Source: Candidatus Wolfebacteria bacterium GW2011_GWB1_47_1
Lineage (GTDB): Bacteria > Patescibacteriota > Minisyncoccia > UBA6257 > UBA9933
DNA: 64,000 bases
Reading direction: 5' to 3'
Assembly (NCBI GenBank): GCA_001029635.1
Contig: CP011209.1
Location: 286,866-350,865, forward strand
Made by a program: the position numbers and the translations under genes. This document shows positions 1 through 64,000 of this stretch, piece by piece; positions within the stretch are counted from its first letter, which is position 1; each line of letters starts with the position of its first letter. Below the pieces are notes generated by a model. That model did not search any database. It was given only the letters and a program-made list of their open reading frames with translations, and was not told the origin of the DNA.

Positions 1-1
1 G

Positions 2-1078
2 GCTGTTGTTTGGGAAACTGATTTTGAAGATGTGGCTGACTGGTCTGCACCTAGGATATCAAATGGTTTTCCTAATACTTGGACGGGCAATCCATCAAGA
101 ACCCTAGATCCCCCCAAAAAGATGAATGGGCAGTGGTTGCACCCCAGTTCATGGGTCAGAACTTCGCCTTCAACTCTTGCAGTTTCTCAAGGCCCAATGG
201 CTACTATTGGAGCGGGACAAGGTAGAGAAAGCTCAAGAGGTTTGACTTACAATTTTGAATCAGGCAAGGGTAATCCTACATATAGTACCGGGTGGGCTGG
301 AGGCAGTCCTCTTACGATGTACTTCGGCGAAGCGGGATATCCTGAGCTTTGGGTGGAGATGTGGGTGAAATATCCAAGTGATATGGATTGGTGGGATGGG
401 TCTGATATTAATTATTCCGGTATAACGAAGGCTTTTTATATTGCCAGGTTTAATGGCGAGTTGACCGTTTCAACATCCTTGGCGGATGATCATTCGGTTG
501 AGACTAGGCCTACACACCCTGCGTGGCTGCCACATATGGGAAGCTTTTATTCTAGCAGGCCTTATTTTATGCAGTATTACAACCGTTCGCAAACTTCAAA
601 TGGAACTCCTGAAGTTTATGATGAAACCGTGGATGCTTGGTACAATAATAGCAGTTATTATCCTTATCAGAATATTCTCTTAAATAATCGTTATACGTAC
701 GCACTACCCTCCAGTAATCCTACCGTTGATACTATCAGAATGGATGGACAATGGCATAAATATACCTATCATGTAAAAATGAATTCCGCACCAGGCGTAG
801 CAGATGGAATTCAAGAGGTTAGTTTGGATGACGTGCGCATGTTTCGCAAGACAAACATGGCATTCATCTTGGATGGTGGTAGTGTTGAAAATGGTTGGAA
901 CTATATTGAATTAATGGACAATCATCATGTAGCTTCGCATATGTACACTGAAAATGTCAGTTACCCCGTGCAAATCGATGATGTGGTGATAAGCACAAAT
1001 TACATCGGTCCAGATTATATAGTGGGCGGGGTTGATATGATTGCTCCTGCCGCACCAACTGGATTAGGGGTGGAATAA
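2..1078 (+). CDS. Secreted beta-jelly-roll family protein carrying the C-terminal APAAPTGLGVE tag (5' partial; the gene starts upstream of the window)
   Basis: Frame is open from nt 2 (AVVWETDFEDVADWS...) and is near-identical to the start of paralog 8653..9768. Ends ...GGVDMIAPAAPTGLGVE*. The last 38 nt lie in a 167-bp block identical to 9741..9897. Confidence 0.7.
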   Translation, partial: AVVWETDFEDVADWSAPRISNGFPNTWTGNPSRTLDPPKKMNGQWLHPSSWVRTSPSTLAVSQGPMATIGAGQGRESSRGLTYNFESGKGNPTYSTGWAGGSPLTMYFGEAGYPELWVEMWVKYPSDMDWWDGSDINYSGITKAFYIARFNGELTVSTSLADDHSVETRPTHPAWLPHMGSFYSSRPYFMQYYNRSQTSNGTPEVYDETVDAWYNNSSYYPYQNILLNNRYTYALPSSNPTVDTIRMDGQWHKYTYHVKMNSAPGVADGIQEVSLDDVRMFRKTNMAFILDGGSVENGWNYIELMDNHHVASHMYTENVSYPVQIDDVVISTNYIGPDYIVGGVDMIAPAAPTGLGVE

Positions 1079-1207
1079 TTGGATGGGCGTTAAAATAGGT
1101 GTCCAGATAGACGCCTTAATTATGCAAAAACAAATTCTTAAAATCTTTTTCTTTAGCGCGATATTTTTTGCAGTGCCTAATTCTTCCCAGGCCACGATTA
1201 TTTTTGA
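1041..1207 (+). repeat. 167-bp segment 100% identical to 9741-9897 (tag codons, stop, 4-bp spacer, signal-peptide codons of the next gene)
   Basis: Direct comparison shows identity at an offset of 8700 nt. Divergence resumes at 1208 / 9898. Confidence 0.85.
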
Positions 1208-1842
1208 GGATGATTTTGATGCGCAAGCGGATTGGCAACCAACTTGTTTGGTTTGCGGTAAAAATGAGGATGGATATAATGGCGGAGGCGACTTGTCGGG
1301 GACACCTATTAATTGGAGTTATTGGAGAAATGATGAATATTGGAATCCTGCGACTGGAGATCCGACCAAACAGCCGACTTTGAAAATCTCAACCGATCAA
1401 TATAGTGGTCAAGGTGGAAAATCTTTGCAAGTTTGGAATGAATCCAACAATGGACATAGTGGCGACGGTTGGGGAGCTGACGGCCAATTGGCTAAATATC
1501 TTGGCGGTGAATTTGATGATATTTTTCTGCAAATGAAAATAAAAATGTCGCCAACTTTTCAATTTAAACGGAATCATTAAATTTTGGCAAAATGGCAACC
1601 TTCTGTATGAGAGAAATGATATCGAGTGGGTTGGCGCTCAGGGTCAGGTTGGCGTGGGTTGGAATATGGTTTCATTGGGTGGTAATGCTTTCAATCTTTT
1701 TTCTGATACGGCAAATAAAGCTGAGCAATGGTATGCACTGGATGACGTGGTAGTGAGCACGGAATATCTGGGACCTGGTTATGTTATTGGAAGTTTGGAT
1801 GCAACAGCTCCTGCCTCGCCAACAGGACTGAGTGTGGAATAA
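1083..1842 (+). pseudogene. Short frameshifted member of the secreted tag family
   Basis: Frame 0 encodes a signal peptide plus ATIIFEDDFDAQADW (1083..1580). Frame +1 continues ...NGIIKFWQNGNLLYERNDIEWVGAQ... and ends ATAPASPTGLSVE* (..1842). A single-base indel near 1560-1575 is inferred. The probable true ATG is 1122. Confidence 0.55.
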
Positions 1843-1908
1843 AAAAGTTCATAAGGTTTATAAAGTTTATGAAGTTCGTAAGGCAGAATACAAAATACGA
1901 TATACGAA

Positions 1909-3012
1909 ATGCTAACAAAAATGCAAAAACAAATTTTCAAAATCTTTTTCTTTCTTGCAGTATTTTTTATGCTGCCTAATTTTTCCCAGGCCGCAATTAT
2001 TTTTGAGGATAATTTTGATTCTCGAGACGATTGGAGCGTGCCCTATAATGATCTGGATCAGACTTGCAATAGGGAGGTGGGATGTACCGATGTTCCTGAC
2101 GGGTATTATGGTTATTATATTTCGCATTCAGTGATAACTCCCGCGACAGGAAACGGTTTGCATCTTGATAATATCAATAAAAGAGGTAATTCCGGCAAGG
2201 GTGTTACTTTTTGGGATCAAACTGATGGAACTGGCAATTGGGCGTCTGGAATGCAAATAGGTCTGGATTTTCCGCCACAAAATGAAATATACGTTCAGTA
2301 TTGGATCAAGATGCAACCGAATTATTCATATTACAAAGGAACCTATGCATCAATGCTGCGTAAAATGAATCACATTAGTCATTATTTATATAATGGTAAG
2401 CCGTTCACATTTTTCAGCGACGGAGGTTTTTTCCCAACAACCGTAAATCAAATCAGGTTTGCCAATGCAGGCAATGCGAATATTCAGAATTTCTTTTTTA
2501 TCCGGCCTGACCCGAGTTATAGCGGAACGCAGCCAGTTCCAATTATAACCAGAGGGATAAAGGACAGCACCAATACTGGGATATATAATTATTTTGATCT
2601 GCCTTCGGATGGACTGCCGATAGGAAATTGGGAGGGAACCGGCACCGAATATAATTCCCTGGGTATGTTTGCTGACGGGCAATGGCATTTGCTGGGATAT
2701 TATTTGAAAAACAACAGTGCGCCAGGAGTAGCTGATGGAACATATAAATTCTGGTATGACGGTAATATTCAGATTGATGCGACTGGCTTCATGTTTAGAG
2801 AAGCGTCTTCGACCTTGCCGGATGATATTTGGAACTTCTTGCACATCGGCGGGAATGCAATCAATCCATTTTTGGGAGCAGGAATTTCAGGTGAGCAGTG
2901 GTATGCAGTTGATGACGTGGCAGTGAGCACGGAATATTTAGGACCCGATTATATTATTGGAAGTTTGGATGCAACAGCTCCGGCCTCGCCAAGTGGATTG
3001 AGTGTGGAATGA
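1909..3012 (+). CDS. Secreted tag-family protein (jelly-roll/lectin-like core)
   Basis: Signal peptide MQKQIFKIFFFLAVFFMLPNFSQA, then AIIFEDNFD. Conserved WH..Y..KNNSAPGVADG and C-terminal tag ATAPASPSGLSVE*. Confidence 0.75.
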   Translation: MLTKMQKQIFKIFFFLAVFFMLPNFSQAAIIFEDNFDSRDDWSVPYNDLDQTCNREVGCTDVPDGYYGYYISHSVITPATGNGLHLDNINKRGNSGKGVTFWDQTDGTGNWASGMQIGLDFPPQNEIYVQYWIKMQPNYSYYKGTYASMLRKMNHISHYLYNGKPFTFFSDGGFFPTTVNQIRFANAGNANIQNFFFIRPDPSYSGTQPVPIITRGIKDSTNTGIYNYFDLPSDGLPIGNWEGTGTEYNSLGMFADGQWHLLGYYLKNNSAPGVADGTYKFWYDGNIQIDATGFMFREASSTLPDDIWNFLHIGGNAINPFLGAGISGEQWYAVDDVAVSTEYLGPDYIIGSLDATAPASPSGLSVE

Positions 3013-3064
3013 CTCAAGTATAAAGTATTTGGTATTATGTATGATGTATAAATACAAAAGATGT
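3013..3064 (+). repeat. Conserved 3'UTR element of the tag family (copy after gene 3)
   Basis: ctcaagtataaagtatttggtattatgtatgatgtataaatacaaaagatgt. Near-identical copies at 5213-5264 and 10853-10906, and a divergent one at 12063-12118. Confidence 0.7.
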
Positions 3065-3261
3065 AGAATATATAAAAGTTTATAAGGTAGGATGCAAAAT
3101 ACAAAGATACAAGATACGGAATACTTGATAATAAATACCGGGTTCAAAATATCACTAAAAAGTGGTATAATTGAACATATAGAAATTGATTTGTTACTTA
3201 ACATGTTACGTAACTCGTCTTAACTAAAGTCGTGCCAAGGCAGGCATGCTACGTAACAAAA

Positions 3262-5181
3262 ATGCAAAAACAAATACTAAAATTATTATTCCTGTCGGTA
3301 TTTTTTTTAATGCCACTTTTTGTCAGTGCTGATGTCAACACGATTATTCCTGATCCTGCCAATGTGACTGCATGCGGCACGCTTAATCAAGCCGGCGCAA
3401 CTTATGTTTTGCAGAATGATGTCAGTTCCGAAGGGAGCTGCTTTGCGATTGTGGCCAGTGGAATAACTCTGGATCTGAACGGTCATACTGTGACTTATGA
3501 CAATGGAACGCCGATAAATATTATGAATGGAAGCTTTGAGGATGAATTGGCTGGGTCTTGGGACACGGTTAATGCGCAAAATTTCTTGAGGTCTGCTGGA
3601 ACATATGTCAGTCCGGTTTCTGTGTATGCTGGATCGTACGCGCTAAAAGCTATTACTCCGACTCCGGATCAAGTCGTTACTTCACTTGGCACGGTGACGC
3701 TGGCTCCAAATACGCGCTATAGTCTGTCGGGAATGGTCTACAATCGGGTCAGTGACAACATCTTAATGTCAATTGAATTTACCGACACCATGAAAGCTAT
3801 CCAGACTGGAATCACGGATAGGGGATTTCAATATATAACATATGAATTCGTAACTGGAGACAGTGAAGAGACATACAATATTGCATTAAAAGTGACGGGC
3901 GCCGCCGCGGTCGGCACGGGCGCGGTTTATTTTGATGATATCAAGATTCAGCGCAATCGATTGGCAGGAGTTATGGTTGGTCCTGTGGAATGGCGAGTTG
4001 CATGGCAATCGCGCGGGTTTGATATAAAGAATTATGGAGGCGCTAATAATACCACAGTTAAGGACGGCAGCATAATACAAGGCAGTGGAAAAAGTGACTG
4101 GTCACACGCCTTAGCGAGCGAAAGCAACAGCGTTTCCGGTCACACATTCAGCGGACTGAATATCACAACAAACGGCGCAAATTCCTCAGCTATTTTGATG
4201 GATAGTTTGCAGAATGGAGAAATAAAATACAATACTTTGGCTGCTAATATGCCTGCGATTAAGTCAAGAGATCAACTGGATGGAGCTGTTTTGAGAGCGG
4301 ATGGATATAATAGTTTTATACACGATAATGTCATCACAAATGGTGTTCAAGGTGGCATTTTGGCTGGCACTGCGGTCGGTCAACTTCCGCAAGAAATTTA
4401 TAACAACAACATCACTCTGCAAGGAAGATATACTAATGGTTTTGCGATTTCTGGGAATAAAAGCATTATAAGAAATAATACTATTAATTGCGGAAGCGGT
4501 AATAATTCTTGTCGAGGCATCTTTATCGGGTCTGAATCCGAAGTATTCGATAATATTGTAGAAGTTCAAGATATACCCCGCAATCAGGAATACAATGGTT
4601 GTCAGGGGTATGGAACATATGGCATTCAGATGGAGTCTGCTGAAAACAGCGATGTTTATGGAAATGTCGTTACGGCAAATTCGCCAAATGAATGCCCTGC
4701 CACTGCTTTTCGCGCCAACCCGCAAGACGGATCAATAGCTTCTATCAATAATTTGATTCATCACAATACTTTCATTGCCTATGCTTCGGGTAGTGCCAGG
4801 GCAACGTCCCTTAAGTTATCAGGTTGTGATAACTCGATGATTTCAATTTATAGCAACACCTTCAGAACAAACAGGCGATGGATTTATGCTGAATTTGATG
4901 GCATGGTCGATGGATTGCGCTTGGTTAACAACAGATGGGAGACTTTCGGATCAATTGATGAGCCTTTTTACCCGTTTGAAAATTTTGTGTGGGATGGAAG
5001 TTTCGTTAAGGATATGGTGTTTGAAAATAATGTTTATGGGGCGGGAGATAAAGAAAGATTTGAATCTGAATTTTTTAGAAAAACTACTGTTTGGCCGGAA
5101 ATAGAAACCCTTTCGAATTTCTCTGTCATATTTTCAGATGTGACAGCGCCAGCCTCGCCAACAGGTCTCGGCGTAATGTAA
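3262..5181 (+). CDS. Secreted tag-family protein with a CBM4/9-like module and parallel beta-helix repeats
   Basis: ORF track 3232..5181; the family signal peptide MQKQILKLLFL begins at 3262. NGSFEDELAGSWD is CBM-like. Repeated N.IT.N.I beta-helix motifs. Tail DVTAPASPTGLGVM*. Confidence 0.7.
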   Translation: MQKQILKLLFLSVFFLMPLFVSADVNTIIPDPANVTACGTLNQAGATYVLQNDVSSEGSCFAIVASGITLDLNGHTVTYDNGTPINIMNGSFEDELAGSWDTVNAQNFLRSAGTYVSPVSVYAGSYALKAITPTPDQVVTSLGTVTLAPNTRYSLSGMVYNRVSDNILMSIEFTDTMKAIQTGITDRGFQYITYEFVTGDSEETYNIALKVTGAAAVGTGAVYFDDIKIQRNRLAGVMVGPVEWRVAWQSRGFDIKNYGGANNTTVKDGSIIQGSGKSDWSHALASESNSVSGHTFSGLNITTNGANSSAILMDSLQNGEIKYNTLAANMPAIKSRDQLDGAVLRADGYNSFIHDNVITNGVQGGILAGTAVGQLPQEIYNNNITLQGRYTNGFAISGNKSIIRNNTINCGSGNNSCRGIFIGSESEVFDNIVEVQDIPRNQEYNGCQGYGTYGIQMESAENSDVYGNVVTANSPNECPATAFRANPQDGSIASINNLIHHNTFIAYASGSARATSLKLSGCDNSMISIYSNTFRTNRRWIYAEFDGMVDGLRLVNNRWETFGSIDEPFYPFENFVWDGSFVKDMVFENNVYGAGDKERFESEFFRKTTVWPEIETLSNFSVIFSDVTAPASPTGLGVM

Positions 5182-5212
5182 ATGAAGACGGAGCGGGCTG
5201 AGTGTGGAATGA

Positions 5213-5264
5213 CTCAAGTATAAAGTATTTAGTATTGTGTATAATGTATAAGTACAAAAGATGT
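5213..5264 (+). repeat. Conserved 3'UTR element (copy after gene 4), preceded by a vestigial second tag
   Basis: 5195-5212 gggctgagtgtggaatga (GLSVE*) is identical to the end of gene 3, out of frame and 13 nt after the real stop. Confidence 0.7.
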
Positions 5265-5331
5265 AAAATGCAATAAAAGCTTAAGAAGCTTAATACAAGA
5301 TACTAAATACAAGATACGAAATACTAACAAA

Positions 5332-6885
5332 ATGCAAAAACAAATTCTAAAATTTTTCTTCCTACTTGCAATATTTTTCTTGCTACCAAATTTTGCAAGT
5401 GCAGCTGATTTTCATATTGGGACAGGGCAACCATACGCAACTATTGGTTCCTTCGCGTGGTCTTCATTGGTCGCAGGAGATACAGTTTATATCCATGCCA
5501 GGGATAATCAGGAACCATATTACGAACATTTATATGTAAGTGCGGCATTGCAAGGAACCGAGCAGAATCCAATCAATATAATTGGTGTCAATGATGGATC
5601 AGGAAATCAGCCAATTCTCGATGGTAGAAATTCCACAACAGGTCCCAATTTTGATGCTTATGGTGATTCACAATACCATTCTCGGTTGGGTATTGTTTTT
5701 TTTGGTCCCAGTGAAACAGCAGGGTATGGTTCAGCGCCGCAATGGATAACGTTATCAAATATTAAAATTCAAAATTATAGAAATGTTTCTACTACTGATG
5801 AGATTGGGGTGACGACAAATGATGTTAGCGGCAGTTGTGTTTATTTGCAAGGAGGACAACAAATAACATTGGACAAATTAACGATCACGGGATGCGCCGA
5901 TGGTATTTTTGGCAAAGATAACGATTTTCCTGTTAGGTATATAACACTACAAAATTCATCTATTTATGATAATGGTGTTGTTGATGATTATCTTTATCAT
6001 AATATTTATACCGAAGTTAAATATCTGACAATGCAGTATAATCATTTTGGACCTACTGTTAATGGTTCTCCTGGAAACAACATTAAGGATAGAAGTGTGG
6101 GTTTCGTATTTCGTTATAATTGGGTTGACGGTGGAGCGCACCTTTTGGATATTGTGGAATGTCAAGATAACTGCGCAAATCATACTTCTGATCCTGCCTG
6201 GGATGACGTTTTTGTCTACGGTAACATCTTTTATGCTGGTCCTGGCTCTGCCTCTCAACTTTTTCATCTCGGAACAGGTGATACTGGAGCCTTAGCATCT
6301 TCTTGGCGCAAAAATTTATATTTTTATAATAATACTATTGATTATGAGAGAAATCAGAGCGACGTGTATTATATGAACATATTCCAACTTAGTGGAGATC
6401 AGCAAACTGTTTATTTTGACAATAATATATTTTTTGCGCAGCCGGAAACGGTTGGCCAGGCGCACTCTGACGTGTATTTGCAATACGATGGTTCAGCTGC
6501 TCCGTCTGCATATGGCAATATGATTATTGGAAAAAACTGGATTTCTCCTGATTGGAGTGTGACCAAGCCAGGTGTCACGCCAACTGGTATTATTTCTGGA
6601 GCGTTAAATATAATTTCACCGGCTGGAAATGATCCGTATTTTATTGATTCCGCTACGGGTGATTATCACCTCATGTCATCCTCTGGTGCAATTGGTGTTG
6701 CAAGTTCTTTACCAGCCTTGATTAGTTCAGGAAATGCGCTTGGGTATGATTTTACACCAGTAAAACAATACATAAACCATCAATTATTTGAAAATAGACT
6801 AAACATTTCAGATCTGGGCGCTTATCAATATGCTATTGATGATATTGTTGCCCCTGCCGCGCCAATGGGATTGGGTGTGATATAG
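5332..6885 (+). CDS. Secreted tag-family protein with a right-handed beta-helix (pectate-lyase-like fold)
   Basis: Signal peptide MQKQILKFFFLLAIFFLLPNFASA. NIKIQNY, TITGCADGIF and LQNSSIYDNG beta-helix repeats. Tail DDIVAPAAPMGLGVI*. Confidence 0.7.
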   Translation: MQKQILKFFFLLAIFFLLPNFASAADFHIGTGQPYATIGSFAWSSLVAGDTVYIHARDNQEPYYEHLYVSAALQGTEQNPINIIGVNDGSGNQPILDGRNSTTGPNFDAYGDSQYHSRLGIVFFGPSETAGYGSAPQWITLSNIKIQNYRNVSTTDEIGVTTNDVSGSCVYLQGGQQITLDKLTITGCADGIFGKDNDFPVRYITLQNSSIYDNGVVDDYLYHNIYTEVKYLTMQYNHFGPTVNGSPGNNIKDRSVGFVFRYNWVDGGAHLLDIVECQDNCANHTSDPAWDDVFVYGNIFYAGPGSASQLFHLGTGDTGALASSWRKNLYFYNNTIDYERNQSDVYYMNIFQLSGDQQTVYFDNNIFFAQPETVGQAHSDVYLQYDGSAAPSAYGNMIIGKNWISPDWSVTKPGVTPTGIISGALNIISPAGNDPYFIDSATGDYHLMSSSGAIGVASSLPALISSGNALGYDFTPVKQYINHQLFENRLNISDLGAYQYAIDDIVAPAAPMGLGVI

Positions 6886-6926
6886 GTAGGTGAGTATTTA
6901 AATAAGTATTTAGATTTATTATTGAG

Positions 6927-8648
6927 ATGCAAAATAAAAACTTAAAATTATATCTTTTCCTTGCGATATTCTTCTTGTTGCCTAATTTTGCGAATGCATT
7001 TGGTAATCCGGTGAGTTTTTATAATATCCAACCGTATACAAAAGGCACAAGTTCGAATTTCCCATTGTATCCAAAATCAACAGCACTGGAGCCGCAAAAG
7101 GGTCAATGTGTTTATGATGAAAATTATGGCAGTGAAGTTTGCAAAGTTGCTGATACCTCTGAATTTACAGTTGGGCAAATAGGGGATGCGGTCAGGCCTC
7201 CCTATAGTCGCTGGAGAATAGATAGTAGCGATGGAAGCAAATATTTCTTGCTTAAGGATGGTGAAACTCCCGCCGGCAGTGGAAAAGGTCAGACGGTTAT
7301 TTTTAATTCTGCGGATGATTCGATTCATAAGATAATAACTGAAATAAATAGTGGTGAGCCGCGCGAACTTCGTTGGGACTATTCAGGCACCAAGCAGAAT
7401 TCTATGTATTATGTTTCTGGATGCACCTTTTATGAATATGATATTGTTTCAGGTTTAAGTACTATTGTGCACAATTTTGGAAATGATTTTGCAAATTGTG
7501 GGAGAATTTTAAACGACGTGGAAGGCGATTCGTCCAGTGATTCCCGCTATTGGGCGTTTATGATTCAGAATCCTTATGATGGCAGTAAATATCCTATGCG
7601 TGCGATTGTTACTTATGACAAGCAAACCGATTCTATTTTAGGAACTTTGGATTATGCAGCCTATGCCGCAGCTGGGGGCACTTCAGAAAGTATGCCCACC
7701 CCTAATATGGTGGATATTTCACCGTTAGGAAATAAGGTTGTTTTGTTGAATGGGCGCTCATGGGGAGCGGTTGTGACAATTACTGGACCTTGGACAGATG
7801 AAGGTGTTGGAGTTTGGAGTTCTCCATATCAGTCCCTTACTAACGGAAATAATGCTTTTAATTGGGTTAAGGTCGATGGCGTTATATTGACTAGTAAAAC
7901 TCCTATAGATGGTGATAGACAATGGACGCGCGTAAGTGCTGAGAATAAATTGTATGTGAGATTGACTGGCGGAGAGAGTCCTGCTTCGCATAGCATCACA
8001 CTGGAATATGGGAAACGTCCTAATGATTTGAATTCAATTTTTGATGGTCCTCATGCTTTTGCTTTTGATTTTTCTAGTCCGGTGAAAGTTTGCAACGACG
8101 AAACTCACGGTGGATGGGCTTTTGATTTGAATGGTAATGAAGTGTATGTCTGTCAAGTCAATAATGGAAATTGGGCAAACGCTGATGGAGACACTATTGC
8201 TTATACTGATATTTTAACTGGGCAAACGAATACTATCATGTATCATAGCGACATTGGATGGGACGTAGGAGGATGGCACTTTGGTAGATTTTACAATAGT
8301 AACATACGTGGTTGGGTGTATATGACAAGTTATAGCAACAGTGATACAAGTTTAAGTTGGATGCGCAATCAGGCGTTTATGCTGGAGCTAAAACCATTCG
8401 CAGAACACCCCAGAGTTTGGCGCATTGCAGATACGCACAATAATTATCCTGGAGCTGCTGCTTATAAGCGTGAAGCATTTTCGCCGATAACACGTGATGG
8501 TTTGAAGATTTATTGGGGCTCGGATTGGCCTGGAGGTAATGGAACAGTGGATACATATTCAGTGCGTCTTCCTGATAATTGGTGGAATGTTCTTAATGGA
8601 AATGATGAAATTGCACCCGCTGCGCCAAGTGGTTTAGCAGTTCAATAA
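6927..8648 (+). CDS. Secreted tag-family protein with a large unknown core
   Basis: Signal peptide MQNKNLKLYLFLAIFFLLPNFANA. Tail DEIAPAAPSGLAVQ*. Confidence 0.65.
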   Translation: MQNKNLKLYLFLAIFFLLPNFANAFGNPVSFYNIQPYTKGTSSNFPLYPKSTALEPQKGQCVYDENYGSEVCKVADTSEFTVGQIGDAVRPPYSRWRIDSSDGSKYFLLKDGETPAGSGKGQTVIFNSADDSIHKIITEINSGEPRELRWDYSGTKQNSMYYVSGCTFYEYDIVSGLSTIVHNFGNDFANCGRILNDVEGDSSSDSRYWAFMIQNPYDGSKYPMRAIVTYDKQTDSILGTLDYAAYAAAGGTSESMPTPNMVDISPLGNKVVLLNGRSWGAVVTITGPWTDEGVGVWSSPYQSLTNGNNAFNWVKVDGVILTSKTPIDGDRQWTRVSAENKLYVRLTGGESPASHSITLEYGKRPNDLNSIFDGPHAFAFDFSSPVKVCNDETHGGWAFDLNGNEVYVCQVNNGNWANADGDTIAYTDILTGQTNTIMYHSDIGWDVGGWHFGRFYNSNIRGWVYMTSYSNSDTSLSWMRNQAFMLELKPFAEHPRVWRIADTHNNYPGAAAYKREAFSPITRDGLKIYWGSDWPGGNGTVDTYSVRLPDNWWNVLNGNDEIAPAAPSGLAVQ

Positions 8649-8652
8649 AATT

Positions 8653-9768
8653 ATGAAATATAAATACTGCAAAACTTTTTTCTTGGCGGCAATATTTTTC
8701 ATGCTGCCTAATTTTGCAAATGCGGCTGTTGTTTGGGAAACTGATTTTGAAGATGCGGCTGACTGGTCTGCGGTGAGACCGTCTCCTTCGGGAATATCCT
8801 TTCCGAATTCTTGGACGCTAAAGCCGGGAGGGCCAAGCGTGGAACCTCCCAAGAAAAATGACGGTTCCTGGCTTCATCCCAATAGTTGGAGCAGAATTGC
8901 GCCTTCGGTCCTTACGAATAACATTACCCCTATGGCAACTATTGGATCCGGACAGGGCAAAGACAATTCCAGGGGCATGACATACAACGTGGAAGTTTCC
9001 GGTGTTTCTGGTACTTGGAGTGGCGGAAGCCCGCTCACGATGTATTTGGGAGCTGATGGATATCCTGAGCTGTATGTTTCCATGTGGGTAAAATATGATT
9101 CAGAGTTCACTTGGCTACCTGCTAGCCCAGCTAGCGGTTCCCAGCAAAAATTAGTTTATATTTCCAGGCTTAATGTGCCGATAAGCGCTACTGCCGATGC
9201 TGATAACCATTCCAACGGACCGCTACATCCGTCCTGGCTTCCGCATTGGTATAATTATATTTCAGTTTCTCCGTACTATGCCTTTTATATGAACAGGTCA
9301 CAGCAATCCAATGGTTCCTTAGTGTCATATGATCAAACCAAGGACATGTGGTCAATACATCCTTCCTATTACCCGCTCAATGCTCCATTTAAATGGCCGG
9401 AATCCAACCCTCATATTGTGAGTGTGCAATCCGACGGGTGGTGGCACCATTACGAATATCACATTAAAATGAATTCCGCTCCCGGCGTAGCTGATGGCGT
9501 GCAGGAAGTTTGGTTGGATGGCATCAAGAGGTTTTCCAAAAGTGACATGCCTTTTGTACTGGATGGAGGAAGCACTGCAACCGGATGGAACTATGTGGAA
9601 CTTTTTGATAATACCAATATTCTTTCCCATCCTGCATCTGAAAATGTGACGTATCCTATATATATCGATGATGTAGCGATCGGCACCACGTATGCCGGTC
9701 AAAACTATGTTATTGGAGGTATTGATGTGATTGCTCCTGCCGCACCAACTGGATTAGGGGTGGAATAA
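8653..9768 (+). CDS. Secreted tag-family protein (jelly-roll), full-length paralog of the partial gene at the window start
   Basis: Signal peptide MKYKYCKTFFLAAIFFMLPNFANA plus AVVWETDFEDAADW. Tail IDVIAPAAPTGLGVE*. Sits 4 bp after the previous gene. Confidence 0.75.
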   Translation: MKYKYCKTFFLAAIFFMLPNFANAAVVWETDFEDAADWSAVRPSPSGISFPNSWTLKPGGPSVEPPKKNDGSWLHPNSWSRIAPSVLTNNITPMATIGSGQGKDNSRGMTYNVEVSGVSGTWSGGSPLTMYLGADGYPELYVSMWVKYDSEFTWLPASPASGSQQKLVYISRLNVPISATADADNHSNGPLHPSWLPHWYNYISVSPYYAFYMNRSQQSNGSLVSYDQTKDMWSIHPSYYPLNAPFKWPESNPHIVSVQSDGWWHHYEYHIKMNSAPGVADGVQEVWLDGIKRFSKSDMPFVLDGGSTATGWNYVELFDNTNILSHPASENVTYPIYIDDVAIGTTYAGQNYVIGGIDVIAPAAPTGLGVE

Positions 9769-9811
9769 TTGGATGGGCGTTAAAATAGGTGTCCAGATAG
9801 ACGCCTTAATT

Positions 9812-10852
9812 ATGCAAAAACAAATTCTTAAAATCTTTTTCTTTAGCGCGATATTTTTTGCAGTGCCTAATTCTTCCCAGGCCACGATTATTTTTGAAGA
9901 TAACTTCGATGATTCTCCTGATTGGCAGTCGCAGCAAACTGTTGCCAAATCTGTTGGTGGGAATGATCGGGCATGGCCAGCGACTTATGTCGATGCCTGC
10001 TCAAGCGCGTGTCCCCCTCAAAGATGGACGGCTTACAGAGCGAGTGCTTCTTATTTTACTGATACTCCCGGCAATGACACGTATGTTCTCAATACAGATG
10101 GTGCTCGTGGCGGCAGTGGAAAAGGCATCACGCTTAATGTTGAATCAACTGGCAGCTATGGCGATTGGGCGGGCGGATCTCTTGATTTGTCCTTAGGCTC
10201 AGTTGGATACCAAGAACTTTTTGTGAAGTACTGGCTTAAGTATGATTCAAATTGGCTTTGGACAAATCCTGGCAATACTCAACACGGTCAGCAAAAATTG
10301 ATCCGAATTTCCAGGTTTAGCGGAGACATAAATGATTATAATAATCATAATCCACAAATGTTTTTCACACCCACAGAAAATGGCCCTTCTTGGATGCCAG
10401 ATTGGTATTATAATAAGTCCTTCCCCCCAGCTTCATTTTTTTCAAGTGAGTTTTTTAACACTCAGGCGAATGGCTCAATAGGATACGGGCCGACTCAGAC
10501 ATTTGCATCACTCGTTTGGCCGTCTGACGGCGGGTGGCATAGCTATGAATTCAGGACAAAAATGAATAGTGCACCTGGTGCTGCGAATGGCGAATGGGAA
10601 ATCTGGATTGACGGTCAAAGCACCCCGGACAAGCATCAAGTGAAAACAGATGTTCTCTGGGTTGATTCAAATGGTTCAGTAACTCAAGGTTGGAATTATT
10701 TGATGTTTTTGGATAATATCACCGTGGCTCCTGCGCCACTCTCAGAAAAGAAAGAAATGCAGATATATATGGATGATGTGGTAGTGAGCACGACGCGGTT
10801 ATCTGCTGACATCATTGCTCCTGTCGCACCGAGTGGATTGAATGTGGAATAA
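9812..10852 (+). CDS. Secreted tag-family protein (jelly-roll)
   Basis: ORF track 9773..10852; the signal peptide MQKQILKIFFFSAIFFAVPNSSQA starts at 9812. Its 5' end is DNA-identical to gene 1122... Tail ADIIAPVAPSGLNVE*. Confidence 0.75.
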   Translation: MQKQILKIFFFSAIFFAVPNSSQATIIFEDNFDDSPDWQSQQTVAKSVGGNDRAWPATYVDACSSACPPQRWTAYRASASYFTDTPGNDTYVLNTDGARGGSGKGITLNVESTGSYGDWAGGSLDLSLGSVGYQELFVKYWLKYDSNWLWTNPGNTQHGQQKLIRISRFSGDINDYNNHNPQMFFTPTENGPSWMPDWYYNKSFPPASFFSSEFFNTQANGSIGYGPTQTFASLVWPSDGGWHSYEFRTKMNSAPGAANGEWEIWIDGQSTPDKHQVKTDVLWVDSNGSVTQGWNYLMFLDNITVAPAPLSEKKEMQIYMDDVVVSTTRLSADIIAPVAPSGLNVE

Positions 10853-10906
10853 CTCAAGTATAAAGTATTTGGTATTACGTATGATGTATAAATACAAAAA
10901 GATGTG
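10853..10906 (+). repeat. Conserved 3'UTR element (copy after gene 8)
   Basis: ctcaagtataaagtatttggtattacgtatgatgtataaatacaaaaagatgt. Confidence 0.7.
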
Positions 10907-11000
10907 AAATACATAAAAGTTTATAAAGTTCGTAATGTTTATAAAGCAGAATACTAAATACTAAATACGAAATACTAATAAAAAGTGGTATAATTAAGAA

Positions 11001-12062
11001 ATGATAAAACAAATGCTGAAAACTTTTCTTTTTCTCGCGATGTTTTTCTTGCTGCCAAATTTTTCCCAGGCCGCAATTATCTTTGAGGATAATTTCAATG
11101 ATTCTCCCGATTGGCAATCGGCTGAGTCTTATCCGAGCACGAATGCCGGCTGGCCAAACACCTGGAAGGATAAACCAGGTGGTCCAAGTCAGCCCCCTCC
11201 GCAAAACTGGACGGCGTACAGTGCAGCTATCCCAAGATGGGACAGGGGTCCAACTTGGAAATTAGATGCTAGTGGTGCTCGAAATTCCGGAAAGGGTATC
11301 ACTTTTGCAGTTGAGGCTGTGCATACCTGGGCGGGCGGTGGTCTGGATTTATATCTGGGAAACGTTGGATATCAAGAATTATATGTACGGGGATATTACA
11401 AATATGATCCAGTAACTTTTCATTGGCCGACTATAAACAATGAAGGCATTAATAACGGGAATTATCATAAGATTGCCAGGATTTCCAGATATCAACTGGA
11501 GCCATCCTTGGTAAATAATCCGCAGCAATTTTTAGCTCCCAGTTATCAGGCGCCAACTTTCTATCCTGAGGTTGCAGTAAACACGGGCACTGGTTATCAA
11601 AATCCGCCAGATCTCAATGCTGTCCATTTTCTTGGCGCGCGCGTTTTTGATCCTGGCGCTGGCGATGCTTCGGCGGAAGATGTTTATACTCTGCCAATGC
11701 CATCGGATGGTGGTTGGCATAGTTATGAATTTAGGGTAAAGATGAACAGCGCGCCGGGCGTTGCGGATGGCGAATGGGAGGTGTGGGTTGATGATGGCGT
11801 AAATCCTTACCAGCATCATAAGCGGACTGGGCTTGCTTGGATCGGCGCCGATTCAGTAAATGGCCTTTCTCCTGGTTGGAACTGGGTTAATGCTTTGGAT
11901 AATATAACCATAAATCAAACAGGAACCATCTACGAGAACACGGAGATGAAAATATTTCTAGATGATTTTGTGATCAGTGATTCTTTTATTGGTAAGGATT
12001 ATGTGATTGGCACTGCTGATATTACCGCACCTGCCGCACCGACAGGATTAGGGGTGACGTAA
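11001..12062 (+). CDS. Secreted tag-family protein (jelly-roll)
   Basis: Signal peptide plus AIIFEDNFNDSPDWQSAE. WHSYEFRVKMNSAPGVADGEWEVWVDDG. Tail DITAPAAPTGLGVT*. An extended -10 box TGGTATAAT lies at 10985-10993. Confidence 0.75.
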   Translation: MIKQMLKTFLFLAMFFLLPNFSQAAIIFEDNFNDSPDWQSAESYPSTNAGWPNTWKDKPGGPSQPPPQNWTAYSAAIPRWDRGPTWKLDASGARNSGKGITFAVEAVHTWAGGGLDLYLGNVGYQELYVRGYYKYDPVTFHWPTINNEGINNGNYHKIARISRYQLEPSLVNNPQQFLAPSYQAPTFYPEVAVNTGTGYQNPPDLNAVHFLGARVFDPGAGDASAEDVYTLPMPSDGGWHSYEFRVKMNSAPGVADGEWEVWVDDGVNPYQHHKRTGLAWIGADSVNGLSPGWNWVNALDNITINQTGTIYENTEMKIFLDDFVISDSFIGKDYVIGTADITAPAAPTGLGVT

Positions 12063-12150
12063 ATTCATGTATAACGTATTTGGTATTATGTATGAAGTAT
12101 GAATAATATAAAATTCAAGATTTAAATACCTATTTAATACCCAACTAAAA

Positions 12151-13287
12151 ATGCCAAAGCAAACACTAAAAGCTTTTCTTTTTCTAGCGATGTTTTTCTT
12201 GTTGCCTAATTTTTCCCAGGCCGCAATTATTTTTGAGGATAATTTCAATGATTCTCCCGATTGGCAATCGGCCGAATCAAACCCCGGTGATAATGTGGAC
12301 TGGTTCAGTTCTTCTTGGATACGCAATCCATCTGGCCCACCGGAACCTCCCATGCAAAATTGGACTTCATATCGGACAGAAATTCCATTGGGTAACTCAG
12401 TGAAAAGATATATTTTAAGTGAAGAAGGGAAACGTGGAATAAGCGGAAAAGGGGTAACTTATAATGTGGAGAGCAGCGGGACGTGGTCGGGAGGTGGTCT
12501 GGATCTTTATCTTGGAAATACTGGATATCAGGAAATTTTTGTACGCTTTTATTTGCGTTATGATCCCGCGACTTGGGTGTGGGCACTGCGTGAAACTGGT
12601 TTAAATGGGGAAAAGCAGAAACTCATACGCATCTCGAGGTTAAAGGATGAGCCTACGGCCCAAACTGCATGGAATCCTCAGTTGTTTGACACTGCAGCGT
12701 CAGGTGGACATCAGATGCCAGTTTTATATCCGGATGTCAAAGAAAATAACGGCGCTGGTTATAATACCCCATCTGTAAATGGCTTGTATGGTTTGTATCT
12801 TGAATATACCAGGCGCTTTGATCCTGAATATGGAAGCGAATCCCCATCTGAAACAAGATCATTCCCCATGCCGTCTTTAGGATTGAAAAATTTTGTTCCT
12901 CCGACTTCAGGAACTGATTCAAGTACGGATTATTATAAAACTGATGGAGATTGGCATTCCTACGAATTCCGCGTGAAAATGAATAGCGCGCCAGGGGTGG
13001 CTGATGGAGAATGGGAAACTTGGGTTGATGGTGGGGAAAATCCTGCCCAGCATACATTAAAAATCGGAGTAGCTTGGGTTTCATCTGGAGGATCAGTAAG
13101 TCCAGGATGGAACTGGTTTACAGTGCTTGATAATGTGAATACAGCTACCGGTCTGCCAAACGGTACGATTATGAAGATGTACATGGATGATTTTGTAGTC
13201 AGTGATTCCTTTATTGGTAAAGATTATATCATCGGTACAGCTGATATCACCGCACCTGCAGCACCGACAGGGTTGGAGGTAATATAA
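12151..13287 (+). CDS. Secreted tag-family protein (jelly-roll)
   Basis: Close paralog of 11001..12062. Tail DITAPAAPTGLEVI*. Confidence 0.75.
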   Translation: MPKQTLKAFLFLAMFFLLPNFSQAAIIFEDNFNDSPDWQSAESNPGDNVDWFSSSWIRNPSGPPEPPMQNWTSYRTEIPLGNSVKRYILSEEGKRGISGKGVTYNVESSGTWSGGGLDLYLGNTGYQEIFVRFYLRYDPATWVWALRETGLNGEKQKLIRISRLKDEPTAQTAWNPQLFDTAASGGHQMPVLYPDVKENNGAGYNTPSVNGLYGLYLEYTRRFDPEYGSESPSETRSFPMPSLGLKNFVPPTSGTDSSTDYYKTDGDWHSYEFRVKMNSAPGVADGEWETWVDGGENPAQHTLKIGVAWVSSGGSVSPGWNWFTVLDNVNTATGLPNGTIMKMYMDDFVVSDSFIGKDYIIGTADITAPAAPTGLEVI

Positions 13288-13330
13288 TTAGATGGGTATT
13301 TAAATAAGTATCCAGATAGACGCCTTAATT

Positions 13331-14491
13331 ATGCGAAAACAAATTTTAAAATCAATTTTATTTCTGGGTACTTTTTTAATGCTGCCTAATTCTTCCCAGG
13401 CTGCGATTATTTTTGAGGATAATTTTGACGACACTCCCAATTGGCAATCGCAGCAGCTTACTTTCGGAGGCGGAGGGATCGCTTGGGGCACGCCAACTTT
13501 CCAGGGAACTTGCATTGGATATTGTCCGCCGCAAAATTGGACTTCATATCGTACTTCGCAATCTCTCTGGACGCCAAATGCTAGAGATACGTATCTTATC
13601 GATTCAAGCGGATCGCGCACAGTTAATGGTAAGGGTTTGACATATAACGTGGAGTCTAGTGGTGAATGGGGAACTTGGGCTGGCGGAGGAATTGATAAAT
13701 ATCTCGGCGTCACCGGTTATCCCGAGCTTTATGTTAGATTCTGGCTGAAGGAGTCGGCTGAATTTTGTTGGGGATCGGAAGCGTTAAATCTCAATGCCAT
13801 GGGAAAGTTAATAAGAATCAGCGCACTAAGACGGGATCCAACTAGTAATCCGAACATTTTCAATCCGCAACTCTATCCTTCATCCGATGTAAGCCCAACG
13901 CTGATTGGGAATGCATATCGCCGATTTCAGCCAAATTATGGCGTGCCTGCTCAATTCGATATGGAAGAAAGATATGCGCCTAATTATGAATATGGACCAC
14001 AGTGCACGTTTGGTCCGCAACCTTCCTCTTGCGCATCGGAAGCTCCCAGCGCGATAACTTTTCCGCATGACAATTCTGGGTATTGCGGCGATGACCAATG
14101 GCATAGCTATGAATATTATGTGAAACTTAATTCAGCCTTGGATGCGACCGATGGAATTTATAAAGCTTGGCTGGATGGAACTTTGGTGGCGCAAAAAAGT
14201 AATATTCCTTGGGTAAAATCCGGCACTGATACTAATGGCACTGCGATGACGTTGGATACTGGTTGGAATTGGGTGATGATCGCTGACAATATCGATTCAA
14301 CCGCTTACGCTAAATCTGACAACGTTGAGATGTCTAGATATATAGACGATGTGGTTATGTATACGCCGATGAACGGTTCTGAAATGGCGTGTGGTGGGGC
14401 ATGTATTGCCGGACGACTGCCGCTAACCTATTTACAATCAGGGCTTGATAGTACCCCTCCCTCCGCCCCGACAGGGCTTAGCATAGAATAG
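13331..14491 (+). CDS. Secreted tag-family protein (jelly-roll), the most divergent tag
   Basis: Signal peptide MRKQILKSILFLGTFLMLPNSSQA. Tail GLDSTPPSAPTGLSIE*. Confidence 0.7.
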   Translation: MRKQILKSILFLGTFLMLPNSSQAAIIFEDNFDDTPNWQSQQLTFGGGGIAWGTPTFQGTCIGYCPPQNWTSYRTSQSLWTPNARDTYLIDSSGSRTVNGKGLTYNVESSGEWGTWAGGGIDKYLGVTGYPELYVRFWLKESAEFCWGSEALNLNAMGKLIRISALRRDPTSNPNIFNPQLYPSSDVSPTLIGNAYRRFQPNYGVPAQFDMEERYAPNYEYGPQCTFGPQPSSCASEAPSAITFPHDNSGYCGDDQWHSYEYYVKLNSALDATDGIYKAWLDGTLVAQKSNIPWVKSGTDTNGTAMTLDTGWNWVMIADNIDSTAYAKSDNVEMSRYIDDVVMYTPMNGSEMACGGACIAGRLPLTYLQSGLDSTPPSAPTGLSIE

Positions 14492-14670
14492 GGGTTATAT
14501 GGTATACTTATCCCAAATCCTATATCAAGGAAAACAAAGACCCACGTGTGTATGGCTCTGAATGGTTGCTTCTGAATCGTGGCGAGTTGACTGGCAAAAC
14601 CGACCTAAGAAATCTACTATGTATAGTTGATTTAGGGTCGGTTTTTACATTATATGAACATAAAAAATAA

Positions 14671-15033
14671 ATGAATATACGATCAAAAAAAACAAGGATA
14701 TATCTAGTGGCGATTATGCTCGCGGTAGCTCTGACGGCACTGATCATGACAAACAGGAATGCATCCCGGGAGGAGGGGGGTGAAGCAATATTATCATGGA
14801 ATGCAAATAAGGAAACTGATGTGATAGGGTATCGAGTTTACTACGGAACGGAAAAGCGTACGGGGGAGTGTCCCCTGGGAGGGTATGCGGATAAGATAGA
14901 TGTGGGGAATAGGACGACACATACGGTGACGAATTTGGAAAAAGGAAAGCGATATTATTTCTCTACGACATCATATAATAAAGGAGGAAAGGAAAGCTGC
15001 TTCTCTCAGGAAGTAAGTAAAGAAATAAAATGA
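14671..15033 (+). CDS. Small membrane-anchored protein consisting of one Fn3 domain that lacks the A-strand
   Basis: N-terminal TM or signal anchor, then AILSWNANKETDVIGYRVYYG...GKRYYFSTTSYNKGG. This is a fibronectin-III domain starting at the B-strand. Confidence 0.6.
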   Translation: MNIRSKKTRIYLVAIMLAVALTALIMTNRNASREEGGEAILSWNANKETDVIGYRVYYGTEKRTGECPLGGYADKIDVGNRTTHTVTNLEKGKRYYFSTTSYNKGGKESCFSQEVSKEIK

Positions 15034-15078
15034 TCGTGGGCGGGATCAATAATACAAACACTATAAAACGCAATACAT

Positions 15079-16785
15079 ATGAACAAAAAAGCATTTATCG
15101 GTTTACTGACGTTCGTTTTGGGAATGATGGCAGTATCCCATGCGCATGCCGGAACGGCAACACTTACATGGAATGCCAATAACGAGTCGGATCTGTCCGG
15201 GTATAAGGTCTATTATGACACTACGTCTCATTCCGGGAATTGTCCAAGCGGGTTTGGGCTAAATGTAGTCAGTGTCGGCAATGTAACGACGCACACGTTC
15301 AATAATCTTACGGATGGACAAACATATTACTTTCAGGTAACGGCAATCGATACATCGAGCAATGAGAGTACATGCTCGGCGCAGGTGTCAAAGGTGATTG
15401 CCGCAACGGACACTACCACACCAATAACCACCGCATCGCCACTCGGCGGATCATACGCATCTGCGCAAACGGTGACGATGTCGGTCAACGAAACAGCAAC
15501 CGTTTACTACACGCTTGATGGTTCAACCCCAACGATTGCCTCAACGCAGTACACGGGTCCTATATCGATCACATCGACAAAGACACTCAAATATTTCGCA
15601 AAAGATACGGCAGGGAATAGTGAGGCAGTGAAGACACAGGCATATACGATCACAATTCCGGACACTACCGCACCAATAACCACCGCATCACCACTCGGCG
15701 GATCATACGCATCTGCGCAAACGGTGACGATGTCGGTCAACGAAACAGCAACCGTTTACTACACGCTCGACGGGACAACTCCGACCGTTGCTTCAACACA
15801 GTACACGGGTCCTGTATCGATCACATCGACAAAGACGCTCAAATATTTCGCAAAAGATACCGCAGGGAACAGCGAGGCAATAAAATCACAGACGTATGTT
15901 ATTACGATCGTATCGAGTGACACTACTGTGCCGTCGGTCCCGGAAAATCTTACGGCAACGCCGATCGCTCCAACGCTGATCAATCTCGCATGGAGCGCGA
16001 GTACGGACGATGTGGGAGTGACGCACTATAAAGTCTATCGCCATGATGTGGAAATCGCGACAGTAACCGGGTTAGCCTATTCGGATGAAGGACTCAGTCT
16101 TTCGACAGTGTATCGATATAGGATAGCCGCAGTTGACGCAGCCCTAAACACATCCGCTCGCTCAAATGAGGTAAGCGCGACAACGAGTGCGCTTCCGGTA
16201 GCCGCATCGGGAGGAGGATCATCGAGTGGTGGTGGGGGAGGAGGCGGAGGATCGTCAGCGAGTGTGACCCAATCACAACCTACGACCCCTGTACTATCTG
16301 GTACGACGCAACAAGCTACGACTACTGCGACACCCGTTGTTACTGTGATAACGACGGGATCTCAACAGGGAACGACGGTAACTGCCGGAAGCGGGGGAGG
16401 GCAATACTCCCAGTTCGGCGCATATGTAACAAGAAAGCATCTTGTGTACGGATCGCGAGGGGAAGACGTAAAAAAGCTCCAGGAGTTTCTTAGGGTAGAT
16501 GGATACCTTAAGGAAAGCGCAACCGGCTATTACGGAAAGGCGACACAAGCCGCCATTCAAAAGTTTCAACAAGAGCACGCAATCGCTGGACCGGGAAAGG
16601 ATGGATATGGTGAGGTGGGCATAAAAACACGTTCAGTCATGAATCAGCATTTAAATGGATCGGTAGCGGGGGTCGCAACGGCTACCGATACACAGGAGTT
16701 GTTAAAAAAGCAGATCGCGCTTTTGCAGCAAAAAGTCATCGAGCTACTCAAGCAGTTGGCTGAGATGCAAAAGAAGAGTCTATGA
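15079..16785 (+). CDS. Cell-wall-associated scaffold protein: signal peptide, Fn3 lacking A-strand, 2x 84-aa chitobiase-C-like repeats, complete Fn3, G/S/T-rich linker, peptidoglycan-binding domain, coiled coil
   Basis: MNKKAFIGLLTFVLGMMAVSHAHA|GTATLTWNAN... is Fn3 from the B-strand. TQYTGPISITSTKTLKYFAKDTAGNSE occurs twice. The second Fn3 has a full A-strand (DTTVPSVPENLTAT). PG_binding_1-like (GSRGEDVKKLQEFLRVDGYL..GYYGKATQAAIQKFQ). C-terminal heptad coiled coil. Confidence 0.7.
   Translation: MNKKAFIGLLTFVLGMMAVSHAHAGTATLTWNANNESDLSGYKVYYDTTSHSGNCPSGFGLNVVSVGNVTTHTFNNLTDGQTYYFQVTAIDTSSNESTCSAQVSKVIAATDTTTPITTASPLGGSYASAQTVTMSVNETATVYYTLDGSTPTIASTQYTGPISITSTKTLKYFAKDTAGNSEAVKTQAYTITIPDTTAPITTASPLGGSYASAQTVTMSVNETATVYYTLDGTTPTVASTQYTGPVSITSTKTLKYFAKDTAGNSEAIKSQTYVITIVSSDTTVPSVPENLTATPIAPTLINLAWSASTDDVGVTHYKVYRHDVEIATVTGLAYSDEGLSLSTVYRYRIAAVDAALNTSARSNEVSATTSALPVAASGGGSSSGGGGGGGGSSASVTQSQPTTPVLSGTTQQATTTATPVVTVITTGSQQGTTVTAGSGGGQYSQFGAYVTRKHLVYGSRGEDVKKLQEFLRVDGYLKESATGYYGKATQAAIQKFQQEHAIAGPGKDGYGEVGIKTRSVMNQHLNGSVAGVATATDTQELLKKQIALLQQKVIELLKQLAEMQKKSL
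15409..15912 (+). repeat. Near-identical tandem 252-bp direct repeat inside the scaffold gene (two 84-aa domain copies)
   Basis: 15409-15660 and 15661-15912 differ by only a few nucleotides. Confidence 0.8.
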
Positions 16786-16824
16786 TAAAAAAATGCACCG
16801 GCTCAAAGCCGGTGCATTTTTTTA
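16786..16824. terminator. Bidirectional rho-independent terminator
   Basis: A-run, hairpin tgcaccggc-tcaaa-gccggtgca, then T-run. Sits between convergent genes. Confidence 0.7.
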
Positions 16825-16825
16825 T

Positions 16826-18082
16826 TTATTGTGCCTTGGTGATCTTGATTTGGATGCTCTCAGGATCGGTCTTGGCGATATCGATGTTTGATGGATGCTT
16901 GATGTCTTCCTTGTGGATGATGACACGGTGCCACCCCGGTTTCATGCCCGACACATCGGCGGATGCCTTGAGATCTCCTGGTGTAAGCGTGCTTAGCTCA
17001 TTACTCCTCCCGGAGAAGGTAACAACGACTTCTTCGGGGACGGACTCGGAGATCACATATTCCTTGGGGGCGTTGGTAAATTCGATTGGCACGACGAACT
17101 TTCGCTGGGTTATGGATGTCTGGGATGTGAAGAATGCCCAGATGACGAACGCTATCCCGAACGCGGTCAAAAGCGTGGTAAAGTTTTGTTGAAACCAACG
17201 GGTATAGTTGGAGATATGCTTCTTGGGAAACTTCTCTTCATAAAAGTCGCGCAGCAACCGCTCAAGGTCTTCGTCTGCTCTAAGCGCTCTAAGTTGCTTA
17301 TTGCGCCCGATGGAGATGGTCCCGCGCTCTTCGGATACGACAAGGGTAAGTGCATCGCACGACTCGGAAAGGCCGAGTGCTGCGCGATGACGGGTGCCAA
17401 ACTTCTTCACTGCTTCTATGTTTTCGGCCAGCGGAAGGTGGACGGAAAACTTTTTGACCTTATCTCCGTCGATGACGATGGCGCCGTCGTGTCCTGGAGT
17501 TGACTCATCGAACAAGGAGAGGAGAAGTGCCTCGGATACCTTGCCATTGAGAATAACACCACCCTCAAGAAAGCGGTCAACATTTTCCCGGCCGGGAAAT
17601 ACAATAAGGGTTCCAGTTCTTGTCTCGGAAAACCTTTTGGTCATTGCCGCAATCAGCTTGATTGTGGAATCAGTCGCGGGGAGCATGGTGCGTTTAATGC
17701 CGAGAACCCCAACAAGTTCAAAGAAGCGGCGTAGCTCGCGCTGGAAGACGATGGCCAGAATAACGAGGAACATGCTAAAGAATGCCTGGAACACAGTCTG
17801 GGTGAGTGGCAGATTGAGTAATGTGCTGATGCCGTACAGCGCAGTCAACAGCAATACGCCAATGATGATTGGCAATGATTTTGTCTTGCGAAAGAGCACG
17901 ATGATCCCGTAGATGAGGGAGGTGATAACGACAATGTCGAGAATGTTTTGAACGACAAATGCCGCGCGAATGGTATCGACGAAGGTCGATGTGAGTAAGG
18001 TGAACATGAGAACGATGGGCGACCATAGTAAGCTGCGACATGGATTGCGACGGTGTACTAAGAGGTACAGGCCTAAATGCAT
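16826..18082 (-). CDS. cdaA: Diadenylate cyclase CdaA fused to a YbbR/CdaR-like C-terminal domain
   Basis: 3 TM helices plus a DAC domain (HDGAIVI, TRHRAALGLSE). Second TM plus YbbR-like region (VPIEFTNAPKEYVISESVPEEVVVTFSG). The true start may be the internal Met at about 18004. Confidence 0.8.
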   Translation of the reverse strand: MHLGLYLLVHRRNPCRSLLWSPIVLMFTLLTSTFVDTIRAAFVVQNILDIVVITSLIYGIIVLFRKTKSLPIIIGVLLLTALYGISTLLNLPLTQTVFQAFFSMFLVILAIVFQRELRRFFELVGVLGIKRTMLPATDSTIKLIAAMTKRFSETRTGTLIVFPGRENVDRFLEGGVILNGKVSEALLLSLFDESTPGHDGAIVIDGDKVKKFSVHLPLAENIEAVKKFGTRHRAALGLSESCDALTLVVSEERGTISIGRNKQLRALRADEDLERLLRDFYEEKFPKKHISNYTRWFQQNFTTLLTAFGIAFVIWAFFTSQTSITQRKFVVPIEFTNAPKEYVISESVPEEVVVTFSGRSNELSTLTPGDLKASADVSGMKPGWHRVIIHKEDIKHPSNIDIAKTDPESIQIKITKAQ

Positions 18083-18196
18083 GACCGTTTAGATGGGCCA
18101 ATTAGAATGAAAAATAAAAAAACACGGTGAGCGTGTTCTTCGGGTGGATTCCGCCCGTTTCATGCAATATACACAAATATGGTATAATAGTCAAAT

Positions 18197-18610
18197 ATGA
18201 AGAAATATACGGTGATGGGTCATCCTGCCGAGCTGCGCATACAGGTCTTGGGAGATACAATAGAACATGTATTTATGAACGCGGCAGACGCCATGGCGGA
18301 TATTATGGCGCGCGATCGTTACGCGAGCGTTTCTTCGACGGAGCGTGTCAGTACGAAATCGGTGGATAGAGATGCGGCATTGGTGGATTTTTTAAACGAA
18401 CTATTGGCGCAAAGCCACGTTGAGCGGTCGGTGCATATCCCGGAATCCGTGGTAATTACGGAAGAAAATAAAACGGTAAAAGTAGAAGCGATTATGCGAC
18501 GGTATCTTGTCCGTGCATTCGATGAGGATATCAAAGCGGTAACACACCAGGATGTGCGTATTGAGCATAGGGAAGGAAAATGGAGAACAACCCTTGTATT
18601 TGATATTTAA
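18197..18610 (+). CDS. Archease-family protein
   Basis: MKKYTVMGHPAELRIQVLGDTIEHVFMNAADAMADIM matches the archease N-terminal signature. Extended -10 box TGGTATAAT at 18178-18186. Confidence 0.55.
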   Translation: MKKYTVMGHPAELRIQVLGDTIEHVFMNAADAMADIMARDRYASVSSTERVSTKSVDRDAALVDFLNELLAQSHVERSVHIPESVVITEENKTVKVEAIMRRYLVRAFDEDIKAVTHQDVRIEHREGKWRTTLVFDI

Positions 18611-18713
18611 TAATGGACAAAATACAGTGTAAAAACTGAGTGATGTATTATGGGAAACAAAAAACGAAATAGGAAAAATGAAAAAAAGCCCCGCATGTGC
18701 GGGGCTAGAGGAG

Positions 18714-19019
18714 CTAGTCATCGTCATCCCGATCCGCCCAGTGGCGGGGGTTGGGGATAGACCCATCTTCCTTGCGGAAGTGGGTAGTAGAACGACCTTC
18801 GTCCAGGGGAGGAGTTTCGGGGCAATATATACAGTGATGCGCAGTATGGATTTCCCGCCCATACTTGACCATTCGCGCAAAGTCGGGCTTTGGAATGTAT
18901 CCGCCTGACGTTGCCGTCTTTTGTAGTCGTCCGTCGATTAAGCGGAGCGTGATGCTCCGTTTTCCGTAGAAGACCTTTACGCAGATACCCCCTGCGTCAT
19001 GGGTGATGCGTGAATCCAT
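18714..19019 (-). CDS. Hypothetical Cys/His-containing small protein
   Basis: 101-aa ORF with a terminator hairpin downstream (18680-18705). No recognisable family. Confidence 0.35.
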   Translation of the reverse strand: MDSRITHDAGGICVKVFYGKRSITLRLIDGRLQKTATSGGYIPKPDFARMVKYGREIHTAHHCIYCPETPPLDEGRSTTHFRKEDGSIPNPRHWADRDDDD

Positions 19020-19021
19020 GC

Positions 19022-19387
19022 TTACCTCCTTTCACTGCGTCGCGCTGTGAGAATATCATAATCGACTGAGCAGTTGGTCTTTTCGAGGGTTGTCTGGGAG
19101 TCCTCTGCGCGCCACTTAAGCAGCGTTCCAAGACAGAGGAGTGATAGTCCGACCCAAAGCGCGTCGTATCGGACGCCCACCATGGTGCGGATCCAACTGT
19201 CATCGATTGTTGCAACGGTTACGGGGGTAACCGAACAGCTCATTATGTACATGGTCCCAAGGATCATGCACACGACCCCGATCCCGGCTAAGAGTAGCCC
19301 GAGGCAATAGTGGAAGTTGTTGCGATTTTCTGCTCGCCGCGCCCAGTTGCGCTCTGCTTTTACGATACAATGCATAGCACTCTCCAT
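19022..19387 (-). CDS. Hypothetical small membrane protein
   Basis: Two to three hydrophobic helices. Sits adjacent to and on the same strand as 18714..19019. Confidence 0.35.
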   Translation of the reverse strand: MESAMHCIVKAERNWARRAENRNNFHYCLGLLLAGIGVVCMILGTMYIMSCSVTPVTVATIDDSWIRTMVGVRYDALWVGLSLLCLGTLLKWRAEDSQTTLEKTNCSVDYDILTARRSERR

Positions 19388-19511
19388 ATAGATTTATTAA
19401 ATACTCTGAAATTATTGTACACCTTTTCATCACTATTGTCAATAGATATAATTTGTGGTGTAGTATGGCGGAAAAGCTGAAAAATACAGTATTTTAATCT
19501 ATACTAAAGGA

Positions 19512-20063
19512 ATGATAGAGCACTACACAGAGGCCTTCGTGCTGGACAGGGAGGATTTTAAGGAGCATGACGGCATAGTTCATCTCTATACTGAAGAGTT
19601 GGGTAAGGTGTCGGCGCGAGCGCGGGGGCTAAAGAAAATATTGTCGAAATCAAGCGCACATCTGGAGCCGCTTAATTTTGTTCGGGTAAGACTAATGAGC
19701 ATGAAGAGCGGATACTATCAGATTATCGACGTTATGCCGCATGACACGATCTCGGTACGGGAAAAGAAGAAGGATGTGCGGCGCTGTAGCGTGCTGCTCG
19801 CCATGGCAGAGTTCATTCGGAAGATGACGTATGAATTGCACCCGGATGAGTATCTCTGGGATGTAATGAAGCGACTCGCGGGGGCGGAGGCCGACGAGGG
19901 GGAAATGTACCGGGCGCTCTTGAAGGCATTTGGGTTTGATCCGCAATACGCAACATGTACGGTATGCCAACATCCGGAAGTGAGTCATTTTCTGCACGAT
20001 GATCATGGATTCTATTGTCGTCACTGTGCTTCAAAAATGTCCGCAAATGCGATAGTATTATAA
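19512..20063 (+). CDS. recO: DNA repair protein RecO (compact form)
   Basis: N-terminal OB-fold pattern (IVHLYTEELGKVSARARG...LEPLNFV). C-terminal Cys4 zinc motif CTVCQH...CRHC. Confidence 0.55.
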   Translation: MIEHYTEAFVLDREDFKEHDGIVHLYTEELGKVSARARGLKKILSKSSAHLEPLNFVRVRLMSMKSGYYQIIDVMPHDTISVREKKKDVRRCSVLLAMAEFIRKMTYELHPDEYLWDVMKRLAGAEADEGEMYRALLKAFGFDPQYATCTVCQHPEVSHFLHDDHGFYCRHCASKMSANAIVL

Positions 20064-20068
20064 TATAT

Positions 20069-21892
20069 ATGTCACTGGAAGAACTTGAGAAAAAATTATA
20101 CGGCATCGACCGCAAGGACGATGGAGAAGATCGGGTAGCACCGCAGGTAAAGCACCAAGAAGAACCGAGTGTTCAGACCACATGGGGAGATGATCTGGCG
20201 GGAGAAGATGTGGTTGCGAAAAAAATGGGGAAGGGAACAAGGGCGTTCATTATCAGCTCGATTTTTTTGCTGTTGGGAATTGGAGGAGTTTCGTATTACT
20301 ACATTTCGGAATATTACAAAACGAAGGATCTTCTTTTTGCGGCGCAGACCGAGGATAGCGTTCTGATCGCGCATCCGTTCGAAATAACCGTCGATGTTGA
20401 GAATAGATCGCAGGCGATATTACGTGAGGCAAAGATATTCATAAAGCTTCCGGATGGAGTTATTGGAATAGGAAATGACACGGAACGACAGACGATTGAA
20501 GAAGCGATCGGAGACATGGATCCGGGAGAGGTTCTGGAAAAGACCTACTCCGTAGTGGTTGTAAAGGATGCTGAGTCGACAAAAAAGCTTGACGTAAATT
20601 TTTCGTATCTGCCGCAAAATATCAATACACGCTTTGAGCGGGAAGAAACATTGGAAGTGCATGTGGGAGAGCCGGCAATAGCGCTTGATTTTACGACGCC
20701 ACAAAATGTCTTTAGTACGGAAAACTTTGATATTGGCATGCGCTACCGCAACATTTCCGACATGGAATTTAAGGACGTTGTAGTAAAATTAATCATGCCT
20801 GACAAGGTTGCCCTAAAAAGTGCCTCCCGAGAGCCGGACAGTGGCACCACCTTATGGAAGATAGATGCATTAGCTTCGCAGACAGAACAGATAATAGCGG
20901 TAAAAGCGGCCTTTGAAGGGGCAAATCAGGAATTTTTTGAATTAAGATCACAGGTGGTGGTTTTAGTGAATGGCAAAGAGTACGTGATCAACGAAAAGAC
21001 GGCAAATCTGGGGATAGCGGCATCGCCCTTGAGTCTGGATATCGTTGCGAATAGCAACCCGTCCTACATCGCACGGCCGGCAGAGGCAATTACCTATACG
21101 TTAAAATATAGGAACAATACGGATGTTGCATTAAGCGATGTCATCATGAAGGCGAAGATCAAGGGCGAGATGTTTGACCTCGCGACAGTGCAGAGCCGTG
21201 GGTCGTTTGATTCAGTCACAAACACGCTCATGTGGAACGCATCGGGTGTGCCGGAGTTGAAGCTGATCGAACCGGGGAGAGAGGGGTCGGTGGACTTTGT
21301 CATACAGACCAAAGGTGCGTATCCGATAAAACGAATGTTCGATAAAAACTTTACACTTAAGGTTGATGGGGAGATTAATTCACCGACGGTTCCTTATAAT
21401 GTTGCAAGTGATAAAACGATCGGATTTGCAAGCAATGAAACAAAGGTGAGCGGGAGTATTGGGATTGAAGCGAGAGTTGCGCAGACCTTGGGAGCGCAAG
21501 TTCCAGAGGTAAACAAGCCATTGAAGTATACGGTCACGATGACGATTAAAAACTACGCTACCGATATGCGCGACGTAAGGATAACAAGTTCATTGCAACC
21601 AGGAGTTAGGTGGACTGGAGTTGTAAAGAGCAATAGCGGGGCAGTGCCGACCTATAACGATCGGACAGGCGAGATCAATTGGACAATCGACAAGATTATT
21701 GCGACAAAGGGGGTAATCGGGACGCCTACGGAAGCAACCTTCCAGGTCGAAATAACGCCAAACGTGACGCAGATAGGAGGATCGATCGAAGTGACAAAAG
21801 ATATTAATCTAGTGGCAACGGATGACTTTACCGGTCAAACGGTCTATCAGAATACAAAGGGTCTGCAGGTGGCGGGAGTCATAAAACAATAG
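20069..21892 (+). CDS. Hypothetical large membrane-anchored, beta-rich extracytoplasmic protein
   Basis: ORF track 20015..21892; ATG at 20069. A single TM (AFIISSIFLLLGIGGVSYYYI) is followed by ~520 aa of repetitive beta-strand-like sequence. Confidence 0.5.
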   Translation: MSLEELEKKLYGIDRKDDGEDRVAPQVKHQEEPSVQTTWGDDLAGEDVVAKKMGKGTRAFIISSIFLLLGIGGVSYYYISEYYKTKDLLFAAQTEDSVLIAHPFEITVDVENRSQAILREAKIFIKLPDGVIGIGNDTERQTIEEAIGDMDPGEVLEKTYSVVVVKDAESTKKLDVNFSYLPQNINTRFEREETLEVHVGEPAIALDFTTPQNVFSTENFDIGMRYRNISDMEFKDVVVKLIMPDKVALKSASREPDSGTTLWKIDALASQTEQIIAVKAAFEGANQEFFELRSQVVVLVNGKEYVINEKTANLGIAASPLSLDIVANSNPSYIARPAEAITYTLKYRNNTDVALSDVIMKAKIKGEMFDLATVQSRGSFDSVTNTLMWNASGVPELKLIEPGREGSVDFVIQTKGAYPIKRMFDKNFTLKVDGEINSPTVPYNVASDKTIGFASNETKVSGSIGIEARVAQTLGAQVPEVNKPLKYTVTMTIKNYATDMRDVRITSSLQPGVRWTGVVKSNSGAVPTYNDRTGEINWTIDKIIATKGVIGTPTEATFQVEITPNVTQIGGSIEVTKDINLVATDDFTGQTVYQNTKGLQVAGVIKQ

Positions 21893-21947
21893 AGCTGATA
21901 GGCTCGCCGGTATGGACAAGACCATACAATGGCTGATATAAATAACC

Positions 21948-23345
21948 ATGGAAAAGAAAGAGAATGTAATCGAAAAGCTGGTGTCCTTGGCGAAACGCAG
22001 GGGGTTTATATTCCCGTCCTCGGAGATCTACGGAGGATTTGCCGCGATCTACGATTACGGCCATTATGGTATTCTGCTGAAGAATAACATTCAACAGGCA
22101 TGGTGGAAGGAAATGGTTCAATTGCGTGATGACGTACTGGGGCTCGATAGTGCTATTTTTATGCACCCGACGACCTGGGTGGCGTCAGGCCATGTGGGAG
22201 GATTTGATGACCCGCAGGTGGATTGTCGCAAGTGTAAGGCACGCATGCGCGCAGATCATATGCTCGAAGCATTCGACATCAATGCGGATAAGGCACCGAT
22301 CGACTTCATCAATAAAGAGCTGGATAAGCTGCGGGAAGCGGGAAAGCTGAAGTGTATTAACTGTGGCTCGACCGACCTGACGCCGGCGAAACAGTTTTCG
22401 TTGATGGTAAAGTCAAACATCGGTTCGCCGACGGACGCACTTTCGGAAGACAATGTGGTATATCTCCGTCCGGAAACATGCGGAGGCATCTATCTCGAAT
22501 ACAAGAATACGATGGACTCGCTCCATCCAAGTTTGCCGTTTGGTATTGCGCAGGTAGGTAAGGCGTTTCGTAATGAGATCGTCGCACGCCAGTTCATATT
22601 CCGTACTCGAGAATTTGAGCAAATGGAAATGCAGTATTTCCTGCACCCGCGTGATATGGAGACGAGCTATAAAATGTGGCAACAGACCCGATGGGATTGG
22701 TACCTCAAGTATGGCATCCCTGTAGACAAGTTGCGCTGGTACAAGCACGAAAAGTTGGCTCACTACGCATCGGAAGCATACGACATCGAATTCAATTTTC
22801 GTTCATTGGGCGGATTCAAAGAAGTCGAGGGTATTCATGCGCGCGGAGACTGGGATCTTTCGCAGCACTCTAAGTATTCGGGCGTGACGCTTGATTACTT
22901 CGATCAGGAGCGTAATGAGCGCTTTGTGCCGCACATCATGGAAACGTCGACCGGGCTTAATCGCCAGTTGTTGATGTTCCTCGATAACGCATACACCGAA
23001 GAAGCGGTGGGCGAGGGCGAGATCCGCACCGTGCTCAAGTTCGACAAGCGCTTGGCGCCGATCAAGATCGCCGTCTTTCCGTTGTTAAAGAATCGACCGG
23101 AGCTGGTCGAAAAGGCAAATGCACTCTATAAGGCATTGCGCGAAGATTGGATGGTCGAGTTCGACGACAGCGGCAACATCGGCAAGCGATACCGCCGACA
23201 GGACGAGATCGGGACCCCGTATTGCATTACCGTGGACTTCGATTCATTAGAAGATGATACTGTCACCGTTCGCGACCGCGATACAATGGAGCAGAAGCGC
23301 ATCAAGATCGACGAGCTAAAACCATTCTTCAAGGAGAATCTGTAA
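21948..23345 (+). CDS. glyQS: Glycine--tRNA ligase (class II, alpha2 dimer type)
   Basis: Full-length class II aaRS motifs and a C-terminal anticodon-binding domain. Typical GlyRS N-terminus FIFPSSEIYGG. Confidence 0.9.
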   Translation: MEKKENVIEKLVSLAKRRGFIFPSSEIYGGFAAIYDYGHYGILLKNNIQQAWWKEMVQLRDDVLGLDSAIFMHPTTWVASGHVGGFDDPQVDCRKCKARMRADHMLEAFDINADKAPIDFINKELDKLREAGKLKCINCGSTDLTPAKQFSLMVKSNIGSPTDALSEDNVVYLRPETCGGIYLEYKNTMDSLHPSLPFGIAQVGKAFRNEIVARQFIFRTREFEQMEMQYFLHPRDMETSYKMWQQTRWDWYLKYGIPVDKLRWYKHEKLAHYASEAYDIEFNFRSLGGFKEVEGIHARGDWDLSQHSKYSGVTLDYFDQERNERFVPHIMETSTGLNRQLLMFLDNAYTEEAVGEGEIRTVLKFDKRLAPIKIAVFPLLKNRPELVEKANALYKALREDWMVEFDDSGNIGKRYRRQDEIGTPYCITVDFDSLEDDTVTVRDRDTMEQKRIKIDELKPFFKENL

Positions 23346-23357
23346 GGTTTGGAAAAG

Positions 23358-23390
23358 AAAAAAGCCCCGCATCTGCGGGGCTTTTTTTGA
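23358..23390 (+). terminator. Rho-independent terminator after glyQS
   Basis: gccccgca-tct-gcggggc followed by T7. Confidence 0.7.
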
Positions 23391-23400
23391 GTCTGTGGTG

Positions 23401-23438
23401 TTTTACTTTTATCTGACGGTCGTCAGATAAAAGTAAAA
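23401..23438. promoter_or_regulatory. 38-bp near-perfect AT-rich palindrome (candidate operator)
   Basis: ttttacttttatctgacg-gt-cgtcagataaaagtaaaa. 18-bp arms with a 2-bp spacer. Confidence 0.5.
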
Positions 23439-23572
23439 TATAAGACGCAATGAATGATTGCAGGTAAAGCCCCTGCTCTTGCGAACAAGAGCTTTTTGAC
23501 AGCAATAGGGGAGCGTGATAGGGTGGCGATAGATATAATTAATAAGAGAATAGGGGAAAACGGAGGTTACAT

Positions 23573-24322
23573 ATGCCACCAAAAGTGTCTGATTTTTTGC
23601 AGGGAGTGCGTAACTGTCCGCCCGAGATCATTCCGTGGCAGTGCGGTAACTGCTCCGTGATGGATAGGCGAAACGATCAGTATCGTGATTCACTCAAGCC
23701 GCGATGCGCAGAACCGAACTTCAGGGGGAATGCGGTACTCAAGGGAGTGAATGACAAAGGTGGGTTTGATCATGAAAACATTCGGATTGCCCTGAATCCC
23801 TCGTTTGCGCCGCCGTTCTACTGCGTATGCGGAAAGAGCACGGTAATGGTCACATTTATGCAGATAGACAAATGGCACTTCCCGCAGATGAAGTTGTCAT
23901 GCACATGTGGCAGAAGTAAGACAATCATCGTGAATACGAAGAACACTGACCTTGCTGGTCCGTGGATTGGGATGCATTCGCGACGAGACGAATTTGACCT
24001 TGATCCGGATGTAAATGCGCGGTACGGACAGGCATTGTCGTGCCGGTGTGGAAGAAAGCGTCTGCGCGTATACTATGAGCGCGGCGGGGTGGCGTTTTTT
24101 CCACGAGAAGGAGAAACGATCGTGCTGTATTGTAGTCGATGTCGGCAATGGAAGAAGATCATCATCGGCACCGACATTGACGCATCGGATCCATGGCTTT
24201 GCGCGGAGATGCAAGAACGGAGAGTAGAAATCATCGTGCGAATCTCAGCCGACATGTGTCCCGACGTACGGAAGCCAGGAGAAGGAGAGACGGTATTCGT
24301 TGTCCCGCTGGTAGAAAAATGA
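23573..24322 (+). CDS. Hypothetical Cys-rich protein with repeated C-x-C-G / C-x2-C modules
   Basis: Four or five repeats, each about 40 aa, carrying CxCG..CxxC-like pairs. No family recognised. Confidence 0.4.
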   Translation: MPPKVSDFLQGVRNCPPEIIPWQCGNCSVMDRRNDQYRDSLKPRCAEPNFRGNAVLKGVNDKGGFDHENIRIALNPSFAPPFYCVCGKSTVMVTFMQIDKWHFPQMKLSCTCGRSKTIIVNTKNTDLAGPWIGMHSRRDEFDLDPDVNARYGQALSCRCGRKRLRVYYERGGVAFFPREGETIVLYCSRCRQWKKIIIGTDIDASDPWLCAEMQERRVEIIVRISADMCPDVRKPGEGETVFVVPLVEK

Positions 24323-24452
24323 TAGAAATATTGCACAGCCCCGGATTTCCGGGGCTTTTTCATTATGTACGTCATCCGATGACGTACACATGATTCACGT
24401 CACATACCTACTGCAAAAAGTGAGGGCGTGCGTATATTAAATAGGAGATGTT

Positions 24453-24890
24453 TTGATAAATGTCCTAACGGGGTATACTATAGCTATGGAGCTCGACCGC
24501 ACAATATTCAAAGCCTACGACATTCGAGGTAAATATCCGGAGCAGATCAATACGGAGGCGGTAAAAAAGGCTATTCCGGCGATCGTGCGGGCAATAGGAG
24601 CGGGAAGTGGGGTAAAAACCCTCATTTTGGGACATGATGCCCGATTGAGCTCACCTGAGCTCTATCAAGCCTGTAGGGAGGCCCTGGGGGCTGAAAAGGA
24701 TATCCAGGTGGTGCCAGTGGGTCTAATCACAACGCCAATGCTCTATTTTTTGGTAAATACGCACAAAGCTGCGGGAGGCATTACGGTAACCGCTTCGCAT
24801 AATCCAAAAGAGTATAACGGGCTCAAGATGGTCCGAGAGCAAGCGATCCCAGTAAGCGGGAAGGATGTGTTGAAAGAATTATATCAATAA
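24453..24890 (+). CDS. Phosphohexomutase (PGM/PMM) domain-I-only protein, probably a truncated fragment
   Basis: Active-site GITVTASHNPKEYNGLK is present. The ORF stops after about 145 aa and an unrelated gene follows. Confidence 0.5.
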   Translation: MINVLTGYTIAMELDRTIFKAYDIRGKYPEQINTEAVKKAIPAIVRAIGAGSGVKTLILGHDARLSSPELYQACREALGAEKDIQVVPVGLITTPMLYFLVNTHKAAGGITVTASHNPKEYNGLKMVREQAIPVSGKDVLKELYQ

Positions 24891-24899
24891 AATCCATAT

Positions 24900-25676
24900 A
24901 TGGAATCAATACCAGGAAAAAGTGAAAAAGGAGAAAGCAACGAAGAAAAATTTGAAAGACTTTCTCGGTTGGTTGAGCAAACAGACTTAACGCAGTTCGC
25001 AGAAGAAAATGAAAGGGGGTTAATGCAACGGGCGGAGCAGTCCGCAATTGCGTTGATCAGGCAGTCGGAGGGTGATCCACACATTTTTTTAACCTTATTA
25101 AAAAGTTTTGACCCAGAATTGGAAGTTATTAGAGATTCTGCATTCATGGAGGCGGTAAAAGAAATAAGCGGGTTTGCGGGTGCAGCGTTTATAGAGAAGA
25201 AGACGATCGAAAAAGTGAAGGAGATTCTGCAAACAATACTGGAACATTTACGGTTGGGGAATGCGGAAGGTCTGAGCGAGGATTTAAAGAAGCCAGTAGA
25301 GAAATTTTTAAAGTCGCCAAAAGGAATAGATTATTTTATTGATAAATTTCAAGCAGGGCTAGACCAGTTGGAGGGTTTAAAAATCGCCATAGTGTTTCCT
25401 ACGGAGAGCAAAGAGAATATACGGTTGCTATATCATGAAGGGATCCATGCAGTCCAGGATGCGGTCGGATTTTACCCGACAAGAATGATGAAGGCGACGA
25501 TGGTGGCAAAAGATTCGAAAGAGTATATGCGGCTAAAATATTTACTCGAACTGCAAGATAATAAAGTGATAATCGAGGCGCAAAAGAGCGGGCTGATCAA
25601 AATATCAGAAAGAGGTATATTAACCGAGCTGGAAGCATTTCGGCTAAATTTAGACGAAATAAAAAAGAATTTGTAA
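24900..25676 (+). CDS. Hypothetical acidic protein
   Basis: 258-aa ORF with no recognisable motif. Confidence 0.35.
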   Translation: MESIPGKSEKGESNEEKFERLSRLVEQTDLTQFAEENERGLMQRAEQSAIALIRQSEGDPHIFLTLLKSFDPELEVIRDSAFMEAVKEISGFAGAAFIEKKTIEKVKEILQTILEHLRLGNAEGLSEDLKKPVEKFLKSPKGIDYFIDKFQAGLDQLEGLKIAIVFPTESKENIRLLYHEGIHAVQDAVGFYPTRMMKATMVAKDSKEYMRLKYLLELQDNKVIIEAQKSGLIKISERGILTELEAFRLNLDEIKKNL

Positions 25677-25680
25677 GCTA

Positions 25681-26370
25681 ATGAAGGAGTTTTATAAGAA
25701 AATAGAAAAAGATTTTACTCAATTAATTGGGACGAATAACCTATTTCAGGCGTACCTTTTTTTCGGAGAAGATGAGGAGGCGATTATGGAATTTTCCCGC
25801 AGGCTCGCGCATGCGTTGGAATATAAAACATTTGAGACGGATGAAAAGTTCCTAAATGATTTTGTCGAAGTGCATCCGCTGGAAAAGGAGAGTATTGGTA
25901 TTAACGAGGTGAGAACTGTTCAAAGATTCCTCTATCAAAAGCCGACAGTCTCATCTCGTCGCATGGTTGTGCTCTATCCGGCTGACACAATAACGGACGA
26001 GGGGCAAAGCGCCCTGCTAAAGATAATCGAAGAGCCACCTAGGGATGCGTTGATTATCCTCATTGCACATGCGGCGGACAATGTGCTTCCGACAATAGCA
26101 TCGCGCGTGCACGAAGTGTATTTCGCGATGGAAGGATCAAAAATAGAAGCGGGAGACTTTTTCTCCGAAACGCTCGGGGGATTACGAAAGAATCTCGAAA
26201 AGAACAGTGCGCTTGCGCACGAGATCATTCGGAGAAAGATGGCATTGGATCGGTATAATTTGAACAAACCACTACAGATGCGTCTTTTGGAAGGCTATGC
26301 CGAGCAATATGGAATCGCAAAGAAGGCAAAAGAAGTTGTTAAAAAAAGAATCACGAGGAAAAGCAGTTAA
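25681..26370 (+). CDS. holB: DNA polymerase III delta-prime-like subunit
   Basis: QSALLKIIEEPP and LPTIASRVHEVYF motifs typical of clamp-loader delta'. Confidence 0.6.
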   Translation: MKEFYKKIEKDFTQLIGTNNLFQAYLFFGEDEEAIMEFSRRLAHALEYKTFETDEKFLNDFVEVHPLEKESIGINEVRTVQRFLYQKPTVSSRRMVVLYPADTITDEGQSALLKIIEEPPRDALIILIAHAADNVLPTIASRVHEVYFAMEGSKIEAGDFFSETLGGLRKNLEKNSALAHEIIRRKMALDRYNLNKPLQMRLLEGYAEQYGIAKKAKEVVKKRITRKSS

Positions 26371-26424
26371 GAAAAAAGCGGCACACCCGAGGGTGTGCCA
26401 TTGTGCGCCGTAGAATGACGACGG

Positions 26425-27399
26425 CTACTGTTCGATGTTGGCGATTGCGCGCAACTGATCCGTACGACCAGCGAGGATGCTGTTGATCATATACCGCTGG
26501 TCGCCATTGTTAAGATCGATGAGTATATCCAGGAGTTGTGGTGTTGAGAGATGCGCGTACCTTCTGGAAAGAAGGAGGTTGAACCAGTTGACCGCATCGG
26601 ATTGCCCCCGTTGTTCTGCGCATCTCAGCCAGTACTCGATCGTTGCGATCGAAAGGGGACACTGCTCGAGTTTTTGGAGACAGGCCTTCCGTGTCCCCTC
26701 GAACTCAGTCTCGGTTAGAAGAATTAAAAACGTTTCGCCGGCTGATATATGAGTGGCGTCGATAAACGTAACTTCTCGCAACTCAGCACCCTCAATCGTA
26801 CGGAAGAAGCTACGAAGGACGTCCACGGCGAGATCTTCGATCTGTGCGGCAGCTACTGCAAAGATGAGCTTCGTATCCATAATTACGGTTTCAGTGATCA
26901 ACTCATGGAGTTGTTCAACCGGGATCGGGTGGCAGACGATTGCCGCGGCAATTTCTTGCCCGTAGCCGTTGCATAGATGTGATTGAAACAGATTGATCAG
27001 AAGTGGCTGATGTCTTTGATCCTGCGCCAGGTGGCAGAGTACATGCGTTACTACTTCGGCACTTGCTTTCTCGAGGAACGCGCAGAGGTTATTTTGGCTA
27101 AAGTCTTTGTGCCGTAGGAGTGCGTCACCGAGTAGGTCCCCGTGATCAAAGTAGTGGGTTTTCGGAAGAATGACGAAGAGAGCTCGAAGTGTAAAGTCCT
27201 TGTGGTGGACGAACACATTAAGCCCGCGGCGCAATGCCGTTGCATCGGTGATCCTGTCGAGGACGAATAGGAGATCGTCAATGGAAGAGATCCTCCTGAG
27301 CGTTGCGCAGAATTGCGCGCGGTTGAGATTACGCCCATTGACGAGTACCGCCAATGCCATATACTTCTGCCTAGCCTGCTGGTCCATAGATCCTCCCAT
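26425..27399 (-). CDS. Hypothetical helical-repeat protein
   Basis: 324-aa Leu-rich ORF. No family recognised. Confidence 0.35.
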   Translation of the reverse strand: MGGSMDQQARQKYMALAVLVNGRNLNRAQFCATLRRISSIDDLLFVLDRITDATALRRGLNVFVHHKDFTLRALFVILPKTHYFDHGDLLGDALLRHKDFSQNNLCAFLEKASAEVVTHVLCHLAQDQRHQPLLINLFQSHLCNGYGQEIAAAIVCHPIPVEQLHELITETVIMDTKLIFAVAAAQIEDLAVDVLRSFFRTIEGAELREVTFIDATHISAGETFLILLTETEFEGTRKACLQKLEQCPLSIATIEYWLRCAEQRGQSDAVNWFNLLLSRRYAHLSTPQLLDILIDLNNGDQRYMINSILAGRTDQLRAIANIEQ

Positions 27400-27565
27400 A
27401 AATAGTTATGATGTGTTGTGAATGCTTCTGACTTAGTAGTACATTAATGTAAGATATTTGTCAAAGAAAATAAATCGCATGCGCTTTGATTTTTCCCCAA
27501 AACAACGCTATTATGGAGGAAATAAATACGGTATATTAGTAATTAGAAATTAGGCATTAGAAATT

Positions 27566-28120
27566 TTGGACATGGATATTATCAAGGAATTGGAACAAAA
27601 AATGACAAGTCTAGTGGAATTTCTTCGACAGGAGCTGATGGGTGTGAGATCGAACCGACCATCTCCGCGGCTCGTGGAAGATATTCCGGTCGAGGTATAT
27701 GGGCAACGCATGACCGTTCGCCAGGTGGGAGCAATTAGTATTCAGCCGCCAAGCTCGATCCTGATCTCGGTATGGGATAAAGATGTGGTTAATACCGTCG
27801 CCAAGGCGATCGAATCGTCTAATTTGAATGTGGTAGCCAATACGGATGGAACAACGATCCGCATCAACCTGCCGGCACTCACTGATGAGCGTCGTCAGCA
27901 GATCATTAAGATGGTCAAGAAGGAGGTTGAAGAAGCGAAGATAAAGGTTCGATCGCTGCGTGATGACGAGAATAAGCGCGTTGCACGCGAGGCGGAAGAG
28001 GGTAATCTGACGGAAGACGAGAAGTTTAAGCTCAAAGAGCAGATCCAGGAGGTTGTCGATCGAGGGAATAAGGAACTTGATCAATTACTCGAAAAGAAGA
28101 TCGTTGAGATCAACGAATGA
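27566..28120 (+). CDS. frr: Ribosome recycling factor
   Basis: Full-length RRF signature (VRSNRPSP..LVEDIPVEVYG...ISVWDKD...). Confidence 0.9.
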   Translation: MDMDIIKELEQKMTSLVEFLRQELMGVRSNRPSPRLVEDIPVEVYGQRMTVRQVGAISIQPPSSILISVWDKDVVNTVAKAIESSNLNVVANTDGTTIRINLPALTDERRQQIIKMVKKEVEEAKIKVRSLRDDENKRVAREAEEGNLTEDEKFKLKEQIQEVVDRGNKELDQLLEKKIVEINE

Positions 28121-28173
28121 CAATGGACGGGCACATGCCCGTCTCTTGGTTTATACACTAACACCTACATACC

Positions 28174-29205
28174 ATGCTGAGCGCAATAACTATCATTATC
28201 TTTCTTTCAATACTCATTCTCATTCATGAGCTAGGGCACTTTTTGCTCGCAAAACGATTTGGATTATTTGTGGGGGAATTTGGCCTGGGGTTGCCACCGC
28301 GCGCGTGGGGAAAGAAAATTGGTGAGACCATGTATAGTATTAACTGGCTACCGTTTGGGGGATACGTCAAAATAGCAGGGGAAGATGGCGATGATGAGGT
28401 TGATAAAAAGGTTCCTCATGATCGCATCTTCTATAATATTGCCCCATGGAAGCGATTTCTTATTCTGGTAGGAGGAGTGGGGGTAAATTTTCTGTTCGGA
28501 TGGATGCTATTGTCGATCGTGTTTATGATCGGGGTGAAGCCGGGAGTATTCATCAGTCAGGTGCAGGAGGGTGGTCCGGCAAGCGTTGCGGGGCTACAGA
28601 AAAACGACCGATTGGTTGAATTTACAAAATCAGATGAGTTTGTATCGTATGCGAAGATCCACGCGGGAGAGGCGATCACACTGAGAGTTGCCCGCGGTGA
28701 TGGCGAGATAGAGTTGCAGATGACCCCGCGGAAGGATCCTCCGGCGGGGCAAGGGCCGCTGGGAGTCGTGCTGGGAGAGGCAATGGGGCGCCAACAATTG
28801 GGACTTATAGCAGCAGCAAAAGAGGGATTTATCGAATCAATTGATATTGTCAAAGGGACGTTCAAGGGGATTAGTTCCCTGATTGGTGCGACGTTTGTTG
28901 GGAAGGGAAGTTTGGAAGGAGTCGCCGGACCGATCGGCATCGTAAAGATAACAGTGGATGCGAGCGAGGCAGGATTCATCTATGTTCTGAGTCTCATGGC
29001 CTTGATCTCGATTAATTTGGCGGCATTTAACATTTTGCCGTTCCCGGCGCTTGATGGCGGACGAGTGCTATTTCTTATAATTGAAAAGATAAAGGGATCG
29101 CCATTGCCAAAAAAGTTCGAGCAATACGCAAATGGCATTGGCTTACTGCTGCTCTTGGGACTGATTCTTGTGGTGAGTGTAAAAGACGTGATTAGAATTT
29201 TTTGA
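28174..29205 (+). CDS. rseP: Site-2 protease / RseP-family zinc metalloprotease (M50)
   Basis: HELGHF HExxH motif within a TM helix, PDZ domain, and LPFPALDGGRVLF. Confidence 0.85.
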   Translation: MLSAITIIIFLSILILIHELGHFLLAKRFGLFVGEFGLGLPPRAWGKKIGETMYSINWLPFGGYVKIAGEDGDDEVDKKVPHDRIFYNIAPWKRFLILVGGVGVNFLFGWMLLSIVFMIGVKPGVFISQVQEGGPASVAGLQKNDRLVEFTKSDEFVSYAKIHAGEAITLRVARGDGEIELQMTPRKDPPAGQGPLGVVLGEAMGRQQLGLIAAAKEGFIESIDIVKGTFKGISSLIGATFVGKGSLEGVAGPIGIVKITVDASEAGFIYVLSLMALISINLAAFNILPFPALDGGRVLFLIIEKIKGSPLPKKFEQYANGIGLLLLLGLILVVSVKDVIRIF

Positions 29206-29232
29206 TAAAAATCCCCGATTGATCGGGGATTT

Positions 29233-30156
29233 TTATTGCACCGTAAAAACAGGAAATGATTCACGGGGTTTGCGAATAACAAAGAGATAGTCTTCAATGC
29301 GAGTAAGCGCCGGCCCTCCATCGACAAAGGTAAGAAAGCGCGAGATTGATTGGAGATTTCCTTGTGCAACGAAAGAAACCGAGCCATCATGTGCATTACG
29401 CGCATGCCCTGTGAGTTGATAGCGTTCGGCAAGTTCTTGTATGAAATAGCGGAAGCCAACACCTTGTACCGCGCCGACAAATGTCCCGGCGACTTCGAGC
29501 GTATGCTCGAGATCGTCGGGAGAAAGCGCATCGTCGGCCAAATAGCCATTAATACGGGTACGTTTGAGTGCAGTAAGATGTGCGCCGGTACCTAGGAGAG
29601 TCCCTAGGTCATTGCCGAAGGTCCGAATATAGTAGCCCGACGACACGGCAAGGCGAATGACGAGCCGCGGGTAATCGTAGGAGATAATTGCATAGTCATG
29701 GAGCGCGACTGTTTTTGCGCGCGACACGGCAAGTGCGAGAGCTTCTTCTTTGGTTGCTATGTCGCGTAGGCGCTTACCGAATATTTTTTTGGCGGAATAG
29801 ACGGGTGGTACCTGAGTGCGTTCTCCGACGAAGTTGGCTTCGATTGCTGTCGTGATTTTTTCGAGCGAGGGCTGATACTCGGATGACGATCGGGTAATCG
29901 TACCGGTATGGTCAAAGGTGTCGGTTGATGCGCCAAGTTCAATCGTCGTAATATATTCCTTGGTGCTGGCGGTGAGGAGCGTGTGGAGCTTTCGGGTAAA
30001 TTTTCTGCCAACAGCAACGACCATGAGTCCTTCGGCAAATGGATCGAGCGTACCGGCATGGCCAAGCTTGGGGGCATTAAGCGTACGTTTAAGAAACCCA
30101 AGAATATGTTTGTTAGTCCATCCGATGGGTTTGAAGAAGAGAAATATGCCCTGCAT
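29233..30156 (-). CDS. truB: tRNA pseudouridine-55 synthase TruB fused to a C-terminal acylphosphatase-like domain
   Basis: GHAGTLDPFAEGLMVV catalytic motif. C-terminal VQGVGFRYF...GHARNAHDGSV is an acylphosphatase signature. Confidence 0.75.
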   Translation of the reverse strand: MQGIFLFFKPIGWTNKHILGFLKRTLNAPKLGHAGTLDPFAEGLMVVAVGRKFTRKLHTLLTASTKEYITTIELGASTDTFDHTGTITRSSSEYQPSLEKITTAIEANFVGERTQVPPVYSAKKIFGKRLRDIATKEEALALAVSRAKTVALHDYAIISYDYPRLVIRLAVSSGYYIRTFGNDLGTLLGTGAHLTALKRTRINGYLADDALSPDDLEHTLEVAGTFVGAVQGVGFRYFIQELAERYQLTGHARNAHDGSVSFVAQGNLQSISRFLTFVDGGPALTRIEDYLFVIRKPRESFPVFTVQ

Positions 30157-30216
30157 AGGGAAAGGATAATGAATTACGCGAACGAAATAAAGAGGTACTG
30201 CAGTCGGGGTACCTTG

Positions 30217-31485
30217 TTATTGAGCGAAGGAAGAAATAAGCTCGATGGATGAATAGGCTATGCCTCCTGCGAAGATGACAAGTAGGGTATCGATAATAAA
30301 TGGGGGTATATCATTGATGATGGAATAAACGCGATCAGGGATATAGATATTGGAGAATTTTACACTGGGAACGCTGACTTGAATGGCCTTCTTCCATGCG
30401 AGAATGATGAGGATACCCCAAATACTAAATAGAATTCCTCCTACTGCGCTGATGATCGCAATAAAATCCTGGAAGCCAAGCACATAGAGAATGAGTGGCG
30501 CGCCCGCGACAAGAAGAAACGAAGCGCTGGATGGGATACTCCACTCATACTCGAAGAGTCGGTGCAGATCGCGACCAATGGCGGCATAGGAATCCCAGAG
30601 GGAGACGATACCTAGAATGCTGATTACGAGCAGAATGGGGAACGGTGCGACATCAACAAGTCCCGAAACGGAGTCTGGCGATACCATGCGGGACATACCC
30701 CACACGGCAAGCACAAAAAGGAGATAAAAGAAGGCAGGGATGAGTGATCCGACGACAACGGCTTTTTTCATGCGATTAAATGGTACCGCTTCCTTGCGGA
30801 CATAGGCGATTAATGGGGGGATTGCCGAGAATCCAAGAAAGGAGAAAAGAACGGGTCCAAACGGTATGAGCCCCGCATTGAAGTTAAAAAGAGGGAATGC
30901 TGCTGTATTGAACGGAACGGATGAGCCCCAATAGAGAAAGATCGCTCCAATGGCTATTAGTGTAATGGTAGTGGTCATCGCGTCGAAAAGAGCGGTATGC
31001 TTGATATTGATAAAGATGACCGCAGTGGAAAGCGCCCAGAAAAAAAGAAGCGCAACAAGCGAAGATAGGCTCGGCGCAAGGATATGGGAAAAACCTATTG
31101 AAAGAATGAGATAAGCGGTAAGGGTAAAGAGAAGTGTGATGGTGACTAATATACTTGAAAAACGCCCGAGCGTATTACCAAGATATTGGCGGATGTATCC
31201 AGGAAATTGATGGCGGGTTTCGCGTGTGCGCAGTACGATATCCGCATAGATCAAATGGATAAGCGCGGCAACGATGCCAAAAAATCCAAGATAGAGTACC
31301 GCAATAACAAGTCCCGCCTGCTGGAATACAAACGGCAGCGCGAACATACCTGCGCCAATGATACTAGCAATGAGAAACCCGGCAGGGAAAACGGAATGTT
31401 TAAGGAAGTTGATCATGGCAATTAGTAAGCTGTATATGTATAGAGTATACCGCATTCGAGGCACTGAGAAAACAAAAACAGCCAT
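30217..31485 (-). CDS. Polytopic membrane transporter, probably an amino-acid permease (APC-like)
   Basis: About 11 TM helices. The start may be the internal Met (MINFLKHS) at about 31416. Confidence 0.45.
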   Translation of the reverse strand: MAVFVFSVPRMRYTLYIYSLLIAMINFLKHSVFPAGFLIASIIGAGMFALPFVFQQAGLVIAVLYLGFFGIVAALIHLIYADIVLRTRETRHQFPGYIRQYLGNTLGRFSSILVTITLLFTLTAYLILSIGFSHILAPSLSSLVALLFFWALSTAVIFINIKHTALFDAMTTTITLIAIGAIFLYWGSSVPFNTAAFPLFNFNAGLIPFGPVLFSFLGFSAIPPLIAYVRKEAVPFNRMKKAVVVGSLIPAFFYLLFVLAVWGMSRMVSPDSVSGLVDVAPFPILLVISILGIVSLWDSYAAIGRDLHRLFEYEWSIPSSASFLLVAGAPLILYVLGFQDFIAIISAVGGILFSIWGILIILAWKKAIQVSVPSVKFSNIYIPDRVYSIINDIPPFIIDTLLVIFAGGIAYSSIELISSFAQ

Positions 31486-31513
31486 TAATGGCTGTTTTTG
31501 TTACGAATACACC

Positions 31514-32128
31514 TTAGCGATTTAATGTATGACTTTCATGCGTCTGCTTTTTATCTTCGTCGATAATGGCACACAACTTATCGAGCAATTCCTTTGGGCT
31601 TGACGAGAAGACGATCTTATTTTTCATTTCTTCCGCACGATGTGACTTCTCAATCATCATACGCAGGACTTCGTCTGTTTCCCAATCTCCTTCAAGGATA
31701 CCAATTGGCTTGCTGTCTTCAAAGGCGATGGTGAATTCGTTCATGGTTCCCATGCGACCGCATCCGATGATAACGGCATCACATGAGCGGGTTAGGATCA
31801 GGTTGCGTCCGCTGTAATGGAATCCTGTGTAGACGATCATATCATGGTGGTCGGTCGGCAGATTAAATCGGTCGATGTGTTCCTTCTCGGTGGACGCAGG
31901 GGAGAACCCAAGGACGAATCCGCCCTCAAGCTTTGCACCTTTAGCTGCCCAGTACGGAAATCCGGTCGTCGCCCCGGTAACACAGACACCATTGTGACGG
32001 GTGATCTCTCGACCGACCTCTTCTCCGAGTTGGAATGCATTTTCGCCACAGTGTCTAGTTTCGGCAGCTCCGGAAACGCAAATCTTGTAGGCGAGGTTAG
32101 TATGGCATACTTGGGATTCATTGATCAT
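31514..32128 (-). CDS. LOG/SLOG-family Rossmann-fold protein (TIGR00725-like)
   Basis: KICVSGAAE...GATTG..YWAAKGA...DAVIIGCGRMGT pattern. Confidence 0.5.
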   Translation of the reverse strand: MINESQVCHTNLAYKICVSGAAETRHCGENAFQLGEEVGREITRHNGVCVTGATTGFPYWAAKGAKLEGGFVLGFSPASTEKEHIDRFNLPTDHHDMIVYTGFHYSGRNLILTRSCDAVIIGCGRMGTMNEFTIAFEDSKPIGILEGDWETDEVLRMMIEKSHRAEEMKNKIVFSSSPKELLDKLCAIIDEDKKQTHESHTLNR

Positions 32129-32232
32129 ATATTTTTTGGAACATGCGGGGCTGGCGAACTACTGCGTTGCGGATCCGCGTCTTGTATTTCGCTCAACCGT
32201 GCAAGTTCCTTGGCAGATATTAGTAGTTATAA

Positions 32233-33327
32233 TTATTTAAAAAGTGAAACCTTGATAGAAAGCTTCTTCCAACGGGGGCTCCGTAGAGCAGCTTCACGGG
32301 TAAGTATACCACGTTTTGCTCCGACGTGCTCGACGACCGAAGCACTGTTGGCGGCTGCGATTCGGATGGCTTCGCGGATATCTGCTTCGGTAAAATTGGT
32401 GAATCGGCGGCTCTTTTGTGTATGGATTAGACTGCTGACGAAACCGCTTCCATAAGCGTCTCCGGCACCAGTGGCATCGGTTACGAGCTTTTTGGGGAAT
32501 ACGGCGCAGTCATAGCGTCGTTCACGGTCAAGGACGAATGCGCCGGAAGCACCATCGGTAATAACGATGATGCCGGGGCATGCACTGTGGAGCGCAGAAA
32601 GGATGCCATCGATGTGGTCATAGGGAAGCCTGGTCATGACGGATGCTTCCTCCCTATTCACAATAAGGACATCAATTTTTGAAAGGAGCTGCTTAAGCCC
32701 CTTAAGACCCTTTTCAACGACGTGTTTGGAGGGGTTGAGTGCGATCAACGTACCTTGTTTTGAAAGTCTATTGGCTGCGTGGAGTATGGTCGGATAGGGG
32801 ATATTACCGGGGACGATATAGGCCCAGTGGCTTTGTGTAAGCGCTCCGTCTATATCTGCAGGCTTTAGCTTATCAGATGCACCACGGTGTGTGAGAATGG
32901 TGCGTTCTCCCGCAATGGGAACAAGAATGACAGAGTATGCGGTTGCGAGTGCTTTGTCGGTGATGATGCGTGAAGTGATGTGTTCTGTCTTGCACTCGGC
33001 AAGGATGCGCGCCCCGCCATCATCGGCGCCGATTTTGCCTATCGTGCAAACCTTGAGACCCATGCGGGCAAAGGTGGCTGCGGTATTAGTTGCACCTCCT
33101 CCGGTGGCAAAGATGGGTTTGTCGATCTCTACTTTTGCGCCGGGCATAAAGCAGGTCGCATCGCCGTCAAGGAATCCAAGTTTCTTAAGGTGCTTGGGGT
33201 CGTGGACGTTGGTAAAGAGCGGACTTTTGATGAACACGTCTCGTGTTGCGGTACCGATGGTAATGATGTCATACATGCCTCTATTATAACCTACAACCGA
33301 TAACCTACAACCTAGAACAAAATACAA
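32233..33327 (-). CDS. PfkB-family carbohydrate/nucleoside kinase
   Basis: DIITIGTATRD, GGGATNTAATFARMG and DATGAGDAYGSGF motifs. The probable start is MYDIITIG at about 33276. Confidence 0.75.
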   Translation of the reverse strand: MYFVLGCRLSVVGYNRGMYDIITIGTATRDVFIKSPLFTNVHDPKHLKKLGFLDGDATCFMPGAKVEIDKPIFATGGGATNTAATFARMGLKVCTIGKIGADDGGARILAECKTEHITSRIITDKALATAYSVILVPIAGERTILTHRGASDKLKPADIDGALTQSHWAYIVPGNIPYPTILHAANRLSKQGTLIALNPSKHVVEKGLKGLKQLLSKIDVLIVNREEASVMTRLPYDHIDGILSALHSACPGIIVITDGASGAFVLDRERRYDCAVFPKKLVTDATGAGDAYGSGFVSSLIHTQKSRRFTNFTEADIREAIRIAAANSASVVEHVGAKRGILTREAALRSPRWKKLSIKVSLFK

Positions 33328-33353
33328 AAAACCCGCATTGCTGCGGGGCTGTG

Positions 33354-33737
33354 TTATGAATAGAAACAGGGTGGATGGTCACCACCACGACCATTTCCGC
33401 CAATCTCGCAGCAGGGCCCCATTTCCTCGAGGCATGTTGCGATGCGGCTGACCACTACATAAAGTTCAGAATTGGATTCCTCAAACGGGCCGGCGAGTAT
33501 CCAGTTTGCTTGTAGAAAAAGGTCTACGATAGGCCAAGCCTGTAAGGGCGTAAGTTCGGAGGGTGTGCGAAGTACGGCGTAATGATTGTTACCTAGAAAT
33601 AAAAACCTACCATTCCTAGTAACACTAATCTTGATACAATCGTCTTCTTTGCGGATACAAATAATATCCCCGCATTCAAAGCCGACCGTTCTTGGCGTCT
33701 CATTCCCGCTAGTGCCTGTGTCTATGAGCTTAAGCAT
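33354..33737 (-). CDS. Hypothetical protein
   Basis: 127-aa ORF flanked by terminator hairpins. Confidence 0.3.
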   Translation of the reverse strand: MLKLIDTGTSGNETPRTVGFECGDIICIRKEDDCIKISVTRNGRFLFLGNNHYAVLRTPSELTPLQAWPIVDLFLQANWILAGPFEESNSELYVVVSRIATCLEEMGPCCEIGGNGRGGDHPPCFYS

Positions 33738-33838
33738 CGTTCGCCTCCTTTTTGCATAGATACTGATTATAATAACTAATTTTCCTATAGCATGAACAAT
33801 ATAATGCTGTCAATTTAAATAAAAAATAACCTTAAAGG

Positions 33839-34831
33839 TTATTTTTTACGTTCAATAACTTTCCTTACCGCATCCTTGATGGCGTCCTTGTCGAGCTTAT
33901 ATTTCTTGAGTAGTTCAGCGGGTTTGCCGCTTTCGCCAAATATATCGTGCATGCCCACGAATTCGATCGGGGTGGGCTGGTGTTTTGCTAAACACTCGGC
34001 AACCGCTCCACCAAGACCGCCGATGATACTGTGCTCTTCGACGGTCACGACTGCGCCGTATTTCTTGGCGAGCGCCGCGATCTTCTTTTCATCGAGTGGC
34101 TTGATGGTGTGGCTGTTCAATACCACGGTGCCGATCTTTTCCTTTTCCAGTTCCTGGGCGGCGAGCAGCGCCTGGTAGAGGATGGGGCCGCACCCGATGA
34201 TGACGACCTGCGGCTTCTTCGATTCCCAGAGCTCGTACGCCTTACCGGGAACGAAGTTGGTCTGTTCCGTGGTTATGATCGAGGATTTTTCGCGCGTAAA
34301 GCGGAGATACATCGGACCCCAAATATGGGAAGCGGCAACCGTCGCCTTATGTGCTTCGATGAAATCAACTGGGACGATAACCTTCATATTTGGCATGGCG
34401 CGCATGGTGGCGATATCTTCGATCGCCTGATGTGTTGCACCATCGGGGCCGGTCGAGATGCCTGCATGATGCCCGGCTATTTTTACGTTGGCATCGTTGT
34501 AGGCTATGGTAGTGCGGATTTGTTCCCAATTACGCCCTGGTGAGAATACTGCATATGAAGCTGCGAAGGGGATCTTGTTTGAAACGCCCAACCCGGCGGC
34601 GATAGTGATCATGTTCTGCTCGGCAACGCCACACTCAAAGAACCGGCTTGGATATTTGGCGGCGAACGCCTCGCACCGGGTAGATTCTTTCAGGTCGGCT
34701 GAAAGTGCGACTACATCGGGATTGGTTTCGCCGAGCTGTAATAGCCCGGTGCCGAACCCATCCCGGGTCGGCTTCATTTCAACATCAGATGCAAATGTAT
34801 TTTCGAGAATATGATTGTCTGCGGATAACAT
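33839..34831 (-). CDS. Transketolase C-terminal subunit of a split transketolase
   Basis: Pyrimidine-binding and C-terminal domains (FECGVAEQNMITIAAGL...GPDGATHQAIEDIA). No N-terminal subunit is encoded nearby. Confidence 0.8.
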   Translation of the reverse strand: MLSADNHILENTFASDVEMKPTRDGFGTGLLQLGETNPDVVALSADLKESTRCEAFAAKYPSRFFECGVAEQNMITIAAGLGVSNKIPFAASYAVFSPGRNWEQIRTTIAYNDANVKIAGHHAGISTGPDGATHQAIEDIATMRAMPNMKVIVPVDFIEAHKATVAASHIWGPMYLRFTREKSSIITTEQTNFVPGKAYELWESKKPQVVIIGCGPILYQALLAAQELEKEKIGTVVLNSHTIKPLDEKKIAALAKKYGAVVTVEEHSIIGGLGGAVAECLAKHQPTPIEFVGMHDIFGESGKPAELLKKYKLDKDAIKDAVRKVIERKK

Positions 34832-34863
34832 ATGTATATAGTATATAAGACAAGTGGCTAGTT

Positions 34864-34988
34864 GTCATTCCGACTCCGCAGTACTATCATTCCGGCCCAC
34901 GATCCAGAATCTCGTTGCCTATCCACGAGATCCTGAATCCGCCAGTTGGCGGATCAGGATGACAAAGGAGTGGCATTTAGAATGACAC
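34864..34988. repeat. MITE/REP-like element cluster with GTCATTCC...GGAATGACA termini
   Basis: gtcattccgactccgc...ggatcaggatgacaaagg...gaatgacacc. Shares termini and internal hairpins with copies at 38557, 40489 and 54718. Confidence 0.55.
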
Positions 34989-35066
34989 CATAAAAACCGC
35001 TTACGCGGTTTTTATGGTGAGTCGAATATTGATCTGTGATCTATGAACTATTGACCGTGAACCGTA

Positions 35067-36428
35067 TTACAGTGTTATCTTCAATCCATACGCTGGGATG
35101 ACCGCATCAAGGGCGAATTCATCGCGAAGCTTTTGCGCAAATGGTTCCATCTGATCCATGTCGCCGTGGACAAGAAAGACCTTTTTAAGCGATCGGCGCA
35201 TAGGGGATATCCATTGTAAGAGGAGCGGTTGGTCTGCATGCGCAGAGTAGCCCGAGATAGTCGCCATCTTGCAGCGGACGGGGATTTCTTCTCCCATGAT
35301 ACGAACAACTTTCGCGCCATCAAGGATCGCGCGTCCCATGGTTCCCTGCGCCTGATACCCGATGAACAGAATGGTCGTGTTCGGGTCGGGGAGATAGCGG
35401 AGCTCGTGATGCAGGATGCGACCGCCGTTGGACATGCCGGAACCGGCGATAATGATCTTCGGCATGGGCGCATCGTTGATCGCTTTCGATTGCTCGGTAG
35501 TAAGAGTAAAGTGTAAGCGGGGAAAATCAAAAAATTCCTTACCCGCAGTGGCTTCCTTTATCGCTTCTTCGTCGAAGTAGTTTGAGTCCTGGGAATATTT
35601 CTTATATATGGCGGTAAGTTTGATGGCAAGCGGACTGTCGACGTAGACAGGGGCTTCAGGGACTCGGCCATTTTCAACGAGGGTATCCATCTCGTAAAGC
35701 AATTCTTGGGTGCGCTCCATGGCAAAGGCAGGAATAAGGAGAGCACCTTTGAGTTGCATGGCATCTTCGATGACGTCCTCGAGGCGGTCCTTACGGCTTG
35801 CCGGGTCATCGTGGACACGGTCGCCATAGGTGGTTTCTACCAGAAGGTAATCTATGTCTTCAACCTGCTCTGTATCCTTTACGAGTGGAGCGGGTTGGTT
35901 GCCAAGATCTCCAGAGAAGGCGATCCGCTTACCGGTTTCCTTTTCTGTTACGACAATAAATGCAGATCCGAGAATATGTCCGGCATCGAAGTATTCAATC
36001 TCAAAATCCTTAAGGTGAATTTTTTCATGATACGCAACTTCCTTCCACAACTTCATGGAGTGGTTGATATCGTCGAGGCTGTAGATCGGGTCGATATGCT
36101 GTTCAAGCGCGTCGCGACGGAGAAGGTGTTCCGAGTCAATGAGGAGCTGCTCCGCAAAATCCTTAGTGGGTGCGGTTGAATGGATTGTACCGCGAAAACC
36201 GTCCTTGTAGAGCTTAGGTATCTTCCCGGTATGGTCGATGTGGGCGTGGGTAATGAATACGGCATCGATCGCCGTTGCATCGAAGGGGAATGGCTGATAA
36301 TTTTCAGGATTGACGAAGCGTCCGCCTTGTAAAAGGCCGCAATCGATCAGGATTTTAGTATTGGCGGTCTCGAGAAGAAAATTAGATCCAGTAACCTCTT
36401 GAGATGCTCCAAAAAATGTAAGTTCCAT
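35067..36428 (-). CDS. Beta-CASP metallo-beta-lactamase-fold ribonuclease (RNase J-like)
   Basis: HAHIDHTG MBL motif, plus beta-CASP and RMMBL C-terminal region. Confidence 0.75.
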   Translation of the reverse strand: MELTFFGASQEVTGSNFLLETANTKILIDCGLLQGGRFVNPENYQPFPFDATAIDAVFITHAHIDHTGKIPKLYKDGFRGTIHSTAPTKDFAEQLLIDSEHLLRRDALEQHIDPIYSLDDINHSMKLWKEVAYHEKIHLKDFEIEYFDAGHILGSAFIVVTEKETGKRIAFSGDLGNQPAPLVKDTEQVEDIDYLLVETTYGDRVHDDPASRKDRLEDVIEDAMQLKGALLIPAFAMERTQELLYEMDTLVENGRVPEAPVYVDSPLAIKLTAIYKKYSQDSNYFDEEAIKEATAGKEFFDFPRLHFTLTTEQSKAINDAPMPKIIIAGSGMSNGGRILHHELRYLPDPNTTILFIGYQAQGTMGRAILDGAKVVRIMGEEIPVRCKMATISGYSAHADQPLLLQWISPMRRSLKKVFLVHGDMDQMEPFAQKLRDEFALDAVIPAYGLKITL

Positions 36429-36659
36429 GGCAGTAATGTTAGATTGATTACTATACAGTATACCCCGTTAGAAACGTTACGCCAACGCTAACAGTGATTT
36501 TACTAAGGGCAAGTTAATGCGCAGTACAATAGGGAGGATATATAGTTAAAGTTTCCGACGGACATAGCGGGAAACAGAGGAAAAGGAGAGGATTGACATA
36601 GATAAATGAACGGGTTATGGTACGAATAGTTATTTTCACTGCGCGGTAAGGAGGTAGGT

Positions 36660-37346
36660 ATGAAGGGAGTGGTATTGGCATACGGCAAAGGCGAGACGCA
36701 GCAATATGCAGCGGCGCGAAGACGCGAAGCGATCGACAAGATGATCGCTGTTACGAGTGCTCATGTGGATCTGCTGATACAGGTCGGATTGGTCAAGGCA
36801 TGTGCGACGAATGAGGCCGAATTTGTCCGGCATATCGGCTTGCTGCGACTCGGCGCAATGGAGCTTGATCTGCGGATCGAGCGACGGTATATTCCGGCGG
36901 TGATCATGATCCCTAACGCTCGAGTGTCGTTACAGCAAAAGCTGATGATGCTTGGAGTCGAAGAGGTCGTAAACATCGACGGCGAGCAGAAAGGGATCAA
37001 GACTCTCGAACCGTACGCAGCGATCAATGTGACGCTGAAGAAGGTGGATAAGTCGGAGATCCTTACGGGAATAAATGGTCGGTTTGCGGGCGTCTTCCCA
37101 CGGATGGAGACTATGTCGCTCTCAGAGGTGGTCATGCTCGCGACCTATTACCCGGCGCTGTTTGACGGATTTGCTACGGTCATCACCGATCCGGAAATGG
37201 AGTCCGTGTTTGTCCTGGAGGGTAGCCGCGAAGAAAAAAGTGACAGAACCTGCTTTACGGTGACAGAAGGGAGTCGAAGGGATCTGAGCTGGATGACCTG
37301 GAAGAAGTACCAGGTACCGCTCTGCGAAGTGCGTGTCGGCAGGTAA
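36660..37346 (+). CDS. Hypothetical protein
   Basis: 228-aa ORF with no family signature. Confidence 0.35.
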   Translation: MKGVVLAYGKGETQQYAAARRREAIDKMIAVTSAHVDLLIQVGLVKACATNEAEFVRHIGLLRLGAMELDLRIERRYIPAVIMIPNARVSLQQKLMMLGVEEVVNIDGEQKGIKTLEPYAAINVTLKKVDKSEILTGINGRFAGVFPRMETMSLSEVVMLATYYPALFDGFATVITDPEMESVFVLEGSREEKSDRTCFTVTEGSRRDLSWMTWKKYQVPLCEVRVGR

Positions 37347-37378
37347 AAGACAGGCGGGTCATATGGCCCGCTTTTTTG

Positions 37379-37407
37379 TTGACGAGGGGTGGGCGGGGGT
37401 GTATAAA
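37379..37407 (+). promoter_or_regulatory. Sigma70-like promoter fused to the preceding terminator T-run
   Basis: TTGACG-17-TATAAA immediately after hairpin gggtcatatggcccgc. Confidence 0.5.
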
Positions 37408-37447
37408 TAAGGCAGTTGTTTAAGGATATTTATGAAAGGAGCCTGAT

Positions 37448-38011
37448 ATGGCGCGGATACGGAAGGTGGTAGAAGATTTTCCCGAATTATTTTCTTCGGG
37501 AGATATTGTACTGCTATCACCGATGCTGTATGCATCGGTGGTGAGCTGTATCAATCGAAGGATTGGCAAGGACCTGAAAAAGATAACGGCATCCTATCTG
37601 ACAGAGCTGTGTCGGCATCATGCGCAAGGGAATGCTTCAATTGTACTGCCGCTTGGTATGTGCACGAAAGCAATGCTCAAAGCTGATCCAGAGCTGACGC
37701 TGGAGGCGCGCGATGTAGACGGTTCATTCGTCACGGTCGGGCTGGGGTTTTCTCTGACCGGGGAAATAGCTCGGCTTAACGCATTTTTTGCCGAGGTTAT
37801 CCGGGATTTTGATCTGGAGCGTCGTGTTGAAGCGGTTGAGGGCCAGATGCAGATAGTCGTGCAGCTCGGGGGAGGAGATGTTCCGAATCTTGACCCGCGG
37901 GGCATTACGGATCGTCATCGCAGGAGGTCGTATTGCTGCGCCCGCGAGGTGAAGCAACTCGAAGAAGAGAAATGGTTTCTCGACGAGTGCGCTCGCAGGA
38001 TGGGAAGATAG
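37448..38011 (+). CDS. Hypothetical protein
   Basis: 187-aa ORF downstream of the promoter at 37379. Confidence 0.35.
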   Translation: MARIRKVVEDFPELFSSGDIVLLSPMLYASVVSCINRRIGKDLKKITASYLTELCRHHAQGNASIVLPLGMCTKAMLKADPELTLEARDVDGSFVTVGLGFSLTGEIARLNAFFAEVIRDFDLERRVEAVEGQMQIVVQLGGGDVPNLDPRGITDRHRRRSYCCAREVKQLEEEKWFLDECARRMGR

Positions 38012-38121
38012 TCCCGGATCGAATTTCCGGGACTTTTTTGCCCCTATTGACAAATATCTGAATTACTATATAGTGAAGAAGCTTTGCTTTGACAAGGAAG
38101 AGAGGAGTGTGTTATAGCCTC

Positions 38122-38149
38122 TTGACAAATAAAATTTATCTGTTATAAT
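38122..38149 (+). promoter_or_regulatory. Near-consensus sigma70 promoter with extended -10
   Basis: TTGACA-16 nt-TGTTATAAT. Two weaker TTGACA boxes lie upstream at 38048 and 38089. Confidence 0.65.
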
Positions 38150-38155
38150 ATATTT

Positions 38156-38398
38156 ATAACAGTGAAACATCGGTGGCTTGCACTGAGCTTGCCGAAGTGG
38201 AAGAAAGACTATTTGGTTCTGTGGGTTCTTAAGGAATTTCTCTTAGGCTTAGGATGTTCTGGTTTCGGCTGGGGCACTCCTCGGAGAAATTCTAAATTTC
38301 TTACTGGTGTAAGATTTCAAAAATTTTTACACCCACAGAACCAAGGAGTGTTTCTCCGGTGAAAGTAACCAAAACCCCCGCGTAAGCGGGGGTTTTGG
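38156..38398 (+). ncRNA. Candidate ~240-nt structured small RNA (rod-like, class unknown)
   Basis: Begins just after the consensus promoter. Long-range 14-bp pairing ttggttctgtgggt / acccacagaaccaa and inner pairing ggaatttctc / gagaaattcc. Ends with intrinsic terminator cccccgc-gtaa-gcggggg-TTTT at 38375-38398. The overlapping 66-aa ORF is unconvincing. Confidence 0.45.
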
Positions 38399-38556
38399 TT
38401 AAATGGTATCTGCGAACTATAAAAATGGCGGACTAAATGGCTGATGAAAATTCCCTGGGAGCGAAAATTCGAGGTCTCGGCAGGTAGGCAGGCAGGGGTT
38501 TGGTTTCGTAAGGAATTTTGAGTCCATTCGCCACTTTTATTTCGGTTCGCGATTTC

Positions 38557-38716
38557 GCCCTTGGCATTGTTAACGATCCGTCAGCAGGAGGAGGATATGC
38601 AACGGGCCGGGCTGTCGGATTCGATTTTTCCGACACGAATTCGACGGACATACTTTTTATAAAAAATAAGTTATTTTAAAAAAAGAAGTGGATTCCCGCC
38701 TCCGCGGGGATGACAA
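38557..38716. repeat. MITE/REP-like element copy
   Basis: ccct(t/c)ggc.ttg.ta..gatccgtcag...gcaacg.gccggg is shared with 54744-54795. Ends ggattcccgcctccgcggggatgaca. Confidence 0.5.
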
Positions 38717-38737
38717 GTGCGAAGCGAAATATAAACT

Positions 38738-38775
38738 AAAACGCGCGGTCCTATTAATAGGACCGCGCGTTTTTC
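38738..38775 (-). terminator. Rho-independent terminator downstream of pilB
   Basis: gcgcggtcc-tattaat-aggaccgcgc with flanking A and T runs. Confidence 0.65.
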
Positions 38776-38798
38776 GTACCTCTTCCATATTCCATTTT

Positions 38799-40481
38799 TC
38801 ATATTTCGTTTTTCGAGTCCGTTGGCCATTCGATCGGGCCGGTCACCCCCTCGACTTCATCAAACGTGGTCATGCCAGCGATGACCTTGAGAATGCCGTC
38901 CTCCTGCATGGTTGTCATGCCGTTTTCTCGGGCAAACTTGAGGAAGGTCTGTTCGCCTGCCATATTCGCGATCAATTCTTCAAGTCCAGGTTGCTTAGTA
39001 AAGAGCTCGTAGATGGCGACGCGCCCCTTGTATCCGGTATTGTTGCAGACATCGCATCCGATGGGAGCGAATAGAGTCGGCGTGTTATAAGTTGCGCGGT
39101 TGACGCGAGTGGGGAGCGCGGCGACAAACTGGTCAAACTTGCTCTTCAGATCGGCATCGAGCGGCATTGGTGTCTTGCAGTTAGTGCAGAGGCGGCGGAT
39201 GAGTCGTTGCGCGATGACGAGCGTAAGTGCCGGTCCGATGGACTGCGGCTTCACGTTTAGATCGAGCAAGCGGGGGACGGCTCCCGCGGCAGAGTTGGTA
39301 TGCAGTGTCGAGAAGACCAAATGTCCGGTGAGGGCCGCTTGGATGGCGATCTCTGCGGTTTCCTGGTCGCGTATTTCTCCGACCAGAATAACGTCAGGGT
39401 CTTGGCGCATTAATGAGCGAAGACCATTGGCAAAGGTGTATCCGCTTGCATTGTTGATCTGCGTCTGCTCGATTCCCTCGAGGTGATATTCGATTGGATC
39501 TTCAATGGTGATGATCTTTTCGGTCGGGTCCGCCTTTGCGCCGAGAAACGTATAGAGCGTGGTCGTCTTACCGGATCCGGTAGGCCCGGTATTGAGAATC
39601 ATGCCATTGGGACGGTTAAGCTCGACATTGATGATCGCAAGGTCGTCCTCGCGCAACCCAAGCTGCGGGAGCGTGATCTTGATCGCATCAGGGTCGAGTA
39701 GGCGCATAACGGCGACTTCGCCAAACTGGGCAGGGGCGATGGCAACGCGGACCTCGACATCTTTCTGGGGAAAGCGGATGGTGAAGCGGCCATCCTGCGC
39801 TTCCTTGGTAACGTTTAGTTTCAAACTTGAAAGAAGTTTGATGCGGGTCAGGAGAAACGGATAAAAATCCTTCGTAAAGGTAAAAATATCATGGAGATTA
39901 CCATCGATGCGTAGGCGTAGCTTTCCATCATGTTCACTTGGCTCAAGATGGATGTCAGATGCACGGGTGCCCATGGCACCGCGAGAAATGATCTCAAGCA
40001 CTTCGCCTGCCTTACTGGGGGAGAACTCTTCTTCGCTAAGAACTTCTTTGAGACCAGCGATTGAATTGAGTCGATCAGCGAGTTCGATGACGCGCTGTTC
40101 GATCTGCACCTTGCCAGTGATCTTCTCGGTTTCCTTTGCGACATAGCGATAATAGCTCAAGGCATAGTCCATACTGGATGGACTGACGATATAATCGGTA
40201 ACGGTATATCCCTTTGCAACAAGGTCATCCAGTGCTTGCTTTGTTTTTGCGCGGGTCGGATCCAGAGTGACAACGGCGAGCTGGTTCACCTTGCGCTCGA
40301 TGGCAGCAACAGATGCTTCGCGGGCAGTCGTTTCGGGAATCACCGAAAGAGCCTCGATATTGATCGGGGTTTTTGTAAGGGTTATATACTTTTTATTGAG
40401 CGCAACGGCACGATGCTGCGCTTCGCGCTCCTGCGCTTCCTTTTTGATGCGATCTAACTTTTGGGTTAATGTTTCTTCCAT
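38799..40481 (-). CDS. pilB: Type II/IV secretion system ATPase (PilB/GspE family)
   Basis: N-terminal GSPII_E_N region, Walker A GPTGSGKTTTLY, and the Asp/His boxes of secretion ATPases. Confidence 0.9.
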   Translation of the reverse strand: MEETLTQKLDRIKKEAQEREAQHRAVALNKKYITLTKTPINIEALSVIPETTAREASVAAIERKVNQLAVVTLDPTRAKTKQALDDLVAKGYTVTDYIVSPSSMDYALSYYRYVAKETEKITGKVQIEQRVIELADRLNSIAGLKEVLSEEEFSPSKAGEVLEIISRGAMGTRASDIHLEPSEHDGKLRLRIDGNLHDIFTFTKDFYPFLLTRIKLLSSLKLNVTKEAQDGRFTIRFPQKDVEVRVAIAPAQFGEVAVMRLLDPDAIKITLPQLGLREDDLAIINVELNRPNGMILNTGPTGSGKTTTLYTFLGAKADPTEKIITIEDPIEYHLEGIEQTQINNASGYTFANGLRSLMRQDPDVILVGEIRDQETAEIAIQAALTGHLVFSTLHTNSAAGAVPRLLDLNVKPQSIGPALTLVIAQRLIRRLCTNCKTPMPLDADLKSKFDQFVAALPTRVNRATYNTPTLFAPIGCDVCNNTGYKGRVAIYELFTKQPGLEELIANMAGEQTFLKFARENGMTTMQEDGILKVIAGMTTFDEVEGVTGPIEWPTDSKNEI

Positions 40482-40488
40482 ATTTGGT

Positions 40489-40516
40489 TTGTCATTCCCG
40501 CCTCCGCGAGAATGAC
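40489..40516. repeat. Minimal REP-like hairpin copy
   Basis: gtcattcccgcctccgcgagaatgacac, the same motif as at 38694-38716. Confidence 0.55.
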
Positions 40517-40678
40517 ACTGCGTTGCTTGTATTATAGAGAATTTTGAGATTTCTTACGAGCCCCGTTAGAGACATCTATATATCTAAAATAAATTTTATT
40601 CTATAAGTATATGTAATGGAGGTTTATAACGGGGGGGCGAGGGCAATCAAAAAAGCCCTTGTGGACTTTTTGTGATGT

Positions 40679-40963
40679 TTACATTTCCTGCGTTTCGCGC
40701 GGGATTCTCGTGGAACCTTCCGGTTCGACGATTTTAAGATTTACGCGTGCGTGGTTTTTGACACCCACGATGCGAAGGAGGGAGCGGATCGCTTTTGCGG
40801 TGGATCCTTGTCGTCCGACGATCTGACCCATGTCGAGCGGGTTTACTCGCAAACTAAGGAGTACCCCCATCTCATCGACCTTGCGCTCGACTACTACCTC
40901 TTCAGGGTGATCGACGATTGACTTGACGAGAAACTCGAGGAATGCCTGGTCTTTTTCTTCCAT
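40679..40963 (-). CDS. KH-domain RNA-binding protein (YlqC/KhpA-like)
   Basis: IVGRQGSTAKAIRSL KH GxxG motif. Conserved position downstream of rpsP. Confidence 0.75.
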   Translation of the reverse strand: MEEKDQAFLEFLVKSIVDHPEEVVVERKVDEMGVLLSLRVNPLDMGQIVGRQGSTAKAIRSLLRIVGVKNHARVNLKIVEPEGSTRIPRETQEM

Positions 40964-41100
40964 GTCTCTGATTGCTGTTCGTATGCTACGTTCGTGCTAT
41001 GCGACCTTTGAATTTTAAATATGGTATAAGTATACGGATTATCGAAAAATATTACAATAAAAAATCCTCCGCGCTGGGCGGAGGATTTTTTAAATGGAAA

Positions 41101-41556
41101 TTATTCAGTAGGAGCTTCTTCGGCTGCTTCAACTGGTGCGTCTTCTACAGCTTCTTGTGCTGCGGCTGCAGCCTCTGCTTCGGCAGCTTTGGCAGCCTTG
41201 GCTTCTTCTGAGGCCTTTGCTTCAGCTTCGGCCTTGGCCTTTGCTGCAGCTTCAGCTGCCTTGCGCGGAGCATCTAATGCTTCCTGATGTGCCTTGATAT
41301 CGTGTGAGGACTTTTTCTTGCCCTTAATAACGCCATCCTTCACAAAGATGTTGTGTACGGTGTCGGTCGGCTGGGCTCCTACACTGATCCAATAGGCTGC
41401 ACGCTCCTTGTTTACGGAATGCGCTTTATCGCGCGGATTCCAGAATCCAAGGTCTTCAACATATTTCCCACCCATTTTTGATCGCTTTTCTGCGACTACG
41501 ATGCGGAAGGTCGGCTGGTGCTTCTTCCCGATTCGATTTAACTTTATTGCTAACAT
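41101..41556 (-). CDS. rpsP: 30S ribosomal protein S16 with an Ala/Glu/Lys-rich C-terminal extension
   Basis: MLAIKLNRIGKKHQPTFRIVVAEKRSKMGGKYVEDLGFWNP. The ORF track extends to 41700 but the S16 start is the Met at 41556. Confidence 0.85.
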   Translation of the reverse strand: MLAIKLNRIGKKHQPTFRIVVAEKRSKMGGKYVEDLGFWNPRDKAHSVNKERAAYWISVGAQPTDTVHNIFVKDGVIKGKKKSSHDIKAHQEALDAPRKAAEAAAKAKAEAEAKASEEAKAAKAAEAEAAAAAQEAVEDAPVEAAEEAPTE

Positions 41557-41684
41557 AGTTGTAGTAGAATACTGAATAACCGGAAAAAATGCAAGGGCTA
41601 GGCGATATAATTGACCAAAAGCAAAGAATGTGGTAATTATGAATACAGCACGCAAAAACATGAACAAAAAGGGAGGTCGGTAGT

Positions 41685-42047
41685 ATGGTACGAGAAACAA
41701 TTTTAGTGGTAAGTGGAAAAAGTGAGATGGTCACAGGCGTGATCACGGCGCTAGGATGCAATGAGATTAATACGGCAGCCAATAGGGCGATTCGGGTAGT
41801 TGAGCGTTTCATTGGTGAGTTCGGACAGGGGATCCCTGTTGCTATCGTACATGAGGAGAATCCGGATACCGTGAGTGTACTTGCGGACAGGCTAAAGCGC
41901 GTCTGCGGCAGTACGCATGTCATCGTGATGTCGTCGAGGATTGGGTATCCGACTCGCGACGCCGATCGAGAATACGATGCGATCATCCCGTATAGCGAGG
42001 GGGCCTTGAGGGATATAGTAGAGTCCTTCCTGGATATAAAGGGGTAA
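41685..42047 (+). CDS. Small CheY-like receiver-domain-only protein (paralog 1; acceptor Asp apparently replaced)
   Basis: Flavodoxin-like beta-alpha pattern ILVVSGKSEM...VAIVHEENPD. SD AGGGAGG upstream. Confidence 0.35.
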   Translation: MVRETILVVSGKSEMVTGVITALGCNEINTAANRAIRVVERFIGEFGQGIPVAIVHEENPDTVSVLADRLKRVCGSTHVIVMSSRIGYPTRDADREYDAIIPYSEGALRDIVESFLDIKG

Positions 42048-42144
42048 TGATACGGCGGGCTTTAGCCCGCTTTTTTGTTGACTAAGTATTTGAATGTGTG
42101 GTATTCCTAAGGCAGCTATTATTGTTACGAATAAAGGAGGGGCT

Positions 42145-42510
42145 ATGCGAGCGAGTGTTCTGGTTGTCGGGGATGAAATCGTAAAGACGGGGGAAGGCGA
42201 GTTGTTTCACTGCCTTGCGGGGGATGCGTTCGAGCGGGTGTATCATGTTGGCTTTATAGATGCGTTCGAGCAGTACCGGGAGACAGCCGAGGACGGCTGG
42301 AGTATGGTCATCATCGACGGCGGTCTGAATGAAAATATTATGCAGCTGATGAATCAACTGCGCGATGTGAATGCAGACCAGCAGATCGTCGTGGTTGACA
42401 AAGGGTTCGCAGAGATCGTTGAGTTCTCTCGCGCAGGCATTATCGTCCCGCGTGATGGGGAGATCCTGTCGCGTGCATTGCGGGAGCTCGGAATGGGAGC
42501 CTCGGTATAA
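42145..42510 (+). CDS. Small CheY-like receiver-domain-only protein (paralog 2)
   Basis: VLVVGDE...MVIIDGGL...IVVVDKG. SD AAAGGAGG 7 nt upstream of the ATG at 42145 (ORF track starts at 42094). Has its own terminator-promoter module. Confidence 0.4.
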   Translation: MRASVLVVGDEIVKTGEGELFHCLAGDAFERVYHVGFIDAFEQYRETAEDGWSMVIIDGGLNENIMQLMNQLRDVNADQQIVVVDKGFAEIVEFSRAGIIVPRDGEILSRALRELGMGASV

Positions 42511-42578
42511 TCGACTAGTAGGAAACCCTCGGTGGGTATACAAAAACGCCGGTCCAAGACCGGCGCTTTTTTTATTTG

Positions 42579-44780
42579 TCATACGACTTCGGGAGACCCG
42601 AACTGTACGGAGAGGAGTTTTGACGTGCCATCCTCATTCATGGTGACGCCATAGAGCACGTCGGCAACTTCCATGATCGTGCGGTTGTGGGTCACGACGA
42701 TGAATTGTACCTTGTGCGCGAACTCCTTGATGAGATGAGCGAACCGTTCGGAGTTTCGTTCATCGAGTGGCGCGTCAATCTCATCGAGTACAAGAAATGG
42801 GGGAGGGCTGACGGATATGAGCGCAAAAAGCGCTGCGATCGAGACGAGACTCTTCTCTCCTCCCGAAAGGACATCAAGACTATTGATGCGCTTTTTTGGA
42901 AGGGATAGCTCGATCTCGATGCCTGCCTGGAGCGGCTCGTCATTCTGTCGAGATTCCTCCAGTTCGGATACTTCCCCGCTCAGTTCTTCGACGATATGCT
43001 CGATGCTGTGCGTTTTGATCTTCATCTTCGCCGATCCGCCACCGAACATCAAACGGAAGAAATGATTAAACTGGTCGTTAATGTCCTTGAACGCATTGTT
43101 GAATTTTCCGCTTACATCGCGCTTGAGTTCTTCGACAAGTTCGGCAAGGTCGACGGATGCCTTCTCAAGATCGGCCGACTGGGTGGTTAGGTGTGTATGA
43201 TGTGCTTCTACCTCATTTGCCTCGGTGATAAGCGTTTCATCAACGTCTCCGATCGAAAGCAGTTCTGCACGAAGGCGGAATATCTGACGCTCCAAGTCTA
43301 AAAGATCCTGGTCGCTGAGTCCTTCGGTCGCGATAAGCATATCAAACTGTGATTCGGCGCGATCGTTGCGGATCCATTCCGATCGAAGATCATCGAGACG
43401 GATAGACAACTTTTCGTTTTCAAAGGCGAGGTGTTGGATGCGACTTTCGATGGCCCGGATTTCTTCCCGTTTTATTTCCTTGCGTCCGAAGGCTTCGCGG
43501 AAGCGACTGTTAAAATCTTCCAGTCCCTGTGAAAGGGATTCCTGTGTAGAGCGGACTGTGGCTAATTGCTCGTCGAGTTCGGCGAGTGACGTAAGGAGGG
43601 TTGTCTTTTCGCGTTCGATCTCTTCTTGTGCCGCGGAATAATCGGGCTTGGGAAGGTCGAGTTTCGGGGGATTGAGATAGGATTCGATCTTCGCAATAAC
43701 TGATTTAATGGTTTGGGAAAGATGGGCAGAATCTTCAGAATCGGCGCTGGTATCGAGTGCGTGCTTGATCTGGCGGATGAGGGCGAGCATCTCGTCCTTG
43801 CGATAGACTACGCCCTGATCGGATGTCGTATCGGTTGAGAATTCAAGCTTTGCTTCAAGGCGCGCAATGTCCTTTTGTAGCTGAAATCGCTTAGTAAGTA
43901 ATTCGGTTTCCTGCGCCTTGAGCGCTGATGTTTCCGTGTGCTGATCCTTAGTTGATTCGATTGTTGTGAGTGTATGCTCGAGTTCGGTCAATTCGTGTTG
44001 CTTTGCGCCGATACTATTCTGGAGATCGTGCAGTACGGAATTGTTCTGCCGCAGTGCGAATTTGAGAGCAATGGTTTTGGTTCCAAAGTACGTATTCTCG
44101 GACGCGATGAGCTCGTCCTGTTTTTGGTCACGGGTCTGGTACTTTGCGACCTGCCGCTTGAGCATGCGCAGACGGGGAGTGACTTCCTCGATCATGATCC
44201 GGACCTTTTCAAGATTATTAGCCGTATTCTTGAGCTTGCGCTCTGCCTCGAGCTTCTTGAGCTGATATTCCTTAAGTCCGAGAATCTCTTCGATCATAAA
44301 TCGGCGCTCCTGGGGAGTGGCACGGACAAAAAGATCACTCGATCCTTGATTGATGATAGTGAGTCCACGGGTGCCGAGACGCGCGCGGGCAAAGAAATCG
44401 ATGATATCCTTTGCGCGAACATCGGATTTGTTCAATGCGTAGGTCGAGTTGCCGTCGCGGGAGATTTCCCGACTGACGGATACTTCGTCAAAGTCGAGCG
44501 GAAAGAATTTCTCGCTGTTGTCGAAGTTGATGCTGACCTGTGCTATTCCGGAGCGTGCACGTTTTGGGGTGCCGGCGAAGATAAGATCCTCCGCTTTGGC
44601 TCCGCGAAGATTCTTCGCTTCCCGTTCGCCAAGGATCCACCGGATCGCATCGATGACGTTTGACTTGCCACTTCCGTTCGGTCCGACGATGGCAGTAATG
44701 CCGCCGGGGAATTCCAATACGGTCTTTTGTGCAAACGATTTAAATCCATTCAGTTCAAGTGATTTCAATAACATATCCAT
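42579..44780 (-). CDS. smc: SMC-family chromosome segregation ATPase (compact, 733 aa)
   Basis: N-terminus FKSFAQKTVLEFPGGITAIVGPNGSGKSNVIDAIRWILGE. C-terminal LSGGEKSLVSIAALFALI signature plus Walker B LVLDEIDAPLD. Long coiled coils. Confidence 0.75.
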   Translation of the reverse strand: MDMLLKSLELNGFKSFAQKTVLEFPGGITAIVGPNGSGKSNVIDAIRWILGEREAKNLRGAKAEDLIFAGTPKRARSGIAQVSINFDNSEKFFPLDFDEVSVSREISRDGNSTYALNKSDVRAKDIIDFFARARLGTRGLTIINQGSSDLFVRATPQERRFMIEEILGLKEYQLKKLEAERKLKNTANNLEKVRIMIEEVTPRLRMLKRQVAKYQTRDQKQDELIASENTYFGTKTIALKFALRQNNSVLHDLQNSIGAKQHELTELEHTLTTIESTKDQHTETSALKAQETELLTKRFQLQKDIARLEAKLEFSTDTTSDQGVVYRKDEMLALIRQIKHALDTSADSEDSAHLSQTIKSVIAKIESYLNPPKLDLPKPDYSAAQEEIEREKTTLLTSLAELDEQLATVRSTQESLSQGLEDFNSRFREAFGRKEIKREEIRAIESRIQHLAFENEKLSIRLDDLRSEWIRNDRAESQFDMLIATEGLSDQDLLDLERQIFRLRAELLSIGDVDETLITEANEVEAHHTHLTTQSADLEKASVDLAELVEELKRDVSGKFNNAFKDINDQFNHFFRLMFGGGSAKMKIKTHSIEHIVEELSGEVSELEESRQNDEPLQAGIEIELSLPKKRINSLDVLSGGEKSLVSIAALFALISVSPPPFLVLDEIDAPLDERNSERFAHLIKEFAHKVQFIVVTHNRTIMEVADVLYGVTMNEDGTSKLLSVQFGSPEVV

Positions 44781-44976
44781 TCAAGAATACCAGGGAAAGG
44801 GGGATAAGGAAATAGGAAAATGAGCAAATGCTTGACTGAGTTGATAAATCGTTGCATACTACTGGCAGAATAATTTATCAATTGAGGAGAAGCTATTCGG
44901 TCGCGAAGTACGAGCGGGTATGCCATACATCGGGCTTCGATGGGTCGCCAAACTAAATAGAAAGGAGCTACATATG

Positions 44977-45315
44977 CAAACCAGTACCACATTGGACGGG
45001 TTCAGTATCGTAGTCGGCGGAGAGATTGCGGGAACGTTGTACTTCCTCGGCGTTGAGGTAGTAAGCGGCGCATACAACTTCCTGCTCTGTTCGAATGGGG
45101 AGGTGGACGGGCTCACGTATATTTGCGAGGGTGCTTTTGATGAGGTTGTTCGCCTTGTCGATCACCGGGGTGGCTCCGGGAATGTCTTTATCGGGAAGCG
45201 GGTCATCGGACGGAACCTCGGCCTTGAGGTGTTCGACGAGCAGATGCGGTTTGCAGGTGAGCTCGTCAGGCACCTGGAACACAAGATCGAAGCGCAGCAG
45301 CCCAAAAAGAAGTGA
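44977..45315 (+). CDS. Hypothetical protein
   Basis: SD AAAGGAGC plus ATG at 44977 (ORF track starts at 44920). Ends at the bidirectional terminator. Confidence 0.35.
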   Translation, partial: QTSTTLDGFSIVVGGEIAGTLYFLGVEVVSGAYNFLLCSNGEVDGLTYICEGAFDEVVRLVDHRGGSGNVFIGKRVIGRNLGLEVFDEQMRFAGELVRHLEHKIEAQQPKKK

Positions 45316-45329
45316 TAGGCCTTGACCTA

Positions 45330-45360
45330 CCAAAAGCCCCGTCGGCGCGACGGGGCTTTA
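45330..45360. terminator. Bidirectional terminator
   Basis: gccccgtcg-gcg-cgacggggc flanked by A4 and T3. Confidence 0.6.
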
Positions 45361-45371
45361 TCATAAGCGTA

Positions 45372-46082
45372 TTATTCGGTTTCAAACTTCTTTAATGCAT
45401 TTTTTGCGGCTTCGATCTCCGCCTCCTGCTTGGAAAATCCCTTTCCTCGGGCGGCGAATTCTTCTCCGAAGTAGACACCGATCTCGAATATCTTGTTATG
45501 GTCAGGGCCTTCTTCGCTCAGTACGACATAGCGCGGGGTCAGCTTGTATCGTTCCTGTACGATTTCCTGCAAATGACTCTTGGGATCCTTGTGTAGCTTC
45601 TTCTCGACGATCTCGTCGGAATGAGTGAGAACATGTTCGGTTATGAACGCTGCTACAGGCGTATAGCCCTGGTCGAGATAAATTGCACCGATCAATGATT
45701 CGAATGCGTTGGCGAGGATAACTTCCTTGGCGCGCGCAGTGTCCTTTGCCTCGCCGCGGGAGAGGAGGATAGATCCGTGCATCTTGATGCTATCGGCAAT
45801 ACGGGCAAGGATCTGATAATTTACGAGTGCCGCGCGGATACTGGTCAATTCTCCCTCGGGAGAGTTGGGGTAGGCATGGAACAGGTGTTCGGTCACGACG
45901 AGCTCCAATACGGCATCGCCTAAAAACTCAAGCCGTTCGTTGTGCGGAACGCCCCATTTTGGATTTTCGTTGAGATAGGAACGGTGAGTAAGAGCTTCTT
46001 TAAGGAGGTCGAGATTTTTAAATTGAATCCCGATTGTTTGCTGTAGTTTTTCAAACTGATTCATGATTAAACCATTGTTCAA
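45372..46082 (-). CDS. rnc: Ribonuclease III
   Basis: ERLEFLGDAVLELVVTEHLF RNase III signature plus a C-terminal dsRBD. Confidence 0.9.
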   Translation of the reverse strand: MNNGLIMNQFEKLQQTIGIQFKNLDLLKEALTHRSYLNENPKWGVPHNERLEFLGDAVLELVVTEHLFHAYPNSPEGELTSIRAALVNYQILARIADSIKMHGSILLSRGEAKDTARAKEVILANAFESLIGAIYLDQGYTPVAAFITEHVLTHSDEIVEKKLHKDPKSHLQEIVQERYKLTPRYVVLSEEGPDHNKIFEIGVYFGEEFAARGKGFSKQEAEIEAAKNALKKFETE

Positions 46083-46169
46083 TTACGCATTACGGATTGC
46101 GAATTGAAATTCGTAATACGTAATCCGCAATAAAGCAATAAATAATGTATTGATATTACGGTAAGTTGT

Positions 46170-46652
46170 TTACTCGGCTGCCGGATCCTGCTCGGGTGTT
46201 GACGCGGATTCCTGGACAGGGTGCATTTCTTTGAATACGGTGCCAAGTACGCCGTTGATGAACTTGCCGGAATTCGGGCCACCAAAATTCTTCGCAAGCT
46301 CGATGGCTTCGTTGATAGCAACCTTCTCGGGAATCTCGTCGTGATCAGCAAAAAGCAGTTCATATAATCCGATACGGAGTACGTTGCGATCGATGACCGG
46401 AATCTGATCAATCGGCCACTGCGGAGCTGCTCGGCGAATGATATCGTCGATCTCGGTCATGTGAGAGATGATGCCATTGATAAGCTTCCATGCAAATTCA
46501 GGCTCATCGATGCCTGCGCCGAATTCGGTAAGGTTTCGTTCGATGACCGTGGTTAATTCTTCTTTCTGTTTATAAAAATCCCATTCGTACAATGACTGTA
46601 ATATGATAGACCGAATTAAGTGTCGTGTTGCCATAAAATGTGCTATCGCCAT
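46170..46652 (-). CDS. nusB: Transcription antitermination factor NusB
   Basis: [23 protein letters not shown] and INEAIELAK motifs. The ORF track extends to 46817 but the NusB start is at about 46634-46652. Confidence 0.75.
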
Positions 46653-46829
46653 GCGCGGCCGACGAACTGCTGCGTTGAGGAGCTTCGGTACTGCGGTCGT
46701 CGTACCGGTAAGTACGCCTTTCTTGTACCGTCTCCGCGCCTTGCATTTCATTCGGCGGCACATGCCGCTGATATCTATCTCTTTAGTATAGAATAAAATT
46801 GCCGACAGCAAAAGCAATCGGCAATAATA

Positions 46830-47036
46830 TTATTTCGTTGCTTCTTTTTTGACGCGCAATCGAGGAGCCTTTACGACAGATCCCTTGTAGCTTCCGCAGT
46901 TTCCGCACATACGGTGCGGCATAACAGGGGCCTGGCAGCTCGGGCAGACTGCGATCTGGCTCGGCTTAAGGGCTAAGTGTGATCGTCGTCGTCCAACTTT
47001 TGATTTAGTGTGATGTTTTACTGGTACTCCACCCAT
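46830..47036 (-). CDS. rpmF: 50S ribosomal protein L32
   Basis: KSKVGRRRSHLAL...CPSC...CGNCGSYKG zinc-ribbon L32. Confidence 0.85.
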   Translation of the reverse strand: MGGVPVKHHTKSKVGRRRSHLALKPSQIAVCPSCQAPVMPHRMCGNCGSYKGSVVKAPRLRVKKEATK

Positions 47037-47162
47037 AGTGATTGAACTCTAGTGAATAAATGAGCCCTTAGGCCCGTATCTAGAGAATAATAGGGAAATA
47101 AAGGGCAAATGTCAAATAAAACTGCCCGCGCAAGGCGAGCAGTGAGAAAACGATAAGGAAGA

Positions 47163-47507
47163 TTACGCCCCAGTACCACTTTTGGATTCGTAGCCGGCTC
47201 CATCCAGCCTGGATAGGGAATAGAAATCGCAACGCGACTTTCCCCAGATCATGGCCCAGAATAGTGTAGTAGAGGCCCAGCCGGCAATCGTGAACACTTT
47301 GGTATTGGGCGTGGACATGGCGATGAGAAAAGTGGTCCATGCCAGTAAGAGTGGCCATTTGGGGGCTATGACCCATTGGCCATATCCCCAAGGGGAATGT
47401 CCCTCATCGCAGCCGACCTCGCAGAACCCGCGAGCGGCGAGTCGAATCAGGATCCACATACAGGAAACGACTGTTACGGTGTGTAGTAGAATGAAAACGA
47501 AGCGCAT
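47163..47507 (-). CDS. Hypothetical small membrane protein (~114 aa, 3 TM)
   Basis: SD GGAGGTAGCC plus ATG at 47507. The longer ORF-track version (to 47798) would overlap ruvB and is rejected. Confidence 0.4.
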   Translation of the reverse strand: MRFVFILLHTVTVVSCMWILIRLAARGFCEVGCDEGHSPWGYGQWVIAPKWPLLLAWTTFLIAMSTPNTKVFTIAGWASTTLFWAMIWGKSRCDFYSLSRLDGAGYESKSGTGA

Positions 47508-47600
47508 GACGGCTACCTCCTTAATACGATAGAGAAATTTCTGCTTGTACGATACGGGAGATTGACATAAAAAACAAGACTCCTGTGTGGGTGCAACTTT

Positions 47601-48638
47601 TTGTTTCCCATCTCCTATGATAGGATAAAACCAATGAACGGGAACCCGATGGAACAAAAGAAAGGAGAGCAAGATTTTCAGATCGACACGTTGTTGCGAC
47701 CGGATAATTGGGATTCCTATATAGGACAGGAGCGTATTAAGGCGAACGTGAAGATCATGATCGAGGCCGCGCAAAAGCGCGGGGAGCGACCTGATCACCT
47801 ACTCTTCTATGGCCCGCAGGGGCTAGGCAAGACGACGATCGCGAATCTGATCGCAAAGGAAATGGGTGCGCAGTTACGTATTACTTCGGGTGTAAACCTG
47901 GAAAAGACGGGAGACCTAGTGTCGACGCTTGCGAATCTCGAAGAAGGGGATATTTTGTTCGTTGATGAAGCACACCGCATCAACCGAACAATCGAGGAAA
48001 TTCTCTACCCGGCGATGGAGAGTAGAAAGCTTCATATGATGGTAGGGAAGGGGCCGGCGGCACGGCAGCTGACGCTCGACTTGCCGGCATTCACGCTGAT
48101 CGCAGCGACAACGCGCGTAAATTTGTTGTCCGCTCCGCTCCGCTCCCGTTTTGGCGCGATCTTCAGTATGGACTATTATGAGCAGGCGCATATCGAAGAG
48201 ATTATCCGTCGATCGGCGGGGATTCTCGGATTACAGATCGAAAGTGGTGCGGTTGCGTCGATTGCTCGTGCTGCGCGTTTTACGCCGCGAACGGCAAACC
48301 GGTTACTCAAGCGTGTGCGCGATTATGCCCAGGTGCACAACATGGCGACGATCGGGGAGGAGGCGGTCTACGACACGCTCGAGATGCTGGAGATCGATGA
48401 ACTTGGCCTGGAGAAATGGGATAGAAAGTTACTGGAAAGCATCATTAAGAAGTTTAAAGGAGGTCCAGTTGGTCTCAATACACTAGTTGCCATTCTAGGT
48501 GAGGATAAAGGGACGGTTGAGGAGATCTATGAACCCTTCCTTATTAAGATGGGATTGTTGCAGAAGACGCCATCAGGACGTGTGGTCACCGACGAGGCGT
48601 ATGATCATTTGAATTTAAGACAGTTTAAGGTACAATGA
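47601..48638 (+). CDS. ruvB: Holliday junction branch-migration helicase RuvB
   Basis: LRP..W..YIGQE, Walker A GPQGLGKTT, sensor and arginine finger, C-terminal winged helix. Confidence 0.9.
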   Translation: MFPISYDRIKPMNGNPMEQKKGEQDFQIDTLLRPDNWDSYIGQERIKANVKIMIEAAQKRGERPDHLLFYGPQGLGKTTIANLIAKEMGAQLRITSGVNLEKTGDLVSTLANLEEGDILFVDEAHRINRTIEEILYPAMESRKLHMMVGKGPAARQLTLDLPAFTLIAATTRVNLLSAPLRSRFGAIFSMDYYEQAHIEEIIRRSAGILGLQIESGAVASIARAARFTPRTANRLLKRVRDYAQVHNMATIGEEAVYDTLEMLEIDELGLEKWDRKLLESIIKKFKGGPVGLNTLVAILGEDKGTVEEIYEPFLIKMGLLQKTPSGRVVTDEAYDHLNLRQFKVQ

Positions 48639-48651
48639 CCACTACACGATT

Positions 48652-49389
48652 ATGAGTTATTTATTCAATACCTATCTATATATACCGTTATACAACGCAT
48701 TGATCTATCTCTACGACAAGGCGTCGTGGGGAGACTTAGGCATTGCGATCATCGTATTGACGATACTGGTCCGTATCGTACTCTATCCGTTCTTCTACAA
48801 AGGGGCGAAGGATCAGGCGATCATGCAAAAGATCGCACCGAAGCTCAAGGAGATTCAAACGAAGCTTAAGGATGACAAACAGAAGCAGGTTGAGCAGATG
48901 ATGGCGCTCTATAAGGAGCATAAGGTAAATCCGTTTTCCGCATTCTTCCTATTATTGGTAGTGCAGTTGCCGATCCTATTCGCAATGTTCAAAGTGTTTA
49001 CGACGGGGCTTAAGACAATGCCTCAGGATATTCTCTATGCATTTGTCCCACACGTTGAAACATTAAATTATTCGTTCTTGGGCATCATGGACCTTTCTCA
49101 AAAGAATATGCTCTTGATCGTATTGACCGCAGTTGCGCAATATTATCAGGCGAAGTTGACCTTGCCTAAAAGTAACAAGGCATTCAAAGATCTTGAAATG
49201 GCGGAAATGATGGGGAGGCAGATGATGTATATGGGGCCAATATTGACGGTGGTCGTATTACTCGCCATGCCATCGGCGATCGCATTGTACTGGCTGACAA
49301 CAACCTTGTTTTCTATCGGACAACAGGTCATAATCAACAAAAAGATAAACATCGTTAAGGATCATGGAAAACTCACTGTCGCTGAATGA
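48652..49389 (+). CDS. yidC: Membrane protein insertase YidC (short form)
   Basis: 5-TM Oxa1/YidC core with KLKEIQTKLKDDKQKQVEQMMALYKEHKVNP. Confidence 0.8.
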   Translation: MSYLFNTYLYIPLYNALIYLYDKASWGDLGIAIIVLTILVRIVLYPFFYKGAKDQAIMQKIAPKLKEIQTKLKDDKQKQVEQMMALYKEHKVNPFSAFFLLLVVQLPILFAMFKVFTTGLKTMPQDILYAFVPHVETLNYSFLGIMDLSQKNMLLIVLTAVAQYYQAKLTLPKSNKAFKDLEMAEMMGRQMMYMGPILTVVVLLAMPSAIALYWLTTTLFSIGQQVIINKKINIVKDHGKLTVAE

Positions 49390-49801
49390 TACAATCAAAG
49401 CATTGATCGAAAAGATGGGATTTCGGGACTACTCTGTCAGTTACGATGAAGAGAAGCGGAGATTCAGCATTCTGATCGAAGATGGAAAGTTTCTGGAAAA
49501 GAATCTGCAGGGATTTATTGCCGACCTTAACTACCTGGTAAAGTTGATCACGAAAAAGTATGACTGGGAGCCGGTGATGCTCGACGTGAACAACTATCGC
49601 CGACAGCGCGAAGATCTGATCGTCGAGCTGGCAAAGGCGGCGGCCCGCAAGGTTGCGGCAACGCAGACCGAGATATCGCTTCCGCCGATGAATGCATATG
49701 AGCGACGTTTGATCCATGCCGAGCTCGCAGAGCGTCCCGATCTCAAGACTGAAAGCAAGGGAGAAGGAAAGGAGCGCGCGGTAGTGATTAAGCCATTATG
49801 A
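49364..49801 (+). CDS. Jag/KhpB-like RNA-binding protein (KH plus R3H)
   Basis: R3H motif YERRLIHAELA. Canonical position after yidC. Confidence 0.75.
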   Translation: MENSLSLNDTIKALIEKMGFRDYSVSYDEEKRRFSILIEDGKFLEKNLQGFIADLNYLVKLITKKYDWEPVMLDVNNYRRQREDLIVELAKAAARKVAATQTEISLPPMNAYERRLIHAELAERPDLKTESKGEGKERAVVIKPL

Positions 49802-49828
49802 AAAAAAACGCCTCTGGGCGTTTTTTTG
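49801..49828 (+). terminator. Terminator whose T-run feeds into a TTGACA -35 box at 49830
   Basis: cgcc-tctg-ggcg plus T7, then GTTTGACA. Confidence 0.55.
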
Positions 49829-49899
49829 TTTGACAGGGAGGTTAGGTATGGTATTTACTGGACTCAGAACAATACAAGGTAAAACACAGGGGGTGCATA

Positions 49900-50454
49900 A
49901 TGGATACCAAGCAAAGGATATCAAATTATTCGATGCTACTGGGGATGTGCGTGGTAGGAAACTCCGGCAAGTGGCGGGATGAGGTTTGTCATCTCGATTT
50001 CGACACTGCGGTTGAGCAGTATCGGGTGTTCAAGAAGGCGGGATACAGGGATGTATCGCTGGTCCCGACCTATTTCGTGATGGATGTGTACGGGGAGTAT
50101 CACGTGGTGACCGCAGGGAACCCCATTGCAGTTGCTGAGCATCCGATTCCGGCGCGGTATTCGCGCGCCGACCTCAATCCTGGAATATCGGTATATGACT
50201 ACGACAGAGACGTACTCAAGCGGGGAATATCCTTCGTAGAAGGGCTGATTTCTGTGGCTGTTTCTTTACTCCTCTTCGGTGGATCGATTGCAGCGTTCAT
50301 GCGGATCTTGAGGTGGCTGGTAGGACCACTCGAACTGGGCTACGGACTGTTGGTTTGCGTATTGGTACTTACCGGCTTCGCCATGATTGTAAGAAGGTGG
50401 TTTTGTCTGTGTCTGCAGGTAGGGGAATGGTTCGTGGGGCATAGCGAAAAGTGA
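49900..50454 (+). CDS. Paralogous membrane-protein family member A (unknown function)
   Basis: Shares P[AS]RYSRADL.PGI.V.YDRDVLKR followed by 2 TM helices with the next two genes. Confidence 0.5.
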   Translation: MDTKQRISNYSMLLGMCVVGNSGKWRDEVCHLDFDTAVEQYRVFKKAGYRDVSLVPTYFVMDVYGEYHVVTAGNPIAVAEHPIPARYSRADLNPGISVYDYDRDVLKRGISFVEGLISVAVSLLLFGGSIAAFMRILRWLVGPLELGYGLLVCVLVLTGFAMIVRRWFCLCLQVGEWFVGHSEK

Positions 50455-50577
50455 AAGCGGGTGAACCTCGCATAAGGCAAGGGGCTATCGAAAGGCGGCC
50501 TCTTTTTTTGTTGACAAAAATAGTAAAAATATATTAGATAAGAAACAGTACTAACAAAACAGAGAAAAGGAGGATAC

Positions 50578-51399
50578 GTGAATAACATGTTGGAGGCAAA
50601 GGCTCAGGGCGGAGGCAAGGTATATTTGAATATCTCGGAAGATACATGCATGAGGTTTGGCTTCAAGCATGGTCAGCGCATTATCGATCCGCATTATGAC
50701 AAGGGTGTCGTCATGGGGGTTGCGCCTGCAGAGCCGGGAGCGTCGGATGTGCTCTGGTTCGCGTTCGACTGCGATGAAGGCGAGATTCGTTACTGGGATG
50801 AGCACGTGGATCTCGTACAGGAAGGGTTTAAGCGCATCGATCTCACAACCGAAGAAGTACTCAACGAGACGGTAGTGTGCTTTCGGGTGACTGCCACAAC
50901 GAACGGAAAGGCGGAGTCAGTGATCGTGCGCGACGTGGTGGTCGCTGCGGCACAGGGGAAGGTGTTTCTCCGGGCAGGGCATAAGGAGTTCATGACGAAT
51001 CCGGTCATGGTGCTTTTCGATAAGAGTGGTGATCGCGGCGATGTGTTCGGGGACAAGTTTATCGAGACGGCGGAGGTGCATGGTGCGCCGATTCCTTCGC
51101 GGTATTCGCGCGCCGACCTTTATCCCGGTATTACGGTTAAAGCCTACGATCGTGACGTCCTCAAGCGCAGAGTAACCTGGGTACAGGTTGTAGTCGTAAT
51201 GCTCGTTGCGCTTGTGATTATGGCAGCAGGCATGGGGATGGCGGCGGCTCTGGTGATCGTATTGAGTAGGTTCTTTGATCCGTTATTTGCTAGCCTGGGC
51301 CTGTTCGTAGCGGTTAGCATACTGCTCCTGAGTAAAAAAGATCAGACGCTAATAATGGCCTGCGGCATGTGGGTTGCGGGCATCCAGGAAGGCGATTAG
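50578..51399 (+). CDS. Paralogous membrane-protein family member B (unknown function)
   Basis: TNGKAESVIVRDVVVAAAQGKVFLRAGH...PSRYSRADLYPGITVKAYDRDVLKRR plus 2 TM. Own terminator and TTGACA promoter upstream. Confidence 0.55.
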   Translation: MNNMLEAKAQGGGKVYLNISEDTCMRFGFKHGQRIIDPHYDKGVVMGVAPAEPGASDVLWFAFDCDEGEIRYWDEHVDLVQEGFKRIDLTTEEVLNETVVCFRVTATTNGKAESVIVRDVVVAAAQGKVFLRAGHKEFMTNPVMVLFDKSGDRGDVFGDKFIETAEVHGAPIPSRYSRADLYPGITVKAYDRDVLKRRVTWVQVVVVMLVALVIMAAGMGMAAALVIVLSRFFDPLFASLGLFVAVSILLLSKKDQTLIMACGMWVAGIQEGD

Positions 51400-51519
51400 A
51401 ACGGTATGAAGCCGCGCGTACAAACGCGCGGCTTTTTTGTTGTTGACAAAAAAGCAGAAAAAAGTGTTAACTAATACCAGTTATTTAAACGCAACACAAA
51501 AATACGCACGGGAGGAGCT

Positions 51520-52119
51520 ATGGGAGAATGGTTACCGGGAGCCGCGATAGGTTCGAGTTTCGAGCATTGTTTGGAAGTATGCGCCTGTACGAACGGAAAG
51601 GCGGAACGCGTGGTGGTAATCGATGATGTGGCTGTCGCAGCCGAGCAGGGTAGGGTGTTCCTACGCGCTGGGCATACGATGTTCTATGTCGAACCGGTCA
51701 TGCTTTTCCTGAACAATTGGGGAGAGTATTTTGTGGAAACTAGCGACGGCAAGGTGGATATCGGTAGGGTTTATGAGGGAGTGGTCCCGTCTCGGTACCA
51801 CCGGGCGGATATATGGCCCGGCATCAAGGTGCGTATCTATGATCGGGATGTGCTGAAGCGTAAACGCGCAACTCAGGCAGAGAATTTCTGCGTGGTATTT
51901 CTGGAAATGGCACTCGCAGCGTTAACGGTCTTCCCGGCCGTCCAGGCCGTGATGAATGTAGGGGAGATGCTTCACGTGGGAATCGGAGCGAGGAGCCTCA
52001 TGGTCGTTGCGATCGGAATGCTTATGCGCAAGCCCGCATTGCGCTGGATGGAAGATGTCGACAGGAGAGTAGAAAGGTTCATGGGCATCCCCTCGATCGA
52101 AGAGTGGAAAGCCAACTAA
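51520..52119 (+). CDS. Paralogous membrane-protein family member C (unknown function)
   Basis: TNGKAERVVVIDDVAVAAEQGRVFLRAGH...PSRYHRADIWPGIKVRIYDRDVLKRK plus 2 TM. Confidence 0.55.
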   Translation: MGEWLPGAAIGSSFEHCLEVCACTNGKAERVVVIDDVAVAAEQGRVFLRAGHTMFYVEPVMLFLNNWGEYFVETSDGKVDIGRVYEGVVPSRYHRADIWPGIKVRIYDRDVLKRKRATQAENFCVVFLEMALAALTVFPAVQAVMNVGEMLHVGIGARSLMVVAIGMLMRKPALRWMEDVDRRVERFMGIPSIEEWKAN

Positions 52120-52502
52120 AAACGACAAAAACCGGGCACCCAAGGCGCCCGGCTTTTTTGCATATGAATTTGCACCCGACTGCAAACTGTAAAAATAGAG
52201 ATCAGATAAGTGAAGAAAATTTCCCCCGTATTCTTTCGCGAGCTGTAAAAAAGCGATCAGAATGAACGCAAAAAATTCCCACAGAATCCGAGGTGCGGGG
52301 ACCCGTTGAAAAACGGGCGCACCCTCGGACTTCGTAAGAAATTTTTAAGGTTATTCCGATTTTTTATTTTGCTCGCAGGCTTTTTGGTGCTTTTTCCAGA
52401 AAAAGCACAAGAAACATTTCTTTCAAATAGAAGTGGATTTAGTCTATTTCGTAATAATTTATTTTTCTAAACCTAGAAATTTTTAAAATGCCTTACGGCA
52501 TT

Positions 52503-54722
52503 TTAAAGTTCTCCCCAGTTATCTCCAATCTCCACATTGACGGTCAAAGGAACTTTGAGTGTATAGATTGATTCGAGAACACTCTTTATTTCTTCGACAA
52601 TCTTTGGCAATCGATCAGTGTCCTTGATTTCAAACACCAATTCATCGTGAACGGTGAGGAGCATTTTTACGTCAGTACCCCAAAGATTTTCGGCGGAAAG
52701 ATATTCCTTTATCTTAACCATGGAAGACTTAATGATATCCGCTCCGACGCTTTGAATAGGGAAGTTGATGGCCATGCGCTCTGCTTCGGATTGGAGCATT
52801 TTGTTGAATGATGTGATTTCGGGAAGTGGACGTATGCGTCCGTTGATATTTTCAACAAATCCCTGCTCCCGCACCTTCGCAAGGATGGTGTCTTGCCATT
52901 GCTTGATGGTTGAGAAGTCCTTGAAATATTCATCAATGAATTGCTTAGCCTCCTTGGGCGTAAGACCACTTTGTTGGGCAAGTGCTCGTGCACCCATGCC
53001 ATAAATAACCCCAAAATTAAGTGTCTTGGCGACCTTGCGCATTGTTGGGGTCACATCATTAAGCGAGACATTATAGATCTTACTCGCGGTGATCTGATGG
53101 ATGTCGGAATTGCTCTTGAACGCGCGCATCATTTCCGGGTCTTCCGTTAATGAAGCAAGAATGCGCAACTCGATCTGAGAATAATCGAGCGAGACAAGTT
53201 TGTATCCTCTTTGCGAGACAAAGATCTCGCGCACTGAGGGAGGAATATTCTGCAGGTTCGGGTTTTCGCACGTAATGCGACCCGTTGCCGCCTTCATTTG
53301 GACGAATGTGGGATGGATTCGACCGTCGCCACCTTGTGCTACTTCTACCGAAGGGTCGGTCATGCGCTTGATCGGCTCAAGATAGGTCGATTTCAACTTG
53401 AAGAGTTCTCGATATTTAAGCAGAAGGTCGACAAACGGTACAGTATCGCGGAAGGGTTCGATCTTGTCGATATTAGTAGACTTGATCTTAAGTCCATAGT
53501 TCGTTTTAAGGATTGTAAGGATCTGCTTCGGTGAGTTTGGATTGAATACCTGTCCGGCTTCCGCATAAAGTTCTTTGGTTAGTGCGTCAATATCGCGATT
53601 GAGAACAACTTCTTTTTCCGTAAGACGGGTACGGTCGACCATGATGCCCCACTGCTTCATTTCTTCAAGAATGGGGACGAGCGGGCGCTCGACATCCTCG
53701 AGAAGCTCTTTGGAAAGCGTCTGCTGGTTGTCCAAGAAGGAGAGTTGTCCTTGAGTCTCTCGTGCATCGGGTCTTGTGCCTCGTATCGCATGTTCTCCCG
53801 GAGTGAGCCTTTTAATAATGGAATTAAATCCAAGATCCTTTAAATACGAGATGATCGTTTCGATGGGGAATTGCGTATATTCGATTTCAGAAATGTCGGT
53901 GATGGCAAGCGGCGCATCGCGGCGAATAGTCGCTAGATGTTTTGAAAGTAGAGCGATATCTTCGTGCTCGATAAGCTTTTTATAGGAAAGCATTTTTTTA
54001 TCCGTGGCGTCGGATGACTTGATTGCGGAAAAAAATGATTCAATGGTGCCGAATTGTTTAATGATGGCCAGTGCGGTAACTTCGCCAACCTTCGGAACTC
54101 CCGGAATATTGTCGGACGTATCTCCGGTTAGCCCCTTGTAGTCGACAAAAAGAGACGGAGAAAATCCATACCGTTCTTCAAATGCGATCTGATCATAGGT
54201 GATCGTCTCGCTGATGCCTTGTTTGAGCGTTTCGACGACAACCCGCTTGTCGTCGATCAGTTGGAACATATCCTTATCGCCGGTCAAGATGACGATTTGA
54301 ATATCCTTTTCATGCTTAAATAGTTCGATCGCGGTACCGATGAGATCGTCCCCCTCAAAGCCGGGAATCTCGTATGTTTTTACGCCAAAGGTGTCGAAGA
54401 GGTTGTGCGCTTCAATAATCTGTGCCACAAGTCCGTCATCGGCTTTAGGGCGGTGTGCTTTGTATTGGTCATACAACTCCTTGCGAAACGTAGGTTCCGG
54501 ACGGTCAAAGAATGCTACGGCATATTCGGGGTGTTCTTCCTTGAATATCTTGATCAGAACATTGGAAAGGCCATAGAGCGCTCCACTCGGACGCCCATCG
54601 GGCGTGGTAAGATTGGGGATGGCGTGAAATGCCCGATGGATGAGCGCATTCGCATCAATAAGCAATAACTTCTTCATGTGCATAGTATAACATAGAGTCG
54701 TCGTTCCCTCCCGTATTGTCAT
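52503..54722 (-). CDS. polA: DNA polymerase I (5'-3' exonuclease plus polymerase; no room for a full 3'-5' exonuclease domain)
   Basis: N-terminal FEN-like KKLLLIDANALIHRAF. Pol A motifs RKVAKTLNFGVIYGMGA and VHDELVFE. The probable start is MKKLL at about 54677. Confidence 0.9.
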   Translation of the reverse strand: MTIREGTTTLCYTMHMKKLLLIDANALIHRAFHAIPNLTTPDGRPSGALYGLSNVLIKIFKEEHPEYAVAFFDRPEPTFRKELYDQYKAHRPKADDGLVAQIIEAHNLFDTFGVKTYEIPGFEGDDLIGTAIELFKHEKDIQIVILTGDKDMFQLIDDKRVVVETLKQGISETITYDQIAFEERYGFSPSLFVDYKGLTGDTSDNIPGVPKVGEVTALAIIKQFGTIESFFSAIKSSDATDKKMLSYKKLIEHEDIALLSKHLATIRRDAPLAITDISEIEYTQFPIETIISYLKDLGFNSIIKRLTPGEHAIRGTRPDARETQGQLSFLDNQQTLSKELLEDVERPLVPILEEMKQWGIMVDRTRLTEKEVVLNRDIDALTKELYAEAGQVFNPNSPKQILTILKTNYGLKIKSTNIDKIEPFRDTVPFVDLLLKYRELFKLKSTYLEPIKRMTDPSVEVAQGGDGRIHPTFVQMKAATGRITCENPNLQNIPPSVREIFVSQRGYKLVSLDYSQIELRILASLTEDPEMMRAFKSNSDIHQITASKIYNVSLNDVTPTMRKVAKTLNFGVIYGMGARALAQQSGLTPKEAKQFIDEYFKDFSTIKQWQDTILAKVREQGFVENINGRIRPLPEITSFNKMLQSEAERMAINFPIQSVGADIIKSSMVKIKEYLSAENLWGTDVKMLLTVHDELVFEIKDTDRLPKIVEEIKSVLESIYTLKVPLTVNVEIGDNWGEL

Positions 54723-54918
54723 TCCAGACTTAACCCTCGGCGTTGCTAGTGATCCGTCAGACGACGGAGAGCGTGCAACGTGCCGGGATACTCGAAGTGC
54801 GTAAGGTTTCTGCGCTTCAAGTGATCCGGAATCCAGAGTCTGAACACTTAAACACCATCATTGCAGAAAACTCTGGATCCCGGCATTCGCCGGGATGACA
54901 CCAGCCCTCCTCACATTG
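54718..54918. repeat. MITE/REP-like element (~200 bp) with GTCATTCC / GGGATGACA termini
   Basis: gtcattccagac...ggatcccggcattcgccgggatgacacc. The internal segment matches 38557-38611. Confidence 0.55.
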
Positions 54919-54942
54919 TTTGGTACGTGATATACTAACAAG

Positions 54943-56208
54943 ATGAAATCAAATCGCGGATTTTCATTATTGGAAACTCTCCTATATCTCGGGATTTTTG
55001 CTATCGTAGGCGGTTCGCTGTTCGGTATCCTTACTAATGTTGTAAGGATGACGACACGGGAAATATCGGGAGATGAAATCGCGGGGCAGTTGCAGTTTAC
55101 GATAGGAACCATTACACGACTAGTACGAGAATCATCGGCAATAGAGATGGCGACAAGCACGGCGACAACGACCATTAAGCTAAGAATGACAAATAGTATG
55201 CAGGATCCCACATGCATTTCGCTGGTTGGCGGGGTATTGAAGCTTGCGCAAGGCCCCGATCCGTTTCAACCGCAAAATTGTACTGCAACGACCACGGATA
55301 TTACGACCAGTAAGGTTGTTGTAGATAGTGCGTTGTTTAAGCGCCTGGAATTTCCGGGCGGGCACGATCAGATCGCGATCGATCTGCAGATTTCCAATAC
55401 GGGAATAGGGACAAATAAGATATCACGAGCGCTGCGCTCGGGCGTTTCCCGCGCATCTGCGGCAACATTTGACGCAGACCTGCTTCCCAATGCCGATGCG
55501 GTATATGAAGTGGGGTCATCCATTCCCGGAGGAAAACGATGGAAGAACGCTGCATTTTCTGGCAACCTTACCGTTGCAGGGAATATGGGGGTTGGAGTGA
55601 CTAATCCAGGGACAAAACTGACCCTCTCGGGAGGAGACGATGCGGCTAGTACGGGAATATTGCAATTGATAACCGCAGGCGGAACAAATCTTAAGTTGGG
55701 AGGTAATACGACATATAGTTGGATACAAAGTCACGCTACGAAGCCATTGTACATCAATCAATTGGGGAATAATGTGGTTCTTAACTTAGGCGCAGGGAAT
55801 GTAGGTATTGGTACGGCGGGGCCGACGTATAAGCTACAGGTGAATGGCAATGCGGCAAATACGACCGGCGTATGGGCGGTTGCGTCGGATGAACGACTAA
55901 AGCGTGACATACTACCGATCGAAGGGGCATTGCAGATGGTCACGGCGCTGCAGGGAGTGGGATTTAATTGGAGGGACGACATAAAAAACGAGCAGTTTGG
56001 ACAGGTTATGGGCTTTATCGCGCAAGATGTCGAAAGGGTGTTGCCGCAATGGGTAAAGACCGATGCGGATGGATATAAACGCATCGAAGCAATCGGCATA
56101 GATGCATTGCTTGTAGAAGCGATCAAAGAGCAACAACAGCAGATACTGAATCAGAAAAAGGAAATAGAGGTACTTAAAGAAATGATGATGCAGATACAGA
56201 ATAGATAA
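54943..56208 (+). CDS. Type IV pilin-like (class III signal peptide) protein with a C-terminal endosialidase-type intramolecular-chaperone domain
   Basis: MKSNRGFSLLETLLYLGIFAIVGG is a prepilin leader with G|F and E5. Tail-fibre-like VGIGT..P..KL.V.G motifs. C-terminus GFIAQDVERVLPQWV...LLVEAIKEQQQQI resembles Peptidase_S74 chaperone regions. Confidence 0.6.
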   Translation: MKSNRGFSLLETLLYLGIFAIVGGSLFGILTNVVRMTTREISGDEIAGQLQFTIGTITRLVRESSAIEMATSTATTTIKLRMTNSMQDPTCISLVGGVLKLAQGPDPFQPQNCTATTTDITTSKVVVDSALFKRLEFPGGHDQIAIDLQISNTGIGTNKISRALRSGVSRASAATFDADLLPNADAVYEVGSSIPGGKRWKNAAFSGNLTVAGNMGVGVTNPGTKLTLSGGDDAASTGILQLITAGGTNLKLGGNTTYSWIQSHATKPLYINQLGNNVVLNLGAGNVGIGTAGPTYKLQVNGNAANTTGVWAVASDERLKRDILPIEGALQMVTALQGVGFNWRDDIKNEQFGQVMGFIAQDVERVLPQWVKTDADGYKRIEAIGIDALLVEAIKEQQQQILNQKKEIEVLKEMMMQIQNR

Positions 56209-56210
56209 GG

Positions 56211-56246
56211 AAAAACCCGCCCGTCAGCTGACGGGCGGGTTTTTAA
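56211..56246 (+). terminator. Rho-independent terminator
   Basis: acccgcccgtcagctgacgggcgggt plus T5. Confidence 0.7.
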
Positions 56247-56296
56247 TTATAAGAAGTAATATGATATAGTAAGGGTACTACAAGTCAAATATACAT

Positions 56297-57526
56297 ATGA
56301 AAATACATGACATTGCAATAAAAATAATCCAGGATTCGCGAGGGCAAGATACGCTCGAGGCGACGATTTCCTGGGATAATAATGGACAGGTCATGTCCGC
56401 AAGTGCAAGTGCTCCGAGTGGGAAGAGTACAGGGACACACGAAGCATTCGTACTTGAGCCATCAAAAGCATTGGCGATGTTCGATACCACCAAGCAGGAC
56501 ATTCTTACTAAGGAGTTTGCAAGTCAAAAAGAATTCGATGATTTTTTGATCGCGATCGACGGCACTGAGAACAAGGGGCGATTGGGAGGAAATCTTATTT
56601 TGGTGTTGTCGCTGGCTTTTGCGCGCATAAAGGCGCAGGAAGAGGGGAAGGAATTATTTCGCTATATCCGAGACATTAGCGGATTGGAGATCGTCGGCAA
56701 TCGCATGGTGCGATACCCGATCTTTAACGTGATCAACGGAGGAGCGCATGCAGAAAATCAGCTAGACTTCCAGGAATTTCAGGTTATTCCAATGGGAGAA
56801 GGTTTTGCAGAAGCACTGCGCGTCGGTAAGGAATTTTATGAAAAGCTAGGCGAAGCAATACGGCAGAAGTTTGGAGAAGAACATGTGACGCTGGGAGATG
56901 AAGCAGGATACTCCGCGCCATTTACAAGTAACGAAGAAGCGATTGCGCTGATGAAGTCGGTTATTGCGGCAGGAAACTTTCCATTGCGCATCGGCCTTGA
57001 TGTTGCGGCAACGGGATTCTTCCAGGACGGAGGATATATGGTAGAAGGCAGACGCCTTTCATCACAGGAGTTGTTGGGCATGTATTACGACCTGATCTAT
57101 CGATACAACATATTGTCGCTCGAGGATCCATTCGAAGAAGAGGCATTCGAGGACTTCAAGACGCTGTATCAGCGATTAAACCAAGGGAACTTGGACACGA
57201 TGCTGATAACCGATGATCTTACGACAACGAATCCAAAAAGATTCGAACATGCGATAACGGAACAGGTAGGCAATACGATTCTGGTAAAGTTGAACCAGAT
57301 TGGCTCATTGTCTGAAACATTACGTGTCGTGCGTATGGCATATAGCAATAATTGGAAGGTCATTATATCGCACCGCAGTGGCGAGACGATGGATGATTTT
57401 ATTGCCGATCTCGCAGTTGCCGTCGGTGCATGGGGATTGAAGTCTGGTGCGCCGGGCAAGTCGGAGCGATTGGTTAAGTACGAACGCGTCATTGCGATCG
57501 AAGAAAAAATAAAACAAGGAAAATAA
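56297..57526 (+). CDS. eno: Enolase
   Basis: C-terminal SHRSGETMDDFIADLAVAVGAWGLKSGAPGKSERLVKYER signature and an N-terminal enolase barrel. Confidence 0.85.
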   Translation: MKIHDIAIKIIQDSRGQDTLEATISWDNNGQVMSASASAPSGKSTGTHEAFVLEPSKALAMFDTTKQDILTKEFASQKEFDDFLIAIDGTENKGRLGGNLILVLSLAFARIKAQEEGKELFRYIRDISGLEIVGNRMVRYPIFNVINGGAHAENQLDFQEFQVIPMGEGFAEALRVGKEFYEKLGEAIRQKFGEEHVTLGDEAGYSAPFTSNEEAIALMKSVIAAGNFPLRIGLDVAATGFFQDGGYMVEGRRLSSQELLGMYYDLIYRYNILSLEDPFEEEAFEDFKTLYQRLNQGNLDTMLITDDLTTTNPKRFEHAITEQVGNTILVKLNQIGSLSETLRVVRMAYSNNWKVIISHRSGETMDDFIADLAVAVGAWGLKSGAPGKSERLVKYERVIAIEEKIKQGK

Positions 57527-57590
57527 CAAAAGAGGCGCAAGCCTCTTTTGTTATGTTTACCTAATTATTTTTGTGATATACTAAATACAT

Positions 57591-59606
57591 ATGCAGACAA
57601 AGAATATCATTCATCTGTCAGGAGTCGCAATTGCGATCATACTATCGTTGGTCATTGCGCAAGAGGGATTCGCATGGACGAGTCCAACGAGCAACCCACC
57701 GATAAGCACACCGGCAATAGCGGTATCAGGAAGCAGTGTCGGTATTGGTACTGTAAACCCGCAAGAAAAACTCGAAGTCATCGGAAACATTCGATTTCCG
57801 GATAACACTGCATGGACGCTGACCAAGCGTGCAGACAATGTACAACCCTTGATTCGCACATCTCGTACGGATAATTCTCAGGTGGGGTTATTTCAAATCA
57901 ATGGATGGGGAGACTATTCTTTTGACCGCTCACTCGGCATCGGCTATGACCTCGCAGGAGGGACTATGGGGGCAGGTAATGTATTCATTGCTGGACGACA
58001 GACGATCGGCACCGCAACGCCTGACGCAAACTATCGCCTCACCACCAGCGGTGGCGGTATTAAGGCAGAAAACAACAGCGCAACCCAGCCTGCCGGCTAT
58101 TTCAATAATGCAGGCGGAGGCCCTGCCATTACCGTCGGCACGGGAGGTCTTACGTTGGGAGGTGTGAATCGCACAACATGGGGGAGTGGAGACAATCTCG
58201 GCAACCATACCGCAACCGCTGCCTTGAATATGTCAGGCAATGATATTACCGCATTGCGTAACCTAACCCTGAGTGGGACTATGACCCCGAACGGGGTTGG
58301 ATTTGATTCGGGTCTCACCGGCGACCGTGCCTATCAGTTCGGCTATCAGGAGGGAGGCGCGTGGGCGTTCCCGTATCCTGATCTGATCTTTGGCTATCAT
58401 ACCGGTGTTAAAATCGGTGGATATTATGGCTATGGCGGAACCCGTTTTTATAACGACCATCCATCTCGCGCTGGCGCAACGGAGATCCTTTCCGTAGGCA
58501 ATGGCGACAACCACGTACGTGTTGCGAATAATCTGTATGTTACGGGCAATGTCGGCATCGGCACATCCGCGCCTGCCGTAAAGCTGCATGTGAACGGATC
58601 AGTGCGAGGCGATCAGGCTGGCGCATTGCGCATCGACAGCGGAAGCGGAGTGCTTGATATTGGCGCGATGAACGCAGGCTATGCGCATTTCCAGACCGAT
58701 CGACCCTCATTCTATTTGAATAAAACAACAGCCATAGATGGCGCATTGACCAACTATTCCAATGCGTATCATTTGGCGCAGAGCGGCGTCTCTTATTTGA
58801 ATGGCGGCAATATCGGTATCGGTACGACAGATCCAACTTCCCAAATGGCGGGAACGCAAGGTATCGGTATCTTCAAGAATAACTACCCCGCGATCGGATT
58901 CAAGAACGATTCGTCTTCATGGCTTTGGTATGCCAGTGGTGTAACATTTCGCTTGTGGAATGCCTCTGCGGGAGATTTATTGACCGCGAATACTTCCGGC
59001 AATGTTGGGATTGGTACCATAACTCCAGCGCAAAAATTAGATGTAAATGGATATATTAAAGGGTCTGGATTATGTATTGGAACCGACTGTAAGACGGCAT
59101 GGAATCAGGTAGTTGTAGTCCCCGTGGCAACTGCATCAACAACATGCATTACTCCGAATTATTGCATCACTCCGGTAACGGACATTATCTATAATCTAGC
59201 TGCGGTACCGAATACATTGCGTTCGCAAAATACACCAGGAACAACGAATGAATCGAACGTTATTTGTTTGAGTGTGAATTATTGTATCGTGGCTGCGACC
59301 AATAAGATTTACCTATTAGATGCGGCAACGAATGCAATACGCTCACAGAACACTTCCGGAACGGTCGGGAAGTCAAAAATCATTTGCCTTTCGACTAATT
59401 ATTGCGTCAGTACGGGAACGGATATTATCTATACGCTCGATGCGGTAACGAATATATTGCGTTCTCAGCCTGCTCCAGGCGTAAGCGCTACGTCACCGTT
59501 TACTTGTAGTACCGTGAATTATTGCGTCATATTAGGAACAAATAAGACGTATGTGTATGATGCGCAGGTAAACACACTGCGTTCTCAAAATACTCCCGGA
59601 ACGTAA
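57591..59606 (+). CDS. Secreted tail-fibre-like repeat protein with five C-terminal ~37-aa Cys-containing repeats
   Basis: Signal peptide, then repeated (V/I)GIGT..P..KL.VNG motifs shared with 54943..56208. C-terminal repeats C..NYC......IY.LDA.TN.LRSQNT.GT x5. Confidence 0.55.
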   Translation: MQTKNIIHLSGVAIAIILSLVIAQEGFAWTSPTSNPPISTPAIAVSGSSVGIGTVNPQEKLEVIGNIRFPDNTAWTLTKRADNVQPLIRTSRTDNSQVGLFQINGWGDYSFDRSLGIGYDLAGGTMGAGNVFIAGRQTIGTATPDANYRLTTSGGGIKAENNSATQPAGYFNNAGGGPAITVGTGGLTLGGVNRTTWGSGDNLGNHTATAALNMSGNDITALRNLTLSGTMTPNGVGFDSGLTGDRAYQFGYQEGGAWAFPYPDLIFGYHTGVKIGGYYGYGGTRFYNDHPSRAGATEILSVGNGDNHVRVANNLYVTGNVGIGTSAPAVKLHVNGSVRGDQAGALRIDSGSGVLDIGAMNAGYAHFQTDRPSFYLNKTTAIDGALTNYSNAYHLAQSGVSYLNGGNIGIGTTDPTSQMAGTQGIGIFKNNYPAIGFKNDSSSWLWYASGVTFRLWNASAGDLLTANTSGNVGIGTITPAQKLDVNGYIKGSGLCIGTDCKTAWNQVVVVPVATASTTCITPNYCITPVTDIIYNLAAVPNTLRSQNTPGTTNESNVICLSVNYCIVAATNKIYLLDAATNAIRSQNTSGTVGKSKIICLSTNYCVSTGTDIIYTLDAVTNILRSQPAPGVSATSPFTCSTVNYCVILGTNKTYVYDAQVNTLRSQNTPGT

Positions 59607-59751
59607 ATCATCGTATGTGTGAGGTTTGTTCGCGATTGGCATCAAATGGGCTTTCGCGTCGATCTGGGGCCTGGTAAGGCCCCTTGCTTTTTTTGGGCAT
59701 TTTCCGTACACTATCTGCACATTCCTTTAGTAATAAGGAATTTATTAATTT

Positions 59752-60489
59752 ATGGATAATAAAATAACCACAGAAGCAGTCGAGGGGATGACCCACACCG
59801 ACGAGATCGATGTCGACATGAACCTGATCAAGGAAATGGCCGACAATGGGTTGTTGTATGGACACAAGAAACAGCGGACTCATCCGCGTTTTAAGCAGTT
59901 CATCTACACCACTCGTAATGGTGTCGAGATCATCGACTTGGCGAAAACGTCGAAAAAGATCGACGAAGCAGTAGCGTTTTTGAACGCACAACTGAAAGAG
60001 AACAAAACCGTACTCGTGGTCGGGACTCAGGCAGCGAGCTGGGACGCGGTTGAGTCATTTGCGAAGAAATTCGACATGCCGTACGTAAAGAACGGTTGGA
60101 TCGGCGGACTCGTCACCAACTTTAAAGTCGTCGGACAGCGTTTGGACTATCTCCGCAAGGCACTTGTGTCTATTGAGAAGGGCGAATTCGACAAGTACAC
60201 TAAGAAGGAGCGCGTGACCATTAACCGAAAGATCGACAAGATGAAGATCATGTTCGAGGGAATGGACAATTTGACCAAGACCCCGGACGTCATGTTCGTC
60301 ATCGACGGTTCACTCCGCAATCACATCACTGCGATCAAGGAGGCTGCAACGTTGAAGATCCCGGTAGTTGCCATCATCGATAGTGATGACAATCCCGATC
60401 TGGTAACGTACCCGATCCCGGCAAATGACCATGCCAAGTTGAGCATCACTTGGATGTTGAACCATCTCGGCGATAGGCTTAAGGTATAA
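59752..60489 (+). CDS. rpsB: 30S ribosomal protein S2
   Basis: LLYGHKKQRTHPRFKQFIYTTRNGVEIIDL and later S2 motifs. Confidence 0.9.
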   Translation: MDNKITTEAVEGMTHTDEIDVDMNLIKEMADNGLLYGHKKQRTHPRFKQFIYTTRNGVEIIDLAKTSKKIDEAVAFLNAQLKENKTVLVVGTQAASWDAVESFAKKFDMPYVKNGWIGGLVTNFKVVGQRLDYLRKALVSIEKGEFDKYTKKERVTINRKIDKMKIMFEGMDNLTKTPDVMFVIDGSLRNHITAIKEAATLKIPVVAIIDSDDNPDLVTYPIPANDHAKLSITWMLNHLGDRLKV

Positions 60490-60495
60490 GCTAAA

Positions 60496-60620
60496 ATACG
60501 TGAGATTTGCGAACTACTTTGTTGCGGGCCCCTGCCGACTCGGTCGATGTGCAGCTAGCACACCCCCTCGTCGGCTTTCCCGCGCCGCGTATTTCATCAA
60601 ATCTCGCGTATTTTTTAAAA
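60496..60620 (+). repeat. ~125-nt GC-rich rod-like hairpin element plus T-run (copy 1), between rpsB and tsf
   Basis: Outer stem acgtgagatttg / caaatctcgcgt. Core gttgcgggcccctgccgactcggtcgatgtgca...ttcccgcgcc. Ends ttttttaaaa. A paralogous copy lies at 63136-63260. Confidence 0.55.
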
Positions 60621-60669
60621 TCGACAAAAGGTTCTATAATTAATCTATTCACATAATATTTTTACTAGT

Positions 60670-61113
60670 ATGGCAATGGAAGATATCGCAAAATTGCGTG
60701 AATTGACTGGGGCTGGCGTTGTAGAATGCAAAAAAGCATTCGATGAAGCTGAGGGTGATTTTGATCGGGCAAAGGATATTTTGTTCGAGCGCGGCATTGC
60801 CCGCGCTGAAAAGAAGAGTGATCGCGCGACTGGAGCGGGATTGTTGCAGACTTATACCCACAACGGACGTGTTTCCGTCATGGTTGAGTTGCGCTGCGAG
60901 ACCGACTTCGTCGCCCGTAATGAAAAATTCCAGGATATGGCGCATGGTATTGCGATGCACATCGCGGCTATGGCCCCGGAAACCGTCGAGGAGCTTTACG
61001 GACAGCAGTTCGTCAAGGATCCGTCCATGACCGTCGAGGAGCTCGTCAAGAGTATGATTGGCACCATCGGAGAGAACATTAAGGTGGAGAAGTTTGCTCG
61101 ATTCGAGATTTGA
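60670..61113 (+). CDS. tsf: Elongation factor Ts (short form)
   Basis: N-terminal UBA-like region LRELTGAGVVECKKAF plus the dimerisation core. Confidence 0.85.
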   Translation: MAMEDIAKLRELTGAGVVECKKAFDEAEGDFDRAKDILFERGIARAEKKSDRATGAGLLQTYTHNGRVSVMVELRCETDFVARNEKFQDMAHGIAMHIAAMAPETVEELYGQQFVKDPSMTVEELVKSMIGTIGENIKVEKFARFEI

Positions 61114-61217
61114 GCTTAGAGCCTCGAGATATGAGGACAGACAAATCCCAGCCCGTCGCATGATAGGCTGGGATTTGTTTTTACGGCAATTTTTAACGTA
61201 TAATATAGATATTAACT

Positions 61218-61673
61218 ATGTATCACTTCGTACTACAAATCATCATCATGCTCTCGCTGGGCATGTTGGTCTACATGGCTGCGCGGAAGATTCCGCAGAT
61301 ATCCGATACGGTTCCTGAAGAGAATATCGGCCATCCGAAGGGGTTCTGGCATCAGATCGAGCTTATCCTTGGTAAGTTGCCTTTAGATAAGTTTGATTTT
61401 GCGGTAAGTCAGTTTCTTGAAAAGAACATCCGAAAGATGAAGTTGTTCCTTGCGCGATTGGATAATTATTTGACGCACCATCTGGAACAGTTCAAAAAGG
61501 TTAAGCAGCGTGCACATCGTAAGCAAGAAAAGAAGTTTGCCCTATTTGAGTCTACTGAGACCTCTGAGAGACAGGAAGATCTTGTAACGACCGCTGAGCG
61601 GGAAGAAGGGCAATCTCGCTCTACTGAATCCTCCGAGACCCTTAAAAAGGAGGAATCAGGTCTTGCAAAATAA
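61218..61673 (+). CDS. Hypothetical membrane-anchored protein with a charged tail
   Basis: N-terminal TM then a Lys/Glu-rich region. 151 aa. Confidence 0.35.
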   Translation: MYHFVLQIIIMLSLGMLVYMAARKIPQISDTVPEENIGHPKGFWHQIELILGKLPLDKFDFAVSQFLEKNIRKMKLFLARLDNYLTHHLEQFKKVKQRAHRKQEKKFALFESTETSERQEDLVTTAEREEGQSRSTESSETLKKEESGLAK

Positions 61674-61700
61674 TTTCCAATAAGGCATTATTGGAAAACT

Positions 61701-61787
61701 GGGTGGGTAGTCCCGTAGGGGCCGGGAGCAGACTGTAAATCTGTCAGGCATGTACTCGCGTGAGTTCGACTCTCACCTCACCCACCA
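61701..61787 (+). tRNA. tRNA-Tyr (anticodon GTA), type II with a long variable arm and encoded CCA
   Basis: Acceptor GGGTGGG / CTCACCC. Anticodon arm gcaga-CTGTAAA-tctgt. T-arm gtgag-TTCGACT-ctcac, then A-CCA. There is one extra nucleotide between the acceptor and D stems, which needs a covariance-model check. Confidence 0.7.
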
Positions 61788-61871
61788 AAACAAAAAGCCC
61801 GAAAGGGCTTTTATTTTTAGGAGGATTTTCTAGTCTAGTTATATGATTTTAACAACTGGTTTGTTATAATA

Positions 61872-62492
61872 TTGTATATGAAAACTCTGAAAGACGAACA
61901 GCGAGAAATCGCGAGACTTTATATGGATGAGGGATATTCTATGATGCAAATCGCTCAGCAATTTAAATGTTCGGTATCCACTATTAGGTATTGGTTAGAC
62001 AAAAATAATGTTAAAAGGCGTTCTATAAACGAAGCAATAAACAATATATATAGTACGAAGTTTAATAAAGACCCTTTTTATTTAAATAAAAATCTATCTA
62101 AAAAAGATGAAGAGTTAAAAATAGCTGGCACCATGCTTTATTGGGGAGAAGGTGCAAAAACAGGGAATGCTGTTAAATTTGCTAATAGTGATCCGGAAAT
62201 GATCGTTTTATTTATAAATTTTCTTATTAAAGTTTGTGGAATTTCTCAAAATCGATTAAAGGTTTTAATGCATATATACCCTGACCATGATGAAGAGGCT
62301 CTAAAGGCTTTTTGGTCGCGAACTACACATATCCCGACGGATAGGTTTTATAAGTCCCATGTTCATATAGGGAAGATTGGGACATATAAGCGAAAATCGC
62401 CCTATGGGACGCTTGCGGTCAGTTATTCGGATAAAAAATTACTAAACATCCTTTTGTCTTGGATAGATCAATGTAAGCAAGATCTTCAATAA
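61872..62492 (+). CDS. AT-rich ORF: N-terminal HTH plus a LAGLIDADG-like motif; putative homing-endonuclease-like protein
   Basis: EQREIARLYMDEGYSMMQIAQQFKCSVSTIRYWL is a sigma-r4/HTH_23-type helix-turn-helix. GTMLYWGEGAKTG..VKFANSD resembles a single LAGLIDADG motif. Lower GC than its flanks. Confidence 0.4.
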   Translation: MYMKTLKDEQREIARLYMDEGYSMMQIAQQFKCSVSTIRYWLDKNNVKRRSINEAINNIYSTKFNKDPFYLNKNLSKKDEELKIAGTMLYWGEGAKTGNAVKFANSDPEMIVLFINFLIKVCGISQNRLKVLMHIYPDHDEEALKAFWSRTTHIPTDRFYKSHVHIGKIGTYKRKSPYGTLAVSYSDKKLLNILLSWIDQCKQDLQ

Positions 62493-62554
62493 TTGATACT
62501 TTGACAATTTTGATCAGGTATATTAAACTTGAAAAATAATTTAATGGCATTAGT

Positions 62555-62833
62555 GCCGATGTAGCTCAGTTGGTAGAGCAGCTCCATGGTGGGTCGCAAA
62601 CCCCCGCCCACTCCGATAGGAATATCGAAGTGAATCCCGAATAACGGTTAAAGTCCGCCTAAGGCGGATCAGACCGTGGCGCTCCGGCGCCCGAACGACT
62701 GACAAGGGGATCCTTACTCGTTGTAAAACGAACGGTTCAAGATACAGTCTAGCCCGTCTATAATTCGCCTTGTGCGATGAAATGAAGGTGTAAGCGAAGG
62801 AGCAGGTCGAAGGTTCGAATCCTTTCATCGGCT
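62555..62833 (+). tRNA. tRNA-Thr (anticodon GGT) interrupted by a ~206-nt group-I-like intron between positions 36 and 37
   Basis: 5' exon GCCGATGTAGCTCAGTTGGTAGAGCAGCTCCATGGT (62555-62590). 3' exon AAGGAGCAGGTCGAAGGTTCGAATCCTTTCATCGGCT (62797-62833). The two exons reconstitute perfect acceptor (GCCGATG / CATCGGC) and anticodon (GCTCC / GGAGC) stems. Confidence 0.7.
62591..62796 (+). ncRNA. Group-I-like intron in the tRNA-Thr anticodon loop
   Basis: The 5' exon ends in U and the insert ends in G (omegaG). Internal hairpins ccgcctaaggcgg and ggcgctccggcgcc. P3-like ggatc...gatcc. P7-like gactg...cagtc, with caagatacagtcta resembling the conserved S element AAGATATAGTC. Confidence 0.5.
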
Positions 62834-62845
62834 CATTTTTTGTTG

Positions 62846-62921
62846 GCCAGCATAGCTCAGTTGGTAGAGCAGTTGCTTTGTAAGCATCAGGTCGTGGGTT
62901 CGAATCCCTCTGCTGGCTCCA
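62846..62921 (+). tRNA. tRNA-Thr (anticodon TGT) with encoded CCA
   Basis: GCCAGCA-TA-GCTC-AGTTGGTA-GAGC-A-GTTGC-TTTGTAA-GCATC-AGGTC-GTGGG-TTCGAAT-CCCTC-TGCTGGC-T-CCA. Two U.U mismatches in the stems. Confidence 0.7.
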
Positions 62922-62962
62922 GGGTTGCAAAATATAAAGAACCGTGATATATAATAAAGACT

Positions 62963-63133
62963 ATGGCGAAATCAAAGCTTAAAGAACAACTGACCCGTCT
63001 GCGCTGTGCAACCTGTAAGCACGTCAATTACCATACCCGGAAGAACAAAAAGTCTGTTTCCCGGAAGATCGAACTGAACAAGTTCTGTGATTGGTGCAGG
63101 GTTCATACTACGCATAAGGAGGCACGCAAATAA
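62963..63133 (+). CDS. rpmG: 50S ribosomal protein L33
   Basis: MAKSKLKEQLTRLRCATCKHVNYHTRKNKKSVSRKIELNKFCDWCRVHTTHKEARK (56 aa; too short for the ORF track). Confidence 0.85.
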   Translation: MAKSKLKEQLTRLRCATCKHVNYHTRKNKKSVSRKIELNKFCDWCRVHTTHKEARK

Positions 63134-63135
63134 AA

Positions 63136-63260
63136 AACTCTGGTATTTTGCGAATCGCTGTGTTGCGGGGCCCTGCCGGCTTGGTCGGTGTGCAATGAGT
63201 ACACCTTCCGCGCCGGCCTTCCCGCGCCTTGCGCTTCATCAAAATACCAAAGTTTTTTAA
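63136..63260 (+). repeat. ~125-nt GC-rich rod-like hairpin element plus T-run (copy 2), after rpmG
   Basis: Outer stem ctctggtattttg / caaaataccaaag. Core gttgcggggccctgccggcttggtcggtgtgca...ttcccgcgcc. Ends ttttttaaaa. Confidence 0.55.
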
Positions 63261-63340
63261 AATATTTGTATTGCATAAACAATGCGTCATAAGTATACTG
63301 AATATGCTTTTGGCGCATTTTTTATAAGAGCGTTTATAAC

Positions 63341-63411
63341 GGGGGATTAGTTAAATGGTATAATTTCTCTCTCCAAAAGAGAAGTCGAGGGTTCGATTCC
63401 TTCATCCCCCG
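63341..63411 (+). tRNA. tRNA-Trp (anticodon CCA)
   Basis: GGGGGAT-TA-GTTA-AATGGTA-TAAT-T-TCTCT-CTCCAAA-AGAGA-AGTC-GAGGG-TTCGATT-CCTTC-ATCCCCC-G. Confidence 0.75.
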
Positions 63412-63645
63412 CAATTTAGAAAATAGACCTTATAGGGTCTATTTTCTCGTCAGGAATTATATAAAAGTCATTATGTATTTAGTAGCGGCACCCGGCTCAT
63501 TTTCTAACGGGGCCCGCACACAAGCAAAAGAGAATCCGTAATGGGTTCTTTTTGTGTCGGTATTGACATATTTATACAAATGTGGTAGTTTATATCCAGA
63601 TCATCAAATTCGTCCATTGGACGTTAAACAGCAAGGAGACTTCAT

Positions 63646-63987
63646 ATGGTAGAAAGGCAGATTAAGACGCTCATATTAGCATTCCTCTTTGCCCTGACTT
63701 CTTCTGTCTGTACCTACTTGGTTACAGACGAACTTGTTGGGGAAAAGCAATTCGCTATGGGGCTGGAAGCCGGCAAGGGGCAGCTCAAGGAAGCAATGAC
63801 CGGCGATGTCTACGAGCTGAAGATGGTAGGGGTGAAGGACGGGAAGGTCTATGATGTGGAGAGCTCATATGGCTACTCCGTTAATGGCCAGTCCGTCGTG
63901 AAACGCATCCCTACTGAGGCGGTGGTCGGCGATAATGTAGTGTGCGTACGGGCGGGTGATGAAATCCGAATCATCTCCCACCCATAG
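63646..63987 (+). CDS. Hypothetical small secreted or membrane-anchored protein
   Basis: N-terminal hydrophobic segment. 113 aa. Not SecE-like despite sitting after tRNA-Trp. Confidence 0.35.
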   Translation: MVERQIKTLILAFLFALTSSVCTYLVTDELVGEKQFAMGLEAGKGQLKEAMTGDVYELKMVGVKDGKVYDVESSYGYSVNGQSVVKRIPTEAVVGDNVVCVRAGDEIRIISHP

Positions 63988-64000
63988 GTAGCTTCCCGGC

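What the first reader, a model, noticed from the sequence alone, without database searches (positions are those of the whole stretch)
38122..38398. Candidate structured sRNA driven by a textbook sigma70 promoter
TTGACA-16-TGTTATAAT is the strongest promoter in the window. It is followed by a ~240-nt region with nested long-range helices, a rod-like structure comparable to 6S RNA, and it ends in a canonical intrinsic terminator. There is no credible ORF or RBS. Two additional TTGACA boxes sit just upstream.
Basis: seen in the sequence. Interest (0 to 1): 0.55.

Follow-up and report, generated by a model that had tools for sequence, protein, structure and literature searches.

The report
New conserved structured RNA in Parcubacteria
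The flagged stretch is a real, independently transcribed, highly structured small RNA gene, conserved across a whole class of ultra-small uncultivated bacteria (Parcubacteria/Paceibacteria); it matches no known RNA family and its function is still unknown.

Summary
Window 38122-38400 carries the only 12/12 sigma-70 promoter in the 64 kb. It drives a ~245-nt RNA that folds far better than shuffles (z = -9.4) and ends in a canonical terminator.

The window is a Candidatus Wolfebacteria genome. The RNA has homologues in more than 150 Parcubacteria genome and metagenome contigs. On 100 distinct sequences, 93% of predicted pairs form and 37 of 45 pairs show compensatory double changes. The architecture is a 22-bp closing helix P1, a long conserved arm P2a/P2b, a hairpin P3 and an optional hairpin P4.

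The strand is settled: 60-138 bits on this strand against 25-46 on the other, with many G.U pairs. The strong promoter with an extended -10 is conserved family-wide. The 66-aa ORF is not conserved.

In most genomes the gene sits on the opposite strand in the pilB-to-ruvB spacer, but either neighbour can be lost. The window lacks ruvB there and has a 400-nt spacer before pilB. The conserved role is therefore not a cis-antisense one.

No Rfam 15 family matches, and the structure has no 6S-type central bubble. Parcubacteria are reported to lack SRP.

Best reading: a new trans-acting stable RNA, probably protein-binding. The function is inferred, not shown.

The parts
38047..38074 (+). Upstream promoter-like box 1: TTGACA-16-TATAGT, an 11/12 match. 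Possibly a tandem promoter.
   Evidence: Conserved in the Wolfebacteria relatives L005, L006, L116, L132 and L194.
38089..38094 (+). Second upstream TTGACA box. The downstream -10-like sequence is weak (TATAGC after 18 nt).
   Evidence: and the sequence itself. Conserved in Wolfebacteria relatives.
38122..38149 (+). Main promoter: -35 TTGACA at 38122-38127, extended -10 TG at 38141-42, -10 TATAAT at 38144-38149. Predicted +1 is near 38156.
   Evidence: the only 12/12 match in the window. An equivalent promoter lies 2-49 nt upstream of P1 in most family members. The +1 position is inferred from spacing, not measured.
38140..38162 (.). Perfect palindrome CTGTTATAA-N5-TTATAACAG overlapping the -10 element and the predicted start site. 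It could be an operator or a leader hairpin. Specific to the Wolfebacteria relatives.
   Evidence: Read from the sequence. Arms are largely kept in L005, L116, L132 and L194. Its function was not tested.
38156..38400 (+). Predicted primary transcript, about 245 nt in this strain and about 210 nt in strains without the 35-nt insertion.
   Evidence: Bounded by the promoter and terminator. Fold z-score is -9.4.
38165..38199 (+). Strain-specific 35-nt insertion in the 5' leader. It forms its own hairpin and is flanked by an AGTG direct repeat.
   Evidence: Absent from L005, L006, L116, L132 and L194. Replaced by a gap plus NN in the otherwise identical assembly L002. Hairpin seen.
38199..38226 (+). 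P1, 5' strand. This is the closing helix. The family core is 38204-38226 and includes the near-invariant CUGUGGGU.
   Evidence: 20 of 22 pairs show double compensatory changes.
38232..38243 (+). P2a, 5' strand (AGGAAUUUCUCU).
   Evidence: 10 of 11 pairs show double changes.
38244..38251 (+). P2 internal loop, 5' side. Contains the conserved UAG followed by a variable bulge.
   Evidence: Alignments A2 and A3.
38252..38280 (+). P2b hairpin. Features: the invariant GGA...UCC pairs, tandem U.G/G.U wobbles next to an invariant G-C pair, and a UUCG loop at 38264-38267.
   Evidence: G-C 100/100 at three pairs, G.U 87/100, and 7 of 12 pairs with double changes.
38281..38293 (+). Internal loop 3' side (UC) and the P2a 3' strand (GGAGAAAUUCU). 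Together with the preceding UCC this forms the conserved UCCUC pentamer (each base kept in 36-40 of the 40 best hits).
38299..38314 (+). P3 hairpin (UCUUAC-UGGU-GUAAGA).
   Evidence: A hairpin at this position is found in essentially all of 116 non-redundant members, with widely different sequences.
38315..38330 (+). A/U-rich single-stranded linker. Many relatives carry the optional hairpin P4 at this position.
38331..38358 (+). P1, 3' strand (ACCCACAGA...).
38367..38400 (+). Intrinsic terminator: arms 38367-38381 and 38386-38400, loop GUAA, U-run 38393-38396.
   Evidence: Conserved in Wolfebacteria relatives. In 59 of 99 other members a U-run follows P1 directly instead.
38401..38798 (.). Non-conserved spacer between the RNA terminator and the pilB stop codon. 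Includes the bidirectional pilB terminator at 38738-38773.
   Evidence: Relatives carry different cargo here, including an MntA/HepT toxin-antitoxin pair.
38799..40481 (-). pilB, the type IV pilus assembly ATPase. This convergent neighbour is conserved across the family.
   Evidence: Pfam T2SSE, E = 4e-115. Synteny shown.

Best explanation
This is the gene for a previously undescribed, single-copy, stable structured small RNA. It is conserved across the class Paceibacteria (Parcubacteria/OD1) of the Candidate Phyla Radiation.

Shown:
- It is transcribed on the + strand of the window from its own near-consensus sigma-70 promoter with an extended -10.
- It folds into a long closing helix P1, a conserved arm P2a-loop-P2b, a hairpin P3 and an optional hairpin P4, arranged around a multi-helix junction.
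- It ends at a U-run that directly follows P1, or, as in the window, at a separate terminator hairpin.

Inferred:
- It acts in trans rather than on its neighbours.
- Its most constrained parts are base-paired or junction nucleotides that stay invariant instead of covarying. These are the GGA/UCC pairs, the G.U/G-C motif, the UCCUC pentamer, the top of P1 and the base of P2a. There is no long single-stranded seed. It therefore most likely works as a specific binding platform for a conserved cellular protein, as the RNA subunit or a sequestering partner of an RNP.

The partner and the process are unknown.
For: Real, structured RNA:
- Fold z = -9.4.
- 33 homologues gave 39 of 46 pairs with compensatory changes.
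- On 100 distinct sequences, 93.3% of cells are paired against 75.5% in shuffles. 37 of 45 pairs carry double changes, 0 of 500 shuffles reach any measure, and register-slide controls give 39-52%.

Strand: 60-138 bits on this strand against 25-46 bits on the other, with abundant G.U pairs.

Own promoter: conserved family-wide.

Purifying selection on the RNA itself: 96% identity in the core against 67-72% in flanking genes.

Breadth:
- More than 50 of 80 pilB-anchored Parcubacteria loci carry it.
- 98 of 120 pattern-found contigs (119 metagenome plus one viral) are true members.
- Distant lineages (Giovannoni-, Taylor-, Campbell-, Sung- and Zambryski-bacteria) keep a diverged copy in the same spacer.

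Trans action:
- Adjacency to ruvB is lost in the window, L009, L012, L116, L132 and L194.
- Adjacency to pilB is lost in L016, L019-21, L029 and L074.
- The RNA stays intact in all of these.

Binding-platform inference: invariant paired nucleotides (G-C 100/100 at three P2b pairs, P1 top 96-100%), and no conserved unpaired stretch longer than about 4 nt.
Against: - There is no expression data. The transcript ends are predicted only.
- No partner protein has been identified.
- Invariant helical nucleotides could equally reflect RNA tertiary contacts, ligand binding or catalysis.
- The very tight, widely conserved position on the opposite strand between pilB and ruvB could mean a cis role in most lineages. 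The promoter abuts the ruvB start and the 3' end abuts or overlaps the pilB stop.
- About 30% of members show no obvious terminator before running antisense into pilB.
Confidence: 0.6

Rival explanations
1. It is the Parcubacterial 6S RNA, or a functional analogue. An abundant RNA would bind the sigma-70 RNA polymerase holoenzyme by mimicking promoter DNA and so regulate transcription globally.
For: - The size (150-190-nt core), the strong and possibly tandem promoters, and two long helices (P1 about 22 bp, P2 about 25 bp) either side of a central region with hairpins on the 3' side recall 6S dimensions.
- A G/C-rich clamp (GUGGGC/GCCCAC) sits next to the centre.
- Five literature searches found no paper on a 6S RNA or any structured sRNA in these bacteria (a sixth, surfaced only PMC4508563, which does not mention 6S RNA).
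Against: - No hit to RF00013 or 6S-Flavo, even at E <= 10 on the isolated RNA of three divergent members.
- The defining large central bubble is absent. The 5' junction strand is 0-7 nt.
- The adjoining P2a helix covaries, with 10 of 11 pairs showing double changes.
- Strong primary-sequence conservation is atypical for 6S.
Confidence: 0.12
2. It is a cis-acting antisense or transcriptional-interference element for the pilB-ruvB gene pair. Its strong promoter fires against transcription coming from pilB towards ruvB, and its transcript is complementary to the pilB 3' end and the ruvB 5' leader.
For: - In contigs found through the RNA pattern alone, nearly every one with enough flank has pilB convergent at 0-100 nt, sometimes overlapping the stop codon, and ruvB divergent at 30-200 nt. 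Searches show the same.
- About 30% of members lack an obvious terminator before entering pilB antisense.
- No conserved ruvB promoter was found in the spacer. ruvB may therefore be read through from pilB across the RNA gene.
Against: - The RNA stays 96% conserved where the arrangement is broken. In the window ruvB lies 9 kb away and a 400-nt non-conserved spacer plus two terminators separate the RNA from pilB.
- Other genomes keep it with ruvB but 1.2-3.2 kb from pilB, and in L074 it sits upstream of an inverted ruvB.
- An elaborate covarying 3/4-way junction with invariant nucleotides is not needed for antisense action.
Confidence: 0.12
3. It is a base-pairing regulatory sRNA. Its conserved UCCUC element resembles an anti-Shine-Dalgarno sequence and would pair with ribosome-binding sites (GAGGA) of target mRNAs.
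For: - UCCUC is kept in 36-40 of the 40 best hits, and in 97-100 of 100 for the UCC part.
- It sits partly in the P2 internal loop.
- C/U-rich anti-SD-like motifs are a known sRNA strategy in Gram-positive bacteria (general knowledge, not tested here).
Against: - The UCC is paired with an equally invariant GGA, and only two nucleotides (UC) are unpaired.
- There is no conserved accessible seed of 6 nt or more.
- No specific target was identified. Any GGA/UCC helix resembles an SD/anti-SD pair by chance.
Confidence: 0.07
4. It is a known universal or mobile RNA in disguise (SRP 4.5S RNA, RNase P RNA, tmRNA, a Y RNA, or a transposon or nuclease guide RNA such as an omega or bridge RNA), or else a small protein gene (the 66-aa ORF).
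For: - It lies near an smc-rpsP-KH gene cluster, which in other bacteria often holds ftsY and ffh (general knowledge).
- The 5' leader length varies between strains.
- An ORF is present in the window.
Against: - No Rfam family matches at any threshold.
- There is no GNRA-loop/AGCA SRP motif in the alignment.
- Parcubacteria are reported to lack both ffh and ffs (PMC4508563).
- The RNA is present once per locus, is syntenic, has no adjacent nuclease or recombinase, and is absent from viral contigs.
- Only 25 of 100 members have any stop-free frame. The ORF start lies in a 35-nt (frameshifting) insertion absent from relatives, and L005 stops after 11 codons.
Confidence: 0.03

Closest known systems
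6S RNA (ssrS, Rfam RF00013)
   Same: - A stand-alone, strongly promoted RNA gene of about 150-200 nt.
- Two long helices flank a central region.
- Conserved over a large lineage.
- Not translated.
   Different: - No large central bubble. The 5' junction strand is 0-7 nt and helix P2a covaries.
- Branched, with hairpins P3 and P4.
- Strong primary-sequence conservation.
- No covariance-model score at all.
SRP RNA (4.5S, ffs) and other universal protein-binding stable RNAs
   Same: The conservation pattern is similar: invariant nucleotides sit inside helices and internal loops of one hairpin arm, while the remaining stems covary. It is a housekeeping-type gene with a strong promoter.
   Different: - No domain IV motif and no Rfam hit.
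- The partner protein Ffh and the ffs gene are reported absent from Parcubacteria (PMC4508563).
- The topology is different, a 3/4-way junction.
Orphan structured bacterial ncRNAs found by comparative genomics (such as raiA, OLE, ROOL and GOLLD motif RNAs)
   Same: - Defined only by covariation and conservation.
- Lineage-wide, with complex multi-helix folds and invariant junction or loop nucleotides.
- Function was unknown at discovery.
   Different: - No sequence or structure match; all of these are in Rfam and none scored.
- Different lineage (Candidate Phyla Radiation).
- Smaller than OLE, ROOL and GOLLD.
- Unusually fixed genomic position between pilB and ruvB.
Cis-encoded antisense RNAs in convergent or divergent gene spacers
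   Same: It is encoded on the opposite strand between two co-oriented genes. Its 3' end abuts or overlaps the pilB stop codon and its promoter abuts the ruvB start.
   Different: It remains conserved when either neighbour is lost. It also has a complex covarying structure that antisense function does not require.

Membership tests
6S RNA | Significant match to the 6S covariance models (RF00013, 6S-Flavo) | tested here: not met
   No 6S hit at gathering score or at E <= 10. Tested on the window RNA, on ten homologue loci and on the isolated RNAs of L040 and L047.
6S RNA | Large central bubble (about 10-15 unpaired nt on each strand) between closing and terminal helices, mimicking an open promoter | tested here: not met
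   The 5' junction strand is 0-7 nt, and 0 nt in L040, L014, L038 and others. The adjoining helix P2a is supported by covariation. The 3' side carries hairpins P3 and P4.
6S RNA | Binds the sigma-70 holoenzyme and templates pRNA | not testable with these tools
   This needs biochemistry.
SRP RNA (4.5S) | Covariance-model match, and a domain IV hairpin with a GNRA loop and conserved AGCA/AGG internal loops | tested here: not met
   No Rfam SRP hit. The P2b loop is UNCG-like or carries insertions, and no AGCA motif appears in alignments A2 and A3.
SRP RNA (4.5S) | Partner protein Ffh present in the lineage | not tested
   The literature reports ffh and ffs absent from all Parcubacteria genomes examined (PMC4508563). 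This was not checked here on whole genomes.
RNase P RNA / tmRNA / Y RNA / 5S rRNA | Covariance-model match to the family | tested here: not met
   No hits.
Transposon or nuclease guide RNAs (IscB/TnpB omega RNA, IS110 bridge RNA, tracrRNA, retron ncRNA) | Adjacent nuclease, recombinase or RT gene; multi-copy or mobile distribution | tested here: not met
   Present once in the window. Fixed synteny with housekeeping pilB and ruvB. The one viral contig that matched the pattern is not a model hit.
Cis-antisense RNA of pilB/ruvB | Obligatory overlap or adjacency with the target gene wherever the RNA occurs | tested here: not met
   The window, L116, L132 and L194 have no ruvB there and a 400-900-nt cargo spacer before pilB. 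In L016, L019-21 and L029 the RNA is 1.2-3.2 kb from pilB. In L074 the RNA lies upstream of an inverted ruvB.
Riboswitch / cis-regulatory leader | Located in the 5' UTR of a regulated gene, or controlling read-through via a marginally stable P1 | tested here: not met
   There is no downstream gene on the same strand. P1 is a stable 22-bp helix. The window has a separate constitutive-looking terminator.
Small protein gene | Open reading frame conserved in relatives | tested here: not met
   Only 25 of 100 members have any stop-free frame. The window ORF start lies in a 35-nt insertion absent from relatives. Pfam finds nothing.
Independent structured sRNA gene (generic) | Own promoter, defined 3' end, covariation-supported structure, conservation exceeding that of the flanks | tested here: met

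The most novel reading that the evidence does not exclude
The RNA is the subunit of an unrecognised ribonucleoprotein shared by all Paceibacteria. It could be a housekeeping machine, or a global regulator such as an RNA-polymerase- or ribosome-binding RNA with an architecture unlike 6S. That would make it specific to this large, reduced-genome, SRP-less lineage, and a new class of stable RNA comparable in rank to 6S, SRP or tmRNA for these organisms.
Probability: 0.3. Interest if true: 0.85.

Novelty: categorically new. Interest (0 to 1): 0.64.

Why it matters
Parcubacteria/Paceibacteria are one of the largest uncultivated bacterial lineages. They have genomes of about 1 Mb or less and lack some near-universal machinery; SRP is reported missing.

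An RNA of 150-190 nt that these genomes keep in one copy is very unlikely to be dispensable. It has one of their strongest promoters and a near-invariant core across class-level divergence.

Finding what it binds could reveal a lineage-specific RNP or a new mode of global regulation in symbiotic ultra-small bacteria. In practical terms, the covariance model gives a new marker gene and an annotation for a spacer currently left empty or mis-called as small ORFs.

The claim of novelty is at the level of the RNA family. Nothing in Rfam 15 or the searched literature matches it. The general category, a trans-acting stable sRNA, is familiar, and the mechanism remains unproven.

Tried and rejected
1. 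Rfam. I scanned at gathering score and at permissive E-values: the window, ten homologue loci and two isolated homologues. Only terminator-driven noise appeared, such as STnc350, ohsC and GcvB at 21-26 bits.

2. Literature. Seven full-text searches on CPR, Parcubacteria or Patescibacteria combined with 6S, structured RNA, ncRNA or small RNA described nothing like this RNA. One useful paper reports that SRP is absent.

3. 66-aa ORF. Rejected.

4. Repeat or mobile element. The RNA is single-copy in the window. The viral pattern scan gave one contig, and it failed the model.

5. A conserved ruvB promoter embedded antisense in the RNA gene. Only 16 of 124 members have a weak TAGAAT-type match at a common position. 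This is inconclusive.

6. Pseudoknot between the conserved UUAG (internal loop) and CUAA (after P2a). By inspection of alignment A3, variants of UUAG (CCAG, CUAG, UACG, CUUG) are not matched by changes in CUAA, so I rejected it. This was visual only.

7. K-turn or loop-E reading of the P2 internal loop. The sequence does not fit the consensus. This rests on my own knowledge, not a tool test.

8. Resemblance of GGCUGG..CAC-UCCU to the 16S rRNA 3' end. I noted it, but the structural context differs (3' strand of a hairpin next to the loop). I treat it as probable coincidence. Untested.

9. Riboswitch controlling antisense read-through into pilB. I considered it because a U-run follows P1 directly in 59 of 99 members. 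I rejected it because P1 is a stable 22-bp helix and the arrangement is lost in several lineages.

Full report
**Observation**

- The promoter is TTGACA-16-TGtTATAAT, a 12/12 match to the sigma-70 consensus with an extended -10. It is the only 12/12 match on either strand of the window.
- Two further TTGACA hexamers lie at 38047 and 38089. The first belongs to an 11/12 promoter. Together, three of the window's 16 plus-strand TTGACA hexamers fall within 80 nt.
- The downstream 246 nt fold to -107.4 kcal/mol against -66.0 +/- 4.4 for dinucleotide shuffles, z = -9.4.
- The region ends in a GC-rich hairpin (38367-38400) with a GUAA loop and a U-run.
- The 66-aa ORF (38162-38362) has a GTG start, no Shine-Dalgarno sequence and no Pfam match.

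**Organism and close relatives**

The flanking 187-aa protein is identical to a protein of Candidatus Wolfebacteria bacterium GW2011_GWE1_48_7, and the locus matches GCA_001002795.1. Wolfebacteria belong to the Candidate Phyla Radiation (Parcubacteria).
- Two relatives whose copy of that protein is only 62-65% identical carry an almost identical RNA, together with all three TTGACA boxes.
- The RNA core is 96% identical, while the adjacent genes are 67-72% identical at DNA level.
- The window strain has a 35-nt insertion (38165-38199) in the 5' leader that forms its own hairpin. It is absent from all relatives and is replaced by a gap plus NN in a near-identical assembly.
- The ORF start codon lies at the edge of this insertion. 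Without the insertion the frame stops after 11 codons.

**A large family with a covarying structure**

I fetched 80 Parcubacteria loci using PilB, the neighbouring gene product. nhmmer with the window RNA then found homologues in about 50 of them, always just beyond the pilB stop and on the opposite strand.

Alignment of 33 and 30 sequences and RNAalifold gave the following structure:
- a 22-bp closing helix P1;
- an 11-bp helix P2a;
- an asymmetric internal loop (5' UAG plus a variable bulge, 3' UC);
- a 12-bp helix P2b capped by a UNCG-type loop.

39 of 46 predicted pairs show compensatory changes. On the named structure:

| Measure | 30 sequences | 100 distinct sequences |
|---|---|---|
| Cells forming a standard pair | 92% | 93.3% |
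| Same, after shuffling | 73% | 75.5% |
| Pairs with double changes | 36 of 45 | 37 of 45 |
| Shuffles reaching any observed measure | 0 of 500 | 0 of 500 |
| Paired with the 3' partner slid by 1-3 columns | 37-50% | 39-52% |

A third hairpin, P3, follows P2a after 2-4 nt in essentially all of 116 non-redundant members. Its sequences differ widely. A fourth hairpin, P4, is optional, and the window has an A/U-rich linker in its place.

Some nucleotides are invariant rather than covarying. These are GGA/UCC at the base of P2b, a G.U/G-C motif near its top, the UCCUC pentamer, the P1 top (CUGUGGGC/GCCCACAG) and the P2a base.

**Strand, promoter and 3' end**
- The covariance model scores 60-138 bits on the strand convergent with pilB and only 25-46 bits on the other strand of the same sites. 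G.U pairs are frequent. The window + strand is therefore the RNA strand.
- A sigma-70 promoter lies 2-49 nt upstream of P1. 84 of 118 members match at >=10/12 and 105 of 118 have the TG of an extended -10.
- A U-run follows P1 directly in 59 of 99 members. The Wolfebacteria group and a few others use a separate terminator hairpin. About 30% show no obvious terminator.

**Genomic context**

In most pilB-anchored loci the order is pilB, then the RNA on the opposite strand, then a gene of about 340 aa that Pfam identifies as ruvB. The ruvB start lies only 25-130 nt beyond the RNA 5' end.

To remove the anchoring bias I scanned metagenome contigs with a DNA pattern taken from the RNA itself.
- 98 of the 120 pattern matches (119 metagenome contigs plus one viral contig) are true members by the covariance model.
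- Nearly every contig with enough flank has pilB convergent at 0-100 nt and ruvB divergent at 30-200 nt.
- More distant Paceibacteria (Giovannoni-, Taylor-, Campbell-, Sung-, Zambryski- and Yanofsky-bacteria) keep a pilB-ruvB spacer, typically of 210-400 nt. It holds a strong promoter and a recognisably diverged copy. Some copies have an extra hairpin in the 5' junction or an insertion at the P2b tip. The weak model hits in these lineages all fall at the expected place, on the strand divergent from ruvB.

The linkage is not obligatory.
- In the window, ruvB is 9 kb away (47601-48638).
- The window RNA is separated from pilB by a non-conserved 400-nt spacer. In relatives this spacer holds other cargo, for example an MntA/HepT toxin-antitoxin pair.
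- In L016, L019-21 and L029 the RNA stays with ruvB but lies 1.2-3.2 kb from pilB.
- In L074 the RNA lies upstream of, and divergent from, an inverted ruvB.

The RNA is intact in all these cases.

**What it is not**
- No Rfam 15 family matches, whether at gathering score or at E <= 10 on the isolated RNA of three divergent members.
- Against 6S RNA: the hallmark central bubble is missing. The 5' junction strand is 0-7 nt, and the helix that would have to be open (P2a) covaries.
- Against SRP RNA: there is no domain IV motif, and Parcubacteria are reported to lack both ffh and ffs (PMC4508563).
- Against a mobile guide RNA: it is present once in the window and fixed in synteny with housekeeping genes. 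The one viral contig that matched the pattern is not a model hit.
- Against a protein gene: only 25 of 100 members have any stop-free frame.
- Seven literature searches found no description of such an RNA.

**Mechanism**

Shown: this is an independent, strongly promoted gene for a structured RNA under strong purifying selection across a class-level lineage.

Inferred: it acts in trans, because it survives loss of either neighbour. It most likely works as a specific binding platform for a conserved protein, because its most constrained positions are invariant paired and junction nucleotides rather than an accessible seed.

I put about 0.6 on this combined statement. The parts carry roughly these weights:

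| Part of the statement | Approximate confidence |
|---|---|
| The RNA is real | 0.95 |
| It acts in trans | 0.75 |
| It binds a protein | 0.5 |

The rivals and their weights:

| Rival | Confidence |
|---|---|
| 6S-like RNA polymerase regulator with an aberrant architecture | 0.12 |
| Cis-antisense or interference element for pilB/ruvB | 0.12 |
| Base-pairing sRNA using the anti-SD-like UCCUC | 0.07 |
| Known RNA in disguise, or a small protein gene | 0.03 |

**Verdict**

The 6S comparison is only superficial.

The RNA defines a family with no detectable relative among known RNA families. I rate it as new at the family level, of clear interest to RNA biologists and to people who study the Candidate Phyla Radiation. 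The function remains open.

Noticed in passing
window 38165-38199: A 35-nt insertion in the RNA leader, flanked by an AGTG direct repeat, forms its own hairpin. It is present in the window, L001 and L003, absent from all relatives, and replaced by a gap plus NN in the otherwise identical assembly GCA_003536095.1 (L002). That suggests polymorphism at population level.
   Followed up: partly
window 38140-38162: A perfect 9-bp-arm palindrome, CTGTTATAA-N5-TTATAACAG, overlaps the -10 element and the predicted start of the RNA. It is kept in Wolfebacteria relatives only. It could be a repressor operator, or a leader hairpin of transcripts started at the upstream boxes.
   Followed up: no
window 38401-38798; L116 6967-7549; L132 2231-3138; L194: The stretch between the RNA terminator and pilB is a variable cargo site in Wolfebacteria. 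It is apparently non-coding in the window, holds an unknown 132-aa ORF in L116, and holds an MntA-like nucleotidyltransferase plus a HepT RNase toxin-antitoxin pair in L132 and L194. The 72-aa gene called here in GCA_001002795.1 (window 38433-38651, minus strand) has no Pfam match and lies in non-conserved sequence.
   Followed up: partly
window 38690-38715 and 54875-54900 (plus strand); 34863, 40490 and 54717 (minus strand); also L116, L132, L194: Small GC-rich palindromic intergenic elements ending in GG(A/G)ATGACA, for example TGGATTCCCGCCTCCGCGGGGATGACA. They recur in intergenic regions of this genome and its relatives, like REP or MITE-type repeats. In L194 a different palindromic element is inserted into the loop of the RNA's terminator.
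   Followed up: no
window 38738-38773: A 16-bp perfect hairpin (AAAACGCGCGGTCCTATTAATAGGACCGCGCGTTTT) flanked by A-runs and T-runs. It looks like a bidirectional terminator at the end of pilB. The same hairpin core is conserved in L116.
   Followed up: no
L007-L205 generally; window 38799-40481 and 47601-48638: pilB followed directly by ruvB on the same strand is a very widely conserved gene pair in Paceibacteria. In the window lineage the pair has been split, and ruvB now lies about 9 kb away on the other strand.
   Followed up: partly
window 40679-44780 (minus strand): The smc - 166-aa ORF (no Pfam match) - rpsP - KH (KhpA-like) cluster has no ftsY or ffh between smc and rpsP. This fits the published claim that Parcubacteria lack SRP. 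The encoded S16 ORF is unusually long (199 aa, with the S16 domain at residues 56-112).
   Followed up: no
window 47086-47115 (minus strand) and 46830-47036: A second near-consensus promoter (TTGACA-17-TATTAT, 11/12) sits upstream of a 68-aa ORF. By eye the ORF resembles ribosomal protein L32, with a CxxC...CxxC motif. This was not checked against Pfam.
   Followed up: no
L046, L047, L053, L057, L080 (spacer between pilB and ruvB): In the Giovannonibacteria-like members the RNA carries an extra hairpin in the 5' junction strand and an inserted hairpin at the tip of P2b. The apical loop of P2b is therefore not functionally constrained, whereas the GGA...CUGG/CUGG...UCC helix is.
   Followed up: partly

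Follow-up and report, generated by a model that had tools for sequence, protein, structure and literature searches.

A fixed tandem array of fast-evolving, modular membrane proteins in a narrow Wolfebacteria-like clade

Three tandem paralogous genes of Candidatus Wolfebacteria GW2011_GWB1_47_1, lying among ruvB, yidC, jag and polA in the 64,000-nt stretch of DNA analysed here (the window), encode predicted membrane proteins of a previously undescribed orphan family that is restricted to a narrow Wolfebacteria-like clade. The behaviour of the locus, i.e., its fixed site, autonomous cassettes, roughly tenfold elevated rate, swapping of modules at a conserved motif, and the confinement of strain differences to it, points to a non-housekeeping role. 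The proteins may act, as a polymorphic set, in biological conflict, most plausibly in phage exclusion or abortive infection, or else in immunity, a proposal that we put forward tentatively.

Three cassettes in tandem

The genes and their parts are listed in Table 1. A sequence-only reading of this DNA had proposed three paralogous genes starting at 49900, 50578 and 51520, and open reading frames are present at all three starts, with pairwise protein identities of 29–34%. Gene A corresponds to the NCBI hypothetical protein UX70_C0001G0353, and gene B starts with a GTG 5 nt 3' of an AGGAGG. The motif P.RY.RAD..PGI.V..YDRDVLKR, also read in all three, is matched once per protein by a regular expression, and the two transmembrane helices described C-terminal to it are recovered in each protein by hydropathy, and as AlphaFold2 helices in the models of B and C. 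The soluble-domain signature TNGKAE.V.V.DV.VAA.QG.VFLRAGH, ascribed to all three proteins, is found in B and in C (here with a one-residue insertion) but not in A, which carries a diverged version of the domain (19–27% core identity). The DNA around the motif of A forms a 96-nt repeat with gene B (77% identity).

The same reading had described a hairpin and T-run leading directly into TTGACA before each gene, in agreement with fold energies and sequence: RNA folding predicts four terminator-like hairpins followed by a U-run (after jag, A, B and C; −12.7 to −24 kcal/mol, z −2.1 to −4.7), the first three of which are directly continued by TTGACA at 49830, 50511 and 51443. Across eight loci, a perfect TTGACA lies 67–84 nt 5' of the start codon in 13 of 15 family genes, with a 17-nt spacer and a T/A-rich −10-like hexamer, and in eight of these 13 it directly abuts the T-run of the upstream terminator. 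A consensus promoter scan did not flag the array promoters because their −10 elements (TTTACT, TTAGAT and TTAACT) lack the required A at position 2. The promoter layout and the terminators between genes lend good support to the independent transcription claimed earlier, and thus to a description of the array as three autonomous promoter–gene–terminator cassettes, i.e., predicted separate transcription units.

Table 1. Features of the array, in window positions; promoters, terminators, domains and membrane segments are predictions.
Feature	Position	Strand	Basis or measurement
jag/R3H terminator (hairpin and T-run), adjoining promoter A	49802–49829	+	fold −12.7 kcal/mol, z −4.7
Promoter A: −35 TTGACA (49830–49835), 17-nt spacer, −10-like ATTTACT	49830–49859	+	layout as in 13/15 family cassettes
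Gene A, 184 aa: diverged cytoplasmic alpha/beta domain, motif, two-helix membrane hairpin, tail WFVGH	49900–50454	+	
Juxtamembrane motif of A (PARYSRADLNPGISVYDYDRDVLKR)	50149–50223	+	regular expression match, aa 84–108
Membrane hairpin of A (aa 116–164)	50245–50391	+	hydropathy peaks 2.23 and 2.43
Terminator A, adjoining promoter B	50472–50510	+	fold −20.5 kcal/mol, z −2.1
Promoter B: TTGACA, 17-nt spacer, TTAGATA	50511–50540	+	sequence
Gene B, 273 aa: extra N-terminal small beta-barrel, alpha/beta core, motif, membrane hairpin, tail WVAGI	50578–51399	+	
Type-B-only N-terminal extension (aa 1–95), predicted SH3/Tudor-like barrel	50578–50862	+	AlphaFold2, Foldseek
Juxtamembrane motif of B	51094–51168	+	regular expression match, aa 173–197
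Membrane hairpin of B (aa 201–251)	51178–51330	+	AlphaFold2 helices 201–230, 235–251; hydropathy
Terminator B (12-bp stem, 8 GC pairs, T-run), adjoining promoter C	51408–51441	+	−24 kcal/mol, z −4.7
Promoter C: TTGACA, 17/18-nt spacer, TTAACT	51443–51472	+	sequence
Gene C, 199 aa: alpha/beta core, motif, membrane hairpin, amphipathic helix, tail GIPSIEEWKAN	51520–52119	+	
Strain-variable patch in gene C, 46 bp	51618–51663	+	comparison with the 7,336-bp contig of a near-identical strain
Juxtamembrane motif of C	51787–51861	+	regular expression match, aa 90–114
Membrane hairpin of C (aa 119–168)	51874–52023	+	AlphaFold2 helices 119–150, 155–168
Terminator C: two-way hairpin, A-run 5', T-run 3'	52127–52161		+ strand −17.5, − strand −23.9 kcal/mol

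Protein architecture

Each protein is predicted to consist of four parts: a cytoplasmic domain, a 25-residue juxtamembrane motif, a variable membrane helical hairpin and a short amphipathic tail, which in the family ends in G-I-P or W-V-x-G-I. A degenerate DNA pattern for the motif has exactly three matches in the window as against none in 100 shuffles, and a family profile run on the 64 kb recovers only these three open reading frames (E 1e-63 to 1e-65). AlphaFold2 models of B and C are confident despite a shallow alignment (pLDDT 85 and 89.6, respectively, with the core domain above 90), and give a beta-beta-alpha-beta-beta-beta core, to which type B adds an SH3/Tudor-like barrel. Both termini are probably cytoplasmic, with the hairpin inserted and a short loop outside, because no signal peptide is found and the K/R residues bordering the two helices lie on one and the same side; the outward-facing loop is predicted at only 6–12 residues, the bulk of each protein being the cytoplasmic globular domain.

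With Foldseek, the type-B extension aligned weakly over about 60 residues with the CarD N-domain, CdnL, the Mfd RID and the UvrD Tudor domain (rmsd 3–4.5 Å, E 0.017–0.15), with probabilities of 0.95–1.0 against 4l5g, 2lqk, 6aca, 7egs and 5dma, CAP-Gly and other SH3-like barrels matching equally well. A profile search of the PDB with the extension gave CdnL 2lqk, again weakly (E 0.72), and FKHGQRIIDP..DKGVV.GVA of type B aligns with CdnL FRPGDKVVLPPYGVGVVAGIA; none of seven N-extensions matched Pfam CarD_CdnL_TRCF at E up to 10. For the core-domain model, the best Foldseek match in the PDB had an E of only 0.16. Kinship of the core with the anti-CRISPR AcrF2, which a profile search had returned at E 0.08, was rejected, no AcrF2 entry being in the Foldseek PDB list; the AcrF2 segment aligned with the predicted core strands is one that we take to be a helix.

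Family distribution and genomic context

Searches among 1.84 billion proteins yielded 22 true cluster representatives (23 listed, one spurious). The three proteins had no match in Pfam, NCBIfam, PHROGs (nothing below E 0.5) or PADLOC, and Pfam, PADLOC and PHROGs searches of 26 family members gave nothing consistent. The family is absent from 50,697 phage records (searched with tblastn), 72,556 plasmid records and 2.9 million viral contigs, has no match in the PDB, and found no convincing structural match in BFVD. Among the described families of defence, toxin and immunity proteins that were searched, none appears related to its fold or motif, and homology to a characterised housekeeping family, which the sequence-only reading had regarded as decisive against its proposal, came out of none of the searches run. 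Two stray matches were seen, each in one of the 26 members: an isolated AbiEii match in PADLOC (E 0.0015) and a single Pfam YLATT match (E 0.034), the latter too weak to count as evidence.

In each of the six independent loci (on seven contigs) with a visible downstream flank, the array adjoins the 3' end of polA, and in most loci it lies 3' of yidC-jag. One related locus (L001) reads ruvB-yidC-jag, three copies (185, 198 and 281 aa), polA; another (L004) has yidC-jag followed by one copy, four (L003, L005, L006 and L009) have one or two copies followed by polA, and L008 has a tandem pair. Copy number ranges from at least 2 to 3, possibly 1, and gene order varies; the open reading frames are intact at all loci, one of the L001 copies lacks the motif, and A-, B- and C-type lineages are recognisable across genomes. 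Hairpins homologous to terminator C also lie 3' of the type-C genes in L001 and L005. The GC3 of the array genes (0.61–0.64) is similar to that of ruvB, yidC and jag, and the array is, by all appearances, native to the chromosome. All neighbours at these loci are housekeeping or surface-protein genes, and the site is not a defence island. The check for adjacent toxin or phage genes in related genomes that had been suggested earlier returned none at any locus: no toxin-like open reading frame within 48.5–53.5 kb of the window or in L001 and L003–L011, no endolysin, spanin or other phage gene at any locus, and no recombinase or mobile-element gene near the array.

Evolutionary rate and recombination

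Between the window and L001, protein identity is 23–52% for the array compared with 90–94% for RuvB, YidC, Jag and enolase, and dN is 0.45–0.47 compared with 0.044–0.067, the array rate being 8–10 times that of flanking genes. The corresponding dN/dS is 0.22 for the array and 0.02–0.04 for flanking genes, and in a close pair it is 0.35 for an array gene and 0.07 for polA. On these estimates the family is under net purifying selection; dN/dS stays below 1 wherever measured and so does not demonstrate positive selection. More generally, defence, mobile-element and motility functions are over-represented among families that are highly variable and specific to a lineage, and variability is a predictor of non-essentiality (PMC9425974).

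Divergence is unevenly spread along the proteins, with identities across the family of 39–80% in the motif, 11–68% in the core and 9–41% in hairpin and tail. Compared in 60-nt windows, one pair of genes (from L003 and L005) is 87–100% identical at the DNA level in promoter and N-domain, drops to 27–47% over the hairpin and recovers to about 80% in tail and terminator, whereas another pair (P0006 and P0017) is 96% identical from motif to C-terminus and only about 25% in the N-domain. Cytoplasmic and membrane modules evidently reassort into new alleles, with apparent breakpoints in the conserved motif, and short recombination patches are seen too; the position of the breakpoints could reflect the motif being the sole stretch with enough DNA identity for recombination.

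In the 7,336-bp contig of a near-identical strain, all nine differences from the window fall in the 46-bp patch of gene C, giving V37A, A40V, R45E and L48M (six changes in nonsynonymous codons) plus three synonymous changes; across 6,766 bp of a second such strain, the one difference falls inside an array gene. These are two events only, and the chance of both lying in the array is about 0.08.

Discussion

Candidate Phyla Radiation bacteria carry many genes of unassigned function, and to our knowledge almost nothing is known of how they handle phages, competitors or hosts. A conflict role is our leading guess for the array because fast, recombining and copy-number-variable evolution is typical of conflict genes such as immunity proteins; we regard it as possible rather than probable. 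The variable cytoplasmic domain would be the specificity (binding) module and the hairpin a membrane-acting or anchoring module, with the conserved motif coupling the two; separate promoters and terminators would let the array gain, lose or rearrange cassettes free of polar effects, and having several paralogues would broaden specificity. More specifically, and more doubtfully, the family could be a new single-protein polymorphic conflict system of ultra-small bacteria, in which a recognition domain is joined to a hairpin by an invariant coupling motif that doubles as recombination junction, such that a small array of cassettes would give many sensor-effector combinations against phages or competitors.

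Several observations weigh against a conflict role. The array has no tie to phages, toxins or defence islands, the phage, plasmid, viral, PADLOC, PHROGs and BFVD searches being empty, and it is fixed at one chromosomal site in every genome seen, whereas defence genes are usually present or absent. Moreover, dN/dS is below 1 throughout, conservation is lowest in the hairpin, as would suit a passive anchor no less than an effector, local DNA identity alone could explain the motif breakpoints, and the strain-level support comes to two events with the joint chance given above.

The main rival, which we consider unlikely but by no means negligible, gives the paralogues an ordinary function in the cell, either as the subunits of a single membrane complex peculiar to this lineage or as membrane-tethering adaptors. 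Such proteins might recruit cytoplasmic partners to the membrane, the barrel of B could bind a nucleic-acid enzyme, e.g., RNA polymerase, and the motif would be an interface for assembly or for a common partner. A fixed locus of native composition in all related genomes, the persistence of A-, B- and C-type lineages between genomes, net purifying selection and a motif as strongly conserved as a shared interface would be are all consistent with this, as is the resemblance of the B extension, in fold and faintly in sequence, to RNA-polymerase-interacting Tudor-like domains. However, that match is weak (E 0.017–0.7, with no Pfam CarD_CdnL_TRCF match), and copy number (at least 2 to 3, possibly 1) and gene order change, the motif has been lost from one L001 copy, the types exchange modules freely, the genes form separate transcription units rather than an operon, and a rate about ten times that of the neighbours is unusual for obligate subunits.

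Improbable in our view is an orphan immunity array in which every paralogue would neutralise its own variant of a toxin that acts on membranes, be it a bacteriocin or an effector delivered by contact. The tandem arrangement of polymorphic paralogues, their independent promoters and membrane location, and their fast evolution with modular recombination between alleles speak for it, but no toxin gene or toxin fragment adjoins the array at any locus, no known immunity or defence family is matched, no recombinase or mobile-element gene is close by, and the proteins are mostly cytoplasmic, with just a 6–12 residue loop outside. The immunity-like label given in the sequence-only reading thus gains no direct support.

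That the genes are decaying or functionless duplicates under relaxed constraint is very unlikely: the high rate, the variable copy number and the L001 copy without motif would fit, but the reading frames are intact at all loci, dN/dS is 0.22–0.35 and not about 1, the motif, promoters, ribosome-binding sites and terminators are all conserved, and folds are predicted confidently from a shallow alignment.

Diversity-generating retroelements are common in this bacterial radiation, and the confinement of nine substitutions to 46 bp, with the rest of the 7.3 kb identical, might suggest that gene C is the target of such programmed hypermutation rather than of recombination. We deem this highly improbable: no template repeat of 51560–51720 occurs in the 64-kb window (only the paralogous stretch of gene B, at 73% identity), no reverse transcriptase is among the Pfam-labelled genes called in L001 up to about 10 kb from the array, the patch mixes three synonymous with six nonsynonymous-codon changes, as expected of an imported diverged allele, and larger exchanges span whole modules.

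The other label of the earlier reading, holin-like, is effectively refuted as lysis proteins of a cryptic prophage. Class II holins are small (about 60–150 aa), mostly transmembrane helices with a charged C-terminal tail, forming a two-helix hairpin with both termini cytoplasmic and encoded beside an endolysin in the lysis cassette of a phage or prophage. The predicted hairpin, with both ends probably inside, would match that topology and the autonomous cassettes recall phage morons, but the array proteins are 184–273 aa long with a large folded N-terminal domain of 110–200 aa, all loci are devoid of endolysin, spanin and other phage genes, no match came from PHROGs, phage genomes, viral contigs or BFVD, and base composition is native.

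If the conflict role that we favour is true, the array adds a defence or immunity family missing from current catalogues; if false, the family nonetheless illustrates cleanly how a membrane protein can evolve by modules. The locus is small and sharply delimited, and the family is experimentally tractable, with proteins of 184–273 aa, confident fold predictions and a 25-residue motif as a target for mutation; its general reach is limited because it is confined to a very narrow clade.

Among known systems, polymorphic toxin/immunity loci such as CdiA (with VENN) and Rhs (with PxxxxDPxGL) have a conserved junction motif, and they resemble the array in the exchange of modules by recombination at a short conserved peptide motif, in related cassettes arranged in tandem and in very high divergence between otherwise similar genomes. 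In contrast to them, the array has no toxin domain, secretion signal, delivery apparatus or toxin-immunity pairing, carries its two variable modules on one small, mainly cytoplasm-facing inner-membrane protein, and is unrelated to them in sequence or fold. Phage morons are autonomous promoter–gene–terminator units in prophages, often of foreign base composition; each array gene likewise has its own predicted sigma-70-type promoter and intrinsic terminator, the terminator hairpin being duplicated along with the gene, but the array does not lie in a prophage, has a host-core-like GC3 and has no phage homologues.

CBASS/Pycsar membrane effectors and SLATT-type domains are sensor-plus-two-transmembrane-helix effectors of abortive infection. 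Like these, the array proteins are small and stand-alone, and are predicted to fuse a small soluble domain, of ligand- or protein-binding type, to a two-helix membrane module; unlike these, they have no PADLOC match, no signal-producing enzyme nearby, a position outside any defence island, and a membrane module that is their least conserved part. As for CarD/CdnL/Mfd-RID and the C-terminal Tudor-like domains of UvrD/PcrA, the modelled B extension aligns with them as described, but differs from them in that its barrel is tethered to a membrane protein, and any binding to RNA polymerase, in the CarD_CdnL_TRCF family to the beta subunit, is putative. Finally, the Pfmc-2TM, Stevor and Rifin families of Plasmodium are hypervariable multi-copy two-transmembrane families (PMC1751529), and the array shares with them multiple copies, a two-helix membrane hairpin and high variability; since those proteins are eukaryotic exported surface antigens, the analogy is conceptual only, and in the array variation affects the cytoplasmic domain as well as the entire hairpin.

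Three tandem paralogous genes between jag and polA

The array is real and well delimited. Its genes form part of a protein family not described before, whose evolutionary behaviour is of interest. The sequence-only reading had proposed three paralogous genes encoding a shared soluble domain and an invariant motif followed by two membrane helices. The three open reading frames (A, B and C) are present, and their paralogy is borne out by 29-34% pairwise identity; each protein has one match to the 25-residue juxtamembrane motif P.RY.RAD..PGI.V..YDRDVLKR, followed by two helices according to both hydropathy and AlphaFold2. At the DNA level, a degenerate pattern covering part of the motif had three matches in the window vs none in 100 shuffles, and the family profile identified no fourth copy in these 64 kb. 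The string TNGKAE...VFLRAGH, also said to be common to all three, is shared by B and C only, while A has the same domain in a diverged version (core 19-27% identical).

Protein A is annotated as hypothetical in Candidatus Wolfebacteria bacterium GW2011_GWB1_47_1, its gene lying on a 984-kb contig. GC3 of A, B and C (0.61-0.64) matches that of the core genes ruvB, yidC and jag (0.59-0.61), so the three genes are not recent imports and a foreign origin of the array is rejected. The placement after yidC probably reflects synteny rather than functional coupling, since the upstream neighbour differs in other genomes (loci L003 and L007).

Features of the array, its surroundings and other repeats in the window
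Feature	Coordinates	Strand or position	Description
Tandem family	1-14500	+ strand	~ten consecutive genes, 348-649 aa
ORF with tandem unit	15079-16785		568 aa
Tandem unit	15407-15908	within 568-aa ORF	250 nt x2, 89% identical
Match to secreted protein	16435-16665	far from array	46% identity
Terminator-like hairpins	18677-38398		five
ruvB	47601-48638	upstream of array
yidC	48652-49389	upstream of array
jag/R3H gene	49364-49801	upstream of array
Hairpin and U-run into TTGACA	49830	upstream of A
Gene A	49900-50454	same strand as B, C	184 aa
Hairpin and U-run into TTGACA	50511	upstream of B
Gene B	50578-51399	same strand as A, C	273 aa; GTG start 5 nt after AGGAGG
Hairpin and U-run into TTGACA	51443	upstream of C
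Gene C	51520-52119	same strand as A, B	199 aa
Variable patch	51618-51663	gene C, core-domain helix	46 bp
Gap	52120-52502	between C terminator and polA stop codon	380 nt, no convincing ORF
polA	52503-54722	downstream of array, convergent
Gene after polA	54943-56208		56.7% identical to L001 counterpart
Repeat protein	57591-59606		671 aa

The gap between gene C and polA holds a repeated CTGTAAAAA...GATCAG element and shows partial conservation in L003, at 68% across 186 nt; its equivalents in L001, L005 and L009 measure only 50-85 nt.

An orphan family of very narrow taxonomic range

The family is orphan and clade-restricted, with a very narrow taxonomic range. Proteins A, B and C have no match in Pfam, NCBIfam, PHROGs or PADLOC, and all 26 members together gave nothing consistent in Pfam, PADLOC or PHROGs, the scattered one-member matches (DUF6594, YLATT, AbiEii, ABC transporter) being typical of hydrophobic segments. 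Searches of the PDB by sequence returned noise only: FliQ (E 0.39 and weaker) reflects transmembrane composition, and AcrF2 (E 0.08) was not recovered by Foldseek, its alignment appearing to set strands on a helix. By fold, the core domain has no match in the PDB (best E 0.16), and BFVD gave no convincing one. Searched exhaustively with the family profile, 1.84 billion cluster representatives yielded 23 proteins, one of them spurious (P0027, a eukaryotic cysteine-rich repeat protein that looks chitin-binding), and a core-only profile found no members beyond these 23. No member was found in GTDB species genomes, viral contigs, phage records or plasmid records, and JGI metagenomes yielded a single contig (L002) from the same strain as the window, with no base substitutions and three small indels only. 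No description of the family was found in the literature.

Related loci vary in copy number and neighbours. L001 reads ruvB-yidC-jag, three array genes (185, 198 and 281 aa) in an order unlike that of the window, then polA; L004 has yidC-jag and one distant member, the contig ending ~130 bp further on; L003 has a large cysteine-rich secreted protein, a B-type gene, a hybrid and polA; L005, L006 and L009 each have one visible copy followed by polA; L007 has a secreted repeat protein and an A-type gene, and L008 two copies in tandem. The first L001 copy (P0028, 8616-9173) retains core domain, hairpin and an MWVIGI tail, and is either decaying or functionally changed, because an unrelated stretch replaces the conserved motif.

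The large secreted repeat protein that stands 5' of the array in place of jag (L003 3-719, L007 2-1834) has a C-terminus rich in cysteine (..DYxTTCG...YCC). No homologue of its repeats was found in the window, the genes near the array included; only ~75 residues in its N-terminal part match, to one distant segment (Table).

Predicted architecture of the proteins

Structural models (AlphaFold2, 26 input sequences; pLDDT 85 for B and 89.6 for C) present the family as hairpin-anchored, mostly cytoplasmic membrane proteins. The core domain is modelled as beta-beta-alpha-beta-beta-beta (pLDDT >90) and the motif as two short helices (pLDDT ~75), followed by a membrane hairpin with a helix of ~30 residues and a shorter one of 14-17, and by an amphipathic C-terminal helix ending in W-V-x-G-I or G-I-P-S-x-E-E-W. 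Since the proteins lack a signal peptide and have K/R beside both membrane helices on the same side, we infer that the N- and C-termini lie in the cytoplasm, which would leave just a 6-12-residue loop exposed on the outer side.

Type B proteins have an additional N-terminal barrel of ~75 residues, of which Foldseek aligned ~60 to the CarD N-domain, CdnL, Mfd RID and UvrD/PcrA Tudor domains and also to CAP-Gly domains (E 0.017-0.3). By profile search the extension reached CdnL (2lqk) at only E 0.72, with FKHGQRIIDP..GVV.GVA aligned to FRPGDKVVLPPYGVGVVAGIA, and Pfam did not detect the CarD/CdnL family in it. The extension is therefore predicted to be an SH3/Tudor-like barrel, nothing more specific being proven.

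Array genes evolve about ten times faster than their neighbours

Between the window and L001, protein identity is 93.7% for RuvB, 91.0% for YidC and for Jag, 90.0% for enolase and 77.5% for PolA, vs 51.8, 46.7 and 33% for the best pairs of array proteins. The corresponding dN is 0.45-0.47 for the array and 0.044-0.067 for the flanks, with dN/dS of ~0.22 and 0.02-0.04, respectively, dS being saturated for all genes; in the close pair L003 and L005, dN/dS is 0.35 for the N-domain vs 0.07 for polA. From these values, the array genes are functional coding genes with a protein-level rate ~10x that of their neighbours; dN/dS (0.22-0.35 where measured) does not demonstrate positive selection. Next to the array, the gene after polA is another fast-evolving one, 56.7% identical to its L001 counterpart where nearby core genes reach 90-94%; that counterpart has a Peptidase_S74 domain, a tailspike-type intramolecular chaperone.

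Autonomous cassettes at a fixed site

The family is arranged as autonomous cassettes at one fixed chromosomal site. The reported hairpins with U-runs running straight into TTGACA do precede all three genes; those 3' of jag, A, B and C have folding energies of -12.7 to -24 kcal/mol (z-scores -2.1 to -4.7), and Rfam gave sub-threshold matches only, on the terminators. Of the 15 family genes in eight loci, 13 carry a perfect TTGACA located 67-84 nt 5' of the start codon; after it come a 17-nt spacer, a -10-like TTTAAT, TTAAAT, TTAGAT or TTTACT and a ribosome-binding site of GGAGG or GGGGG type. In eight of the 13 cases the promoter adjoins the T-run of the preceding terminator, and other likely promoters in the window also have TTGACA as their -35 element. 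The 3' terminator hairpins of type-C genes are homologous between loci; the duplicated unit is therefore the whole cassette. Elsewhere in the window, five terminator-like hairpins share the core GCCCCGC....GCGGGGC with A- and T-runs on their flanks, which suggests a reused two-way terminator sequence.

Diversification by duplication, module exchange and patch recombination

Duplication, exchange of modules and recombination of short patches generate the diversity of the family. The 194-aa gene of L003 and the L005 gene share 87-100% DNA identity (60-nt windows) over the promoter and first ~90 codons, only 27-47% in the hairpin, and ~80% again in the tail and terminator, with a breakpoint within the conserved motif. 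Likewise, P0017 (198 aa), which lacks the N-extension, shares 96% identity with the type B protein P0006 (281 aa) from motif to C-terminus and ~25% ahead of the motif. Across the family, identity to the window proteins is 39-80% in the motif, 11-68% in the core and 9-41% in hairpin plus tail, and either N-domain type is found with either tail type.

The near-identical strain L010 (7,336-bp contig) has nine differences from the window, all in the patch of gene C; three are silent, and the other six fall in altered codons (V37A, A40V, R45E, L48M). A second strain, L011 (6,766 bp), has a single difference, nonsynonymous and in gene B. Since these are two events only, strain-level support is suggestive, not significant. 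Retroelement-driven hypermutation of the patch is rejected, the window having no template repeat, and so is conversion from gene B, because the nine sites are split in B, some showing the window base and others that of L010.

What the proteins may do

A conflict role (phage exclusion, abortive infection or immunity) is our best single guess, a tentative one, favoured because defence and mobile-element functions are over-represented among fast-evolving paralogous lineage-specific families, which tend not to be essential (PMC9425974). In such a role, the cytoplasmic domain would supply specificity and the hairpin would serve as membrane module, the invariant motif coupling the two. The main rival, a lineage-specific membrane complex or tethering adaptor, is favoured by the fixed locus, by the persistence of the three gene types and by net purifying selection, and we consider it somewhat less probable than the conflict role. 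Toxin, endolysin, recombinase and other phage genes are absent from all of the loci. The earlier immunity-like suggestion finds no adjacent toxin, and the holin-like one is rejected.

Other repeats in the window

The larger tandem family at the start of the window has near-identical 5' ends encoding a signal-peptide-like MQKQILKIFFF..LPNF, several common internal and 3' repeat blocks, and GC3 of 0.28-0.43, clearly below core genes. A 568-aa ORF contains a duplicated unit (Table), and the 671-aa protein combines a signal-like N-terminal segment with four 40-residue C-terminal repeats (period 120 nt), each with C..NYC.

What the first reader, a model, noticed from the sequence alone, without database searches (positions are those of the whole stretch)
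54943..59606. Pilin-like and secreted tail-fibre-like proteins with endosialidase-chaperone-type motifs flanking enolase
54943..56208 has a bona fide type IV prepilin leader (GFSLLE). It also has repeated VGIGT..P..KL.VNG motifs and a C-terminal segment resembling the auto-cleaving intramolecular chaperone of phage tail spikes (GFIAQDVERV...LLVEAIKEQQ). 57591..59606 shares the VGIGT motifs behind a Sec signal. It ends in five 37-aa C..NYC repeats. This may be a pilus-tip adhesin or fibre pair built from phage-tail-fibre parts. The pilB ATPase is encoded at 38799.
Basis: partly seen in the sequence, partly recalled or inferred. Interest (0 to 1): 0.6.

Follow-up and report, generated by a model that had tools for sequence, protein, structure and literature searches.

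The report
Pilin fused to phage-like fibre
An ultrasmall, probably host-dependent bacterium (Candidatus Wolfebacteria) encodes a type IV pilin whose tail end is a phage-tail-fibre-like trimeric spike with a self-removing folding chaperone, and next to it a secreted fibre made of the same parts; together they look like an exchangeable host-recognition kit.

Summary
ORF1 (54943..56208) has a canonical prepilin leader (MKSNRG|FSLLE) and Pfam N_methyl above threshold. A predicted pilin fold covers aa 9-170. One Bdellovibrio-MAT-type beta-helix unit follows (aa 206-314), then a C-terminal Peptidase_S74 chaperone (53 bits) with the SDxxxK dyad (S315, K320). ORF2 (57591..59606) has a Sec-type signal and four fibre "capping" motifs. 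Its tip has four 40-aa CxxxNYC repeats, not five of 37.

The context is chromosomal housekeeping genes, not a prophage. The PolA-pilin-enolase order is conserved in Ca. Wolfebacteria.

The ~205-aa pilin module defines a family found here almost only in Patescibacteria (819 clusters). Lengths run from 194 to 1742 aa and the C-termini are highly variable. In ORF1's relatives aa 206-284 is hypervariable and the S74 module has been swapped. A Sec-signal fibre gene lies within 3 kb downstream of such pilins in 12 of 62 loci and upstream in none.

Best reading: a modular minor pilin that displays a trimeric, self-processed fibre, probably at a pilus tip, for host-surface binding, with a partner secreted fibre. 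Tip location, trimer and ligand are inferred. The pilin+S74 architecture was already listed in a 2021 database survey (29 proteins) but has not been characterised.

The parts
54943..56208 (+). ORF1, 421 aa: modular type IV (pre)pilin with a fibre unit and an S74 chaperone
54943..54960 (+). Class III signal leader MKSNRG. Predicted prepilin-peptidase cleavage lies after G6, giving mature F+1 and E+5.
   Evidence: Sequence. PF07963 at 22.4 bits. F7, L9 and E11 are invariant in 21 family members.
54943..55557 (+). Pilin carrier module, aa 1-205: alpha1 helix 9-63, beta-sheet 64-169, conserved junction SRASAATFDADLLP...RWKN, and a C91/C113 pair
   Evidence: AF2 pLDDT above 90 for aa 10-170. Foldseek finds GspJ/XcpW/EpsJ minor pseudopilins and S. 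sanguinis PilB. 819 clusters in the 1.84-billion library. Alignment A3.
55558..55884 (+). Fibre unit, aa 206-314. It is bounded by capping motifs at aa 213-226 and 285-298. Aa 206-284 is hypervariable among close relatives.
   Evidence: The A1 profile matches Bdellovibrio MAT beta-helix Bd2133 (8ond) at E 4.4e-26 over positions 207-311. Identity to relatives is 19-34% here, against 66-89% in the pilin part. Low pLDDT in the monomer model.
55885..56205 (+). Peptidase_S74 intramolecular chaperone, aa 315-421, with the predicted self-cleavage dyad S315/K320 (SDERLK) and a C-terminal helix at 386-420
   Evidence: PF13884 at 53.1 bits. Motif. Phage S16 gp37 chaperone 6f45 at E 1.6e-8. Foldseek MyRF ICA 7dc3 at E 2e-5, plus 3gud and 3gw6. 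pLDDT above 90.
56205..56250 (.). Perfect palindromic hairpin flanked by A and T runs, directly after ORF1 (terminator-like on both strands)
56297..57526 (+). Enolase (housekeeping gene). It lies between the two fibre genes and is probably not part of the system.
   Evidence: Enolase_C 263 bits and Enolase_N 88 bits. Position conserved in relatives.
57523..57554 (.). Hairpin between enolase and ORF2
57591..59606 (+). ORF2, 671 aa: Sec-signal, MAT-like fibre without an S74 domain
57591..57674 (+). Predicted Sec signal peptide, aa 1-28, cleaved GFA|WTSPTSNPP. The site and the mature N-terminus are conserved in related fibres.
   Evidence: Sequence. Related N-termini in L007, L009 and L017 and in P0121. 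No signal-peptide predictor was run.
57675..59060 (+). Fibre body, aa 29-490. The N-terminal ~200 aa are shared with Wolfebacteria fibres. Units are bounded by capping motifs at aa 50, 321, 408 and 472.
   Evidence: ORF1 aa 208-302 aligns to ORF2 aa 314-419 at 30% identity, E 3e-6. Coverage map. o2N hits in L007 and L008.
59136..59603 (+). Tip: four 40-aa repeats (CxxxNYC ... IYxLDAxTNxLRSQ), preceded by a C495/C500 pair. No relative was found elsewhere.
   Evidence: Negative searches.
59666..59683 (+). GC-rich hairpin plus T-run after ORF2
38799..40481 (-). PilB-type assembly ATPase, the only other type IV pilus gene in the window
   Evidence: T2SSE 384.8 bits, MshEN weak

Best explanation
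ORF1 is a modular minor type IV pilin of a Candidatus Wolfebacteria (Patescibacteria) chromosome.

Shown:
- A class III signal with G-1, F+1 and E+5.
- A 200-aa pilin module whose closest solved folds are GspJ-type tip pseudopilins.
- One beta-helix unit homologous to those of Bdellovibrio MAT fibres.
- A C-terminal S74 intramolecular chaperone with an intact Ser-Lys dyad.

Inferred mechanism:
- The prepilin is cleaved after G6.
- Three copies are brought together by the S74 domain, which templates the intertwined triple beta-helix (aa ~206-314). The S74 domain then cuts itself off before S315 and leaves.
- The resulting trimer of pilin modules is taken up by the PilB-driven machinery and sits at the tip of the filament, as the CofB/TcpB trimers do.
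- This exposes the hypervariable segment (aa 206-284), which binds a surface structure of the host cell, most likely a glycan.

ORF2 is a Sec-exported fibre built from the same units. It has no S74 and carries a unique Cys-containing 4 x 40-aa tip. It is a functional partner of the pilin. Either it is a second, separately anchored recognition fibre, or it docks onto the pilin.

Tips are exchanged by recombination at the conserved junction and capping motifs. This gives each strain its own specificity.
For: - Domains.
- Structure: the pilin and S74 parts have pLDDT above 90, and the fibre part is low, as expected for an obligate trimer modelled as a monomer.
- Catalytic motif SDERLK at 315-320. 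It matches the SDxxxK consensus shown experimentally to self-cleave in Bd3182 (PMC10769870).
- F+1 and E+5 are invariant in the family. From general knowledge of type IV pilins, E5 matters for filament assembly rather than for cleavage.
- Chromosomal, syntenic locus in Wolfebacteria.
- Family size and variability: 819 clusters; lengths 194-1742 aa; 82 tip clusters among 151 members with an extension of at least 120 aa; 133 of 174 members have capping motifs.
- Mosaicism: the hypervariable segment is 19-34% identical to relatives while the pilin part is 66-77%. The S74 domain is 85% identical in some relatives and 24-32% in others with the same pilin.
- Pairing with a downstream Sec fibre in 12 of 62 loci, against 0 of 66 upstream. 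It is adjacent without enolase in L009 and L046.
- Precedents: modular pilins and trimeric tip pilins (PMC8179133).
Against: - No other pilin, PilC, PilD, PilM-O or PilT gene lies in the 64-kb window. PilB is 15 kb away.
- Across 80 related loci the pilin is usually an orphan. Only 5 have another prepilin within 5 kb and 6 have PilB within 8 kb.
- GspJ-type pilins normally occur once per tip complex, whereas an S74 fibre must be a homotrimer. The geometry is untested.
- The fold match to GspJ is modest (TM about 0.4).
- Each of the three genes is followed by its own hairpin, so co-transcription of ORF1 and ORF2 is unlikely.
- ORF2 is absent from the same locus in one Wolfebacteria genome.
- Trimerisation, cleavage, pilus incorporation and ligand were not and could not be tested here.
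Confidence: 0.6

Rival explanations
1. ORF1 is never built into a long pilus. The prepilin-type N-terminus serves only as an export signal and membrane anchor, or forms a short pseudopilus stub. The trimeric fibre then stands on the cell surface, like the N-terminally anchored MAT fibres of Bdellovibrio.
For: The gene is an orphan, away from other pilus genes, here and in most relatives. A homotrimeric fibre fits three membrane helices as well as it fits a pilus tip. MAT fibres work from the cell surface.
Against: A full 200-aa pilin globular domain is conserved at 40-78% identity across hundreds of clusters. F+1 and E+5 are invariant. That is more than an anchor would need. A PilB ATPase is present.
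Confidence: 0.25
2. ORF1 and ORF2 are functionally independent surface proteins that only happen to be neighbours. The shared motifs reflect a common building kit, not cooperation.
For: Separate hairpin terminators follow each gene and a housekeeping gene lies between them. ORF2 is absent at this locus in Wolfebacteria RIFOXYD12.
Against: The association is directional and recurrent. A Sec fibre lies within 3 kb downstream in 12 of 62 loci, in none upstream, and in only one locus further away. It is immediately adjacent in L009 and L046. In other lineages there is a conserved cassette of short pilin, two membrane proteins and a giant fibre.
Confidence: 0.3
3. The region is a degraded prophage and the two ORFs are leftover tail-fibre genes.
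For: PHROG tail-fibre profiles match ORF1 at E about 1e-25. Phage S16 gp37 is a PDB hit.
Against: No phage structural, lysis or integration gene lies nearby. The flanks are PolA, enolase, rpsB and tsf. The locus is syntenic across Wolfebacteria genomes. The matches cover only the C-terminal fibre and chaperone part. The N-terminus is a pilin, and the best profile hit is a cellular fibre. There is no GC anomaly.
Confidence: 0.02
4. The S74 module gives the pilus a peptidase activity against external substrates, as the 2021 survey of modular pilins suggested.
For: The domain is classed as a peptidase family, and the paper lists the architecture under 'peptidase activity' (PMC8179133).
Against: In the characterised S74 domains discussed in the papers read here (phage spikes, MyRF, Bd3182), the domain cleaves its own chain and is then released (PMC10769870; PMC8326128 abstract). 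That all characterised S74 domains act once only, in cis, rests on my own knowledge. Here it sits in the same place, directly after a beta-helix unit with the SDxxxK motif.
Confidence: 0.03

Closest known systems
Modular type IV pilins (S. sanguinis PilB/PilC; architecture IPR012902-IPR030392 listed by Raynaud et al. 2021, PMC8179133)
   Same: An N-terminal pilin carrier module has an extra functional module grafted on, expected to be displayed at the pilus tip. The exact pilin+S74 domain pair is listed in their Dataset S1 (29 proteins). A Ca. Wolfebacteria protein is among the representative proteins of Fig. 8.
   Different: The characterised examples carry monomeric vWA or lectin modules. 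Here the module is an obligate-trimer fibre whose folding domain is discarded. The survey read S74 as a peptidase function. No member with this architecture has been studied.
Bdellovibrio bacteriovorus MAT (mosaic adhesive trimer) fibres, S74 and non-S74 subfamilies (Caulton et al. 2024, PMC10769870; PDB 8ond, 8ojn, 8oml, 8ol4, 8on4)
   Same: The beta-helix units are homologous (profile E 4e-26 to 4.5e-5). The loop motifs are of the capping type. The S74 has SDxxxK. An invariant N-terminal carrier is combined with highly variable tips. Both S74 and non-S74 versions occur in one organism that lives on other bacteria.
   Different: The MAT carrier is a ~130-aa beta-rich domain behind a Sec signal. 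ORF1 uses a type IV pilin instead. The capping motif here (VGIGTxxPxxxL) is one residue longer than the published consensus V-G-G/N-pi-x-x-P-x-x-x-L. ORF1 has a single unit, whereas MAT fibres are 600-1100 aa.
Trimeric tip minor pilins of type IVb pili, CofB and TcpB, with their secreted partners CofJ and TcpF (PMC6048534, PMC9565799)
   Same: This is a working model only. A large minor pilin trimerises through its C-terminal domains, caps the filament and serves as the docking site for a separately secreted protein encoded nearby.
   Different: No sequence or fold relationship was detected. CofB and TcpB have no S74 and no beta-helix. Docking of ORF2 on ORF1 is untested.
Phage tail fibres and spikes with a C-terminal intramolecular chaperone (K1F endosialidase, T5 pb1, S16 gp37; also MyRF)
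   Same: The S74 fold and the Ser-Lys motif match, and the domain sits directly after a triple beta-helix.
   Different: The gene is cellular, chromosomal and syntenic. The N-terminus is a pilin rather than a virion-attachment domain.

Membership tests
Type IV pilin (class III signal peptide, PF07963 / IPR012902) | Short basic leader ending in Gly(-1), followed by about 20 hydrophobic residues with Phe+1 and Glu+5 | tested here: met
   MKSNRG|FSLLETLLYLGIFAIVGG. PF07963 at 22.4 bits against a cutoff of 21.2. F7 and E11 are invariant in A3. The A3 profile hits the alpha1-N of PilA-type pilins in the PDB.
Type IV pilin (class III signal peptide, PF07963 / IPR012902) | Long N-terminal alpha helix packed on an antiparallel beta-sheet | tested here: met
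   The AF2 model has helix 9-63 and strands 64-169 with pLDDT above 90. Foldseek finds GspJ/XcpW/EpsJ and PilB of S. sanguinis, with probability 0.8-1.0 and TM about 0.4.
Type IV pilin (class III signal peptide, PF07963 / IPR012902) | Processing by a prepilin peptidase and assembly by a PilB/PilC machine | not testable with these tools
   PilB is present at 38799..40481. No PilD or PilC lies in the window. The rest of the genome was not available.
Peptidase S74 / intramolecular chaperone auto-processing domain (PF13884) | Profile match above the curated threshold, and the fold | tested here: met
   53.1 bits against a cutoff of 22. Foldseek 7dc3 at E 2e-5, plus 3gud and 3gw6. 6f45 at E 1.6e-8.
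Peptidase S74 / intramolecular chaperone auto-processing domain (PF13884) | Catalytic Ser-Lys dyad in an SDxxxK motif at the start of the domain, directly after a trimeric beta-helix | tested here: met
   S315-D-E-R-L-K320. The preceding 207-311 segment matches MAT beta-helices.
Peptidase S74 / intramolecular chaperone auto-processing domain (PF13884) | Trimerisation-dependent self-cleavage and release | not testable with these tools
   Needs expression of the wild type and the S315A mutant. Only monomer prediction was available.
Bdellovibrio-type MAT fibre family | Beta-helix units with capping loops and a variable C-terminal tip (S74 or other) | tested here: met
   ORF1: profile E 4.4e-26 to Bd2133 and hits to four other MAT chains. 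ORF2: shares the unit with ORF1, has four motifs and has a non-S74 tip.
Bdellovibrio-type MAT fibre family | Conserved ~130-aa beta-rich N-terminal domain right after a Sec signal peptide | tested here: not met
   ORF1 has a pilin module instead. For ORF2 the N-terminal ~200 aa are conserved only among Patescibacteria fibres. Homology to the Bdellovibrio domain could not be tested because no sequence or structure of it was at hand.
Prophage tail-fibre gene | Location within a cluster of phage structural and lysis genes | tested here: not met
   The flanking genes are PolA, enolase, rpsB, tsf, RuvB and YidC. Synteny is conserved in Wolfebacteria.
Diversity-generating retroelement target | A template repeat near the variable region, and a reverse transcriptase | tested here: not met
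   There are no direct repeats other than the ORF2 tip repeats in 54700-59800. No RT domain appeared among the window ORFs scanned.

The most novel reading that the evidence does not exclude
The pilin and the Sec fibre form a two-part, phage-like host-recognition organ on a pilus. The trimeric pilin caps the filament. The secreted fibre docks onto it through its conserved mature N-terminus (WTSPxxNPP), as CofJ does on CofB. In some Patescibacteria the two parts are fused (pilin plus long fibre). In others they are split (short pilin, two small membrane proteins, giant fibre). Tips are swapped by recombination at the capping motifs. On this reading, episymbiotic ultrasmall bacteria choose their hosts with a retractable 'tail fibre set'.
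Probability: 0.15. Interest if true: 0.75.

Novelty: new variant of a known kind. Interest (0 to 1): 0.5.

Why it matters
All cultivated Patescibacteria live attached to other microbes, and how they recognise a host is largely unknown. Type IV pili are implicated in Saccharibacteria (PMC9894109, PMC12206443). A pilin family that carries exchangeable, phage/MAT-type trimeric tips would give a concrete, testable candidate for the host-specificity determinant in the large Paceibacteria-type lineages, especially as it is often paired with a secreted fibre. The hypervariable segment could serve as a marker for host range in metagenomes. It would also add a mechanistically distinct class to the modular pilins: an obligate trimer folded by a disposable chaperone. 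It would extend the Bdellovibrio MAT principle to a second group of bacteria that live on bacteria.

Tried and rejected
- **Prophage origin.** Rejected on context and synteny.
- **Low-complexity coincidence of the VGIGT motifs.** Rejected. All six six-frame matches in 64 kb lie in the two ORFs. Profile hits to solved fibres reach E 4e-26.
- **DGR-type diversification.** No template repeat and no RT.
- **Structure of ORF2.** The monomer AF2 model was poor (pLDDT 54, tip below 40), so no fold search was made.
- **ORF2 tip.**
  - No Pfam or NCBIfam family. The only hit was a sub-threshold Utp8 propeller.
  - No PDB sequence hit.
  - No homologue in the 5.8-billion protein search. That search did not even return the identical P0121, so it is a weak negative.
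  - Nothing in viral contigs.
  - In the metagenome scan, only the same gene.
- **Tandem Repeats Finder.** It found nothing at the DNA level. The repeat finder did find the repeats.
- **Small membrane proteins.** The two proteins of the distant four-gene cassette have no counterpart in the window.
- **Cluster look-up.** It gave no public names for relatives.
- **Literature.** Searches for pilin plus tail fibre in Patescibacteria or Parcubacteria found nothing.
Full report
**1. What is in the sequence**

- Two + strand ORFs lie at the stated coordinates: ORF1 at 54943..56208 (421 aa) and ORF2 at 57591..59606 (671 aa). Enolase (56297..57526) lies between them.
- The surroundings are housekeeping genes:
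  - SMC, RNase III, NusB, RuvB, YidC, a Jag/R3H protein and PolA upstream.
  - rpsB, tsf and tRNAs downstream.
- GC content shows no island around the ORFs.
- The only other type IV pilus gene in the 64 kb is a PilB-type ATPase at 38799..40481 (-) (T2SSE, 385 bits).
- A motif scan found no second prepilin. Pfam scans of the remaining large ORFs found no PilC, PilD, PilM or PilT.

**2. ORF1 anatomy**

- **N-terminus.** It reads MKSNRG|FSLLETLLYLGIFAIVGG, a canonical class III signal with Gly-1, Phe+1 and Glu+5. Pfam N_methyl is just above its cutoff (22.4 against 21.2 bits). NCBIfam sees the ComGE minor-pilin N-terminus, below its cutoff.
- **Pilin module.** An AlphaFold2 model built on 90 homologues is confident (pLDDT above 90) for aa 10-170: a long helix (9-63) packed on a beta-sheet.
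  - The nearest solved folds for this part are GspJ-type minor pseudopilins (XcpW, EpsJ, GspJ) and the modular pilin PilB of S. sanguinis.
  - The match is modest (TM about 0.4).
- **S74 chaperone.** The model is also confident for aa 320-420.
  - Foldseek matches this part to the intramolecular chaperone/autocleavage domains of MyRF (E 2e-5), phage GA-1 and K1F.
  - Pfam Peptidase_S74 scores 53 bits against a cutoff of 22.
  - The domain starts with S315-D-E-R-L-K320. This is the SDxxxK Ser-Lys motif shown to self-cleave in Bdellovibrio Bd3182 (PMC10769870).
- **Fibre unit.** Between the two lies aa 206-314, poorly modelled as a monomer.
  - It is bounded by two 'capping' motifs: GNMGVGVTNPGTKL (213-226) and GNVGIGTAGPTYKL (285-298).
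  - A profile of the ORF1 family hits the crystal structures of Bdellovibrio MAT fibres best of all PDB entries. Bd2133 scores E 4.4e-26 over profile positions 207-311, and four further MAT chains also hit.
  - Phage S16 gp37 and MyRF follow.
- **Summary.** ORF1 is a pilin, one MAT-type beta-helix unit and a disposable S74 chaperone. After both predicted cleavages the mature protein would be aa 7-314.

**3. ORF2 anatomy**

- **Signal.** It has a hydrophobic signal with a GFA|W site. The site and the following WTSPxxNPP are conserved in related fibres. No signal-peptide predictor was available.
- **Capping motifs.** There are four, at aa 50, 321, 408 and 472.
- **Shared unit.** ORF1 aa 208-302 aligns to ORF2 aa 314-419 at 30% identity, E 3e-6.
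- **Tip.** It is preceded by a C495/C500 pair and consists of four repeats, not five. The period is exactly 40 aa (120 nt, 59145-59599), not 37.
  - Each repeat carries CxxxNYC.
  - The repeats are about 50% identical to each other, far above shuffles.
- **No S74.** ORF2 has no S74 domain and no Pfam family.
- **Tip homology.** The tip has no detectable relative anywhere I could search, except the same gene on another contig. The big protein search failed to return even that copy, so it is a weak negative.
- **Structure.** The monomer prediction was poor and was not used.

**4. Relatives and context**

- **Taxon and synteny.** Full-length relatives of ORF1 (50-67% identity) and the gene order RNase III-NusB-RuvB-YidC-Jag-hypotheticals-PolA(-)-pilin-enolase recur in Ca. 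Wolfebacteria genomes and metagenome contigs. The locus is therefore a fixed chromosomal site.
- **Family size.** Searched alone against 1.84 billion representatives, the 205-aa pilin module finds 819 clusters at E up to 1e-3 and 127 at E up to 1e-30. It is N-terminal in all of the best 150, in proteins of 194 to 1742 aa.
- **Taxonomic range.** A scan of one genome per species found 103 relatives. Almost all come from Patescibacteria: Wolfe-, Harrison-, Colwell-, Jorgensen-, Lipton- and Brennerbacteria, Paceibacterota, and bins labelled Saccharibacteria. One short contig is labelled Caldithrix and several records are named only 'bacterium'.
- **C-terminal variability.** Among 174 members fetched:
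  - the C-terminal extension has a median of 315 aa;
  - 133 carry at least one capping motif;
  - 24 carry S74;
  - the last 120 aa of the 151 members with an extension of at least 120 aa fall into 82 unrelated clusters.
- **Mosaicism.** Against its closest relatives ORF1 is a mosaic:

| Segment | Identity to relatives |
|---|---|
| Pilin part | 66-77% |
| Junction | 66-89% |
| aa 206-284 | 19-34% |
| S74, P0002 and P0003 | 85% |
| S74, P0005 to P0007 (same pilin) | 24-32% |

  This is the signature of tip swapping.
- **ORF2 variant.** A second contig (L087) is 99.96% identical to the window from 58005 onward and unrelated before that. The break lies inside the Ile-Gly-Thr codons of a capping motif. 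This is either recombination at the motif or an assembly chimera. I cannot tell which.

**5. The pair**

- A non-pilin, signal-bearing fibre ORF lies on the same strand within 3 kb downstream of the pilin in 12 of 62 loci that have enough sequence. None lies upstream in 66 loci, and only one lies further away.
- In Wolfebacteria it comes after enolase (L001, L007, L008). In L009 and L046 it follows the pilin with no enolase gene between them.
- In L008 the pilin lacks S74 and the secreted fibre has it, the reverse of the window.
- In Liptonbacteria and others, a four-gene cassette recurs:
  - a short pilin of the family;
  - a cupredoxin-like membrane protein;
  - a small membrane protein;
  - a 700-2100-aa fibre.
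- Fused forms in some genomes and split, adjacent forms in others argue for a functional link.
- Against co-transcription in the window: strong hairpins follow ORF1, enolase and ORF2.

**6. Mechanism**

- **Shown:** the domain composition, the intact catalytic motif, the chromosomal synteny, the family variability and the gene pairing.
- **Inferred:**
  - prepilin cleavage after G6;
  - S74-driven trimerisation of aa 206-314 followed by self-cleavage before S315;
  - incorporation of the trimer at the tip of a PilB-driven filament, by analogy with CofB and TcpB (as discussed in PMC8179133);
  - binding of a host-surface ligand through the hypervariable segment.
- A trimer cannot be a repeating subunit along a helical filament, so a tip or a membrane location are the only sensible options (inference).
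- The main rival is a membrane-anchored fibre that never enters a pilus. The orphan position of the gene supports that rival. The conservation of a complete pilin domain with invariant F+1 and E+5 argues against it.

**7. Comparison and novelty**

- Raynaud et al. 2021 listed the architecture IPR012902-IPR030392 (pilin + S74) in 29 database proteins and took it to suggest peptidase activity. The domain pair is therefore not new.
- In the library searched, I found no paper that treats it as a trimeric fibre, describes the Patescibacteria carrier family, or notes the pairing with a secreted fibre.
- The fibre parts are closest to the Bdellovibrio MAT family. ORF1 fails one defining MAT feature, the conserved N-terminal beta-rich domain. 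I therefore file it as working like a MAT fibre on a pilin carrier, not as a MAT member.
- I rate it a new variant of a known kind, of moderate interest.

Noticed in passing
window 32..14491 (+): Eleven consecutive same-strand ORFs (165-649 aa) have no Pfam hit. Most are mutual paralogues at 27-53% identity; three (3232, 5332, 6927) share little beyond the signal. Ten of the eleven share a nearly identical signal peptide (MQKQILK.FFFLAIFFLLPNFSQA|AIIFEDNFDD..DW); the first ORF (32..1078) starts differently. GC is 0.39-0.44, against 0.46-0.52 elsewhere. It looks like an expanded family of secreted proteins.
   Followed up: partly
window 49900..52119 (+): Three tandem hypothetical ORFs (184, 273 and 199 aa) lie between Jag/R3H and PolA. 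They have no Pfam hit and share an 'SRY.RAD..PGI.V..YDRDVLKR' stretch followed by membrane segments. ORFs of similar size occupy the same position in Wolfebacteria relatives.
   Followed up: partly
L087 1..4314, compared with window 58005..60546: A second metagenome contig carries ORF2 from aa 139 to the end, plus rpsB, at 99.96% DNA identity. It has a different signal peptide, one fibre unit fewer and unrelated upstream genes (a TrxB-like protein and a membrane protein). The breakpoint lies inside a capping-motif codon triplet. This is either recombination or an assembly chimera.
   Followed up: partly
L058, L064, L073, L079, L083, L085 (positions); L082 is a variant: A conserved four-gene cassette occurs in Liptonbacteria and other Patescibacteria. 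It comprises a short pilin of the same family with a Cys-containing knob, a ~185-aa membrane protein with a cupredoxin-like domain, a ~150-195-aa membrane protein (SAVYL..GDIYFGKL.WFP) and a 445-2111-aa fibre, some with S74. In L082 a 326-aa ORF replaces one of the small proteins and the second family was not detected.
   Followed up: partly
L003-L005 11546..12622: In Ca. Wolfebacteria RIFOXYD12_FULL_48_21 an rve-family integrase/transposase gene is inserted between the pilin and enolase. The same genome has a second pilin paralogue followed directly by a small fibre gene (L009).
   Followed up: no
window 54929..54943: A TATACT box ends 8 nt before the ORF1 ATG and no Shine-Dalgarno-like sequence lies between them. 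This raises the possibility of a leaderless or near-leaderless transcript. The promoter scan did not call it.
   Followed up: no
window 29233..30156 (-): A TruB pseudouridine synthase carries a C-terminal acylphosphatase domain (PF00708, 62 bits). This is an unusual fusion.
   Followed up: no
window 14671..16785 and 20015..21892 (+): Further predicted surface proteins: fn3 + CHB_HEX_C + PG_binding_1 (568 aa, preceded by a 120-aa fn3 ORF) and a 625-aa DUF11 protein.
   Followed up: no
(tool behaviour): The word-indexed protein search with the ORF2 tip (aa 495-671) returned nothing, although P0121 in the same database contains the identical sequence. Negatives from that tool for repetitive queries should be treated with care.
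   Followed up: yes
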